Program-made: the position numbers and the translations under genes
Shown here: positions 1 through 40,874 of the stretch, one piece after another
How the letters are laid out: each line of letters begins with the position of its first letter
How positions within the stretch are numbered: position 1 is the stretch's first letter
Virus record (IMG/VR): IMGVR_UViG_3300050333_000073
Strand: one strand, 5' to 3'
DNA from: a virus
Length of the DNA stretch: 40,874 nt
The notes under the pieces: model-generated
What the model was told of the DNA's origin: nothing
Database searches by the model: none
What the model saw: the letters and a program-made list of their open reading frames with translations, nothing else

Positions 1-127
1 AGGAGTGAGATTATGTCCTTGATGCCCAGGTCTAGAATTCCAATCTGCTTCATGAGGCATCACTTCAATACACTATAGCCTATCAGGTCTGTGTTGATGT
101 AAGATTCGGCTGATTCTGAACTGGTAC
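1..127. repeat. Terminal direct repeat, copy 1; identical to 40748..40874 (circular-assembly overlap or terminal redundancy)
   Basis: Base-by-base comparison shows 1..127 equals 40748..40874. No repeat partner exists for 40747 because the window starts at base 1. Confidence 0.95.
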
Positions 128-917
128 CACTTTCAGCGTCTCCACCAGCCAGGAATGAGTCAACTATCATTTTTGCCCGGGTTCGTAAGCTCACCCCATA
201 GTTTTTGGTAGTGGTTTGATTCCCATAGTCGAACTGGTATTGTTCGTTTTCTTTCTGTTTCATCCAGGCATAACTTGCAGCTGCCAGGTACACTGCTCCT
301 TCCAGTTCATCGTCATCTGGTACTGTCGTGTATTCTGGGCCCAGTTTTGATAAGACATAGGTGATTCCTTCTTTGATTTTTTGTTCTAAGTCTTCAACGG
401 TTGCAATGTATTTGGAGCTGGTTGCGTTGATTAGGGCTAGGTTGATTGTTGCTGTGATGGTTTTCAGGGCTTTGATTCCAATACTTTTGATGTTGGATAG
501 TTTCACTATGTCTCCCTTGGCGATGGGTAGTTCAACAATATTAACCAATCCTCCCTCTAATTCTGGGAGTTCCATAGTTACTATTGCGGTTGTGAGGTTG
601 GTGCTGTCAGATAAAATAAGTTCAAATGATTTCTCTGTTATATCACTGTCTGAATATATGTGGAGTAGTATATTTTCCCGGTCATCTAACCTGAAAGCTT
701 TCCTCTCCTCTGTTTCTTCAAAGTCACGGGTCGTGTAAATATAGGCGCCTTCCATCATGCCAGAAACTTCAAGAGAATCAGTGTGCACGGTTGCATGTCT
801 TTCTGTTAATTCAACTGCTACGGTGCCATTGGTATTCCAGTCTCTTTTAAAATCAGAAAGAATAATCCTATCCACAGAGTAGGCTTTTAGATGATCTAAA
901 ACTTTTAAATAATCCAT
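60..917 (-). CDS. Head-tail connector/adaptor-like structural protein (285 aa)
   Basis: Lies directly downstream of the capsid gene. SD GGAGGGG sits 6 nt before the ATG. The next gene in the operon is 40333..40800, across the window junction. Confidence 0.4.
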   Translation of the reverse strand: MDYLKVLDHLKAYSVDRIILSDFKRDWNTNGTVAVELTERHATVHTDSLEVSGMMEGAYIYTTRDFEETEERKAFRLDDRENILLHIYSDSDITEKSFELILSDSTNLTTAIVTMELPELEGGLVNIVELPIAKGDIVKLSNIKSIGIKALKTITATINLALINATSSKYIATVEDLEQKIKEGITYVLSKLGPEYTTVPDDDELEGAVYLAAASYAWMKQKENEQYQFDYGNQTTTKNYGVSLRTRAKMIVDSFLAGGDAESGTSSESAESYINTDLIGYSVLK

Positions 918-952
918 ATCATCCCCTCCTTAAAATAGGAAAAGGGATGGGA

Positions 953-1894
953 TCATCCTGCTGTAACCAGGTCAGCAATGCGGATCATCCTTTCACCCTG
1001 AGCCCTTGGGTAAGCTCCAGCAGTACAAGCCACTTTAATAGTTGTCCTTGGCCTGTGCTCTTCATCAGCATTGTCAAACATTAACATTGACACGGGTGGG
1101 AGTAAGGATTCCATTCCTTCAATGGTAGGCATGGACTTGATTTTAGGGTTGTTGTATTTCATCATGATCACATCCAATGCAGGCATGTCCCTGTCAAACC
1201 CTATTGCCTCCCCATCATCAAAGTTCCTTCCACCCCAGAAGTTCTTAGCATTGGCTAAGTCCAGGGCATCTTTAATTTTAAAGCCGTTCTGAGGGAGGAC
1301 GTAATCACTAACGGATTGTGCTGCTCTGGCTTTTAATTCCACGTCTGCCTCAGTTCCATAGGCAACCATGTTTATGTTGTATGGTTTTGGTCTGATACTG
1401 GCCTGGAATCTCATCAAGTCACGGAGCACGGATTTAAATTCGGTGGCGTTTTCACCCCATTCCCCTATAATCTTATCATCAGTTACAACAGTGGCGTTGT
1501 CCTTGGCAGTGTTGTAAACGATTTCGTCCACATCATTAGCAAAGACATATCCCATTGCACTGATTTCATCCATGAGGTTGAAGTTAGGGTGTTCCATGTC
1601 ACTGTTAAGGATATTATATTCTATTTCATTATGCACAAGTTTGAATCCACTTGGAGTTATGACTTCTCCACGGATTTTACGTGCACTTGCGCCTTTAGCC
1701 AGTTTCTTTGACTTCCCAGTCTGGGTTAGGAACTTGTCAATTGGTGTGCTTTCAACAACTGTAACCTGTTCATTGTCCACTCTCATGAGTGGGAAGTTAC
1801 CGGCGAATCTGTAACCTTCAACCATTGAAAGTTTAAGCTCTGCTAGGTAGGTTCCGTTCTCAAAGTCAGCGTATATTTCTTTTAAACTTGCCAT
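953..1894 (-). CDS. Major capsid protein (putative HK97-fold), start moved to ATG 1894
   Basis: About 313 aa, last gene of the scaffold-decoration-capsid series. GGAGGT sits 7 nt upstream of ATG 1894. No delta domain, consistent with a separate scaffold. Confidence 0.65.
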   Translation of the reverse strand: MASLKEIYADFENGTYLAELKLSMVEGYRFAGNFPLMRVDNEQVTVVESTPIDKFLTQTGKSKKLAKGASARKIRGEVITPSGFKLVHNEIEYNILNSDMEHPNFNLMDEISAMGYVFANDVDEIVYNTAKDNATVVTDDKIIGEWGENATEFKSVLRDLMRFQASIRPKPYNINMVAYGTEADVELKARAAQSVSDYVLPQNGFKIKDALDLANAKNFWGGRNFDDGEAIGFDRDMPALDVIMMKYNNPKIKSMPTIEGMESLLPPVSMLMFDNADEEHRPRTTIKVACTAGAYPRAQGERMIRIADLVTAG

Positions 1895-1924
1895 TTTTAT
1901 TACCTCCAAAAATAAATTAAATTA

Positions 1925-2446
1925 TTATCCTCTAGTTACGCAGCCAATGAGCCCACGGCAGTCAACAGTAATGTAGCCTCCGGTGTTTGCTGGGATTGCA
2001 TCGTAACTGTAAACAACGTTACTGGTTTCGGCTGTTTTACCTAGTTTACCAGTTGCTGGGTTGATGTTGAGCTTATCCCCTACACCGATTTCTTCATTAG
2101 TATCTTCAAGGGGTAGTTGAATTTCATCATTAGGCAGTCTGGCCGCACCAACGTATCTGTTAGGATAATTACCCTGGGTGGCGGTTTCTTTAGGTAGTGT
2201 TCCTTGAACCTCTGGGTTGTAAGGGTTGATGTGGGTTGCAACCTCTCCATTTGCAACTTTCTTCATAGTTCTTTCACCAGTCCCCCGGACCAGGAAACTT
2301 TCCTCAGTCACTTGTGCTGCGAAAGTTAGCTGTTCGTTAGGTAGGCCATTGTTCGGGTCCACACCTTCACGGTAGGTTGCAGTTCCTTCTTCAACTTCGT
2401 AGGTTTTAACGTCCTTTTCTTCAAAAAATGTTCCAACTTTAGTCAT
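1925..2446 (-). CDS. Head decoration/cement-like protein
   Basis: Lies between scaffold and capsid genes. GGAGGT sits 7 nt before ATG 2446. The C-terminal GDKLNINPATGKLGKT...ITVD pattern resembles small beta-rich decoration proteins. Confidence 0.35.
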   Translation of the reverse strand: MTKVGTFFEEKDVKTYEVEEGTATYREGVDPNNGLPNEQLTFAAQVTEESFLVRGTGERTMKKVANGEVATHINPYNPEVQGTLPKETATQGNYPNRYVGAARLPNDEIQLPLEDTNEEIGVGDKLNINPATGKLGKTAETSNVVYSYDAIPANTGGYITVDCRGLIGCVTRG

Positions 2447-2467
2447 AAAATCTACCTCCAATTTAGT

Positions 2468-2932
2468 TTACCATCTTTTCTTTTTTTTCCTTATCTCTGC
2501 AAAATCTCCGGGTTTATCATCACCAGGGGTTTGTGTTCCATCATCATCATGGCCCGGAGCCCCACCAGTGGGTACTCCTTTTGGTTTTTGAGTGATGATT
2601 TTATGTTCCTTGAAAAATTTCAGCTTCTCCAGGGGCATGTCTTCGAGTTCTTTTTTCAACTCTTCATCTTCCCCGGCCAGTTCTTTTATCAGTTCTTCCT
2701 TCTCTTTGGCTTCGATTTTATCATATTTCTTGGCCTTTTCTTCTAAATCTTCGATTTTCTTTTCATTGTCATTTTTTTCTTTTTCTAACTCTTTTAACTC
2801 CTTTTCGAGTTTTTGTTTTTCTTCAACGGTTTTATTAGCACTGTTAAGCTTGGATTTAAGAATCCCAATCTCTTCCTGCTGTTCCTGCTGTTTTTCTAAA
2901 GCTTTCTCTAGAACTTCGCTTTTATCACCCAA
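2468..2932 (-). CDS. Scaffolding protein, short form (TTG start with its own SD)
   Basis: Extremely K/E-rich coiled-coil sequence upstream of the capsid gene. AAGGAGG sits 8 nt upstream of TTG 2932. Confidence 0.7.
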   Translation of the reverse strand: MGDKSEVLEKALEKQQEQQEEIGILKSKLNSANKTVEEKQKLEKELKELEKEKNDNEKKIEDLEEKAKKYDKIEAKEKEELIKELAGEDEELKKELEDMPLEKLKFFKEHKIITQKPKGVPTGGAPGHDDDGTQTPGDDKPGDFAEIRKKKKRW

Positions 2933-3313
2933 ATTATCATCCTCCTTAGGCTTTTCAATACTGTTATAAAGAATATGGCTCCGGGGTGTGGCTGTTAAAC
3001 CAACCTCTTTAAGATAGCCCGAAATTGGTAGGTAATATTTGTCATATTCAACCAGGTTAAGACCATCAAAGACTGGGCTGAGTCCTTTATCTTTCAGGTC
3101 TAGGTTCTTTGGTGGCTTGACTTGTAGGCTGCCGTCTTTGTAGACGAAATTATATACTCTACTTAAGACTTTTTTAGTATGTTCGTCAGTAACGTCTACG
3201 CTGCCAGTGGTGGCAGCTATTTCTTTTAAAAACTCTTCTGTGAATTTAACGGGTTTTTCCAGACCATGGTCTTTATAGTCACCTAGGACTGGTTCGAATA
3301 TAGGTATTAAAAT
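2468..3313 (-). CDS. Long form of the scaffold gene with a globular N-terminal extension; start codon unresolved (ATT 3313 proposed)
   Basis: The frame stays open for 134 codons upstream of TTG 2932, back to TAA 3335..3337, with no in-frame ATG, GTG or TTG. GGAGG (3323..3327) sits 9 nt before in-frame ATT 3313..3311. Confidence 0.4.
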   Translation of the reverse strand: MLIPIFEPVLGDYKDHGLEKPVKFTEEFLKEIAATTGSVDVTDEHTKKVLSRVYNFVYKDGSLQVKPPKNLDLKDKGLSPVFDGLNLVEYDKYYLPISGYLKEVGLTATPRSHILYNSIEKPKEDDNLGDKSEVLEKALEKQQEQQEEIGILKSKLNSANKTVEEKQKLEKELKELEKEKNDNEKKIEDLEEKAKKYDKIEAKEKEELIKELAGEDEELKKELEDMPLEKLKFFKEHKIITQKPKGVPTGGAPGHDDDGTQTPGDDKPGDFAEIRKKKKRW

Positions 3314-3339
3314 AGTACCATGCCTCCGTAAAGATTAAT

Positions 3340-3347
3340 AAAAAAAA
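3340..3347 (-). terminator. T8 run immediately 3' of the tRNA-like gene
   Basis: A8 on the plus strand is T8 on the minus strand, 8 nt after the discriminator base. Oligo-T tracts terminate archaeal RNA polymerase. Confidence 0.4.
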
Positions 3348-3355
3348 TATTCTGA

Positions 3356-3428
3356 AGCCTGAGGAGGCACTTGCAGCCCCACCTTCCGGGTTACAAATCC
3401 GGCACTCATCTACTTGAGTTACACAGGC
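3356..3428 (-). tRNA. tRNA-like gene, anticodon UGU (Thr), non-canonical elbow, no encoded CCA
   Basis: Hand-folded 73-nt cloverleaf. Acceptor GCCUGUG/CUCAGGC (one U-U). D stem ACUC/GAGU. Anticodon loop UUUGUAA. Variable loop of 5 nt. T stem GGGGC/GCCUC. Discriminator U. The D loop lacks GG and the T loop reads UGCAAGU. Confidence 0.55.
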
Positions 3429-3438
3429 AGAAAAAGAG

Positions 3439-3993
3439 TTAATTAAAATTTAAATGTTCATATACGATTGGGGGTTTAATATTCACATCAGCATTTATGG
3501 AAGCTTTTATAGCAATTTCAACACTAACTACGGTCATATCTTTAATGATTGTCTTTAATGCGTACAATGCCCCTCTTGAATCATATCTTCCAACACCAAT
3601 GGCATCATAATCATCTTTTGATTCAGTTACTCCAAAATGACTTCCCATCCTAAAAAGTCTGCCTTTATATCCAATCAGTAAATCGGTTGCTGGATTCATT
3701 GAGGCATTTTCTATCATTGATTCATCAATAAGTCTGGTCTTAATTGCAGGTATCAAATCCTTAATTATGTATTCATATGGATCTTCCCGTTTATCTTCAG
3801 GATAATCAAAATCATGATTTAAAATTTGTCCTATCCTTGCACTACCTGCAACGCCAATTAACATATTATTAGCAGTTTTAAAGATTTTCTGTTGGTTTTT
3901 CATAGTTGTGTATGCATCAAATCCATCTAAATTTGCACTATCAGCCCCCATGATTATACCGTCATCAGTGATTATTCCTACTACACAAGTCAT
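3439..3993 (-). CDS. HslV/proteasome beta-subunit-like N-terminal-threonine (Ntn) peptidase
   Basis: M-TCVVGIITDDGIIMGADS places Thr directly after Met and an Asp at mature position 17. KIFKT..NMLIGVAGSA and DAIGVGRYDSRGALYAL resemble HslV KVRRL..VIAGFAGG and IAIGSGG motifs. An SD-like AGGTGG sits before ATG 3993. Confidence 0.8.
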   Translation of the reverse strand: MTCVVGIITDDGIIMGADSANLDGFDAYTTMKNQQKIFKTANNMLIGVAGSARIGQILNHDFDYPEDKREDPYEYIIKDLIPAIKTRLIDESMIENASMNPATDLLIGYKGRLFRMGSHFGVTESKDDYDAIGVGRYDSRGALYALKTIIKDMTVVSVEIAIKASINADVNIKPPIVYEHLNFN

Positions 3994-4004
3994 TATTTCC
4001 ACCT

Positions 4005-4793
4005 CTAAATTAGACTAATATCAGCGTACTCCTGAGACAGTGCCAAATATCCTTGATATTCCTTAGTAGAATCATCACTCACTGGAACCAACCGGCAATG
4101 TCCATTCGGATGGTCATAAGGCCATTGGTCAATTGTCTGGGCAGGTAACCTAGCCCGGTCATAACATTTCTGGCAGGTGTTAATCCCACGTACAACCCAA
4201 TAGTACAACATTGCAGATCCATACCTCATCTCCTGAGCGGACCTGGTGACTTTTTGCTTAGCAAACTGGGCATTGAATTTAACATAATTCTTAGTACGCT
4301 TGGCCGCACGCTGAAAATTAGATTTAAGATTAAAGTTTTTAGCCTCAGCCATTTTTTCCTTAGTTGCTAAAGCCTTGGTTCTAACATCGTCCTTTAATTG
4401 GTTAATCGTGCTTTTAACACTGGATTCCATTGTATCAAAGGTGCCTTTAAGGTTATAATCCAATTTTACTTGTGGGATAACCTTCTCATGAATATTGTAA
4501 TCTTTGAGGACGGTGACTTTATGGTCTTCTATTAGCTTGGTTAATTCGGTTTTACTATTTTTGGCCAGTTTTTCACCGGCCTTGGTAACTGCTTCAGGGA
4601 ACTTTAGGAGGATGTAATCAACACTTTTATGTTCAAAGTCATTGTAAAGGGTGGCCAGGACGGCAAATAATGCGACATACATTAATTGTTCATCCATATC
4701 CATGGAGTCATCTACATCAGGAGTTCCTGGTTGGAATGAGTTATCCTCCAGGCCCAAGAGTTCGCCCTCAGTTGGTATTTCCGTTACCATCAT
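4005..4793 (-). CDS. Minor head protein, Mu F / SPP1 gp7-like
   Basis: Lies directly downstream of the portal gene. The C-terminal CQKCYD...WPYDHPNGHCRLVPV pattern is typical of this family. Confidence 0.65.
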   Translation of the reverse strand: MMVTEIPTEGELLGLEDNSFQPGTPDVDDSMDMDEQLMYVALFAVLATLYNDFEHKSVDYILLKFPEAVTKAGEKLAKNSKTELTKLIEDHKVTVLKDYNIHEKVIPQVKLDYNLKGTFDTMESSVKSTINQLKDDVRTKALATKEKMAEAKNFNLKSNFQRAAKRTKNYVKFNAQFAKQKVTRSAQEMRYGSAMLYYWVVRGINTCQKCYDRARLPAQTIDQWPYDHPNGHCRLVPVSDDSTKEYQGYLALSQEYADISLI

Positions 4794-6030
4794 CAGCCCC
4801 TCCTTCCTCTTTTTCCTCTTCTGGTGTTTTTTTACCTTTATTTTCGTCAGTTTCTAGGTATCCTGATTTCTTATCTTTGTCCTTGGGATGGAAGTTAATC
4901 CAGACATTTCCTTTTTTACCTGCTAGTTCTAGTTCAGGTGTGAATAATTCATTTTCAATATATTTTTTCAACCATTCCCTGTTGTATTCAATGAATACAA
5001 CTCTTCCACTGGTTTCACTATCCATTAATACTTCCGCTGTGGCCCGGTTACTTCCTTCTGTATCAAATAGTGCATGTGGTGTTGAGAGTCCATCGAAAAT
5101 TTCATTCTTAAAATCCTGTTTATATTTTGGAATATCTGGCAGCTGACTTGTACCAATCATTTCAGCTTCAAGCCCGAAAGGGAGAACCACTACTCCTTTT
5201 TTATGGTAATCAGTAGTGGCCTCCACAACCGCCTCACGGGACTGTTTAGTTAAACGTTTACCTGGGGCATCCTTGTTCCCCATAGTCACAATTAAAATAT
5301 TGGAATTTTTGAAAACAGTTTTCGGCATCAAATCAGATAGGACCCTACGATAATATACCGGGTCCAGGATGTCCATCACTATGGATCTGCCATTACCTTT
5401 TAACTCCATATACTTGGCATTGATGATCTCTCCTGGCTGGAATGGTACTGTCCATTCTTCTAATTTTTCTTCCAGTTCCTCGAATTTTTTAGCCAGCCAT
5501 CCTTTATTTGTTTCTTTGTTTCTTTGTGTTAGTTGTTTGAATCCGGTTACTTTACCGTATTCATCGTAAATCTTTTTGATTCGATAGTTTTCAGCATCAA
5601 AGGCCAGGATTCGGAGGTGGATTCTATTTTCAATAATAATCTTATTCGTGAATACCTCACCATCAACCTGACCCGCCCAGAGGAAGTCCCTCATGACCTG
5701 GTTAATATCCCAGTCTGTGCTTTTGCAACGTTCAATGATATGGTTCACTGCGTCCTGGTTATCTCCTTCTATTACAAAGTTAGATATTGTTTTAGTGATG
5801 TTATCATTGATGATACCCTTCACAATAGGGTCGTTTGCTGCAAAACGGCAGTTCTTTATAGTTCTTTTGACCTTGAAAGGTACAGTATCGATAAGATCTA
5901 TAGCATCTGTATCAGTGGTGGTAGTATCATCAGTATCTATCCCGGTTTCTTCTATTGCGTTGGGTTCCGCATTCCGTAAAAGGAAATTTTTGTAGTTGAT
6001 TCTGTCTAATAATCCCATAAGTTCCACCAC
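4768..6030 (-). CDS. Portal protein (start may be ATG 6018)
   Basis: About 420 aa ORF immediately after the large terminase gene, with an acidic/Gly-rich C-terminus. Confidence 0.7.
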   Translation of the reverse strand: MVELMGLLDRINYKNFLLRNAEPNAIEETGIDTDDTTTTDTDAIDLIDTVPFKVKRTIKNCRFAANDPIVKGIINDNITKTISNFVIEGDNQDAVNHIIERCKSTDWDINQVMRDFLWAGQVDGEVFTNKIIIENRIHLRILAFDAENYRIKKIYDEYGKVTGFKQLTQRNKETNKGWLAKKFEELEEKLEEWTVPFQPGEIINAKYMELKGNGRSIVMDILDPVYYRRVLSDLMPKTVFKNSNILIVTMGNKDAPGKRLTKQSREAVVEATTDYHKKGVVVLPFGLEAEMIGTSQLPDIPKYKQDFKNEIFDGLSTPHALFDTEGSNRATAEVLMDSETSGRVVFIEYNREWLKKYIENELFTPELELAGKKGNVWINFHPKDKDKKSGYLETDENKGKKTPEEEKEEGGADDGNGNTN

Positions 6031-6037
6031 TATTTTT

Positions 6038-7585
6038 TTAGTAAACGTAAGCTTCTTCCTCTTCTATATCAGGTTGTACTTTGAATAGACTGGCAAATAC
6101 TACGCTAGTAGCATCCACACGGTCTTTGAATCTTCCATTAGGGAAATCTGTATGTTCTTTAATGAAATCATAATTCCAATCTCCCTCAACTAGGTAAATG
6201 TTAAATAATGCTGCATGGTCAGCTACATTGTCAGCTCGGTCTTCTTTACTTCCAAAATAAGATTCTACAAATGGTTTGAAACTACATCCTGTTCCCTTGA
6301 ATGCCTCTGCATATCTTTCCATCTGGTCAATTGCAGCCTGGCCAGGGTCGTGAACTACAAGTGTGGGAACGTTTCTTAGTCTATTGTCTTTCAATGCCCG
6401 GGCCTTAATAGCTGTTCTAACTGCTCCGGGGGTTTCTCTTAAAGTTTCACAGTGATGTATAACAAAATCATTACTATGGGTTCTACTGGCCATGACACCG
6501 GCAGTTCTGGCCGGGCCTTGATCTTCACCTTGGCCCTGTTTCTTCTTTGTACCTGCTAAATCCCAGCCCCTCTTAGTTTGAAGCAGGTGACCAAGTAATG
6601 GGCTAGTTTTTGGGATAATTTTAAACCAATCAGCACTAAACACTTCACCTTCATCTGGTATTGGTGTTCCTTGGTACTGGGCATCGAACCGACCACGCAT
6701 TCTTTTCTTTTTGGCCAGTAAATCTCCTATTGGATGTAGGTCTGGGCATAGTGCTTCTCCAGGTTTGCGGCCAAGTATGTCATTCTCTTCAGCAATACCA
6801 GGTAAACGTAGAATCACCCAGGTATCCTTATCAATCGTGCCACCATTATGTAAAAATTCAAGGAGCTCCTGGTCCAGGTAAACATGAGGCTCATTAACAT
6901 TACCATCCTTATCATACAGGATCCGACCGGACAAGTCCCGAAGATCCCACCGGGTCTGAGTTATATTAATAAGCCCTTTTTTTGACAACCTGGTGTCAAC
7001 AACATCAGTATACCATTCATAAACGTTAAGTTGGATAACTGGGCTTTTAGCCTCTTTACGGCTTTTATGAGGGTCATCAATTCCAATAATATCCCCACGT
7101 TCACCAGTCACAGATGCATCTGCACCTGCACTATGTGACCCTCCTTCATGGTCTAAAATATCCCAATGATCCCTTGACTTGCTATCATGTTGTAAATATA
7201 AGCCCCACACTCGGTGAGCCCATCTTTGAAAAACGTCACGAGCTTTTTTATTCCATCTGGCAGCATAATCAGAACCATAACTACAACCAATAAAACGATC
7301 ATCCGGGTTTTCTCCTAGATACCAGACACGGAAGTATTGAGATAATAATAAACTTTTACCATGCTGAGGAGGCATCCAAGTCATTGACCGGTGAATCTGC
7401 CGGTTATTCATGAATAATAAAAGATCATCTAACAATCTGAGATGATCATATAACTTCCAACGACCATTACTGGCCATCATAGCCAGACAGGCCGGACTCA
7501 TCCTAGCCTGCTGAAGAGGATCATATAATAAATCTTCCACAACACCCCACCCTTTATTCTGTTTTTTCTGTGTTGCGAATTTCAC
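6038..7585 (-). CDS. terL: Terminase large subunit
   Basis: 515 aa with a Walker A-like PPQHGKS near the N-terminus and conserved acidic blocks (IGIDDP, WDLAG). Sits in the order TerS-TerL-portal. Confidence 0.85.
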   Translation of the reverse strand: MKFATQKKQNKGWGVVEDLLYDPLQQARMSPACLAMMASNGRWKLYDHLRLLDDLLLFMNNRQIHRSMTWMPPQHGKSLLLSQYFRVWYLGENPDDRFIGCSYGSDYAARWNKKARDVFQRWAHRVWGLYLQHDSKSRDHWDILDHEGGSHSAGADASVTGERGDIIGIDDPHKSRKEAKSPVIQLNVYEWYTDVVDTRLSKKGLINITQTRWDLRDLSGRILYDKDGNVNEPHVYLDQELLEFLHNGGTIDKDTWVILRLPGIAEENDILGRKPGEALCPDLHPIGDLLAKKKRMRGRFDAQYQGTPIPDEGEVFSADWFKIIPKTSPLLGHLLQTKRGWDLAGTKKKQGQGEDQGPARTAGVMASRTHSNDFVIHHCETLRETPGAVRTAIKARALKDNRLRNVPTLVVHDPGQAAIDQMERYAEAFKGTGCSFKPFVESYFGSKEDRADNVADHAALFNIYLVEGDWNYDFIKEHTDFPNGRFKDRVDATSVVFASLFKVQPDIEEEEAYVY

Positions 7586-8099
7586 TAATTAAATCTCTAG
7601 CCTTTGAACGTAAACTGGGATTTTTAGGGGGTTTAATTTGATTATTCACATAAACACTGACATCAGAACCATCTTTAATAACACCTAAAATTTGATATTT
7701 AGTTTTAATTTTCTGGTCCTTGGTCTTCAGGAGCTGGTTGAATAATCGACCTATATCTTTTTCATCCATGTCTTCCAGGATACTTGGATCTATTTCATTC
7801 AACCAGGTGTCAATCAGGTCGCAGTCTTTGTCAATTTTTTCAATGTCACTGACTTGCTCATCAGCTGCTTCATCCAACCTTTTTTTGCTTTGTTTCTCCT
7901 GATATTTTTGTCGAGCTTTTTCAGTGATGTTGAATTTATTGTTCCTATAACCGTTAATGGCCTGTCTGGATATATAAGCTCCTTTTTTCTTAGTCCACTT
8001 GGATATGTCTGTATCTTTCTTACCTTCTTTAATCATTTCCTCGATTTTTTCCCGGTAAGGGGATACTTCTACAGCGCTAGGTCTGGCCATTTTAATCAC
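7554..8099 (-). CDS. Terminase small subunit-like DNA-binding protein (start uncertain: GTG 8099 or ATG 8090)
   Basis: About 180 aa basic protein with an N-terminal HTH-like segment (DISKWTKKKGAYISRQAINGY). Overlaps the terL start. Confidence 0.5.
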   Translation of the reverse strand: MIKMARPSAVEVSPYREKIEEMIKEGKKDTDISKWTKKKGAYISRQAINGYRNNKFNITEKARQKYQEKQSKKRLDEAADEQVSDIEKIDKDCDLIDTWLNEIDPSILEDMDEKDIGRLFNQLLKTKDQKIKTKYQILGVIKDGSDVSVYVNNQIKPPKNPSLRSKARDLISEIRNTEKTE

Positions 8100-8277
8100 T
8101 TTTTGGAATGTCAGGAAATGTCAGGTTATTGTCAGGATTGTCAGGGAATGAAATAATTCTTTGTTGTCGTATCCAATACGTTCGCATCTGGTAAAGATGC
8201 ATTGTATCGTATTCTTCCTTAGAAATGGCATCATGGTTTTCTGGTTGGAAACCATATTCATAGGCTTGTTTTGGCAT
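8092..8277 (-). CDS. Hypothetical protein (61 aa); its 3' end carries the TGTCAGG repeats
   Basis: ORF overlaps the TerS start by 8 nt. The C-terminal FPDNPDNNLTFPDIP is encoded by the repeat array. Confidence 0.4.
   Translation of the reverse strand: MPKQAYEYGFQPENHDAISKEEYDTMHLYQMRTYWIRQQRIISFPDNPDNNLTFPDIPKSD
8109..8145. repeat. Four phased direct TGTCAGG repeats (candidate TerS binding / pac element)
   Basis: TGTCAGG occurs at 8109, 8119, 8130 and 8139, with spacings of 10, 11 and 9 bp. The array lies just upstream of the terS start. Confidence 0.6.
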
Positions 8278-8281
8278 TGTA

Positions 8282-8605
8282 TCACTTGAAAATAACTATA
8301 ATTGATATAAAGGCTCCTATGAAGACTCCCACCATCATGAAGATGTATTTTGTATTGGTGTTGTCCCCTTCCTTGATTGCTGTCCAGATGAGGTTTAGTT
8401 TTTTGTCGATGTTTTCTATTGTATCGTCTTGTCTTTTGTTTAGTTTTTCCTGGTCTTTTTCTATCCTGTTTAGTCTTTCTTCTTGTTTACAAGGGTGTGG
8501 TTGTGTTTGGCTGCTATTTATGGGGGGTATGGGTTGGTAGTATGGGTTATCATCTTCCTTTTCTTCCTGGAAGGTTTCGGTAATTTTATCTGCTTGGGTT
8601 GGCAT
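8282..8605 (-). CDS. Tail-anchored membrane protein (107 aa)
   Basis: GAGGTGA SD. Hydrophilic coiled N-terminal part and a single C-terminal TM segment, IFMMVGVFIGAFISIIVIF. Confidence 0.5.
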   Translation of the reverse strand: MPTQADKITETFQEEKEDDNPYYQPIPPINSSQTQPHPCKQEERLNRIEKDQEKLNKRQDDTIENIDKKLNLIWTAIKEGDNTNTKYIFMMVGVFIGAFISIIVIFK

Positions 8606-8655
8606 ATGGTTATCACCTCACCCTTGGGTGTATAAAGTGGTGGGGTCATCTGTTC

Positions 8656-8856
8656 TTAGGCTGACTCTTCTTTGGTTTCGGTGGTTGTGCGGGGGTAATA
8701 TGCGTTGAAAACAACTATTAACAGTGGTATTAATGCCAGGAACTTAGTGTAGTAAGGTCCCATTAGTGGCTCTACCAGTGAGGGATCTGCTAGTATTGCT
8801 GCGAATATTATCATGGCTCCGCTTATTACGTATGTGCTTATTTTTCCATTGTCCAT
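8656..8856 (-). CDS. Small two-TM membrane protein (66 aa), holin-like by size and topology only
   Basis: AGGAGG SD. Two hydrophobic segments. Confidence 0.5.
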   Translation of the reverse strand: MDNGKISTYVISGAMIIFAAILADPSLVEPLMGPYYTKFLALIPLLIVVFNAYYPRTTTETKEESA

Positions 8857-8894
8857 GTTTTTTATTCCTCCTTTTAATGAAATAGGTTATAATA

Positions 8895-8972
8895 TTATCC
8901 TGATAGTAATTTTAATAAGATGAATAAGATTAAAATGGCTAAAGCTAATGTTACAAGTGTATCATCAGACAT
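8895..8972 (-). CDS. 25-aa hydrophobic peptide (MSDDTLVTLALAILILFILLKLLSG)
   Basis: Hand-translated. AGGTG lies upstream of the ATG. Below the length cutoff of the ORF track. Confidence 0.3.
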   Translation of the reverse strand: MSDDTLVTLALAILILFILLKLLSG

Positions 8973-8984
8973 TAGGGGCACCTA

Positions 8985-9110
8985 TCATTTTTTTTGTAGG
9001 TAATTTGATTCAAAATGAACCTCTTTATGTTTGGGACATTCCCATTTTTTGGTTTGTGGATTGAAAAAAAGGGAGAGGCCACAGTATCCACATCTACGGC
9101 CTTTCTTCAT
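8985..9110 (-). CDS. Zinc-ribbon mini-protein, copy A (41 aa, MKKGRRCGYCGLSLFFNPQTKKWECPKHKEVHFESNYLQKK)
   Basis: Hand-translated. Shows a CxxC...CPxH pattern. Shares a 59-bp exact repeat with 10200..10322. Confidence 0.5.
   Translation of the reverse strand: MKKGRRCGYCGLSLFFNPQTKKWECPKHKEVHFESNYLQKK
9034..9092. repeat. 59-bp exact direct repeat, copy A
   Basis: ggacattcccattttttggtttgtggattgaaaaaaagggagaggccacagtatccaca is identical at 10243..10301. Confidence 0.95.
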
Positions 9111-9117
9111 AGTATCA

Positions 9118-9222
9118 TCACTCACAGTATAGGTATGCTCCCAGGTAGGTCATGGGTTCCCATCTGTATTTTTTGTAGTTGAATTGTTCCATGAATCCGT
9201 ATGCGTTTGTTGTTGCAGCCAT
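9118..9222 (-). CDS. 34-aa hypothetical peptide
   Basis: Hand-translated (MAATTNAYGFMEQFNYKKYRWEPMTYLGAYLYCE). GGAGGT sits 7 nt before the ATG. Confidence 0.3.
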   Translation of the reverse strand: MAATTNAYGFMEQFNYKKYRWEPMTYLGAYLYCE

Positions 9223-9259
9223 ATCTTTTTACCTCCATCCTTATTTTAAAAAAATGGGT

Positions 9260-9676
9260 TTAGAAAAGAATCTCATTGGTTTGGAAGCATGCATGAGCTT
9301 TCTGCCATGGTGTGGGCTCTGGTTGAACTGTTTCCATTTTGGAAATAGTTGGTTCAGGTTCTGGATAATACTTGGTTAAACGGGCTCTGGCACCATGGCC
9401 GGCTTTATCATAACCATTAGTACCATCATAATCTGCATTACATACCGCACAGGTCCATTCCCCTTCATAAGTGCATTTAGGATTCCATAATAAACAATCC
9501 CTGTGTCCACATAGGGGGCAGTGATCAATCCATGTGTAGGTGCCACTTTCTCCGTAGTAGTATCCTGATTGCACTGCGTAATGTGTGACAGTATTTACTG
9601 CAAAAGAACAAGGCAAAACAAATAACGTAAATAATAAAAGTAGTATTGGTACTCGTTTAATTAAATCACTCTCCAT
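9260..9676 (-). CDS. Secreted cysteine-rich protein (alternative start at 9712)
   Basis: Signal-peptide-like N-terminus MESDLIKRVPILLLLFTLFVLPCSFA. Mature part has 8 Cys, including HCPLCGH and CAVC. Confidence 0.5.
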   Translation of the reverse strand: MESDLIKRVPILLLLFTLFVLPCSFAVNTVTHYAVQSGYYYGESGTYTWIDHCPLCGHRDCLLWNPKCTYEGEWTCAVCNADYDGTNGYDKAGHGARARLTKYYPEPEPTISKMETVQPEPTPWQKAHACFQTNEILF

Positions 9677-9766
9677 TTGTGTATTTATGGATTTATGGTT
9701 TTTGCATTGCAATTAACCAATATGCCACTATGCCACGGAGGTTTAAGGTCTAATAAAGACCTCTGA

Positions 9767-10231
9767 CTACATAATATCACCATAAATTGCTTCTAAAACC
9801 AAATCATGAACTAATTCAGCACTTAAAGGATCTTCAAATGATCCTAATGATTTTGCATGATTGTTATACTTAATGATAGAATACCAGCATTTCCTTTCGC
9901 AATGGACTCTTTTTTCTAAACGAACTCCTGTAAAATTAAACAGCCCTTTATTCCGCTGGATAACACTCATTTTTAAATTATGCTCTCGAGAACATTTCAT
10001 TCCAGTTCTAGATTTACTCATTTTTTTCCTAGTCTCTAAAGAAACATTCCTACCTTTTTGAGCTTCACTCATTTTTTTACGTGATTTTAGTGAGTGGGTT
10101 TTTCCCATGCGAGCCATACTCATTTTTTTACGAGTTTCAATGGAGTGTTTCTTACCATAAAAAGGATGATTTTCTCCTTTCATTATTTCGCTTAATTTTT
10201 TACGAGTTTCCACAGAATTCAAAATTAACAT
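9767..10231 (-). CDS. NUMOD3-repeat DNA-binding protein; homing-endonuclease remnant with no nuclease domain
   Basis: Repeated HPFYGKKHSxETRKKMS-type motifs. The C-terminus (GLFNFTGVRLEKR...GSFEDPLSAELVHDL) is paralogous to the GIY-YIG protein at 21403..22317. No GIY-YIG or HNH motifs are present. Confidence 0.6.
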   Translation of the reverse strand: MLILNSVETRKKLSEIMKGENHPFYGKKHSIETRKKMSMARMGKTHSLKSRKKMSEAQKGRNVSLETRKKMSKSRTGMKCSREHNLKMSVIQRNKGLFNFTGVRLEKRVHCERKCWYSIIKYNNHAKSLGSFEDPLSAELVHDLVLEAIYGDIM

Positions 10232-10322
10232 CCTTATGGATTGGACATTCCCATTTTTTGGTTTGTGGATTGAAAAAAAGGGAGAGGCCACAGTATCCAC
10301 ACCGGCGACCCTTCTTTTTCAT
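10200..10322 (-). CDS. Zinc-ribbon mini-protein, copy B (40 aa), possibly a chimeric duplicate
   Basis: Hand-translated MKKKGRRCGYCGLSLFFNPQTKKWECPIHKDVNFEFCGNS. Its tail overlaps the start of the NUMOD3 gene in another frame. Confidence 0.4.
   Translation of the reverse strand: MKKKGRRCGYCGLSLFFNPQTKKWECPIHKDVNFEFCGNS
10243..10301. repeat. 59-bp exact direct repeat, copy B
   Basis: Identical to 9034..9092. Confidence 0.95.
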
Positions 10323-10327
10323 TTTTA

Positions 10328-11104
10328 TCACTTCGCAACTACAAAATCCATTAAAGTCTGTTGTTTACGTTGTTCAACCTGTAAGGTTTCAGCTGTTGCC
10401 ATCCGTTCCCTTATTATATTGCAGTAATCATGCTCCTTTTCAATAAGGATACAGTTACGGTTTAGGTTTTGACAAGCCACCCCGGTTGTACCACTGCCGG
10501 CACAATTATCAAGTACAAGGTCATTCTCGTTGGTGTAGGTTTTTATTAAGTATTCAAAGAGTGCCACTGGCTTTTGAGTTGGGTGTAAACCAGTTTCATT
10601 ATTAAAATTCAAAATGGATGTAGGATAACGACTTCCATCATTCTCAGTAACCCATCCTGCCACTTCTTTACCTTGTTTTTCTCCCATGAAGTATCCGCCA
10701 AAAGCTCTTTTGGCGGAGTAAGGAGTTCCTTCTGTCTTTTGTGGGTTGTATTGTGGGAGTTTATCATAAAAGATTAAAATGTTCTCATGCCTTTTTAATG
10801 GCATTTTGTTGGCTAATAAGAATCCTCCACCATTGGATTTCTCCCATATCCATTCATAACGGAACATGTCATAATTACTACTAATCAAACGAGTTGTAAA
10901 CGGTTGACTGGCTGTTAGTACAATAGCCCCATGGGGTTTAATCAATCGTTTATATTCAAGCCATAAATCCTCTAATGGTAAGATTGTATCCCATTTACAG
11001 GCTGTTGTACCATACGGAAGATCACAGAGTATCATATCCACTGATTCATCCTCAATCTCTGGGAAGACGTTAAAGCAGTCGTCCTCGTAGAGTTTCCATG
11101 ACAT
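10328..11104 (-). CDS. DNA methyltransferase (N6-adenine/N4-cytosine, beta-class motif order), orphan
   Basis: A DPPY-type motif (ILCDLPYGT) lies near the N-terminus and an AdoMet motif (DNCAGSGTTGVA) near the C-terminus. No adjacent restriction gene. Confidence 0.85.
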   Translation of the reverse strand: MSWKLYEDDCFNVFPEIEDESVDMILCDLPYGTTACKWDTILPLEDLWLEYKRLIKPHGAIVLTASQPFTTRLISSNYDMFRYEWIWEKSNGGGFLLANKMPLKRHENILIFYDKLPQYNPQKTEGTPYSAKRAFGGYFMGEKQGKEVAGWVTENDGSRYPTSILNFNNETGLHPTQKPVALFEYLIKTYTNENDLVLDNCAGSGTTGVACQNLNRNCILIEKEHDYCNIIRERMATAETLQVEQRKQQTLMDFVVAK

Positions 11105-11140
11105 TTTCGTAAACCTTTTTGACTACTGTATTTGACAACT

Positions 11141-11179
11141 AAAAAAAAGATGGTAAGGAACCAGTTTGCAGACTGGTTC
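11141..11179 (-). terminator. Hairpin plus T8 terminator after the HNH gene
   Basis: Stem gaaccagt/actggttc (11158..11165 / 11172..11179), followed on the minus strand by a T8 run. Confidence 0.6.
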
Positions 11180-11227
11180 GGAACCTGAATGATAGAATAT
11201 ACAATTTAAAAAAATTAGTTTAATATA

Positions 11228-11707
11228 TTAAATTAATGAGGGTTCTTCTAATTTACTACATTCATTCTTATAGGCTTCATAAGCTTCCTCTTCCGTTTCA
11301 TAAAGCCCTAAAAATTTATTTTTGCCATTGATAGAAATACGTGCAACCCATTTGTTATGTGATTTATAAAAACTAACTCCAGGGTATTTAGAACTATATT
11401 TTGTTATTCTGTTTTGATGATTTTGGCGTGGAGTGACATACCTTAGATTAGAACGCCTATTATCTAATGTATCATGATTAATGTGGTCTATATGTAAATT
11501 TTTGGAAGAGTTCATTATCTCCCTGTGCATATAAATCATTTTACGTTTTTTATCTGAAGTTTCATGTGTTCCTGTAGTGCGAACAGCGTAGTAAGTTTTA
11601 GTTCCTTTATTCCAATGAATTGTCCATTTCCATTGGTTTAAATAATCATATACATTGTCATCAACTAAAGTGAATTTGTTTTTATTTAATTTGATTTTCT
11701 TAACCAT
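11228..11707 (-). CDS. HNH homing endonuclease with C-terminal AP2-like DNA-binding domain
   Basis: HIDHINHDTLDNRRSNLRYVTPRQN is an HNH_3-type motif. YPGVSFYKSHNKWVARISINGKNKFLGLYETEEEAYEAY is an AP2-type motif. Confidence 0.85.
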   Translation of the reverse strand: MVKKIKLNKNKFTLVDDNVYDYLNQWKWTIHWNKGTKTYYAVRTTGTHETSDKKRKMIYMHREIMNSSKNLHIDHINHDTLDNRRSNLRYVTPRQNHQNRITKYSSKYPGVSFYKSHNKWVARISINGKNKFLGLYETEEEAYEAYKNECSKLEEPSLI

Positions 11708-11710
11708 TCT

Positions 11711-11785
11711 TTAACTCCTATAGATTCACGCCCTTAACTCCTATTCAAATCGCCTAATGATAGGCGTGGTGAGGAGTGGAGTTAA
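11711..11785 (-). promoter_or_regulatory. Repeat-rich structured leader upstream of the HNH gene
   Basis: ttaactcctat occurs at 11711 and 11734, with an inverted ggagttaa at 11778. cacgcc/ggcgtg and cgccta/taggcg pairings overlap each other. The copy nearest the ATG contains the SD AGGAG. Confidence 0.4.
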
Positions 11786-11826
11786 GAATACTCCTCTCAC
11801 AAGATAATATATGATTTTAAAAGTAC

Positions 11827-11970
11827 TTAAATCTTTCTAATTGTTTTAAGTTGCTGGAAGGAAATAATACGTGTATAATCCTTGGTTATCCATTTGTGGA
11901 CTGCTGCTCCAACTCCTTGGATGGTCAGGAGTATAATAAAACAGAATATAGTAAATTTCTCAATTGTCAT
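11827..11970 (-). CDS. 47-aa membrane peptide
   Basis: Hand-translated MTIEKFTIFCFIILLTIQGVGAAVHKWITKDYTRIISFQQLKTIRKI. GGAG sits 4 nt before the ATG. Confidence 0.35.
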   Translation of the reverse strand: MTIEKFTIFCFIILLTIQGVGAAVHKWITKDYTRIISFQQLKTIRKI

Positions 11971-12174
11971 CAACTCCGTTTATGGTTTTTGTTTGGGGTT
12001 TTTCAGTTCACCGCATTGCTGGTTTTTACTGATAGCCACGGCCACTTTGGAGTTTAGGGTCATTTCTGACCAGATGGGTACATAATTATCACCTTTATTA
12101 AATTATATAAAAAGAGTAGTGTAGAATCCTTTTTGGCGTGGAAGAGGAGCAGATTAAAAACACCAACAAAGTTT

Positions 12175-12183
12175 GGGGGGGGG
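12175..12183. repeat. G9 homopolymer (followed by ttggg) in a gene-poor 600-bp stretch
   Basis: Read directly from the sequence. Confidence 0.9.
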
Positions 12184-12303
12184 TTGGGAACGTATTATTT
12201 ATTTTAAAACGTTGAATTTGTTTTATGATATATCGACTAAAATATTTTCCTCTATCCACTTTACCAGGGATCCTAGATATCTAAAATAGGTGAATGTGAA
12301 TTT

Positions 12304-13152
12304 TTATTTGTTTAAAATTTTTGTCCTGATTTTATGCTTCTCATAATACTGCCAGTATTCATGATTTAAAGGGTTATTCTCTGGTAGGTTCTGAGGGTCC
12401 TGTTCAAGTAGTGCCCCGGTTTCTCTCTGATATTTCTGGTATGCATTGTCATGGGCTTCTTTTACAACTTCTAAGGGTCGTGGTTGTTTTTTCTTCTGGT
12501 ACTTTTTGGTGAAATCAAGTGGTGGGAAGTCCTGGACCGTGGGTGCAATCTTTCGTATTGGGGTTAAATCGTATAGGGTGAAACCTGGGTGTAGTACTGG
12601 AGCTCCTATGACAAGGCCGCATTTAGGGTTTGAACAGACCAGTAATGCCCTTTCTACTAGGTTCTGTCTGTTCCCACACTCGGGACATTTTAAATTATTT
12701 TCTTTAAGGTATGCGGTGCTTAGGAAATAAAGGTCATCATAGGTTATGCCCTGATAAGACAATGAAGGTATAGGGGAATGTTCCCCTTCATTAGAAGTTG
12801 TAACGAAAGTCTCTTTTTTCATATCCTTGATAGATAAAGACAGATTAAAAAACTTTATAGGAACTCCCAAATAAGAAGGGTCGGGTTTTTCGTATTTCTT
12901 TTTAAATTTAGATTGTGTCCCAAGTTCTTTAGATATTTTAGGAAGAGTTCCTTCATTTTTGTATTTTTTTCTATATTCTCTTACCCGGTTTTTTCCTTTT
13001 TCTCTTATTGATTCGTGCCTGCACCATGCTGAGCAGTATAGTTTATTTGGTTGTTGTGTGAAGAATTGGTGATTGCACCCTTTCTTTAGTCCTCTGCAAT
13101 TCTTCAAATAAATTTTGGTATACTTTCCGGTTATTGTTTTGATTTTACCCAC
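12304..13152 (-). CDS. Zinc-ribbon protein with a TFB/TFIIB-like ribbon (GTG start)
   Basis: LKCPECGNRQNLVERALLVCSNPKCGLVIG resembles the TFB N-terminal Zn ribbon. A second Cys cluster (CNHQ...YCSAWCRH) lies at the N-terminus. The linker is basic. Confidence 0.5.
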   Translation of the reverse strand: MGKIKTITGKYTKIYLKNCRGLKKGCNHQFFTQQPNKLYCSAWCRHESIREKGKNRVREYRKKYKNEGTLPKISKELGTQSKFKKKYEKPDPSYLGVPIKFFNLSLSIKDMKKETFVTTSNEGEHSPIPSLSYQGITYDDLYFLSTAYLKENNLKCPECGNRQNLVERALLVCSNPKCGLVIGAPVLHPGFTLYDLTPIRKIAPTVQDFPPLDFTKKYQKKKQPRPLEVVKEAHDNAYQKYQRETGALLEQDPQNLPENNPLNHEYWQYYEKHKIRTKILNK

Positions 13153-13296
13153 GGCTCCCCTTTCTGTTGTATTAGTATAACAATACCTTATTATTTAAAG
13201 TTAATTATAAATACCAGATAGGATCATAATTATAACTCCACGGCTGGTTTCTTACAGATGAAAAAAATAAAAAAAGGAATATCCACTTTTCATTAT

Positions 13297-13437
13297 TTAA
13301 TCCCTCCTTGTTTTGTGTTTTGTATAAATAGCCTGCATTTCATCTTTAAACTCTTTTAATATCTTTTCCCCATACGCTTTCCATCCCATTTCTTTTTTTT
13401 GTTTGCGTTCGATGTAGTCTTTAAGAGATTCCCTCAT
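13297..13437 (-). CDS. 46-aa basic protein, translationally coupled (TAATG) to the upstream gene
   Basis: ATG 13437..13435 overlaps the TAA 13439..13437 of the preceding ORF. The longer 69-aa reading in the ORF track overlaps that gene by 70 nt. Confidence 0.45.
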   Translation of the reverse strand: MRESLKDYIERKQKKEMGWKAYGEKILKEFKDEMQAIYTKHKTRRD

Positions 13438-13862
13438 TAGATTGCCTCCCACGTGGTCCCATTCCATTGCTTGTTGAAGCAGGTTTCCATCACAAAACAA
13501 AGCCATAGGATATTCCAGTCCCCGGTTTCAAATATTTCAAAGTATGGTAAACCATGCTCAAACCTTTCATGCTGGTATCTGAAAGCATCCCATCGTTTGA
13601 ATTGGACATAACAGCAATCAAAGGATAGTTCTTTCTGTTCTTTGTAGATTTTTTGGAGGTCTTCCTGCCGAGGCAACCAAAATCCCATCTGTTTATAATG
13701 ATACCCAAACCTATTTTTTAACTCTTTATCAGCCATTGTAACTGGTTCTATCAACTTTTTTTTAACGTAGTAGATCATGTCTCCTTTTTTAGGTTCCCAT
13801 CTTTCCTGTATCTCAGTGGCTTCCTTACACATTTTTATAAAAGTTTCATCCATCCGTATCAC
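13437..13862 (-). CDS. Hypothetical protein (141 aa)
   Basis: Intact ORF in the operon series. No motif recognised. Confidence 0.55.
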   Translation of the reverse strand: MIRMDETFIKMCKEATEIQERWEPKKGDMIYYVKKKLIEPVTMADKELKNRFGYHYKQMGFWLPRQEDLQKIYKEQKELSFDCCYVQFKRWDAFRYQHERFEHGLPYFEIFETGDWNILWLCFVMETCFNKQWNGTTWEAI

Positions 13863-14515
13863 CTCTCAAAGTAATATTCCTTTATTGCAGTTGCTTTGCG
13901 TTCCCCTATCCCATCAACACTCATCAAATCCTCTTTGCTTATCGTACATAATTCTGGAATATTATCAACCCCCAATTCACCTATAATCCTTTTACTGTAC
14001 TCCAAACCAATCCCGGGGACTTGGTACAACGCCCCCACTAACACGGCTTCCTTTTCATTCGTTGCCCGTTTAACGTTCATAGGATGCGTATCAATGCCGT
14101 CACTTTTACTGAATATTCGTTTGCTGACCTCGAAGAACTCTCTATTGCTTTGGACTTTAAGGAATTTCATATTATATCGTGCCATGAGGCTGATGATTGC
14201 ACCCTTCCACATGGCTTCACTGAATCGTAGTTTGTCTTGGCGTGAAAGGTCATCATAGCCCCCAACAAGGATGATATAACTGGAGGCGTATGTATCTCGC
14301 ATTCTCCGGGCTTGTTGCCATAACCGACCATCACCATTACAATCACCCATCACGGACCCCACAAAATCAGGGGCTGTCTTTCTCTCTATACCTACGTTGT
14401 ATTCAGTGCAGGTAAGGTCAGCACTATCCAACCGCTCCACACTACCCTCTGGGTAAAACTCATGGAATAAATCCTTAATATGCTGAGGTTCGATAGAATC
14501 AAGGACTACGGACAT
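13859..14515 (-). CDS. ERCC4/XPF-Mus81-type structure-specific nuclease with C-terminal (HhH)2
   Basis: ADL...VGIERKTAPDFVGS matches the GDxnERKx3D signature. The C-terminal PGIGLEYSKRII...VDGIGERKATAI forms two helix-hairpin-helix motifs. AGGGGTGA SD precedes ATG 14515. Confidence 0.75.
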   Translation of the reverse strand: MSVVLDSIEPQHIKDLFHEFYPEGSVERLDSADLTCTEYNVGIERKTAPDFVGSVMGDCNGDGRLWQQARRMRDTYASSYIILVGGYDDLSRQDKLRFSEAMWKGAIISLMARYNMKFLKVQSNREFFEVSKRIFSKSDGIDTHPMNVKRATNEKEAVLVGALYQVPGIGLEYSKRIIGELGVDNIPELCTISKEDLMSVDGIGERKATAIKEYYFER

Positions 14516-14519
14516 ACTT

Positions 14520-14783
14520 TCACCCCTCTGGTGGATGGTCATCAACATACCTTGTTAACCCTTTACAAAATTCTACCCCATCAAACTGATTATATGTAAT
14601 CTTAACCGTACCAAATGGAGCGCTGTATTCTGGGATTGTGATATGGAACTTCTTATCATAATTGATTAAGGTGGTTAATGATTCCATGTGCCAGTTTATT
14701 AGTTCCTGTTTACGGTATTCGTTAATTTCGGATTCTAACATTCCTTTCATTTCGATTTTGCTTTTCAGTTTATCATTTTTCAT
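14520..14783 (-). CDS. Hypothetical protein (87 aa)
   Basis: AGGAGG SD. Intact ORF. Confidence 0.5.
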   Translation of the reverse strand: MKNDKLKSKIEMKGMLESEINEYRKQELINWHMESLTTLINYDKKFHITIPEYSAPFGTVKITYNQFDGVEFCKGLTRYVDDHPPEG

Positions 14784-14785
14784 GT

Positions 14786-15220
14786 TTATGATTCCTCCTT
14801 TTCCAATAACTCCGGACTCTCAAAACGATTACCAATCACTTCTACATCTGCCCTTGTTATTTTAGGGTTCGTAATGGTATCAAACCACTTTTTACCACTT
14901 TCAGTTTTACCTACAAAAGCAAAGGCCAAAGCTACGTACTCCACGACACCTTTAACCTCTTCTGTGTAGAATCGTGATGTCCCAAGTACTATGTCGGCCT
15001 CATAGATGGGTGTGCCCCGCTTATCATGCAAACCCGTAAACTCTACCAAAAAAGCCACTCCCACACTATCCGGTGGCATGTACTTGTCCGCAACAATAAC
15101 CCAACCATCCAAACCAAAAAGGTAAGCCTTTGCGGGGTGGTCATCGCCTTCTAGCCATTCTAGGCTTTGCACGTCCCACATTTTATTATTATACCATGCC
15201 CTGTATTTTATTTCCCTCAT
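14786..15220 (-). CDS. YopX-like protein
   Basis: The N-terminal MREIKYRAWYNNKMWDV pattern is characteristic of the YopX family. Confidence 0.55.
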   Translation of the reverse strand: MREIKYRAWYNNKMWDVQSLEWLEGDDHPAKAYLFGLDGWVIVADKYMPPDSVGVAFLVEFTGLHDKRGTPIYEADIVLGTSRFYTEEVKGVVEYVALAFAFVGKTESGKKWFDTITNPKITRADVEVIGNRFESPELLEKEES

Positions 15221-15235
15221 AAAACAAACCCCCCT

Positions 15236-16498
15236 TCACATTGATACCATTGCCTGGTAAACTTTCCCACTCATTTTCCTAAGCTCAGGATACATTTCAG
15301 CAAAACAACGCATCTTATCAGCCGGAGCCGCCTCTTCTCCAATCTCCTCATTCACCTTTTCAACAATCCCCCTTAACTCATTATCAATTTTAACCTTAGC
15401 AAAATGCTTACCAAGAACTGATAAAATCTTTTGGTTTGATTTAACATCTTTAACCATCTGTTCGGGGTATTCTTCTAATAATTCATCTTCAATAAACCTT
15501 AAAACAGTGTTACGGTCTGTTCTATAACTGTCTTCAAAGTCTGGGAAATACTCTTCACCTTTCATGACTGCCTTTTTAATATCATTGTGAGGAATACCAC
15601 AAGCGGCCTTAATATGCCCTTCCCTAACTGACAGGGCTTTACATTTAGCTAAGTGAGTTTCATCTATTCCATAATGCCATACAGCCCCTTCAGTGATTAT
15701 TCCTCCCTGGTGCTTGTCTTGGAAGTTCATATTTACCTTTTCAAAGAAGGTTTCAAGTTCATGGTATAGATTAAAGATTCCTTCTGGCTGCAATTTATTT
15801 CCTTTGGCTTCTAAGAGTGTTTCTTCTGGTAAAAACTCATTAAATCGGTTAATGTATTCTCTGGTTGCTTCGGCTTCCCAGTCCCCATCACTACTATAAA
15901 CCTCAAAACAATCCATAACTAAAGGTATTTTATAGCGGCAGGATAGGGTTAATAATGAATAATAAGGGATAGCCATTCCTTGATTTAAAGCACAAAGTAA
16001 AGTTAAATTCAATTCTGGAATATCTTGGTATTGGTACTGAGTTTCATGCTTGTTTAAAGTTCCATATAACTCATAAGCAAAACTTAACCCCTCTTGTTCA
16101 ACAATACTATAATATTGTGGTTTAATTACCTGTTCAATCTTATCCATCCAGTTCTGACCACAATCGGGCATTAAACGAGTCTTAAACAATACCTCCATAC
16201 AAGCCCCATCCTGGAGCAATGGGAACATCACAATATTAGTACCATCCTCTTTTTGCAGAACATGAGGCAATTCAGGCACATCACGGTCATCAAGATACTT
16301 AATTTTAGGCATACCTCTTACAAACTGCCATGAATCTTGACTATTTACAGTGTCAATAATCAAAGAACCCATATTACTACCTCGACTTTTACATATCCAG
16401 CCTTCCACTAGATTTTTATCCGGTGTTTCCATTTTAAAATGCTGTATATTTTTCCCACTTACACCAAACATTTCCGATGCTTTTTCTTTTTCAATCAT
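15236..16498 (-). CDS. ATP-dependent RNA-ligase-like nucleotidyltransferase (start moved to ATG 16498)
   Basis: Motif I KEDGTN (LQKEDGTNIVMF). Later ELYG, ITEGAVWH (EG motif) and AKCKA (KxK) in the expected order. GGAGGGG sits 7 nt before ATG 16498. Confidence 0.6.
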   Translation of the reverse strand: MIEKEKASEMFGVSGKNIQHFKMETPDKNLVEGWICKSRGSNMGSLIIDTVNSQDSWQFVRGMPKIKYLDDRDVPELPHVLQKEDGTNIVMFPLLQDGACMEVLFKTRLMPDCGQNWMDKIEQVIKPQYYSIVEQEGLSFAYELYGTLNKHETQYQYQDIPELNLTLLCALNQGMAIPYYSLLTLSCRYKIPLVMDCFEVYSSDGDWEAEATREYINRFNEFLPEETLLEAKGNKLQPEGIFNLYHELETFFEKVNMNFQDKHQGGIITEGAVWHYGIDETHLAKCKALSVREGHIKAACGIPHNDIKKAVMKGEEYFPDFEDSYRTDRNTVLRFIEDELLEEYPEQMVKDVKSNQKILSVLGKHFAKVKIDNELRGIVEKVNEEIGEEAAPADKMRCFAEMYPELRKMSGKVYQAMVSM

Positions 16499-16520
16499 TC
16501 CTAATCCCCTCCAAAGTTTT

Positions 16521-16754
16521 TCAATACCCAATTTCAAAAACATAAATAAAACCATAACTCTCGTAAACAAGGAAATCAGCCTCAGTCACAAAGCCCAAAG
16601 CCCTACGAACATCATCCACACCCACACCCTGCTTCCTAAGTTTATCCACATCCACATTCACCCCATAATCCTTGGCAAATTCGTATAATACCAGTTCAGG
16701 GTATTCTATTCCTGGTGAAAGCACCAGTTTACCACGCTTTTCATACACAGTCAT
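16521..16754 (-). CDS. Hypothetical protein (about 77 aa)
   Basis: GAGGTGA sits 7 nt before ATG 16754. Confidence 0.45.
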   Translation of the reverse strand: MTVYEKRGKLVLSPGIEYPELVLYEFAKDYGVNVDVDKLRKQGVGVDDVRRALGFVTEADFLVYESYGFIYVFEIGY

Positions 16755-16761
16755 ACACACA

Positions 16762-17151
16762 TCACCTCACCCTCAAATCACATATCAAACCATGAACACA
16801 ATCCCCACAACCCTCACCAAGATCACGTTCACAAAACACCACATCAACCCGATAATCTTGCAAGTGCTCCCAATCAAAACATTCACGTTCAACGTATCGC
16901 TGAATAACATTAAGTTCTAAATTAATCCAGTGATCTAACTTGAACCAGGGCCTATCAACTATGGGTCCATCATGAAATTCTGGGAACTTTTCTTTCCATC
17001 CAGTTTTTTGGGCTGCAACTTTGAGTTTGTGGTATCGTATCCACCACATTCTTTCAAGTGGGTGTAGGGTTAGGAATGGTTTTTGCTCGAATAATTTTTC
17101 ATATTTTTGCTTTTTAACCTTCCTTATCAAATTTTCATAATCAATCTCCAT
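16762..17151 (-). CDS. Hypothetical protein (129 aa) with a Cys cluster at the C-terminus
   Basis: Intact ORF with CERDLGEGCGDCVHGLIC. Confidence 0.5.
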   Translation of the reverse strand: MEIDYENLIRKVKKQKYEKLFEQKPFLTLHPLERMWWIRYHKLKVAAQKTGWKEKFPEFHDGPIVDRPWFKLDHWINLELNVIQRYVERECFDWEHLQDYRVDVVFCERDLGEGCGDCVHGLICDLRVR

Positions 17152-17170
17152 TTTAACCCCCCATTATATT

Positions 17171-17366
17171 GTAACGGCCATAACGGCCAAATCGGCCATG
17201 AGCGGCCAGGCCGTTACTTTGGCCCCCTTTGATTAAAAGGAGCATTCTCATATTTTGAATATAGTGACGGCCAAAACTTTCCAGGGAGAGACTTATAGAG
17301 TACCCTTTTTCAAAGTTGGTCATTGTGGCCGATGTGTCCTTTATGTCCGTTGTGGCCGACGTGTCC
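17171..17366. promoter_or_regulatory. GC-rich iteron/inverted-repeat array (candidate replication origin or protein-binding array)
   Basis: Five CGGCCA copies (17175, 17184, 17193, 17203, 17268). Two inverted TGGCCG copies (17326, 17353). A 9-bp inverted repeat gtaacggcc/ggccgttac (17171/17209). Two 17-bp direct repeats ttgtggccgaYgtgtcc (17323, 17350). Confidence 0.55.
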
Positions 17367-17372
17367 GTTACC

Positions 17373-19109
17373 TTACTGATCATATAACTCCCACCCTGGA
17401 GGATCCACATCCTCATCCTGCAACATAATAGTTAACCCATCCATAGCCACATCCTCAAGGATAAAATCCAAGGCAGGTTTACCAAGTTCGTCAAAAATAA
17501 GGTTTTTTTCAGCATCAGACAAACCATTAGACATTATATCCTCTTGAATGTCCTTTTCACTCAAATCATAGATATTTGCCCGGCCCTTTTGTCCTGTGAC
17601 TTTTAAAAAGCCAGCATCATTCAATTCACTAAAATACCGTCTAATACTCCTTTTTGAAAGTTTTACTGTGGATAGTTCCAGGTACTCGTTTATTGTGATT
17701 CCAAGGAGTGATTCAACATAATCATTCCCTTTCCATGTTTTAAGATTATCCCGTAAGTCTTTAAGGATTTCAGACGATTTAGGACTGATATTAACACTTA
17801 TACTATCATGGTAAGTCATTAAGAGACTTTTAAATATTTTAATGTCATTCAAACTAGTGAAAAGGATTTGTTCACCATCTAAATCAAACAATCCCCTACC
17901 AAAAACATTAAAAGCAGTTATTGTTTTCAGTATGCCATTATATTTATCAAAGTCTCGTTTAAAATATTCAGACTCCCCCAAAAAGTCTATAATATCCTTA
18001 GTATAAGGATTAATTATAGTAATGTTCTCCATTTTATCCCGGATCAACTGGACCATGTATTTAACAATCTGAATATCCCTATCATACCTTTCAAACTTCT
18101 TATAGGTTTTACCATGTTTTAACTCCATAATTTGTTTGCGGGCATTGAACACGGCCTTATTATCCATTCTGGGAGTTATGAAGATGGATCTGCTCATTTC
18201 CTGATCGTCAAAGTCAAAACCTGGAACTGTGGTGTAAGTGAGACATGGCCTGCCGTATAAAGTTAAATCAATAACCATCCATCCCACATCTGGTACTGGA
18301 ATATTTAAAGGCTTATTAACAAATCCATCACTCTGTAATTCTTTCAAAAGGTTTTTAGCTTCCATCACGAAATCTTGACTATTTTTACCTCCCAAGTCTC
18401 CAAAGTTAACCACACATCCATCATAATAATACTCGTCATCCTTTGCTCGGTTAAAAGTAGTTGCCCCCGTACTTCCCTTTTCATGTCTAATGTACTCTGA
18501 TGGTATAAGGTTCATTGCCACTTCTTGAATGTGTGTTTTACCAGATGAACCTTCACCCAATCCAATCACACTTATTGGACTGTTTAAAATAACTTGTGAA
18601 GAATAGGCAATAAAGGTCAACATGATATTAGACCGTTCACCTGCAGTCATCCAACTTACCAGACTCCCAATATAGATTAATGGATGAAACTTGTTTTCAA
18701 GTACTTCCTGGGCTTCTTTTAATCTTTCCTCTAAATATTGTTCCTGTTTCAGTTTTTCGTCTTTTTTCACATTATTTTCTGTTAATATAGCAGTTTCAAT
18801 GATTTCATGAAGGAGAATTTTAACCCGTTCAAACTTTTTACTCACTGCTGAATTAGTGAAATCCCCATTAGGATTAAGATGCTTTTTGATTTCCCGTCCT
18901 ACTACGCTCATTTCTGTGAGTGTTAATGGTTCATTGTTCCCGTACTTACCAGTTTCGTTGCCTTCTTTGTCTTTGAAAGTGTATATGTACTCTTTTCCTA
19001 ATTTGAATAATGATAATGTGTATCCATCTTTAAAAGGGACATGATCGATTTTTTCCTCTTTGTCCATTTGTGGGGGTTTTGTAGTTTGTGTTTCGCTGAA
19101 TATGTTCAC
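17373..19109 (-). CDS. Replication-associated P-loop NTPase (helicase/initiator-like) with C-terminal wHTH-like region; start codon uncertain
   Basis: Walker A GLGEGSSGKT and Walker B-like CVVNFGDLGG. C-terminal LSKRSIRRYFSELNDAGFLKV. Largest early-region ORF, adjacent to the iteron array. Confidence 0.6.
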   Translation of the reverse strand: MNIFSETQTTKPPQMDKEEKIDHVPFKDGYTLSLFKLGKEYIYTFKDKEGNETGKYGNNEPLTLTEMSVVGREIKKHLNPNGDFTNSAVSKKFERVKILLHEIIETAILTENNVKKDEKLKQEQYLEERLKEAQEVLENKFHPLIYIGSLVSWMTAGERSNIMLTFIAYSSQVILNSPISVIGLGEGSSGKTHIQEVAMNLIPSEYIRHEKGSTGATTFNRAKDDEYYYDGCVVNFGDLGGKNSQDFVMEAKNLLKELQSDGFVNKPLNIPVPDVGWMVIDLTLYGRPCLTYTTVPGFDFDDQEMSRSIFITPRMDNKAVFNARKQIMELKHGKTYKKFERYDRDIQIVKYMVQLIRDKMENITIINPYTKDIIDFLGESEYFKRDFDKYNGILKTITAFNVFGRGLFDLDGEQILFTSLNDIKIFKSLLMTYHDSISVNISPKSSEILKDLRDNLKTWKGNDYVESLLGITINEYLELSTVKLSKRSIRRYFSELNDAGFLKVTGQKGRANIYDLSEKDIQEDIMSNGLSDAEKNLIFDELGKPALDFILEDVAMDGLTIMLQDEDVDPPGWELYDQ

Positions 19110-19127
19110 CTCCTATTTTTTTAGTTT

Positions 19128-19162
19128 AAAAAAAAAGTGGGAACCAGGATTTATTCTGGTTC
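19128..19162 (-). terminator. Hairpin plus T9 terminator
   Basis: Stem gaaccag/ctggttc (19141..19147 / 19156..19162), followed on the minus strand by T9 (19128..19136). Same stem sequence family as 11158..11179. Confidence 0.6.
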
Positions 19163-20041
19163 GTGTTTATCAGATAGGTAGTCTAGGAGGCTTCTTCGGC
19201 TTTCTGCATCCAGTACCCCTTCACCCACCAGGTCGGCACTGCTTTCAAGGATGTTCTTTTTATTTATTGGTGTCTGGTTTTTGGTTAGGTGTGCTATGAC
19301 TATGTGTAGTGTGCTGTTTTCTTCTGCTAATTGTTTCCAGTAAGATTCGCCGGTTAGGATTCCTTCTACTGTGTTGTCTGGTTCGGTGGGGTCTCTCTGG
19401 CCGGGTTGTTGTTCAACTTTCTCAGCCACAGGCATCTCAGACTTTTCACTTGATTTAGGTTTAACACCAGACTTAGGCCGAGCACTGGACTTAGGAGCTC
19501 TGCGGACCTCTTTAGTTGGTGCCGGTTGCTGAGTTCTACCTGGTTGACTAAACCCTTTACCCATCATTTCCTCAGCAGGAGTAGCACTATAACCAGCTAA
19601 TACCATAACCCACCCAAGGGGTATGCGAAGAGCTTTACTGGTTGCCCTGGTAGTAGCCATGGACTTTATGGCATATTCATCTGCGTTTTTCCAGTTACTT
19701 TCTTTACTACTACAAATGGCTTCACCTTTACTTAATTCCATACCATTAAGAGTCCTAACAATCACAGTAGCTTCATAAGCAATTTCATCTTCCCGGTCAA
19801 GCCTTATACTAGTCTCAGGGTATGGGAAAACACCCAATAATGCTCCTAGGGTTGTCCAGCCTTCCACAAAAACATGGTTTTTCTTTCCTATAGGTTTGTA
19901 GAGTCTTTTAGATTTGATGATGTCACTAAGTTGGTTAGCTATATCAGTTGCCTCTTCAATAATTAGGGTCGGGGCTGAACTACTGAAGATGGATGGAGTG
20001 TTGTTCACGGGTTCGTCAGCCACTACAATTTCACCATCCAT
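19151..20041 (-). CDS. Hypothetical protein; tentatively a single-strand-annealing/recombination protein
   Basis: N-terminal domain with SMATTRATSKALRIPLGW...TPAEEM, then a long P/K/S-rich linker. The product guess rests on weak resemblance only. Confidence 0.3.
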   Translation of the reverse strand: MDGEIVVADEPVNNTPSIFSSSAPTLIIEEATDIANQLSDIIKSKRLYKPIGKKNHVFVEGWTTLGALLGVFPYPETSIRLDREDEIAYEATVIVRTLNGMELSKGEAICSSKESNWKNADEYAIKSMATTRATSKALRIPLGWVMVLAGYSATPAEEMMGKGFSQPGRTQQPAPTKEVRRAPKSSARPKSGVKPKSSEKSEMPVAEKVEQQPGQRDPTEPDNTVEGILTGESYWKQLAEENSTLHIVIAHLTKNQTPINKKNILESSADLVGEGVLDAESRRSLLDYLSDKHEPE

Positions 20042-20042
20042 C

Positions 20043-20543
20043 TTAGTTCACCCCAATTATTCTTAGTGTGTTGTAGTCAAAGTCTCCAGTATGGCCTTTA
20101 ACTTCAACCAAAACGGTGCCTAACTGGTTTATGTGGGTTTGGAGTTCTTTAAAACTCATTTTGTAGATGTTATTGATTCCCCCGGTCCCGGGTTCGTGTA
20201 GTTCTTTGAGACTGTCAATGAGGTCGTAGGCCATACTACCCTGCCAGACTTGGATGTTATCATTCAGTCCTTTGAGGTTTACTTTGCCTTTAAGTGTTTC
20301 CTGGTTCTCGTCATTGCTGATATAAATTCCTGCACTGTATGTTTTTACCATTTCCCCGGTTATGTCGTCGGGGAATTCGTTTTCGTAGATGTCTGATAGG
20401 TATATTTCTCCCTGGAATGTGTCTTTGTCCACGAGGTTGTTTACTTTAAATGTTTCGTAGTTGGCTCTTTCTGCTATTTTGGGGTCTATTTCTTTTTTTT
20501 CTTCTTTTAGTGTTTTGAATAAGGGTTGTTGTGCTTGACTCAT
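20043..20543 (-). CDS. Hypothetical protein (166 aa)
   Basis: AGGAGG sits 9 nt before ATG 20543. Confidence 0.5.
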   Translation of the reverse strand: MSQAQQPLFKTLKEEKKEIDPKIAERANYETFKVNNLVDKDTFQGEIYLSDIYENEFPDDITGEMVKTYSAGIYISNDENQETLKGKVNLKGLNDNIQVWQGSMAYDLIDSLKELHEPGTGGINNIYKMSFKELQTHINQLGTVLVEVKGHTGDFDYNTLRIIGVN

Positions 20544-20544
20544 T

Positions 20545-21249
20545 TTATTCTGCCTCCTTGATTGCTTTTTCATGTTCCCAAGATGCTGGATCCTCTTCCA
20601 TTAATTCCTGATTTTTAACCTTTTCAGGTGTTACATTTGATGCTAGTTCATCCTGTGCGGTTGCTTTTTCTTCTTCCAGTATCCAGGGAGCCTTACCTTT
20701 TGGTAGTTCGTGGAGTTCTGCATACTTCTTAACAAGTTTCAGGTATTGTTCTGCTTCCTGCACCTCAATCTTAAGAGTTTTCAACTGTTCATCCTTGTTA
20801 AGATAAGCGGTTCGTTGTTTCTCGTTACTGATTTTAGCCAGTCCCTCTTCTTTACGGTCGGCATTGAGTTCATCCCAGTTCGTGTTTAGGGTTAGGTAGT
20901 TCTCCCGGTCCTCAAGTAAGGATTTTTTACCGTAAAGATAGGTTTCCGCTTTATCAATGGTGTCGATAATTTCTAGCCGTTTACTCTTCTCTTCACCATT
21001 AATACCGGTGTCTTCGGAGTCGTAGAGGTATGCCTCCCTTCGGATTACTTTTACTCCGGTTTCCTTGTCGATGTGTTCCCGGAACTGTAAAGTATCACGG
21101 TCTAACTTGTAACCGTCCTCATAATTCTCATTCAGTAGGTTTAGGAAGCCTACACCAGTATTACTGCATATTAACCGGTAGTGTTGCCTTTCCCCTTCTT
21201 TTTGAGGTTGTGTTTCCATTTCTAGTTTGTTTTGGTTATCATTCTCCAT
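20545..21249 (-). CDS. Hypothetical coiled-coil protein (234 aa)
   Basis: Intact ORF with an SD-like GGGGGA upstream. Confidence 0.5.
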   Translation of the reverse strand: MENDNQNKLEMETQPQKEGERQHYRLICSNTGVGFLNLLNENYEDGYKLDRDTLQFREHIDKETGVKVIRREAYLYDSEDTGINGEEKSKRLEIIDTIDKAETYLYGKKSLLEDRENYLTLNTNWDELNADRKEEGLAKISNEKQRTAYLNKDEQLKTLKIEVQEAEQYLKLVKKYAELHELPKGKAPWILEEEKATAQDELASNVTPEKVKNQELMEEDPASWEHEKAIKEAE

Positions 21250-21261
21250 TCTAATTCCCCC

Positions 21262-21402
21262 TTAAAATGTTCCCTCTAATTGTTCAACTAAAACTTTTCC
21301 AAGCACTTTAATAGTTTCTAAATCCTCTCCTTCAATCGCTTTTTCACTATTTTCAACTATCGTGTTCACCCTTCCGATGTGGAATTCCTTTTTTTTCTTC
21401 AT
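21262..21402 (-). CDS. 46-aa hypothetical protein
   Basis: Hand-translated MKKKKEFHIGRVNTIVENSEKAIEGEDLETIKVLGKVLVEQLEGTF. Its ATG directly follows the TGA of the GIY-YIG gene. Confidence 0.4.
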   Translation of the reverse strand: MKKKKEFHIGRVNTIVENSEKAIEGEDLETIKVLGKVLVEQLEGTF

Positions 21403-22317
21403 TCAACAATCATCACCCCCTTGTTTTTTTACAATGTCATCATGAATGAATTCATGAAAAAGATCATGTAATATTTCACAGGATAAAGGATCAGGAAATC
21501 CCCCTATACTGATTTGATGTCCTTTATATCTCAATTTGGGTTTCCAAGGGGTGTTTTCAGGATTTTGTCTTTTTTCTAAATTAGCCCCAGTAAATCCAAA
21601 CAATCCTAATCCTCTTTTCGATTCGATCATTTTCTGTCTTGAAGATTCTAGTCTGGGTTTGCCATAGAAAGGATGATTTTCTCCTTTGACTCCATTGCAT
21701 TTCCCCATTTTGGCTTCGCTTATCCTTTTACATGTTTCAAGTGAGCGTTTTCTACCATAGTGTGGAGATAATGGGCCTTTTTTACCATACATATGATTCA
21801 ACGGACCACACTTACCATACATTGGATTTTTTGGTCCAATTTTACTATTCCTAATTTTTTCTCGATGTTCCTTTGATAATTTTTTACCATAACAAGGATG
21901 ATCTTTCCCAGATAGCCGGGCATGGTTTTCACGCAATTTTTGTTTATGTTCTTCTGAAAAAATTCTGCCTTTCATGGCTCTACTCATTTTTTGTCTAGTT
22001 TCTAATGCTAATTTTCCATCTCTTCCACCTTGACGAAGGTTATAACCTTTTTCAGAGTTCAAGGCATCATATTGATCCATAAAATGTATTTCTAAATGGT
22101 TTAGTTCTTCTCTAGAATTAGCCCAAATTAATATTCCAAATTTAAACCCATTTTCCCCATATTTATTAAAACTATTTTGTAAATGATTATTAGAGTGGGT
22201 TTTATTTCGTAAACTTCCGAAATGGTGTAAATAACGGACATGAGGGTCTTGAGTAGTCTGCCCAATGTAAACTTTACCATTTACTAAGTTCTGGATTTTG
22301 TAAATATAGCCATACAT
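21403..22317 (-). CDS. GIY-YIG homing endonuclease with NUMOD3 repeats and AP2-like C-terminus
   Basis: GYIYKIQNLVNGKVYIGQT is the GIY-YIG motif, followed by R..H and N motifs. Multiple HPxYGK...ETRxKMS repeats. Confidence 0.9.
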   Translation of the reverse strand: MYGYIYKIQNLVNGKVYIGQTTQDPHVRYLHHFGSLRNKTHSNNHLQNSFNKYGENGFKFGILIWANSREELNHLEIHFMDQYDALNSEKGYNLRQGGRDGKLALETRQKMSRAMKGRIFSEEHKQKLRENHARLSGKDHPCYGKKLSKEHREKIRNSKIGPKNPMYGKCGPLNHMYGKKGPLSPHYGRKRSLETCKRISEAKMGKCNGVKGENHPFYGKPRLESSRQKMIESKRGLGLFGFTGANLEKRQNPENTPWKPKLRYKGHQISIGGFPDPLSCEILHDLFHEFIHDDIVKKQGGDDC

Positions 22318-22324
22318 ATTATCT

Positions 22325-22398
22325 CTTCCTTGTTTTCCGGTTCTGTTTTCCCTTTGTTTGGGAAAACAAGGAAGGACAATTCAAAAAAAAGTCCTTCC
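22325..22398 (-). promoter_or_regulatory. Two mutually exclusive hairpins in the GIY-YIG leader, one sequestering the SD
   Basis: 14-bp perfect stem 22325..22338 / 22361..22374. 8-bp stem 22370..22377 / 22391..22398. They share 22370..22374. The arm next to the ATG contains AAGGAAG. Confidence 0.5.
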
Positions 22399-22511
22399 TA
22401 TTAAGAGGGTGATCCTCTTGACATACCTTATTATATACCTAATACTATTTAAAGGTATCTTTTAAGGTATAAGCAAAGATATAAATAAAGGCAATTGATA
22501 AAAAATATAAT

Positions 22512-22676
22512 ATGAAAACTAAAGTAAACAAAGCAAGTTCAACGCATGACCAACTTAGGTCAACAATTCCGTCTTCAATAGCCGAAAAATTGGAGATTAA
22601 AGCAGGTAGTGAAATTGATTGGGATCTGGATAAAGTTGATGGGTTATGGGTAGCAGTAATTAAGAAAATATCATAG
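22512..22676 (+). CDS. AbrB/SpoVT-like small DNA-binding protein (54 aa), probably leaderless
   Basis: Hand-translated MKTKVNKASSTHDQLRSTIPSSIAEKLEIKAGSEIDWDLDKVDGLWVAVIKKIS. Aligns with the 24689..24874 product. An atataaat box sits about 26 bp upstream of the ATG. Confidence 0.6.
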   Translation: MKTKVNKASSTHDQLRSTIPSSIAEKLEIKAGSEIDWDLDKVDGLWVAVIKKIS

Positions 22677-22783
22677 TTATTCATTGTTTTTCTCCAAGGC
22701 AAATCTTTGTAATTCTGATTCTTCATCCATCTTGGCAATATTCATACAGGCCAGTTCATGATCCCTGCAATCCACTAATCTAA

Positions 22784-23278
22784 TCATTTCCCCTCCTCCA
22801 GGAGCCCCGCCTTCATGAGTATATAACGATGACCAGTCAACTGAGTCAAACCTAAACCCCTCAACTTCACATAAATAGTACCAACAGCCCTATTCATCTC
22901 CTCCCCTATCTCCCTATGACTTAAACCCCGATTGTGTAATGATAAAAGAGTCTCAGTGTCCTCATCTGTCCAGGGTCTTTTATAGTTCAAACTAACAAGT
23001 CCGAGGTGGTTTGCTTTTAATCTAACGGCTTCACGGCTTCTTCCTAATGTTTCCGCTATGGTTTCAGTGTCCATTGTGTGATAATTCTGTTTTATGTATT
23101 CTGTTTCCTTTTCTGTCCATGCCTTCTTCTTTTGTGAGATTTGTAAGTTCATGATTTTGTTGTAGATTGCTGATTCTGTCCTGTTTAGTGTTTTTGCTAG
23201 TTCTTTGACGCTGGTTCCGGGGTAATGGTTTCGTAGGTAGTCTTTATCTTCCTGTGTCCAGGTTGGCCCTCTTCCCAT
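22784..23278 (-). CDS. DNA-binding protein with three tandem Myb/SANT-like HTH repeats
   Basis: Three repeats of about 50 aa, each starting W-T-x-E-(D/E) (WTQEDKDYL, WTEKETEYI, WTDEDTETL) and ending in an HTH-like segment. Confidence 0.65.
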   Translation of the reverse strand: MGRGPTWTQEDKDYLRNHYPGTSVKELAKTLNRTESAIYNKIMNLQISQKKKAWTEKETEYIKQNYHTMDTETIAETLGRSREAVRLKANHLGLVSLNYKRPWTDEDTETLLSLHNRGLSHREIGEEMNRAVGTIYVKLRGLGLTQLTGHRYILMKAGLLEEGK

Positions 23279-23455
23279 CTAAATCATCCCCGTTGTGTGT
23301 CCGTGGGATATGGGAGCCTGACACCAAAGACACACTCCAAAGACAACCACAATCACCACGGCTATGATAATGTAAAATGCTAAGGTGGGGTGTTCCTCCC
23401 AATACTGTTTGTAAGGGTTGGGTTTCCGTTTAAACAAATCCATCTTACTATTCAT
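23279..23455 (-). CDS. 58-aa single-TM membrane protein
   Basis: ATG 23455 overlaps the upstream TGA (ATGA). TM segment LAFYIIIAVVIVVVFGVCLW. Confidence 0.45.
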   Translation of the reverse strand: MNSKMDLFKRKPNPYKQYWEEHPTLAFYIIIAVVIVVVFGVCLWCQAPISHGHTTGMI

Positions 23456-23571
23456 TCTCCGGCCCCCTTCGTGTATTGTCGGTGTAACTCTCCAATACCC
23501 GTGTAACAGTCCATGAGTGCTATGCACCACCGCTGGATTGGTGTTAGACAGTAATAATCCCAAATAGACAT
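23452..23571 (-). CDS. 39-aa Cys-containing peptide
   Basis: Hand-translated MSIWDYYCLTPIQRWCIALMDCYTGIGELHRQYTKGAGE. GGAGGTGA sits 7 nt before the ATG. Confidence 0.4.
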   Translation of the reverse strand: MSIWDYYCLTPIQRWCIALMDCYTGIGELHRQYTKGAGE

Positions 23572-23895
23572 TTAATAATCACCTCCGAGTTCCATGTACT
23601 CCTTCCGCTGTTCCTCCACTGACTGGACACTAAGTTCTGGTTCGTGGGCTTTACTAATACTGTAAACCGTCCACCGTTCGGTGTCCACCTGAGCATTAAA
23701 GGTTGCTTCTTTGTCCATGAGTTCTTCTGGTTTGTAGTATGTTTTGTTGGTGATGGGGCATTCGTATATAGTGCCCTTGTTGCTTTGCACCTTGATTTTT
23801 GCGTTGGTGGGTAGTTGAATAACCCGCTGTCCATCCAATCCCATGAAGTTCACCAGTTTCGGGATTTTAACAACCTTTTGAAGTACCAAACTCAT
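23572..23895 (-). CDS. Hypothetical protein (107 aa)
   Basis: Intact ORF. ATGA overlap with the upstream micro-ORF. Confidence 0.55.
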   Translation of the reverse strand: MSLVLQKVVKIPKLVNFMGLDGQRVIQLPTNAKIKVQSNKGTIYECPITNKTYYKPEELMDKEATFNAQVDTERWTVYSISKAHEPELSVQSVEEQRKEYMELGGDY

Positions 23896-24035
23896 TTTTG
23901 ATCCCTCCCAAAGTATTCAAAGCGGATTCTTAACCTTCCAATGTGGATTAGTCCATTGTATAGTTTACTGATGTCTCCGTTCGTGGTGTGGAACCAGATT
24001 GTGATGTGCTTCCCAATTCTGAGTGGTTGGTTCAT
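23892..24035 (-). CDS. 47-aa hypothetical peptide
   Basis: Hand-translated MNQPLRIGKHITIWFHTTNGDISKLYNGLIHIGRLRIRFEYFGRDQK. TAATG overlap with the upstream ORF. Confidence 0.35.
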   Translation of the reverse strand: MNQPLRIGKHITIWFHTTNGDISKLYNGLIHIGRLRIRFEYFGRDQK

Positions 24036-24163
24036 TAGAAAACCCTCCGGCGTTGGTATTCTTTATAACTCCTGTACTTCCAGATTTCAGTTAGGAATGT
24101 TTCCCATCCTGTTTTTAATCCTAATCTGGCAGCGTAAAAAAATGTAGTAATGGATTCTAACAT
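24035..24163 (-). CDS. 42-aa hypothetical peptide
   Basis: Hand-translated MLESITTFFYAARLGLKTGWETFLTEIWKYRSYKEYQRRRVF. Its ATG directly follows the upstream TAA. GGAGGG lies upstream. Confidence 0.35.
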   Translation of the reverse strand: MLESITTFFYAARLGLKTGWETFLTEIWKYRSYKEYQRRRVF

Positions 24164-24424
24164 TTATGAACCCTCCTTCATGGCCAGTTCTACAACAATT
24201 TCACATAATTCCTGCATCTGGCCTTTAAGATAATTTAAGCCAAGGCCGTCTCGTTCCATCTTAGAAAAAGCCCCATTAATGCCAGTATTATAATAAGCCT
24301 TAATTCCATGGATTTTAGCGGCTTTAAGTAACGCTTTATCTCCAGTAAATCTAGGGCATTCTCTACAAATAGCGCACCCGTAGTGGGTGACATGTACACA
24401 GTCCTTGCATTCACGTTCACACAT
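24164..24424 (-). CDS. First early gene: Cys-rich (zinc-finger-like) 86-aa protein
   Basis: GGAGGG sits 8 nt before ATG 24424. N-terminus MCERECKDCVHVTHYGCAICRECP. Confidence 0.55.
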   Translation of the reverse strand: MCERECKDCVHVTHYGCAICRECPRFTGDKALLKAAKIHGIKAYYNTGINGAFSKMERDGLGLNYLKGQMQELCEIVVELAMKEGS

Positions 24425-24485
24425 ACACAATTCCCTCCTTTTTCCGTTCTTTACCAGTTTTTCCACCTGCCATTAGTGGAAAAAG

Positions 24486-24510
24486 GAGGAGAAAAAAAAG
24501 TATTCTCCTC
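24486..24510 (-). promoter_or_regulatory. Leader hairpin plus T5 between the operators and the first early gene
   Basis: Stem gaggagaa/ttctcctc (24486..24493 / 24503..24510), followed on the minus strand by cTTTTTcc. Confidence 0.4.
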
Positions 24511-24527
24511 ATCTAAGTGGCAAAGTT

Positions 24528-24567
24528 TTGTAAGATGTCTTACCTTTTGACTTGTAAGATGTCTTAC
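24528..24567. promoter_or_regulatory. Duplicated palindromic operator (2 x ttGTAAGAtgTCTTAC)
   Basis: Identical 16-mers at 24528..24543 and 24552..24567 (24-bp period). Each contains the inverted repeat GTAAGA-tg-TCTTAC. Confidence 0.65.
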
Positions 24568-24634
24568 ACTATTACATAGAACCTCCTTACTTATAAGTCT
24601 TATGGTAGGATAACTTATAGGATAAAAGATAAGA

Positions 24635-24667
24635 TTAAATATAAGTGATCTTAATAAATTAAATATA
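24635..24667. promoter_or_regulatory. Two TTAAATATA boxes (candidate bidirectional TATA elements)
   Basis: ttaaatata occurs at 24635..24643 and 24659..24667, between divergently oriented genes. Confidence 0.4.
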
Positions 24668-24688
24668 GCAAAAACTAAAGGAGGGATT

Positions 24689-24874
24689 ATGATTTTGAAA
24701 TACGAAACAAAAATCGGCCAGGCAGATACCAAGGGCAAGTCCTCCAGGACAATAATCCCTATGGAAATAATGAAAATGTTGAAACTCCAATGGGGAGATA
24801 AATTACAGTGGATAGCAGACATCGAAGGAGAAGGCGTTACAATCACTGTAGTAAAAAAAGAAACCTTAGAATAA
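24689..24874 (+). CDS. AbrB/SpoVT-like DNA-binding protein (61 aa), candidate repressor
   Basis: RTIIPMEIMKMLKLQWGDKLQWIADIEGEGVTITVVKK fits the swapped-hairpin AbrB pattern. GGAGGG SD. Divergent from the early operon. Confidence 0.7.
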   Translation: MILKYETKIGQADTKGKSSRTIIPMEIMKMLKLQWGDKLQWIADIEGEGVTITVVKKETLE

Positions 24875-24923
24875 CTACTATTTTCAAATTTTCCGATAAA
24901 AAAAACAGGACAGGTCATGAAAA

Positions 24924-25085
24924 TCACACCTGCCCTATAATGATCAATTTGGCTTCACTGATTAAACGCTCATTCTCATCCTGAATACGATTATACTCAT
25001 CAGAACGATACCTGTACCTTGATTGTTCTACAAGGTTGCGGTCAATGCGTGCTAAATTCTGTTTTACAACTTCAAACCCAGCCAT
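24924..25085 (-). CDS. 53-aa hypothetical protein, convergent with the AbrB-like gene
   Basis: Hand-translated MAGFEVVKQNLARIDRNLVEQSRYRYRSDEYNRIQDENERLISEAKLIIIGQV. Weak SD. Confidence 0.25.
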   Translation of the reverse strand: MAGFEVVKQNLARIDRNLVEQSRYRYRSDEYNRIQDENERLISEAKLIIIGQV

Positions 25086-25229
25086 CAGCCCATCCCACTA
25101 GTACAGGGAGAGCGTGTGAGAATTAATTTGCTCCCCTTAACCGTGATTATTATTCTGAAGTTAAGTTTATTAACCTTTCCTATTTTGTCCAGGTATACTC
25201 AATTTTCGCATTATGACAATCATAAATAG

Positions 25230-25237
25230 TTTATATA
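25230..25237 (+). promoter_or_regulatory. TTTATATA box for the plus-strand two-gene operon
   Basis: Canonical archaeal-type TATA sequence centred about 26 bp upstream of ATG 25259. This implies a leaderless mRNA. Confidence 0.45.
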
Positions 25238-25258
25238 GTTATTAACATAATAATGTTT

Positions 25259-25393
25259 ATGAAAACAACAATACCAATAACTAAGGAGACAAAGGACAGA
25301 TTGAAAAAGTATGGGAAGATGGGTGAAACTTGGGACGCTCTTCTCAATAGAATACTAGACAAATGCGAACGAAGAGGAGATAAGGAGGATTAA
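25259..25393 (+). CDS. Ribbon-helix-helix, VapB-type antitoxin-like protein (44 aa; alternative ATG at 25253)
   Basis: Hand-translated MKTTIPITKETKDRLKKYGKMGETWDALLNRILDKCERRGDKED. Matches the short archaeal antitoxin-like pattern I.I..e....L...k...esw.d.i..ll. Confidence 0.55.
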   Translation: MKTTIPITKETKDRLKKYGKMGETWDALLNRILDKCERRGDKED

Positions 25394-25660
25394 ATGAAAA
25401 CAACTGTAGTAGTAAACGTTAGTTTACAATGGACAAAGAGATCACAATGTATGAAAACGTATGATCTGCCTTTTAGACTTCAGAAAGGAGATTCTATCTT
25501 ATTAAATGATCAAGATATAGGGGAGGTAAAATATGTTTATGTGGATCTTGAAACTCAAGAAATAACTGCACAATTACCTTCTATTCTGATTGAGAAAGAT
25601 AATAAAGAAGAATATGATGCAACGATCCGGCTTTTAAAGAACAATGGATGGAGAATTTAA
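25394..25660 (+). CDS. 88-aa protein of unknown family, abutting the RHH gene (TAA-ATG)
   Basis: Intact ORF starting directly after the RHH gene stop. No PIN, RelE or MazF motifs recognised. Confidence 0.5.
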   Translation: MKTTVVVNVSLQWTKRSQCMKTYDLPFRLQKGDSILLNDQDIGEVKYVYVDLETQEITAQLPSILIEKDNKEEYDATIRLLKNNGWRI

Positions 25661-25677
25661 TTAAAGATTAAAAAAGT

Positions 25678-25707
25678 CCCCTACACAGAAATATATCTAT
25701 GTAGGGG
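25678..25707. terminator. Bidirectional hairpin between convergent operons
   Basis: Stem cccctaca/tgtagggg (8 bp) with a 14-nt loop. Preceded by an A run and lies between the stop codons at 25660 and 25734. Confidence 0.55.
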
Positions 25708-25733
25708 AATTACCAATTGCTCCTTGGTAAAAT

Positions 25734-26654
25734 TTAAAAGGGCAGTTCAGCGTAACGGGTCACAGTCCCCACGATCTGACTGTCGCGAGGATTCAAACCG
25801 TACTGGTTGCCATTGTTTGAAGCATCCAACCGCACCCAGGCACCATTCACATAGGCTTCAACCCAAACATGGCCAGTGGTGATTGTAGAGAAGGCCACGG
25901 CGGAACAGTTCACATACCTTGCAGGTATACCAGCTGCACGGAGAAGGGCCACAAGAAGGTGGCTTAAATCGGTACAGTTACCTTGCTTATTTTTAAGTGT
26001 TCCCAGGGCTCCTAGTCTGGTATTGTAATAGAACAGGTATTCGATAGCGTCCCGGACATAATTGAATATTGCCAGGACCCCACCCAGACTATGGGCCAGG
26101 TTTTGTATTTGTGGGTCATTCACCTGGCAGTTCCTGGTAGCTATGAGATACGCTGAATCAGTAGTGGCCTTATAGTTTGGTATGGAACTCCACGTTTTAG
26201 GCCCGCATACTCCATCCTGACTGTGGCCAGTAGCGGCCTGGAATGAGATAACTGATGTTCGTGTAAGTGGTCCGAAATCTCCGTCAACTTTGCCATTGTA
26301 GAATCCAAATTCTTGTAGTTCCTGCTGTAATATTTTCACACAACCTCCACTGCTTCCCTGTTGTAGGGTGGTGTTGAGGCAGGATTCCAGTGTGGATCCA
26401 CTTGGTGCAGGTGTTGGTGCTGGGGTGGTTGCCCATGGGCATGGTGGGTACACTGCACTGTTCCAGGTTTCACATCCCACACAGCCGTCCACAGTTAGGC
26501 CGTGGTCTTTTTGCCAGCGGATTACTTCTTTTTCAAGTATGGGGCCGAAGTAACTATCTAATTTGTATCCTTTGTAGTATCCTTTCTGTTGCATTACATC
26601 CTGGAGCATGTAGACTTTTGGTCCTTTGCTCCCTTTGCTTAAATAACATGTCAT
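25734..26654 (-). CDS. Lysin: two PG_binding_1-like repeats plus a transglutaminase-core cysteine peptidase (pseudomurein endoisopeptidase-like)
   Basis: GSKGPKVYMLQDVMQQKGYY...DSYFGPILEKEVIRWQKDHGLTVDGCVGCETW and a second similar repeat. C-terminal catalytic pattern GNCTD...GHVWVEAYV...RLDASN (Cys-His-Asp). GGAGGT sits 7 nt before ATG 26654. Confidence 0.8.
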   Translation of the reverse strand: MTCYLSKGSKGPKVYMLQDVMQQKGYYKGYKLDSYFGPILEKEVIRWQKDHGLTVDGCVGCETWNSAVYPPCPWATTPAPTPAPSGSTLESCLNTTLQQGSSGGCVKILQQELQEFGFYNGKVDGDFGPLTRTSVISFQAATGHSQDGVCGPKTWSSIPNYKATTDSAYLIATRNCQVNDPQIQNLAHSLGGVLAIFNYVRDAIEYLFYYNTRLGALGTLKNKQGNCTDLSHLLVALLRAAGIPARYVNCSAVAFSTITTGHVWVEAYVNGAWVRLDASNNGNQYGLNPRDSQIVGTVTRYAELPF

Positions 26655-26706
26655 TAGAAATACCTCCAATTTTTTTATAGCGTTCGCTAAGTCTTTGAAA
26701 AAATGC

Positions 26707-26931
<225 letters not shown>

Positions 26932-26944
26932 ACACATACCCTCC

Positions 26945-27721
26945 TTAAAGTGAGACTGGTGTTTCAAAACTGAAAATAGTACAAACCACATTCACCGTAC
27001 CGGACCAATTACTGCTCTTATGTGTTGCTGCAACAGTGAAATTGTCGGAATTAACTGCTGTTATCACGGGGTAAATTTTCCCAGCACTTTCATAAATCGT
27101 AGGGGTAACCCAATACGATACAGTTTCAAAAGGAAGCGTATAAGTCGCAGTATAAGTATCAGAAGACCCATTACCCGTGATAGGAATTTCCACCATCCTG
27201 ACCTTTAACATGGCCGGGACATCATACAGGGGACTGTACTTGAAAAGGGGAGTGCTAACACCCCATAAATCTGTGGGCATTAACCTAATATAATCTAAAT
27301 CAATATATTGAGTTTCTGACAGATTTGGACTGGTTTTAATCACTATACGGTGTTGGTAATTCTCGTGGAAGTAACCCCGGCCAATACCAAGGCCTCCAAT
27401 CCCGGCCAATACACCCACCCAGATGTCAGTCCGGGAAACCATACTTTCCTGGCCATCCTTGTCCTTCATCCACACCTCTGTTGTAAGGGCCGGGGTGTTA
27501 TCTGACAGGTTACTAAAAGCCCGGGCATAAATACTGTGAGGGCCGTTAAATTCACTAAATGCCATATATTTAGTGTCCATCAAGGTTTTATTTGGCCCGT
27601 AAGCCCGAACCACATCCTCATTCCTGGCAGAGGTGTTAGGTGTGGGTGTGATTCCTTCACCGGGAAAGTTCACGGCATCCAAGACCCCATCAATATTTCT
27701 GAGAATACCTTCACTGGCCAT
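26945..27721 (-). CDS. Tail fibre/baseplate-associated protein (258 aa)
   Basis: Last gene of the tail-tip series. GAGGTGA SD. Confidence 0.4.
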   Translation of the reverse strand: MASEGILRNIDGVLDAVNFPGEGITPTPNTSARNEDVVRAYGPNKTLMDTKYMAFSEFNGPHSIYARAFSNLSDNTPALTTEVWMKDKDGQESMVSRTDIWVGVLAGIGGLGIGRGYFHENYQHRIVIKTSPNLSETQYIDLDYIRLMPTDLWGVSTPLFKYSPLYDVPAMLKVRMVEIPITGNGSSDTYTATYTLPFETVSYWVTPTIYESAGKIYPVITAVNSDNFTVAATHKSSNWSGTVNVVCTIFSFETPVSL

Positions 27722-27722
27722 T

Positions 27723-29390
27723 TTATATCACCTCGTAAGCATATTCAAGGCCGTTAAAAATTATCTGGCAGTTTTTATCTGCCAAGACATTCACACCCAA
27801 TCGTAAGGCCATGTAAACATCAACTCCATTATATCCAAGGTTAAAAACATCCGTGGCAAAGGTGGGATGTTCATTGGTGTTAATTGCCGTCTTGTTGTAC
27901 TCGGTAACTTCAAAATAAATCGGTCTTCGGATACCCCATCCATTACCGTATAAAATTTGGGTAGCATCTGGACTGGCACTATTCGGACTAATATTTAGAG
28001 GGGATTCTTGACTTAATAATGTCCCCAAAGAAGGGGTTGTGGCTATATATGGACTCAACCGGACAAAATCATAATAAGCATTCAAAGAGGCCGGAGCTTC
28101 CCTGGCCGTGAAACCAAAATAACCAATATTCAAAGGGTTATCTCCATCAGTACTGGAAATTATCAAAGTCCCCTCGTAATAGATTTTAATGACATTTGCA
28201 TTTCCTGATTTACTTACTTCTATCTTGTAATTATGCCAATTGTTATCCAAGGTGATATTATAAGTAGCCAAAGGAATTGTAGTTCCATTTACCTGTTTAT
28301 TCAAGATAAATCTGGTAGGGGATACCCACCTGGCATACTGGAAATGGTAACCTGTATAGGGTACATCTGCCACACTTTGAGTAACCTGGCCATCCCAACT
28401 GAATGTGGCCTCAATGTTTTCACTTTTTTTGGCCTTGAACTCGAAAATAAAGGGTGTTTGGAATTGTGGTTTACTTCGGGCATAAATACGGTTACTTCCA
28501 TCACTGGTAATCCTTAATTCCCCATTTGTTTCGGTTACACTTCCCCCTCCACCACTTACGATTTGCCATTTATTTGGGTTGAGGCTGTTATCATTGAAAT
28601 CATCTGCAAATGTGAATACACTGTCAATGTTACTGTGCAATGTGGCAGCACTATTCCCATAATACATGAAAAGATTTTTAGCAATGTTACTGTCCGGGTA
28701 ATTCACATAAAAAGTGGCATTGGACCCGGAGGTGTAACTTTCCAGGTAACTGCAAAGGGGTGTCCTGGCATCTGGAAGGGTAAAGCGGACATCACTAAAG
28801 TCATTTTTCATACCCGATATATAGGAAACCGGGATTTTCAGGGGATAACTGGATACGGCCCCACTTCCCGCATTTACTAGTTGACCATTCCGTTTACTCC
28901 ACCCATTAAGCCATACAGATTTCATCACAATGTTATTATAATACATCCACCGCTTTGGCAGATTCAATCCAACTTTACCAGAGGCCACCGTACTACTGGC
29001 CTTGGAAATAGTGGGTGTCCCACGGTTACTTAAAAGGTCAAAATAAACATCCTTGGTAACCAGAGATGAAGATATACTGTCAATAATTTCCTCTCCCAAT
29101 AATTCCACACGGCCATCTGGCAGGATACCCTCAAGGGTTACAATTGCTTCAAAATCAGAGGGTGCCGTGGTATCATATTTTCGGGACCAATTCAACTTTA
29201 TATTGTTCCAAGCAAAATTAGACAAAAGTGGGGGTGCTATGGTGTATTTGAAAAATCCTTCTTGGAGTTCATTGACATTTGGGTCCGGTTGGTAAACCGC
29301 TCCTATTTGGTCATTGTAAATAAATTTATCATGACCCAGGTCTTGTTGTACCAAGTGGGACCCGGGCACTGTTATTTTGTTTACAACCAT
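27723..29390 (-). CDS. Receptor-binding/tail fibre protein with DUF2341-like and concanavalin/LamG-like segments
   Basis: SDVRFTLPDARTPLCSYLESY..ATFYVNYP and FADDFNDNSLNPNKWQIVSGGGG..NGELRI patterns. ATG 29390 follows the upstream TAG. Confidence 0.5.
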   Translation of the reverse strand: MVVNKITVPGSHLVQQDLGHDKFIYNDQIGAVYQPDPNVNELQEGFFKYTIAPPLLSNFAWNNIKLNWSRKYDTTAPSDFEAIVTLEGILPDGRVELLGEEIIDSISSSLVTKDVYFDLLSNRGTPTISKASSTVASGKVGLNLPKRWMYYNNIVMKSVWLNGWSKRNGQLVNAGSGAVSSYPLKIPVSYISGMKNDFSDVRFTLPDARTPLCSYLESYTSGSNATFYVNYPDSNIAKNLFMYYGNSAATLHSNIDSVFTFADDFNDNSLNPNKWQIVSGGGGSVTETNGELRITSDGSNRIYARSKPQFQTPFIFEFKAKKSENIEATFSWDGQVTQSVADVPYTGYHFQYARWVSPTRFILNKQVNGTTIPLATYNITLDNNWHNYKIEVSKSGNANVIKIYYEGTLIISSTDGDNPLNIGYFGFTAREAPASLNAYYDFVRLSPYIATTPSLGTLLSQESPLNISPNSASPDATQILYGNGWGIRRPIYFEVTEYNKTAINTNEHPTFATDVFNLGYNGVDVYMALRLGVNVLADKNCQIIFNGLEYAYEVI

Positions 29391-29391
29391 T

Positions 29392-31668
29392 CTAATGACT
29401 CCTCCTTCCAAATGCCCCGGCACTTATAAAGCCCATATTGTTTAAAACGGCCCGGTTATACATCATTTTACTTTCCAGATTCAAGTATTTCTTTAAATTA
29501 CTTTCCAACTTGTTCATCACCTGGCTGTAATAACTTCCAGGCCGGTTCACACTTACCCGGCTAATATACCCCTCGTCCCGGGTAATCGTATGAGTAACCG
29601 TTTTAGTCCCATAATTACCCACCAAATAGTAACCTGTAAGATTGCTTACCATGTACTGGGCCGGGTTTAAAAGGGGTGTTCCCTTTAAAAGGATGGTGAA
29701 ACTGGTAAGGGGGTAACTGTTCTGTTCTACATGTCGTTTTACCTCTATATCGGCATCTGTTTGATTGTTTATATCCGTGGAATCCTCGTAATCTTCCCAC
29801 GGCCCGGGACCATACCGGGGGATACTGTCCAAATTCATGTACCGGGCACTTCCAGTTCGGTCCTCTTCACCTTCCTTGTAATGGTAATGCATTAACCGAC
29901 TGTTACGGATTGTTTCATATGGGGCATAAGATTTGTCGGTTACTCCAAGGACATTCACCCCCTCCACTGCCCTTACCGGGCTTTCCAGGTTCATTTCCGG
30001 GGAAAGCATGAAAATATCAGTAGCCCGCCTACGGCCATAATCAACCCAAGCCACATATTCCATTTTTTCCAGAATTTCCATTATCACCTCGTAAGGGTAA
30101 CTGGTTTCCTGTTCCACCTTCATTTTTTTGTTTATAACGGATGGATATGCAGAAAGGCCCAATAAATGGATTATACTGTTTCTTCGGAACTCCATTTGGC
30201 TTGTGGAAACATCACTGTCCCTTACAACTATTTTAGTTACATTGTATTCACTGGAAGGAGCGTATTTATCAAAGGCTTCCTTTAAATCAAACTTGGATAA
30301 CTGGTTTAACCCATTAAGGACAGGTTTAATTTGGCCAATAATATTACTGGCCCCGGTTTTACCTGTGAAAAGAATGGTGTAAGTCCGGGCATCATCAATG
30401 GTTTCACCGGCCCGGTACATGGTAACTTCAATGTTCAACTGTACCCGGGTATCAATCCCGCAACTTTCACCACTGGCCATGTATTTAAAACAAAGAAGGT
30501 TATCCTTGGCAGCATCAAAGGGTTTATCCGGACTGTTCCATAAAATCCCATAATAATCTGTATTTTGGGCCACCCCGCAATAATCATAATCCAATGGGTT
30601 ATAACCTAAACGGAGGCCGGTACTGGGACTGTAAGTCTTGTTAAAACCATTCACCACCACCTGGTTATAATCATCTGGCCGGGTGAAATCCAAATTAAGG
30701 GTGTAAGGGTAAAGTATCCCATAAGTTAACGGCCCAAATTCACAAGTTTCACTGCAATGTCTGATACTTTCCAGGGCAGATCCGAACTGGACAACTGGGA
30801 AAGTGTATGTATCATCCCCACTCGGTGCCAGTCCAATATAATAATTTGTATAGACGGGTTTCCGGTAGAAATCAACCAACCGGTCAACCCCATTTATTGT
30901 TAATTGTGTACCCTCGTCGTTTTCATCCATTCCAAGCACGTAACCCCCAAATTTGACCCTTGCATCCTTCCAGTCATTACCAACACTGATGTTGAGTATG
31001 TCCATGAAATCGAAGACTTTCCGGCTGAAAATGTTAAGGTTAGGGTCGTTCCATTCCTCCCTGAGTGGTAGGGTTATGTCTGCACTGTTTAACTCCCCCA
31101 TGCTGTTCTCTGTGAACTCAATGTTTTCCCAGTCCAACCGGTACCTGCTCTTCCGGTGGTCGCTACTGTAATAATCCAACCGATACATCAAAAGATGATC
31201 CACCCATGCATCCAAGCCGTCCAGTTCAATCTTGAAATCATGCCATCCTTCGCTCAATTCATGATACCCAAAATCTAAAAACTTGTAATGTTCGGCATAC
31301 GGTGTAAGGGTGTTAATTTGGCCTATCAGTTCATTGTCAATATACAATTTAACATACTTGTTACCAAAAATGGGCTGTCTTGAGGCCCTGATAAGCATCC
31401 AGAACAATCCACCCTTTTTAATATATTGTCTGGTGGTAAGGTTTCCATTTCTAAGACTTCTTACACCGGTCAAGCCCACGATACGGCTTCCTCCAAGGTC
31501 CCTTTCGGCTATTTGGCTATTGCTTTTATCCCAATTCACACAAGGTAACTGGTATATATTGGATTGGTCCTTGCTCCATATTTCCACCTTGACGAAAGGG
31601 TCTTCGGTGTGATTAACCGGTGCAGTGTTAATCAATCGGGGTTGGAACTCTGCACTAATCATGTTCAT
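29392..31668 (-). CDS. Baseplate hub / tail-tip (Tal-like) protein (758 aa)
   Basis: Second large ORF after the tape measure gene. ATGA overlap with the upstream gene. Confidence 0.45.
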   Translation of the reverse strand: MNMISAEFQPRLINTAPVNHTEDPFVKVEIWSKDQSNIYQLPCVNWDKSNSQIAERDLGGSRIVGLTGVRSLRNGNLTTRQYIKKGGLFWMLIRASRQPIFGNKYVKLYIDNELIGQINTLTPYAEHYKFLDFGYHELSEGWHDFKIELDGLDAWVDHLLMYRLDYYSSDHRKSRYRLDWENIEFTENSMGELNSADITLPLREEWNDPNLNIFSRKVFDFMDILNISVGNDWKDARVKFGGYVLGMDENDEGTQLTINGVDRLVDFYRKPVYTNYYIGLAPSGDDTYTFPVVQFGSALESIRHCSETCEFGPLTYGILYPYTLNLDFTRPDDYNQVVVNGFNKTYSPSTGLRLGYNPLDYDYCGVAQNTDYYGILWNSPDKPFDAAKDNLLCFKYMASGESCGIDTRVQLNIEVTMYRAGETIDDARTYTILFTGKTGASNIIGQIKPVLNGLNQLSKFDLKEAFDKYAPSSEYNVTKIVVRDSDVSTSQMEFRRNSIIHLLGLSAYPSVINKKMKVEQETSYPYEVIMEILEKMEYVAWVDYGRRRATDIFMLSPEMNLESPVRAVEGVNVLGVTDKSYAPYETIRNSRLMHYHYKEGEEDRTGSARYMNLDSIPRYGPGPWEDYEDSTDINNQTDADIEVKRHVEQNSYPLTSFTILLKGTPLLNPAQYMVSNLTGYYLVGNYGTKTVTHTITRDEGYISRVSVNRPGSYYSQVMNKLESNLKKYLNLESKMMYNRAVLNNMGFISAGAFGRRSH

Positions 31669-33578
31669 ACTCCTTGAAGGCCTATTGCCTGTTTTGTGGG
31701 TCGGTAAAACTCTCTGGCCCTGTATATTGCACCATCACGGGCAGTATCGTTAATGTTACTGTCATAAACGATTATACCGGTTATCCCTTGATTTGCTGGA
31801 ATACTATTGCTTTTAATGGTGGTTTTATACTGTTGAGTTATCATCATACGGTATCTTTGAGCCGGGTTAGGAGTGGTACAAGTACCGGTTCCTTTATTCC
31901 ACATTTTACAATAAAAATCATCCAACATGGAAATATCCGCTCCGGCTACCGGGCTTATGGTAACATTTCCATCATGTTCGTAACAAGTCCTTAAAGTATA
32001 ACCAAGGTTATCATTGGGATGTTGCACATAAACAAACGGTTTTCCAGCACGAAGGGTCCAAAAAGTCCGGTCAAGTTGTAAGGTGAATTCAAATGGTGAT
32101 ACCTGGAAAGGCCTAATCAACCGGGTAAGATGGCTGAAAGTGAAAGTATCCATTAAAACATAATCCGTTCCATTCCAATAATACAGTTTCACCCCGTTAG
32201 TGGTGGGAACTAACTTAATAATCCCATTAGTTACATAGAATTTACCGATTTCAAGGTCCATCTCGTTATGAGTAACCAATCTAGCCACGTTATCCTTATA
32301 CTTACTATTCATACCCTTTACCGTGCCCTTGTAATAATTAGCAGGTGTGATCTGGAAATTAAGAGGGTCTGCAAGGTTTTCAAAACATTGAATATTACCT
32401 TCTGCGCTGGCCCGGTAAAAAGTAGGGACCAGGTTAGGGGTGGCATCTGGAGGTAACACTACAACATTGGGTTTATCACTTTCAAGGTAATTGTAAACCT
32501 TAACATCACTAATACTCATACTATTAGTTGTACTATCTCTGTTCAGGTAATATACTCCCATGTATAGGTCTTTCCAGGCACCCATATTCGTCGGACCGTA
32601 AAAAATTGTACTGAACCCAGTCCAGGAACCGCTCACATACCGGTTAAGTTCAATCTTCACATAATACTTACTATCAGTACTTAAACGGAATTTGAATGCG
32701 GTTGGGCTGTTATCCACAGTTATAGGTACAAGATTCCACCAGGAACCTCCCCCCGGACTTCCTATCGTGTGCACCTGGTAGTACTGGTTAGATGTGCTTA
32801 CACCTAAACTTACCATGTAACTGTTATTCCATACAGGAGGGTTAGAACTGCTCCTGTTCGGGCTGAACCATACGTTTATATCCTTATCTTTATTCCCAGC
32901 ACTTGGTTTGCTTCCAGGGTGAAGGGTGAACTCCATGACGAACCCGTGACTAAATTGTGTCCTGTGATTTGTCCACACCTGTCCAGGGACACCATCAGTG
33001 TCTGCCCCTCCACTGAAAACTATTTGACCCCCACTACTAGCAATAGCTCCATTTGCCATCCTATACTTACTTGCAGCGAACCAGTCGTTTGTAGTGTCAA
33101 AATCCGCTCCGGACTCGTTAATGATGTATGCAGGGGTTAAATCCTCATAATTATGTTCAATATCGGTCCCATCCTCCCCACCACGGGTATAATGCATGGT
33201 AAGAATTTCATCTACGTTGTTACTTATCAATTCTCCTTCCATCACTACACGGGTTTTGCGGGTGTTGATAAAATATTCCATAGGATTTGAAAGAGCAACT
33301 AATCCTTTTAGAATGCCTGTGTACTCATTCACAGAGGGGGTTACACTCTCAACTGGAGATTCTATTGGCATTAATCCCCATCGGTTGTTTTTACTGTGAA
33401 TTATACGTGGTTTATTCGATTCAGACCGGGTTAAAGTTTCACATAGACCGATTAATTGTTTTGCACGTTCAGGGGTGCATTTAATACTGAGGTTGAACTT
33501 CCCAAGGTCAGACTCAGGATCCACAATTTCATGAGCCTGGTCAAATTCTAAAGGTCCTATCTTTGCAAGGGTGGTCAT
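31665..33578 (-). CDS. Distal tail protein (Dit-like) with a lectin-like insertion
   Basis: Lies immediately downstream of the tape measure gene. Internal segment QVWTNHRTQFSHGFVMEFTLH...NVWFSP resembles concanavalin-like modules. Confidence 0.45.
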   Translation of the reverse strand: MTTLAKIGPLEFDQAHEIVDPESDLGKFNLSIKCTPERAKQLIGLCETLTRSESNKPRIIHSKNNRWGLMPIESPVESVTPSVNEYTGILKGLVALSNPMEYFINTRKTRVVMEGELISNNVDEILTMHYTRGGEDGTDIEHNYEDLTPAYIINESGADFDTTNDWFAASKYRMANGAIASSGGQIVFSGGADTDGVPGQVWTNHRTQFSHGFVMEFTLHPGSKPSAGNKDKDINVWFSPNRSSSNPPVWNNSYMVSLGVSTSNQYYQVHTIGSPGGGSWWNLVPITVDNSPTAFKFRLSTDSKYYVKIELNRYVSGSWTGFSTIFYGPTNMGAWKDLYMGVYYLNRDSTTNSMSISDVKVYNYLESDKPNVVVLPPDATPNLVPTFYRASAEGNIQCFENLADPLNFQITPANYYKGTVKGMNSKYKDNVARLVTHNEMDLEIGKFYVTNGIIKLVPTTNGVKLYYWNGTDYVLMDTFTFSHLTRLIRPFQVSPFEFTLQLDRTFWTLRAGKPFVYVQHPNDNLGYTLRTCYEHDGNVTISPVAGADISMLDDFYCKMWNKGTGTCTTPNPAQRYRMMITQQYKTTIKSNSIPANQGITGIIVYDSNINDTARDGAIYRAREFYRPTKQAIGLQGV

Positions 33579-33581
33579 GAT

Positions 33582-36500
33582 TTATCTCCCAAATCTGTAC
33601 TTTTTATCTCGTCTCGCTTCTTCATCGAACGCCTGTTTAGCATAGTCTTTAATCTGTTTCTTGTACTCTTCCATGCCTATGAATGTACCCCCTAGTTGTA
33701 TTGCGCCTTCATGGAAGTGCACCCCCCCAGAACCGGCATTACCAGGTCCCTGTGGCGGGGGTGAATAAGTGTTTGCCAGGGCCCTCCGGGTGGGATCATA
33801 ATCCACACCACCAGCCCGGAGCCAAACATGACTCATCCCATCATAAGTTCCCCAAACCATCTCAGTTGGAACACCAAACAATCCTTCAATCATGCCCATT
33901 AAGCCGAGAGTTGTATCGAAACAGTTCCCCCCATCAAAAACAGCATCTATTGGGTCCTTCAGGTGGCCTTCATAGGCCATGTATTCCAGGCCCGGACCAA
34001 TATCAGTCATGAACTGGGCAACAGTCATATTATTAGGCCCACTAGGAGGAGCCCACTGCCCACGCAGTAACATGGCGGCCATGTCGAAGGGTTGGCCTCC
34101 AATCACTGACCATGTGTGGGGGATGGCAGTTCCATTCCATAATCCGTTCTGCAACCATCCACCTAAGCCCATTTTTCGGTTGGCCTCGGTCATGAGGAAT
34201 TGGGCGCCGTCATAGCAATTACAGGTTCCAGAGTCCCAAACCTGTTGGTTAGACTTCTGATCACCCATATAAAATTCATATCCAAGGTGATCAGCCATAC
34301 CATTAGCAATGTCTGTGAATGCACTGATTCCTTTGAATCTTTTACTCATTGCACTGGCTATGTTCCCCTGGCCAAGGCCACTCATACTAGAAATTTCACC
34401 ACTAACCATATCCGTAAGTGGTCCTCGTGGGGGTCCACGGGATAAGAGTGTGCGGGCCCGTGAGGCGACATCTCCCGCCACATTACTGGCCCGGGTGCCC
34501 CCTCCGGGCCCCCATGGCCAACTAAATGGAGGTATGATTCCTCTAATAATCCCCAAAATATCTCCCACAGTAGGGATTTGCCACTTAAGCGGGTTGATTT
34601 TCTGCCAAGTCTGACTTAGGAAATCTCCCACCCCCGGGATCTTCCAGTTAAGTGGATTGATTTTCTCCCAGGTCTGACCTAATATCTGACCAACACTTGG
34701 GATCTTCCAATTCAAAGGATTGATTTTCTCCCAGACCCCATGGAGTATCTGGGACACATTTGGAGCTTTCCAGTTCAGTTTCGGCACTTTAGGCAGTAAC
34801 ACGTCCATTAATTTCCCTAGTATCTGACCTGCGGAGGGCCATTTCAAACCGGCCAGTGGCGTTCCACGGAGTACTCCTTTACTTCCAAAGATGTCGTCCA
34901 TGATTGAAGATTTACCACCTTTGCCAGCTGCACTGGCCGTGCCTGGGAGCACTTTTTTAAAAATAGATGCGGGATTTAAGAATTCGCTTAAACCTCTACT
35001 AACATCCCAGTTCTGGAGGGCAACGTCTAACCCTATAGGGAATCCTGGAAGGATGCCTTTAAGGGAGCTTGTGTTATATGTGCCCCACCATTGTTCCTTG
35101 ACGGTGGTGGCTGTGGAAGATTCTCCAGGAGATAAGGGTTGACCTCCCGCAGTGGGAGTGTATGTGGGTTGGTTTAACCTGCCAGTTGCATATTCAATGG
35201 CTGCATTGGTGATGTATATGGTTGCAGCTGCAATGGCAATTCCTCCAAGGACTGCCCCCCAATTAGTGCCTCCAGATTTTCCACCAGTTCCAGTTGTTCC
35301 CCCAGTCACTCCAGTAGAACGTTGGCTCTGGATGTAATCTCTTATTTCCGTGAATTTGTTAACTATTGCATCTTTAACACTGTTTAAAGGGCCGCTAACT
35401 TTGTCTTTTAGTCCTGAAAGACCTTGGGTGATTTTATCCCCCATGGAACTGATCCCATTTCCAGCCACATCTTTAAGCTTACCTAAAACTGAGGAGATCT
35501 TATCGGTAGGGATCATGTCCTTCAATTTACCCGCAAGTTGGAGGGCGCCACTGCCAAGGGTTTTGAAGATGCCTATAAATGGTCTGATAACCTCTCCGAA
35601 AATCCTAATTGCCCCTCCAACCATTCCCAATAGTCCTAATAAAAACACACCATCAGTAATTAAATCCTTAGTTCCCTGATCTAATCCTAAGAACCAATCC
35701 AATAACGGTTCAACTGTTTTTAAAAATTTATCAAAACTCTTAGTCAGTCCTAAAATAAGAGTGTCAGTAACCACCATTGCCTTGTTATAAGGCCCTAATG
35801 GCCCTTCAAAAGTAGTGCTTAACCCAGATGACCCTTTAGTTGTAGCCACCTTTTCCATGGCCGCAACACGTTCCTCGGGTGTTTGGGCTGATTTTAATAT
35901 TTCAGCCTGTTCTGGAGTTAAATCCCCACGGAATAATGCTTCACTGTACCCTCCAGTCAGGTATTGTCCAAAGTTCCTGAGCAATTCCTGTCTTTGATTC
36001 GGATTGGGTGAATGAGCAGCCGCATCCATTGCTGCTAACGTCCTAAAGGTTTGACCTTTAGGTGCGGCCTGCATTGTATATACCATCAGGTTTTGAATAT
36101 CCCTGTCAGGGGTTGAACTTGCCTGAGTATATTTCAAATACTGATCAGTGATGTCCTTGGCTTCCTCTGGTGATTTAGTATTCCCAAGCATTGCTTTGGT
36201 AGTGGCAATCCCTTGACCATATGAAAATAGGGTGCTTAACCCAGCTCCTCCAGCTACGGTGGCGAAAATGTCAGTTAACCCTGCCTGCATACTGCTAAAT
36301 TCATTGGATATTGATCTAACCCCTGCTGAAGCGGTGTTCTTCATTGATTGAATGGTTGCTGAGAATTTATTTTGCAAGGAGGTGAAGGTGATGGAGTGTA
36401 AACCAGAATTGATCGAATTTTTAACATTAGTAATACCGGAACTTGCAGTGCTCCGCATTTTATTAATAGCACCATTCAAGGTGCTGACTAATTTATCAAA

Positions 36501-36887
36501 ACGGGAGTTGTTAATCTGTTTAACTTGTTCTTCACTCTTTTTACTTTGATTGCCAAGTTCCCTTATTTTGCGAATAGTTTCATCAAGATTTGAAGGTTTG
36601 ACTACAATGTCCAAAGGTTTTGCACTTGACTGGAGACCTTTCACTTTTCGGATGAGTTCGTCTAAATTACTAGTAGCCTTGTCAAACTTGGAATTGTTAA
36701 TTTGGTCAACATTTTCCTTGGTTTTCTTAGCACCCTGGGCAGTGTCATCTAACTCTTTTTTTATTCCTGAGAAGTCAGGCCCTTTTATACGGGCATTTAA
36801 TTCACCTATTCTTTTCTTCCATTCGGAAGAAAACTCTGATGAGTCTAATATGAGTTTGGCTTTGACTACTCCGCCGTTTGCTGCCAT
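33582..36887 (-). CDS. Tape measure protein with two C-terminal transglutaminase-like cysteine-peptidase cores
   Basis: 1101 aa. Coiled N-terminal third with an internal QINNS(K/R)FDK duplication. Gly-rich TM-like middle. 21-aa tandem repeats. C-terminal GTCNCYDG...HTWSVIGGQPFD and GGNCFDTT...SHVWLRAGGVDYDPT. Confidence 0.85.
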   Translation of the reverse strand: MAANGGVVKAKLILDSSEFSSEWKKRIGELNARIKGPDFSGIKKELDDTAQGAKKTKENVDQINNSKFDKATSNLDELIRKVKGLQSSAKPLDIVVKPSNLDETIRKIRELGNQSKKSEEQVKQINNSRFDKLVSTLNGAINKMRSTASSGITNVKNSINSGLHSITFTSLQNKFSATIQSMKNTASAGVRSISNEFSSMQAGLTDIFATVAGGAGLSTLFSYGQGIATTKAMLGNTKSPEEAKDITDQYLKYTQASSTPDRDIQNLMVYTMQAAPKGQTFRTLAAMDAAAHSPNPNQRQELLRNFGQYLTGGYSEALFRGDLTPEQAEILKSAQTPEERVAAMEKVATTKGSSGLSTTFEGPLGPYNKAMVVTDTLILGLTKSFDKFLKTVEPLLDWFLGLDQGTKDLITDGVFLLGLLGMVGGAIRIFGEVIRPFIGIFKTLGSGALQLAGKLKDMIPTDKISSVLGKLKDVAGNGISSMGDKITQGLSGLKDKVSGPLNSVKDAIVNKFTEIRDYIQSQRSTGVTGGTTGTGGKSGGTNWGAVLGGIAIAAATIYITNAAIEYATGRLNQPTYTPTAGGQPLSPGESSTATTVKEQWWGTYNTSSLKGILPGFPIGLDVALQNWDVSRGLSEFLNPASIFKKVLPGTASAAGKGGKSSIMDDIFGSKGVLRGTPLAGLKWPSAGQILGKLMDVLLPKVPKLNWKAPNVSQILHGVWEKINPLNWKIPSVGQILGQTWEKINPLNWKIPGVGDFLSQTWQKINPLKWQIPTVGDILGIIRGIIPPFSWPWGPGGGTRASNVAGDVASRARTLLSRGPPRGPLTDMVSGEISSMSGLGQGNIASAMSKRFKGISAFTDIANGMADHLGYEFYMGDQKSNQQVWDSGTCNCYDGAQFLMTEANRKMGLGGWLQNGLWNGTAIPHTWSVIGGQPFDMAAMLLRGQWAPPSGPNNMTVAQFMTDIGPGLEYMAYEGHLKDPIDAVFDGGNCFDTTLGLMGMIEGLFGVPTEMVWGTYDGMSHVWLRAGGVDYDPTRRALANTYSPPPQGPGNAGSGGVHFHEGAIQLGGTFIGMEEYKKQIKDYAKQAFDEEARRDKKYRFGR
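34581..34795. repeat. 63-bp tandem repeat, about 3.4 units, inside the tape measure gene
   Basis: Units start at 34581, 34644, 34707 and 34770. They encode NPLNWKIPxVGxILxQTWEKI-type 21-aa repeats. Confidence 0.85.
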
Positions 36888-36983
36888 GGGTGGGACCTCG
36901 CTTTTATTAATTTTTATAAGAGAAATGCGAAAATTACATAAGAAAGAATGTGAAAATATTAATCAAAATAGTGGGGTAATTTT

Positions 36984-37229
36984 ATGGAACAAGAAGTATC
37001 AAAAGGTGGGGTAATATGGGGAATCTTTTTTGGAATCATGTTTGCAGTATTAGGGGGTTGGCTATTAGGTATAGTCCTGACCATGATTCTTAGCCATTGG
37101 ATTGGATTTGTAATAGGGATAATCCTTTCAGGTATTTTTGCAGGGATTTATGGATATAATCAGTATGTGAAAAAGCAGGAGAAGGAAGAAATCCGTAAGT
37201 TTGAATTAGAACAGGCTAGGGAAAAATAA
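36984..37229 (+). CDS. Opposite-strand membrane protein (81 aa) inserted in the tail module (moron-like)
   Basis: Hydrophobic Gly-rich segments (IWGIFFGIMFAVLGGWLLGIVLTMIL, IGFVIGIILSGIFAGIYG), then a charged tail. An AT-rich ttttataag box lies upstream. Confidence 0.55.
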   Translation: MEQEVSKGGVIWGIFFGIMFAVLGGWLLGIVLTMILSHWIGFVIGIILSGIFAGIYGYNQYVKKQEKEEIRKFELEQAREK

Positions 37230-37232
37230 AGA

Positions 37233-37610
37233 TTAGAGGACTTGTGAAACATGGTAAGCATATAAACCTTCTATATCTGTATCTCTAATACCAAACTCCA
37301 TATAATGGTCTCTTCCTTTGATTGGGTGGTCAAATTGGACATCGTGTTGGATGGCAGCATAATCATAGTAATTATTCCCAATAGCAGAATACCATATATC
37401 CATTTGTAAATTATGGGATTGACTCACTTGTTTTCTATGAAACCCATCCTGAAGATAACCAAACTTTAAAGGAACATAAGGAAAAGTTTTACGTTCAATT
37501 TCTTCCGAAATATGGTCAGCTGCAATAGAATCATGAATGACAATCAAACGATCTATTTCTGTCATCTTTTCTTCCATATCGGAAGCATCAAGCAACACGT
37601 AACTATTCAT
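37233..37610 (-). CDS. Hypothetical protein (125 aa)
   Basis: Intact ORF between the chaperone genes and the tape measure gene. Confidence 0.5.
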   Translation of the reverse strand: MNSYVLLDASDMEEKMTEIDRLIVIHDSIAADHISEEIERKTFPYVPLKFGYLQDGFHRKQVSQSHNLQMDIWYSAIGNNYYDYAAIQHDVQFDHPIKGRDHYMEFGIRDTDIEGLYAYHVSQVL

Positions 37611-37827
37611 CTTCAGGACTCCTGCCTGTCATTTGATAGTAAAGGTCTAAAGTTTCAGGATCCTCCTCAACCATTGAACCCGTCCCTTTCTTATATTTGT
37701 CAGGGTTGTTTCTCATGTCTTCTTCAATCTCAATCACTTCATACACCCATTCCAGGAACTGGTATGTAGTATGAGTATCTAAATCGTCCCAGAATTCCTT
37801 AACAGTTTCGGTAATGGCTTTACGCAT
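37603..37827 (-). CDS. Tail assembly chaperone T-segment; probably expressed as a +1 frameshift extension of 37922..38482
   Basis: No SD before ATG 37827. Its frame stays open upstream to TAG 37944..37942 and overlaps the end of the preceding ORF. Confidence 0.5.
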   Translation of the reverse strand: MRKAITETVKEFWDDLDTHTTYQFLEWVYEVIEIEEDMRNNPDKYKKGTGSMVEEDPETLDLYYQMTGRSPEDE

Positions 37828-37921
37828 TTTCAGGAGGAAATAGTGTTGAAGAAGAACTTTTTCCAGAACTTCGCTGATGAGAACTCTACTATTAGAATCT
37901 TCATTACCCTTCTCTGGATTA

Positions 37922-38482
37922 TTATTCCTGGCGAAACTGGCCTATCTGGTTATCATGTTCCACATCAATGAGTTGCCTTAAGCGTACATCTATCTTGGCC
38001 TGTGGAGTGCCAGACATGTACAGATCATAGAACAGTCCTAGGTTTTTGGCGATTATAAGGTCAATATTATCATAATTTTCAAGAAATTCCCCAGGTTCTA
38101 TTTCAAGTAATGCAACGCATACTTTATCATATGCCTCTGCCATCCTTTCATCAAAGTTCGCTAACTCTTCACCTATCCGGTTTGATAGTTCATCAACTTC
38201 TGATTCTATCTTTTTTGCTTCTTTGATTAGTTTATCCGCTTTTTTCTGGTTTTTTTCCAGTATAGTATCATCTTTATATCCTAATCCTAATAGTTGAACG
38301 GCTTCCTGGCGTTTTTCCTGAGCTTCGGCCATTTTTTTAACGAGTTCATCCCTTTTTTCTGTTGCTTCTTTTTGTAAAGCTTCAACATCTTTATTTGAAT
38401 CTCTTAAAACCCTGTTTGGACATCTTTTAAACCGTCTTTTTTTCCCACAGAACTCTATTTCATTCTTACTTAATTTAACCAT
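37922..38482 (-). CDS. Tail assembly chaperone (G-like)
   Basis: Helical acidic 186-aa protein between the tail tube genes and the tape measure gene. Has a downstream overlapping frame. Confidence 0.5.
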   Translation of the reverse strand: MVKLSKNEIEFCGKKRRFKRCPNRVLRDSNKDVEALQKEATEKRDELVKKMAEAQEKRQEAVQLLGLGYKDDTILEKNQKKADKLIKEAKKIESEVDELSNRIGEELANFDERMAEAYDKVCVALLEIEPGEFLENYDNIDLIIAKNLGLFYDLYMSGTPQAKIDVRLRQLIDVEHDNQIGQFRQE

Positions 38483-38510
38483 GGTAAGACACCTCTTTAA
38501 GATAAAAATA

Positions 38511-38538
38511 AAAAAAATATTGGGGCTTTTGTTGCCCC
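38511..38538 (-). terminator. Hairpin plus T-run terminator after the tail tube genes
   Basis: Stem ggggc/gcccc (38522..38526 / 38534..38538), followed on the minus strand by T7. Confidence 0.5.
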
Positions 38539-38546
38539 CTTAGTCT

Positions 38547-38978
38547 TTATGTCTTTTCATATCTTACAATAACTAACCCGCCAGGGAATGCCTGACCAGT
38601 ACCAGTCACGGTCTTTTTCAAACTGAGTGACTGTCCTTCGGTTATTTCAGCATCCGTGCTTACCAGGTCCACACCAACAAAACCTTCAATGGTGTTGGTG
38701 CTGTTTACTGCTCTGCTGCCTATGCTGGTTGTTCCGGTTCCATCAGAGCCTTTACTTTGCACATCAAGAGTCATGAAATTAGTTGCCTGGCCAATATCGC
38801 CATCAGGAATTACTTTGACATCTTTAACTACAGAGTTAAATGGAGCTGTGAATATTGTTTTCTCAAATGTTCCATTAGCAGCATCAGCAGGGATGGCTAC
38901 TTGGTAGAATTGGTCCTGAGAGTCAACCAGAACATCAATTAACTCTTCCATTGTCTTTTTAAATACTCTAGAATCCAT
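38547..38978 (-). CDS. Tail structural protein (143 aa)
   Basis: Beta-rich ORF after the putative tube protein, followed by a terminator. Confidence 0.4.
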   Translation of the reverse strand: MDSRVFKKTMEELIDVLVDSQDQFYQVAIPADAANGTFEKTIFTAPFNSVVKDVKVIPDGDIGQATNFMTLDVQSKGSDGTGTTSIGSRAVNSTNTIEGFVGVDLVSTDAEITEGQSLSLKKTVTGTGQAFPGGLVIVRYEKT

Positions 38979-38993
38979 ATTTTATTCCTCCCT

Positions 38994-40115
38994 TTAAGGT
39001 ACTGTTCCGTAATTCAATTCATCCAATGGAGTGATCATAGTTACTTCAACTGGGTTGATCAAGCTATTGGCGTTTGAAACTATTTTTCCCTTCAATGTGA
39101 TGTTCTTATAGTCTTTACCACTTCTAGGGCTAGTTATTTGGTCTACTAATAGTTTGGGGATTACTATTTCCATATCTGCGTGGACTGTTGCTGCAGGGCT
39201 GACCACAGTTTCAATTACCTTCCCAGTTATTTTGATAATCACCTTCTTGAAAAGTGATTCTGTGGTGGGATCTGTACCATTAGATGAACCTGTAGCCCAT
39301 TCTGCCTCTAAGTTCATGTTGCTTTCATTGTAGTCCATTTTAATAGTGATTTCCCCAGAGAATGGTTTCCTATTCTTTTCAGGGCTGCCGAATGTGGTTC
39401 CTCCACAAGTACTGAGTTCTAAGTTGTTTTTCATGTTAAGACTTGCTTCTGTGTAGCAGTCAACTTTGTAGGTGTCTGTTTTGAGAGTTGCATCAGCCGT
39501 ACCTACTGGACCTATGTAAATTGCTGTCTGGTATGCTTTGAACCTGGTTTCAGTTTCAGGGAATACAAGTGTTGGTTCGGCTTGATTGTATTTAGGGAAG
39601 TCCCCCATGAACTTGGCCTTATATGATGGGGACTGGTTGGCGTTAAGTGTTAACTCAACAGAATCAACCATCTGGTTAATGTAAGCTTCTGGTTTGGCAT
39701 CTCCCCAGTTGAAACCTTCTATTATTGTAGCTACTGGTAGGTTTACTGGTGGGTCTGATGCGTCCCGGAAGAATTTATGTTTATATGAGGCTGTGGCTCC
39801 GGTGACTGCGGGGGTAACGGCATCTTTAGCCCCTAACAGTTGGAATAGTATATCCTCTATCCCCTCACCTAATCGGAGCTTGTCCTCTACTGATGGTGAA
39901 GAACTGGCCTCTTTCCTATCTTCACCTAAAAGGACCGTGTCCTGTCCTGTGTGTCCCTCATCTTCCTCAGAATCCATCTTATTATCAGGTTCGAAGGTTT
40001 TCATCTTGGGAAATATAACTGGTAACACTTTGCCCAGGGTTTGAACACCATCAGTGTAAGGGTTTAAACCATACCCCATGTAGTGAAGGCTGTTTGGTGG
40101 TGCGCCCATACTCAT
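38994..40115 (-). CDS. Major tail (tube) protein, putative
   Basis: 373-aa ORF after the head-tail joining genes and before the chaperones. GAGGTGA SD. Confidence 0.45.
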   Translation of the reverse strand: MSMGAPPNSLHYMGYGLNPYTDGVQTLGKVLPVIFPKMKTFEPDNKMDSEEDEGHTGQDTVLLGEDRKEASSSPSVEDKLRLGEGIEDILFQLLGAKDAVTPAVTGATASYKHKFFRDASDPPVNLPVATIIEGFNWGDAKPEAYINQMVDSVELTLNANQSPSYKAKFMGDFPKYNQAEPTLVFPETETRFKAYQTAIYIGPVGTADATLKTDTYKVDCYTEASLNMKNNLELSTCGGTTFGSPEKNRKPFSGEITIKMDYNESNMNLEAEWATGSSNGTDPTTESLFKKVIIKITGKVIETVVSPAATVHADMEIVIPKLLVDQITSPRSGKDYKNITLKGKIVSNANSLINPVEVTMITPLDELNYGTVP

Positions 40116-40336
40116 TCACCTCTTTTTGTTTTAGATTTAGGTTTCTTAGTGGATTCTTTGGGTTTATCAGTTAATTCTTCCCATAATCCATTTTCTCTTA
40201 GTCTTGGGACGAGTTTATGATCATCTGGTATTTCAATCTCCTGACCCTTTTTGAGGGTTTCTTCCATGGGTAAAATCCCATCAATGGCCAGGTTGAAATC
40301 TTTCATCCCATCTCTACCATTATATTTAAATTTCAT
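40112..40336 (-). CDS. Small head-tail joining/tail completion protein (74 aa)
   Basis: ATGA overlaps on both sides. Confidence 0.4.
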   Translation of the reverse strand: MKFKYNGRDGMKDFNLAIDGILPMEETLKKGQEIEIPDDHKLVPRLRENGLWEELTDKPKESTKKPKSKTKRGE

Positions 40337-40800
40337 ACTTCCTCCTTCACAGCATAAGTAGCTGTGAAATCTGTGATCATCCTATGGGCCAGTACCTTTG
40401 GCCCTTCCCTACCTTGAACCACCCAGGGCATGGGTTTGGATTGGTTGTATTCAACGCTTTCAAGAGTTTCAAACCAGTCATGTTGAACTGATTCCCGGAA
40501 AATGTTCCTTGTTCTCTCCCGGTACTCATTCAAATCTGGCATGATCTGGTCCTTGGCGTGGTCGGGTTCAAGGTACTGGATCACTACTCCTGAGCACTGG
40601 TATTCATCAACACATCCCCCGGTGGATCCCATATCTTCGCCTTTTTCCACATCCAGATCCACACTTTGGCATGGTTTTCTGGTGTTGGCATCAACCTCCC
40701 AGAGTGATGGGTAGGTGGGTAATGTTTTAAGAATGGGGTCACGTTCGAGGAGTGAGATTATGTCCTTGATGCCCAGGTCTAGAATTCCAATCTGCTTCAT
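40333..40800 (-). CDS. Head-tail joining protein (155 aa); follows 60..917 across the window junction
   Basis: Its ATG (40800..40798) lies in the terminal repeat and corresponds to 53..51, just after the stop at 60..62. Confidence 0.45.
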   Translation of the reverse strand: MKQIGILDLGIKDIISLLERDPILKTLPTYPSLWEVDANTRKPCQSVDLDVEKGEDMGSTGGCVDEYQCSGVVIQYLEPDHAKDQIMPDLNEYRERTRNIFRESVQHDWFETLESVEYNQSKPMPWVVQGREGPKVLAHRMITDFTATYAVKEEV

Positions 40801-40874
40801 GAGGCATCACTTCAATACACTATAGCCTATCAGGTCTGTGTTGATGTAAGATTCGGCTGATTCTGAACTGGTAC
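40748..40874. repeat. Terminal direct repeat, copy 2
   Basis: Identical to 1..127. Confidence 0.95.

Follow-up and report, generated by a model that had tools for sequence, protein, structure and literature searches.

What does a proteasome-like gene do among the head genes of a tailed virus? The whole stretch of DNA analysed here (the window) is a tailed-virus contig of 40,874 bp with nearly all of its long open reading frames on the minus strand, and the gene in question, at 3439-3993, stands inside its head module. An earlier note on this DNA had read it as an HslV/proteasome-beta-like peptidase that fills the slot of the prohead protease and carries out capsid maturation or scaffold removal, with manipulation of host proteolysis as a fallback. 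A threonine proteasome-type enzyme serving as a prohead protease would be a striking new solution to capsid maturation, and the evidence contradicts it. The peptidase gene and its surroundings are laid out as follows; the gene between the peptidase and the 178-aa head protein is described further below.

4768-6030, minus strand: portal protein gene (phrog_9232)
4005-4793, minus strand: MuF-like head morphogenesis gene, directly upstream of the peptidase gene (likeness to vir249)
3999-4005, minus strand: Shine-Dalgarno-like GAGGTGG, read from the sequence, 5 nt upstream of the peptidase ATG
3439-3993, minus strand: gene for an HslV/BPH-like Ntn threonine peptidase, 184 aa, without a propeptide (family matches, conservation, model)
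1925-2461, minus strand: 178-aa head protein, between the protease-scaffold and capsid genes (vir249 homolog annotated as a head scaffolding protein)
953-1909, minus strand: major capsid protein candidate (position in the module and 85-99% identity in relatives)

The peptidase frame opens with an ATG (a GTG at 4002 is also in frame), and its translation begins MTCVVGIITDDGIIMGADS. In the numbering of the mature protein it carries Thr1, Asp17, Lys35 (within QQKIFK), Gly46 (within LIGVAG) and an AIGVG motif, and the catalytic residues and Gly-rich motifs to which the earlier note had drawn attention are therefore all in the ORF. The family assignment held as well. Pfam PF00227 (Proteasome) scores 27.8 bits, above its cut-off of 22.4; phrog_1040, "peptidase HslV family," matches at 8e-18, and exactly this protein is named "ATP-dependent protease HslVU peptidase subunit" in IMG. 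When the profile of the peptidase family was compared with the PDB, BPH (5ovu, 5ovs) was found at about 1e-12 and the HslV of Thermotoga at 2e-8, far beyond chance, and the equivalents of Asp17, Lys33 and Gly47 align with active-site residues of BPH in the profile alignment. A search of 5.8 billion proteins recovered 57 homologs. In the resulting 58-sequence alignment (ORF numbering), M1, T2, C3, K36 and G47 are conserved in at least 90% of sequences and A17, D18, S19 and G133 are invariant, so that Thr1, the Lys and the Gly pass the 90% mark and Asp17 is present throughout; at least 90% of the 58 begin with MTC, and homolog P0052 begins with MSC.

Structure prediction gave the same picture. 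The AlphaFold model of the peptidase (pLDDT 94, pTM 0.90) has Thiobacillus BPH as its best Foldseek match (TM 0.83), followed by HslV, archaeal and eukaryotic beta subunits, and Anbu. It returned 1,211 matches in the PDB at an E value of 0.001 or below, and the best 50 of the 1,211 are all members of the proteasome family, so that the model and its fold matches agree on the alpha-beta-beta-alpha architecture of Ntn hydrolases. The ORF at 3439-3993 encodes an Ntn threonine peptidase of MEROPS T1 with the proteasome-beta/HslV/BPH fold. Its N-terminal 60 residues also weakly match TIGR03634, the archaeal beta subunit, at 1.8e-5, far below the cut-off. One supporting residue departs from the proteasome pattern: the equivalent of Ser129, which hydrogen-bonds Thr1 and is not the nucleophile, is Val in the window and in the related contig L003, and elsewhere in the family the position is occupied by S, C, A, T, N or V. 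Val at this position could lower the activity of the enzyme. Between the window gene and its 95%-identical copy in L003 there are 23 synonymous and 10 non-synonymous codon changes, and the gene is therefore under purifying selection. Its Shine-Dalgarno-like sequence overlaps the TAG stop codon of the MuF-like gene, and the peptidase gene is therefore probably co-transcribed with the late head genes. Promoter-like matches were at chance level only, and terminator-like matches numbered four against 2.2 expected from shuffles, all of them on the non-coding strand.

According to Fuchs et al. 2021 (PMC8665760), tailed phages carry and disseminate the proteasome homologs PPH, AAH and CPH, which form clusters around BPH and HslV. 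The window peptidase belongs to this compact proteasome-like group, consisting of HslV and BPH with the phage-associated AAH, CPH and PPH relatives. Like PPH, AAH and CPH and the members of phrog_1040, it is proteasome-like, encoded by a stand-alone gene, and carried and disseminated by tailed viruses; homologs occur in 151 phage records, where they are annotated as an HslV-family peptidase, a proteasome subunit or an Ntn hydrolase. The best match in both profile and fold is BPH, first found in Betaproteobacteria (PDB 5ovs, 5ovt, 5ovu). BPH begins with Met-Thr without a propeptide, loses the Met and binds epoxomicin; it forms 14-mers, has no ATPase partner and no HslU-interface residues, and is inert on standard substrates (PMC5777263). 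The window peptidase shares with BPH a length of about 185 aa, a Met-Thr-Cys start without a propeptide and the Thr1/Asp17/Lys/Gly set, and no ATPase partner gene lies near it among the matches listed. In contrast to these similarities, the two proteins are only 18 to 20% identical, BPH Ser139 (proteasome Ser129) is replaced by Val, and the window gene is found in a virus of a probable archaeal host whereas BPH is encoded on a bacterial chromosome. HslV (ClpQ) of the HslVU protease has the same fold and catalytic residues, but its profile similarity to the window peptidase is weaker than that of BPH, and neither HslU nor any other AAA+ domain was among the matches listed for the other window ORFs (25 of 28 Pfam and 25 of 50 PHROG families).

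Group I proteins are said to occur only in bacteria and bacteriophages (PMC8665760), whereas the nearest homologs of the window peptidase are found in Methanobacteriaceae proviruses and in Methanobacterium virus PhiF1. A literature search returned no experimental work on viral proteasome homologs and no described function. The legend to Fig. 1c of PMC11375127 carries the labels "NTN-hydrolase" and "Prot: serine protease" for maps of MSTV1-like Methanobrevibacter viruses; an HMM search of MSTV1 (PP537965) found no homolog of either the window peptidase or the window protease. What remains of the original observation is a further proteasome homolog carried by a virus, here a probable Methanobacteriales virus, and its slight novelty lies in the occurrence in archaeal viruses, the phage-borne kind being already known.

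The slot that the peptidase was thought to fill is not empty. Between the peptidase gene and the coiled-coil scaffold lie a tRNA-Thr and a protease domain of 120 residues, which becomes visible once the listed "scaffold" ORF, starting at TTG 2932, is followed upstream: its frame is open for a further 381 nt to an ATT at 3313 and adds the domain to the scaffold. The frame as such is open from 3334, with the upstream stop at 3337. The elements of the extended gene are these:

2468-3313, minus strand: prohead protease-scaffold gene, 281 aa (open frame, 88 homologs, codon bias, GenBank annotation)
2948-3313, minus strand: protease domain, residues 1-122, with invariant His45 (codon 3181-3179), Ser79 (codon 3079-3077) and Pro110
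2468-2932, minus strand: putative nested in-frame scaffold product, a 154-aa coiled coil (internal TTG 2932-2930, GGAGG plus 8 nt)

The extension behaves as coding sequence, since third-position differences dominate in comparison with six relatives (in one example, 15/6/42 for codon positions 1, 2 and 3). With an exhaustive HMMER search, 88 homologs of the protease-scaffold protein were recovered, mostly of 280 to 290 aa and with their Met1 aligned to the window ATT at 3313, whereas a word-indexed homolog search had found a single relative of the protease domain. Across 60 to 65 sequences with a mean identity of 24 to 36%, the only invariant columns are His45, Ser79 and Pro110. The model of the protease domain (pLDDT 91.7) was matched in BFVD to prohead serine protease, HK97 proheadase, COG3740 head maturation protease and DUF2213, and also to protease-capsid fusions; these named matches have a probability of 1.0 (0.99 in one case) and TMq values of 0.49 to 0.75, and the best match overall is an unnamed protein at an E value of 4e-5. 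In the PDB, herpesvirus assemblins came first in the fold search, at a level that is not significant (E of at least 0.23). GenBank homologs in the Methanobacteriales viruses vir249 (39% identity) and vir323 (36%) are annotated as "prohead protease," and in the window and all relatives the gene lies between the portal/MuF and capsid genes and is linked to the scaffold.

Sequence models are silent on the domain. It has no match in Pfam (including S78), PHROGs, NCBIfam or PDB sequences; the first three, run on the extended ORF and 60 family members, gave coiled-coil noise only, and the profile of the domain found nothing meaningful among PDB sequences. An hhalign comparison with a shallow profile of HK97 gp4 pairs His45 with HK97 His65 at an E value of 0.59, which is not significant. 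With fold matches, invariant His and Ser, position and third-party annotation pointing one way, the N-terminal domain is called a divergent prohead serine protease with an assemblin/HK97-type predicted fold, outside Pfam S78, and it is on these four lines that the assignment rests. The absence of the protease-scaffold family from Pfam, PHROGs and NCBIfam makes its description a useful practical by-product.

The protease half of this gene is hidden from automated annotation by its apparent start codon. There is no in-frame ATG, GTG or TTG upstream of 2932 in the protease-scaffold frame, and a GGAGG at 3327-3323 lies 9 nt upstream of the ATT at 3313-3311. This GGAGG/ATT arrangement is conserved in 12 related contigs, four of which have ATC in place of ATT, and more distant relatives of the gene have an ordinary in-frame ATG. 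The full-length protein therefore probably starts at ATT 3313-3311, as far as the reading frames and their conservation indicate. Because of such an AUU/AUC start, ORF finders overlook the protease domain and annotation yields only the scaffold half: the output of gene callers is limited to the C-terminal scaffold part or, for L003, to a truncated product of 240 aa, which invites the misreading of the neighboring peptidase as the occupant of the prohead slot. A −1 frameshift from an out-of-frame ATG at 3321 was also considered and judged unlikely. This ATG, although conserved, is only 1 nt from the GGAGG, the 9-nt spacing of ATT 3313, similar to the 8 nt of the internal TTG, favors ATT instead, and L015 to L018 are without a common slippery site.

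The internal TTG may also be used. At its position (alignment column 200), 60 of 65 homologs have a residue compatible with a start codon (M in 42, V in 10, L in 8), and the GGAGG upstream of it is kept in close relatives at the same 8-nt spacing. This suggests that the gene yields nested products, a protease-scaffold and a free scaffold, with the weak start providing little of the full-length protein and the internal start providing much of the free scaffold. Nested protease-scaffold and scaffold products are made from lambda C/Nu3 and from herpesvirus UL26/UL26.5. Like these, ORF 2468-3313 joins an N-terminal serine protease in frame to a C-terminal scaffold, and its conserved internal start would yield the scaffold in free form. 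Unlike them, it has no significant match to S78, S77, S49 or any catalogued family, and its protease domain is short (about 120 aa) and has an apparent AUU/AUC start.

The peptidase gene, for its part, appears to be a late arrival at this site. It forms, together with the tRNA, an insertion delimited by the breakpoints of homology to related contigs:

3349-4004, minus strand: accessory insertion of about 655 bp, comprising peptidase and tRNA (homology breakpoints versus relatives)
3356-3428, minus strand: tRNA-Thr with anticodon UGU, inserted along with the peptidase gene (Rfam, 43.3 bits)

Homology to relatives ends at about 4006 and restarts at about 3348-3327, and no direct repeats flanking the insertion were found. 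Eleven IMG/VR contigs are close relatives, with portal proteins 82 to 97% and capsid proteins 85 to 99% identical to those of the window. In 11 of 11, the protease-scaffold gene comes next after the MuF-like gene, with neither peptidase nor tRNA between them, and an AT-rich spacer of 45 to 75 nt stands in place of the insertion. The same junction without the peptidase is found in two distant IMG/VR relatives, which brings the IMG/VR contigs lacking it at this site to 13, and in vir249. The closest relative, whose capsid protein is 99.4% identical, has no copy of the peptidase in 28.8 of 36.7 kb. Among the contigs compared, only L003 has the peptidase and tRNA arrangement of the window. ARAGORN called no tRNA anywhere in the window but did call a tRNA-Thr(tgt) on the homologous L003 copy. 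Against the Rfam model, four positions of the window tRNA are marked as non-standard pairs, and its T-loop, UGCAAGU, is unusual; the L003 tRNA has the canonical UUCGAGU loop and compensating stem changes.

Elsewhere the gene occurs in other company. In four relatives a copy with 59% identity stands in the tail module, flanked by the tail-chaperone and tape-measure genes, within a variable island that includes opposite-strand ORFs. A provirus on a Methanobacteriaceae contig of 2.5 Mb has a 59% homolog at a similar place in its tail module. Such islands are at 7900-10800 in L021 and at 9000-13200 in L001 and L025. In the Methanobacteriaceae provirus a histone-fold gene (L001 9612-9821) adjoins the peptidase homolog within the island. 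More distant homologs, 34 to 35% identical, are surrounded by DNA polymerase, nuclease and ribonucleotide-reductase genes in the case of Methanobacterium virus PhiF1 and by phosphoesterase and ligase genes on a 100-kb phage contig. No neighboring gene is conserved next to the peptidase across these contexts. With the gene absent from close relatives and found at tail and replication sites elsewhere, the peptidase is thus, by comparison of these genomes, a mobile and sporadic accessory gene, and it appears to be dispensable for assembling essentially the same capsid.

The remainder of the head module fits a conventional plan. The MuF-like product shares 28% identity with the vir249 protein annotated as "head morphogenesis protein," and its gene has no HMM match in Pfam or PHROGs; it is 59 to 71% identical among close relatives, compared with 82 to 97% for the flanking portal and 85 to 99% for the capsid. 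The vir249 head module is syntenic with that of the window, and the capsid candidate at 953-1909 occupies the slot of the vir249 "major head protein, HK97-like fold," to which it has no sequence match. Gene order continues across the ends of the window (1-917 and 38994-40874). In the relative L010, a homolog of 60-917 is followed directly by a homolog of 40333-40800, and the window therefore looks like a complete, circularly permuted genome.

The host is probably a member of the Methanobacteriales. This is inferred from four observations: the nearest homologs of the peptidase are in proviruses of Methanobacteriaceae MAGs, the relatives that the protease gene has in GenBank all belong to Methanobacteriales viruses, the head module is syntenic with that of vir249, and a lysin candidate resembles a protein of Methanobacterium virus PhiF1. 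This candidate, at 25734-26669 on the minus strand, combines two PG_binding_1 repeats with a transglutaminase-like core and shows weak similarity (E value of 4e-6) to the pseudomurein endoisopeptidase of PhiF1. A bacterial host had been considered first on account of the PG_binding_1 domains and was set aside in favor of Methanobacteriales on the evidence of the relatives. A scan of GTDB genomes with the capsid protein gave no match, nor did a scan with a replication protein.

The best explanation, with a probability of about 0.8, is that the peptidase gene joined this virus lineage together with the tRNA-Thr, between the MuF-like and protease-scaffold genes, and encodes a catalytically competent, stand-alone, propeptide-free accessory BPH-like threonine peptidase acting on cytoplasmic targets, while the separate His45/Ser79 domain matures the capsid. 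Transcription of the peptidase gene would accompany that of the late head operon; the protein would lose its initiator Met, which exposes Thr1, and would assemble into a homo-oligomeric double ring. It would then cleave host or viral proteins or peptides in the cytoplasm of the infected methanogen cell, in the service of host takeover, counter-defence or protein turnover and not of capsid maturation. That task would fall to the serine protease domain of ORF 2468-3313, carried into the procapsid by its own C-terminal scaffold segment, which would also be made separately from the internal TTG. Manipulation of host-cell proteolysis, the fallback of the earlier note, is thereby a more likely direction than the capsid-maturation role that it had put first. 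The note had stated that a prohead protease found elsewhere, with the peptidase dispensable for head maturation, would count against that role, and both are what the comparisons indicate.

That the Thr1 peptidase is nevertheless the capsid-maturation or scaffold-removal protease is very improbable. Its place in the head block, 11 nt after the MuF-like gene and probably co-expressed with it, and the lack of any Pfam or PHROG prohead protease family among the matches listed for the window would suit such a role, but the scaffold directly downstream carries a fused His/Ser domain whose fold is that of prohead proteases, homologs of that domain are annotated as "prohead protease," and the 13 related head modules, one of them with the 99.4%-identical capsid, do without a peptidase at this site. 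Its occurrence in tail or replication modules elsewhere adds to a contradiction by comparative genomics. It is quite unlikely that the enzyme works beside the prohead protease as an auxiliary morphogenetic protease, trimming or degrading a virion-associated protein (for example, the MuF-like or a tail protein) or being packaged itself. Both of its sites in this virus group are within late structural operons, namely, the head module in the window and L003 and the tail module in the four relatives and the Methanobacteriaceae provirus. Close relatives, however, do without it in assembling the same structural proteins, distant homologs belong to replication modules, and no structural neighbor is conserved; moreover, gene junctions in late operons are common insertion sites for accessory genes.

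Two further possibilities concern the way in which the peptidase would act. Members of the Methanobacteriales have a 20S proteasome with AAA+ partners, and the viral protein might dock to a host AAA+ unfoldase or replace beta subunits in 20S alpha rings, redirecting host proteolysis. The weak, below-cut-off TIGR03634 match over the N-terminal 60 residues and the lack of an AAA+ domain among the matches listed for the other window ORFs would be consistent with this. It is unlikely, given that BPH, the best structural relative, has neither a known ATPase partner nor HslU-interface residues and that the likeness to true beta subunits is much weaker than that to BPH or HslV. It is likewise unlikely that the protein is a pseudo-enzyme, weakened in its catalysis or not proteolytic at all, whose function would be, for example, that of a ligase, a binding protein or a decoy, as might be read from the Val at the Ser129 equivalent, from the inactivity of BPH on standard substrates (PMC5777263) and from connectase, another proteasome homolog, which is a ligase (mentioned in PMC8665760); against it, Thr1, Asp17, the Lys and the oxyanion Gly are all kept and strongly conserved, and the gene is under purifying selection. 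There is, finally, a small chance that the peptidase is a late-expressed effector with a specific target, degrading a host defence or regulatory protein or combining with the alpha rings of the host 20S proteasome into hybrid particles. In that case, the repeated arrival of the gene in structural operons would be explained by its having to be expressed while virions are assembled, a viral proteasome homolog would have a functional role for the first time, and "group I" homologs would be extended to the archaeal virosphere.

Outside the head module, the region at about 8600-25000 contains several domains of the homing-endonuclease type (NUMOD3 in two ORFs, GIY-YIG, HNH and AP2; the domains are not assigned to single ORFs) together with DNA methyltransferases. 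The same region includes GcrA-like and sigma-70 region 4-like DNA-binding domains, which are unexpected in an archaeal virus.

Follow-up and report, generated by a model that had tools for sequence, protein, structure and literature searches.

PeiW and PeiP are pseudomurein endoisopeptidases that cut the epsilon-Ala-Lys isopeptide bond. Classified as Peptidase_C71 in MEROPS and Pfam (PDB ID: 8jx4 and 8z4f), they are found in Methanobacteriales viruses, have a transglutaminase-like Cys/His/Asp arrangement, and are soluble endolysins that carry N-terminal PMBR repeats and act from within. In siphoviruses, the tail tip holds the C-terminus of the tape measure protein (TMP), which is the first part to leave once the receptor has been bound (T5 Pb2, TM4, lambda). 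To our knowledge, little is understood of how archaeal viruses cross the envelope of the host on entry. A 2024 review gives pseudomurein-degrading enzymes only as egress endolysins and poses the question of whether wall-degrading enzymes are present in further archaeal virions (PMC10791045). Bacteriophage TMPs with embedded virion-associated lysins have been described (PMC1796659, PMC6116005, PMC10194240). The Rpf-like motif of TM4, the muralytic C-terminus of T5 Pb2, the muramidase of phiIPLA35, and the enterococcal lytic transglycosylases all constitute lytic modules embedded in a TMP.

The window (the whole stretch of DNA that was analysed, 40,874 nucleotides of IMG/VR virus record IMGVR_UViG_3300050333_000073) encodes a TMP that resembles these bacteriophage proteins in having a putative lytic module at the end of the tape measure, with presumed delivery at the tail tip. 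The bacteriophage modules have lysozyme-like, M23, or Rpf folds and cut bacterial murein, whereas the window TMP would combine a transglutaminase fold, an archaeal virus, two paralogous cores, and a presumed pseudomurein target. The gene is flanked by tail tube and chaperone genes and by distal-tail genes:

38994..40115, Phage_tube_2 gene, upstream of the TMP gene
33582..36887, minus strand, TMP gene, 1101 aa (open reading frame; weak PHROG tape-measure match)
35586..35666, minus strand, hydrophobic stretch within the TMP, aa 408-434, a candidate for insertion into the membrane (Kyte-Doolittle scan)
35196..35258, minus strand, another hydrophobic stretch within the TMP, aa 544-564 (Kyte-Doolittle scan)
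34518..34742, minus strand, tandem 21-aa Trp repeats (W-x2-I-N-P-L-x-W-x-I-P), aa 716-790 (sequence reading and regular expression)
34035..34310, minus strand, putative peptidase core 1, aa 860-951, 'type 1' subtype (family HMM, 101.6 bits)
33744..34013, minus strand, putative peptidase core 2, aa 959-1048, 'type 2' subtype with PPPQGP at its end (family HMM, 97.7 bits)
33585..33743, minus strand, C-terminal tail beyond the cores, aa 1049-1101, Gly-rich and then a charged helix
31665..33578, minus strand, 637-aa protein directly downstream of the TMP, where a distal tail protein would be expected (tail-tip context)
29392..31668, minus strand, 758-aa protein, at a place that would suit a tail-associated or baseplate-hub protein

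The order of the tail-module genes is common to the window, 20 IMG/VR loci, and five annotated Methanobacteriales viruses, and around the 637-aa and 758-aa proteins it is conserved in the 20 IMG/VR loci. The peptidase domains are indeed fused to the tape measure, as the sequence-only reading had it: they belong to a single 1101-aa reading frame within the tail module, an arrangement shared by the relatives. The Trp repeats lie directly upstream of the peptidase region and are shared with two homologs (P0002 and P0003), and the C-terminal tail is kept in close homologs, its helix (residues 220-248 of the 249-aa construct) being a low-confidence prediction. Plus-strand reading frames at 33683..34012, 33979..34215, and 34200..34445 are unsupported and were taken as shadows of the TMP frame.

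The same reading had placed two Cys/His/Asp cores at the end of the TMP, and all four motifs that it quoted are present in the reading frame:

34194..34235, minus strand, core 1 Cys motif, DSGTCNCYDGAQFL, aa 885-898
34074..34124, minus strand, core 1 His/Asp motif, IPHTWSVIGGQPFDMAA, aa 922-938
34215..34217, 34116..34118, and 34083..34085, minus strand, candidate catalytic residues C891, H924, and D935 of core 1
33894..33935, minus strand, core 2 Cys motif, DGGNCFDTTLGLMG, aa 985-998
33789..33836, minus strand, core 2 His/Asp motif, MSHVWLRAGGVDYDPT, aa 1018-1033
33921..33923, 33828..33830, and 33795..33797, minus strand, candidate catalytic residues C989, H1020, and D1031 of core 2

Its choice of the core 1 Cys codon has to be corrected: 34221..34223 is the codon of C889, with which 'TCNC' has its first Cys, while the conserved Cys is C891, whose alignment partners are C989 in core 2 and, in the lysin, the Cys of GNCTD. 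Position 889 is Thr in one homolog (P0001). Presumably, C891 is the catalytic Cys of core 1. The idea of a duplication stands in so far as two homologous cores lie in tandem (28% identity over 92 aa, BLASTP E = 4e-7), but they are old, anciently diverged paralogous subtypes and not the outcome of a recent event. As each subtype is found singly in other TMPs, a TMP with both in tandem may have a wider or a combined bond specificity.

The domain occurs in at least 223 representative proteins (exhaustive representative search, E <= 1e-3), mostly of 650-3500 aa, and its end lies at a median of 95% of the protein length; this search was used instead of a word-indexed one, which had returned 5 to 19 matches, mostly fragments. 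Neither the whole TMP, nor its 249-aa C-terminus, nor either core matches any Pfam family, even at E <= 10, and PMBR is absent anywhere in the TMP (Pfam). The window cores stay below the gathering threshold of Transglut_core (PF01841; 23 bits), with the family consensus at 16.8 bits, and the window's own TMP C-terminus has no useful match among PHROG or PDB sequences. Because the window sequence alone matches no Pfam or PDB entry, a family profile was needed for the signal. The expected similarity to the Transglut_core and C71 families is therefore found with the family profile and in the homologs, but not with the window sequence by itself. Transglut_core is matched by 43 of 76 homologs (best E = 3.1e-8), and Peptidase_C71 (PF12386), weakly, by nine of the 76 (best E = 1e-3) and not by the window. 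Among PDB sequences, the best match of the family profile is PeiW (8jx4, E = 2.5e-4, restricted to the N-terminal half, as far as the Cys helix), followed by the pseudomurein endoisopeptidase 8z4f (E = 4.7e-3) and then by other transglutaminase-like proteins. The TMP module defines a sequence family outside current Pfam coverage.

The closest proteins of assigned function, in the same virus group, are the Drs3-type endolysin (PMBR joined to Transglut_core) and the lysin of the window itself:

25734..26669, minus strand, endolysin with two PG_binding_1 repeats and a Transglut_core catalytic domain (Pfam, 8.9e-30 and 2.1e-23)

Its catalytic half shares 54% identity with the lysin of Methanobacterium virus Drs3. 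The likeness between core 2 and the catalytic pattern of this lysin, noticed earlier from the sequence alone, is recovered by hhalign, which aligns the family profile with the catalytic domain of the lysin at a probability of 94.9% (E = 4e-8), Cys, His, and Asp included; PeiW alone gives 18%. The family HMM scores the Drs3 lysin at 34 bits, the window lysin at 33 bits, and PeiW at 21 bits. By these scores, the nearest neighbours of the TMP domain are lysins of the Drs3 type, with Transglut_core, and C71, the family of PeiW, is more distant. Each of the two lysins is a lysis gene in its own right, carries wall-binding repeats, and is recognised directly by Pfam Transglut_core (2e-23), whereas the TMP cores are not; the window endolysin is the egress counterpart and distant paralog of these cores. 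PeiW and PeiP share with the TMP cores the signature Y-x-Y-Y...N-C-x-D, but the cores are embedded in a TMP without PMBR, the domain is shorter, and the His-to-Asp spacing is 11 residues as against 17 in PeiW.

From the computed homology and fold, we infer that the end of the TMP probably acts as a virion-delivered pseudomurein peptidase for entry. Since the C-terminus of a TMP is located at the tail tip and leaves it first, the peptidase domains would reach the pseudomurein sacculus. The last ~240 residues, with both domains, would be delivered onto it, and the cores would locally sever its peptide or isopeptide cross-links, much as PeiW and PeiP attack them from inside the cell during lysis. 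Through the opening in the wall, the hydrophobic TMP segments would then reach the membrane and DNA would pass. The cores might instead process viral proteins (the TMP or other tail proteins) at tail assembly or ejection and leave the wall alone, with cleavage at, for instance, the P-P-x-G-P motifs on either side of each core. Such processing of the TMP C-terminus occurs in bacteriophages (lambda gpH, T5 Pb2), and conserved PPxGP and RGP motifs (aa 819-823, 947-951, and 1044-1048) bracket each core, in the window as well as in single-domain homologs. This role is nevertheless quite unlikely: the nearest relatives of known or assigned function (the Drs3-type lysin, the window lysin, and PeiW) are wall-lytic, self-processing does not readily explain why two distinct subtypes stand side by side, and among annotated phages the family is confined to viruses of pseudomurein hosts, a restriction that a general assembly protease does not need.

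The predicted structure also bears on a wall peptidase at the end of the TMP. The AlphaFold2 model of the TMP C-terminus has a pLDDT of 90.6 (an earlier run with 6 sequences, pLDDT 49, was set aside) and matches transglutaminase-like proteases in Foldseek. In the model, both Cys residues are placed at helix N-termini, with His and Asp on or beside the following strands. The best matches are TGase 4xz7 (top), the putative cysteine protease 3isr, 9y6s_8G, CPR-C4, LapG, and PNGase. Probabilities are 0.85-1.0 for the best-ranked entries of the first five and 0.14 for PNGase, with modest E values (8.5e-3 at best, up to 1.5) and 13-17% identity. The bacterial transglutaminase-like cysteine proteases 3isr, LapG, and CPR-C4 share the fold and triad order with the TMP cores, but are cellular proteins with unrelated substrates. 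No other protease fold, and no PeiW, appears among the top 50 structural matches; NlpC/P60 and CHAP folds were rejected, being present neither there nor among the Pfam matches. The TGase at the top of the list could point to transamidases, i.e., true transglutaminases that cross-link tail proteins mutually or to wall peptide and anchor the tail with no wall hydrolysis. The fold allows both transamidation and hydrolysis, and pseudomurein is rich in Glu and Lys isopeptide chemistry. The characterised small prokaryotic and viral members of the fold (PeiW, PeiP, LapG, CPR-C4, and PNGase) are hydrolases, however, and the best sequence matches are lysins, which makes anchoring by transamidation very unlikely.

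Retention of a catalytic site is suggested by the homologs. An alignment of 177 domain copies, taken from 153 representative proteins, shows 99% conservation in each of the columns N-C-x-D, H, and D, which goes far beyond a chance C..H..D pattern, while mean identity is otherwise about 27%. This is the signature of retained catalysis, and it renders highly improbable the alternative of modules at the tail tip that have lost catalysis and bind the wall or serve as structure, an alternative in keeping with a length (~90 aa) unusually small for the transglutaminase fold and with the window cores having no direct Pfam match. On conservation and model together, the cores are predicted to be a catalytically intact, compact, previously unannotated branch of the transglutaminase-like (papain-clan) cysteine-peptidase superfamily.

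The distribution of the domain bears on the wall that it would meet. A tblastn search of 50,697 phage records matched only the TMPs of PhiF3, Drs3, vir249, vir075, and MSTV1, all of them from Methanobacteriales viruses, three of which are cultured (Drs3, PhiF3, and MSTV1 are among the cultured ones); no bacteriophage record matched. Drs3, PhiF3, and MSTV1 have the type-1 form of the domain. In cultured viruses, TMPs with the domain are annotated as 'prominin', 'hypothetical protein', or plain TMP. The tail module of the window matches a contig (L006) from a Methanobacterium sp. MAG, with 36% identity for the 637-aa protein and 54% over 761 aa for the 758-aa protein, and this close tail-module relative adjoins a lysin with PMBR (faint Pfam match) and Peptidase_C39_2. 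The matches confined to Methanobacteriales, the Drs3-like lysin, and the Methanobacterium MAG relative support the pseudomurein-walled host that had been proposed. Lysins of the relatives join either PMBR or PG_binding_1 to Peptidase_C39_2 (C39-like). In the IMG/VR flanks, a phmmer search with PeiW returned no PMBR or C71 lysins, and a Pfam scan of candidate reading frames found PG_binding_1 and Peptidase_C39_2. A scan of genome contigs gave one contig only; its MAG bears the label Saccharibacteria, but the contig is probably mis-binned because it carries the same viral tail module. A bacterial host, whose ordinary peptidoglycan peptides the domains would cut, could explain that bin and the bacterial-type PG_binding_1 modules of the window lysin and of the relatives' lysins, but is scarcely credible when every annotated match is a Methanobacteriales virus, the lysin catalytic domain is so close to that of Drs3, and the Methanobacterium MAG has a closely related tail module beside a lysin with PMBR, albeit faint.

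More speculative, and unlikely as a whole, is the broader proposal that a pseudomurein peptidase of this kind represents the first recognised family of virion-associated pseudomurein hydrolases and a general wall-breaching device of most Methanobacteriales siphoviruses, with the two cores cutting different bonds (e.g., epsilon-Ala-Lys and gamma-Glu-Ala isopeptide). The domain is not universal among Methanobacteriales siphoviruses, since the psiM100 TMP lacks it (family HMM). If the proposal were true, the module would be a compact two-specificity lysin attacking methanogens from outside. In the literature searched, which covered methanogen-virus papers in part, neither a TMP with a transglutaminase-like domain nor an archaeal counterpart to the wall-degrading domains of bacteriophage TMPs has been described earlier. 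For methanogens with pseudomurein walls, the conserved ~90-aa module at the TMP tip offers a concrete, testable answer to whether further archaeal virions carry wall-degrading enzymes. Because such enzymes would act from outside the cell, they are candidate methanogen-specific lytic agents, with possible uses in methane mitigation in ruminants and in the preparation of protoplasts for methanogen genetics.

Bases 1-127 of the window are an exact direct terminal repeat of 40748-40874 (127 bp), so the window holds the whole of a terminally redundant viral genome, about 40.7 kb long and with a GC content of about 40%. The minus strand holds all long open reading frames (ORFs) taken as genes, among them the following:

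6038..7585, minus strand, large terminase
38994..40115, minus strand, tail tube protein
33582..36887, minus strand, tape measure protein (TMP), 1101-aa ORF
25734..26669, minus strand, endolysin with two PG_binding_1 repeats and Transglut_core (Pfam 8.9e-30, 2.1e-23)
21403..22317, minus strand, GIY-YIG plus NUMOD3 homing-endonuclease-like gene
10328..11104, minus strand, N6/N4 DNA methyltransferase gene

Downstream of the TMP lie genes for a 637-aa, a 758-aa and a 566-aa protein, with the endolysin next. Coiled-coil-like matches at the TMP N-terminus (Pfam and PHROG searches), two hydrophobic segments and tandem Trp repeats are typical tape measure features. The repeats (three to four units of 21 aa, W-x2-I-N-P-L-x-W-x-I-P, at 34518..34742, aa 716-790) directly precede the peptidase region and also occur in the homologs P0002 and P0003.

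The sequence-only reading placed two transglutaminase-like cysteine-peptidase cores at the TMP C-terminus, and the four motifs it quoted are indeed present (aa 885-898, 922-938, 985-998, and 1018-1033). Core 1 (aa 860-951) and core 2 (aa 959-1048) share 28% identity over 92 residues (E=4e-7, a single BLASTP comparison). The codon of the conserved, presumably catalytic Cys of core 1 has to be moved from 34221..34223 (C889) by two residues to 34215..34217 (C891), since the alignment pairs C891 with C989 and the homolog P0001 has Thr at 889. The candidate triads are C891/H924/D935 in core 1 and C989/H1020/D1031 in core 2.

An AlphaFold2 model built from a 76-row alignment (pLDDT 90.6) has identical topology in both cores: a long helix carries the Cys at its N-terminus (model residues 39 and 137), the second strand after that helix carries the His near its start (72 and 168), and the Asp falls just past the third strand (83 and 179). 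The modelled layout is the canonical one for the papain/transglutaminase fold. Foldseek against the PDB bears out the proposed fold, retrieving the transglutaminase 4xz7 and the putative cysteine protease 3isr, followed by a transglutaminase-like domain protein, CPR-C4, LapG, PNGase, and Rad4. Probabilities reach 1.0; the best E-value (8.5e-3) is modest because a single core accounts for just half of the query. The top 50 matches include no NlpC/P60 or CHAP fold. In BFVD, the sole strong matches (E about 1e-7) were the Drs3 TMP, named 'prominin', and one unnamed viral protein.

An exhaustive search of 1.84 billion representative proteins with a profile of six close homologs matched 223 proteins at E<=1e-3, most of 650-3500 aa. 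Among the 153 proteins used for domain analyses (the best 150 of the 223 hits plus earlier hits), the domain of about 91 aa occurs in 177 copies, once in 130 proteins and twice in 23, and the last copy ends at a median of 95% of protein length. As the earlier reading would have it, the candidate catalytic residues are kept: Asn-Cys-x-Asp, His, and Asp are each 99% conserved over the 177 copies, and two upstream Tyr residues 96-99%. Such near-invariance at a mean column identity of 27% in the working alignment indicates that catalysis has probably been retained.

The proposed profile match failed for the window sequence alone but held for its family. Searched directly, the TMP C-terminus gave no relevant Pfam family (only a weak 24-residue DUF7197 match, E=0.012), one long unannotated PHROG, and no match among PDB sequences; neither core matched Pfam singly. 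In individual Pfam scans, however, 43 of 76 family members matched Transglut_core (best E=3.1e-8), nine Peptidase_C71, five Transglut_core3, and four the CEP76 peptidase-like domain. Against all PDB sequences, the family profile ranked PeiW first (8jx4_A, E=2.5e-4) and a pseudomurein endoisopeptidase second (8z4f_B, E=4.7e-3), with other transglutaminase-like proteins next. Yet PeiW, a C71 peptidase, scores only 21 bits with the family HMM and 18% probability by hhalign, whereas the Drs3 and window lysins score 34 and 33 bits with that HMM. With the window lysin, hhalign gives 94.9% probability (E=4e-8) and aligns Cys, His, and Asp in register, in keeping with the lysin-like pattern noted earlier. 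Judged by the Pfam, PDB-sequence, hhalign, and HMM scores, the cores therefore form a compact and divergent offshoot of the transglutaminase-like superfamily, with Drs3-type lysins as nearer relatives than family C71.

The cores had also been called duplicated. They are a tandem of two homologous domains, a form found in about 15% of representatives among the 153 proteins, but not a recent duplication: single-domain representatives divide evenly into 67 core-1-like and 67 core-2-like, the latter almost always with PPxxGP after the domain. The window tandem thus joins two old paralogous subtypes. In the IMG/VR loci L008-L027, TMPs that carry one type-2 domain (650-790 aa) lie on contigs of 33-41% GC and tandem-domain TMPs (940-1419 aa) on contigs of 42-44% GC, the window grouping with the latter; L021 (44% GC, 1096 aa, single domain) is the sole exception. 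The split suggests two host or virus sublineages. In a Methanobacterium sp. MAG (GCA_050950625.1, contig L006), the related TMP is broken inside core 2 into overlapping ORFs (6708-10025, 1105 aa; 10001-10267, 88 aa), which reflects a frameshift or else faulty assembly.

In bacteriophages, the TMP C-terminus sits at the tail tip and is first out of the tail. Bacteriophage TMPs often carry virion-associated lysins (PMC6116005, PMC1796659). By analogy, it is rather likely that the cores act at ejection: they would cut pseudomurein peptide cross-links locally, the hydrophobic TMP segments would then reach the membrane, and the DNA would pass after them. P-P-x-G-P / R-G-P motifs stand beside each core (34419..34433, 34035..34049, and 33744..33758; aa 819-823, 947-951, and 1044-1048), bracket single type-2 domains of other TMPs as well, and may serve as linkers or as sites of proteolytic processing. 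They suggest that the cores might be a self-processing protease, which we consider unlikely. A transamidase is very improbable, and so is a non-catalytic structural or binding module.

Cleavage of pseudomurein fits the probable host. Three tblastn queries (the window C-terminus and one representative of each core type) against 50,697 phage records matched only Methanobacteriales viruses (Methanobacterium viruses PhiF3 and Drs3, vir249, Methanobrevibacter gottschalkii virus vir075, and MSTV1), each within the TMP gene. The catalytic half of the window lysin is 54% identical to that of Drs3, and the tail-tip genes match a 35-kb Methanobacterium sp. MAG contig (54% identity for the 758-aa protein), at whose end a lysin combines PMBR (a faint Pfam match) with Peptidase_C39_2. 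By these sequence comparisons, the pseudomurein-walled host first proposed is well supported, and the host is probably Methanobacterium. The gene order TMP, ~635-aa, ~745-aa recurs in 20 IMG/VR loci, whose TMPs carry one type-2 domain or a tandem pair; one lysin there joins PG_binding_1 to Peptidase_C39_2. The module is not universal in Methanobacteriales siphoviruses, as the TMP of psiM100, the prophage that is the source of PeiW (ORF21, L003 21192-24665), lacks the domain and gives no family HMM match. It is very improbable that the host is a bacterium and murein the substrate. The window endolysin does have two bacterial-type PG_binding_1 modules with its Drs3-like Transglut_core, in place of PMBR repeats; the same module is paired with Peptidase_C39_2 in related viruses (L018 18336-19703; L014 18516-19352). 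One related contig is binned as Candidatus Saccharibacteria (L002, CAZUZI010000028.1; TMP 51% and 637-aa homolog 36% identical), but it has the same viral tail module as the window and is thus probably a mis-binned viral contig.

Deposited records label the domain-bearing proteins 'prominin', 'hypothetical protein', or just TMP. In a 2024 review on how archaeal viruses enter and leave their hosts, enzymes acting on pseudomurein figure solely as egress endolysins (PMC10791045), and no description of a transglutaminase-like or Pei-like domain in any TMP was found in the full-text literature, where an earlier mention is possible. Lysin-bearing TMPs and the transglutaminase-like superfamily are already known; their combination, the putative target wall, and the predicted host domain of life are new. 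The TMP cores define a sequence family outside Pfam coverage.
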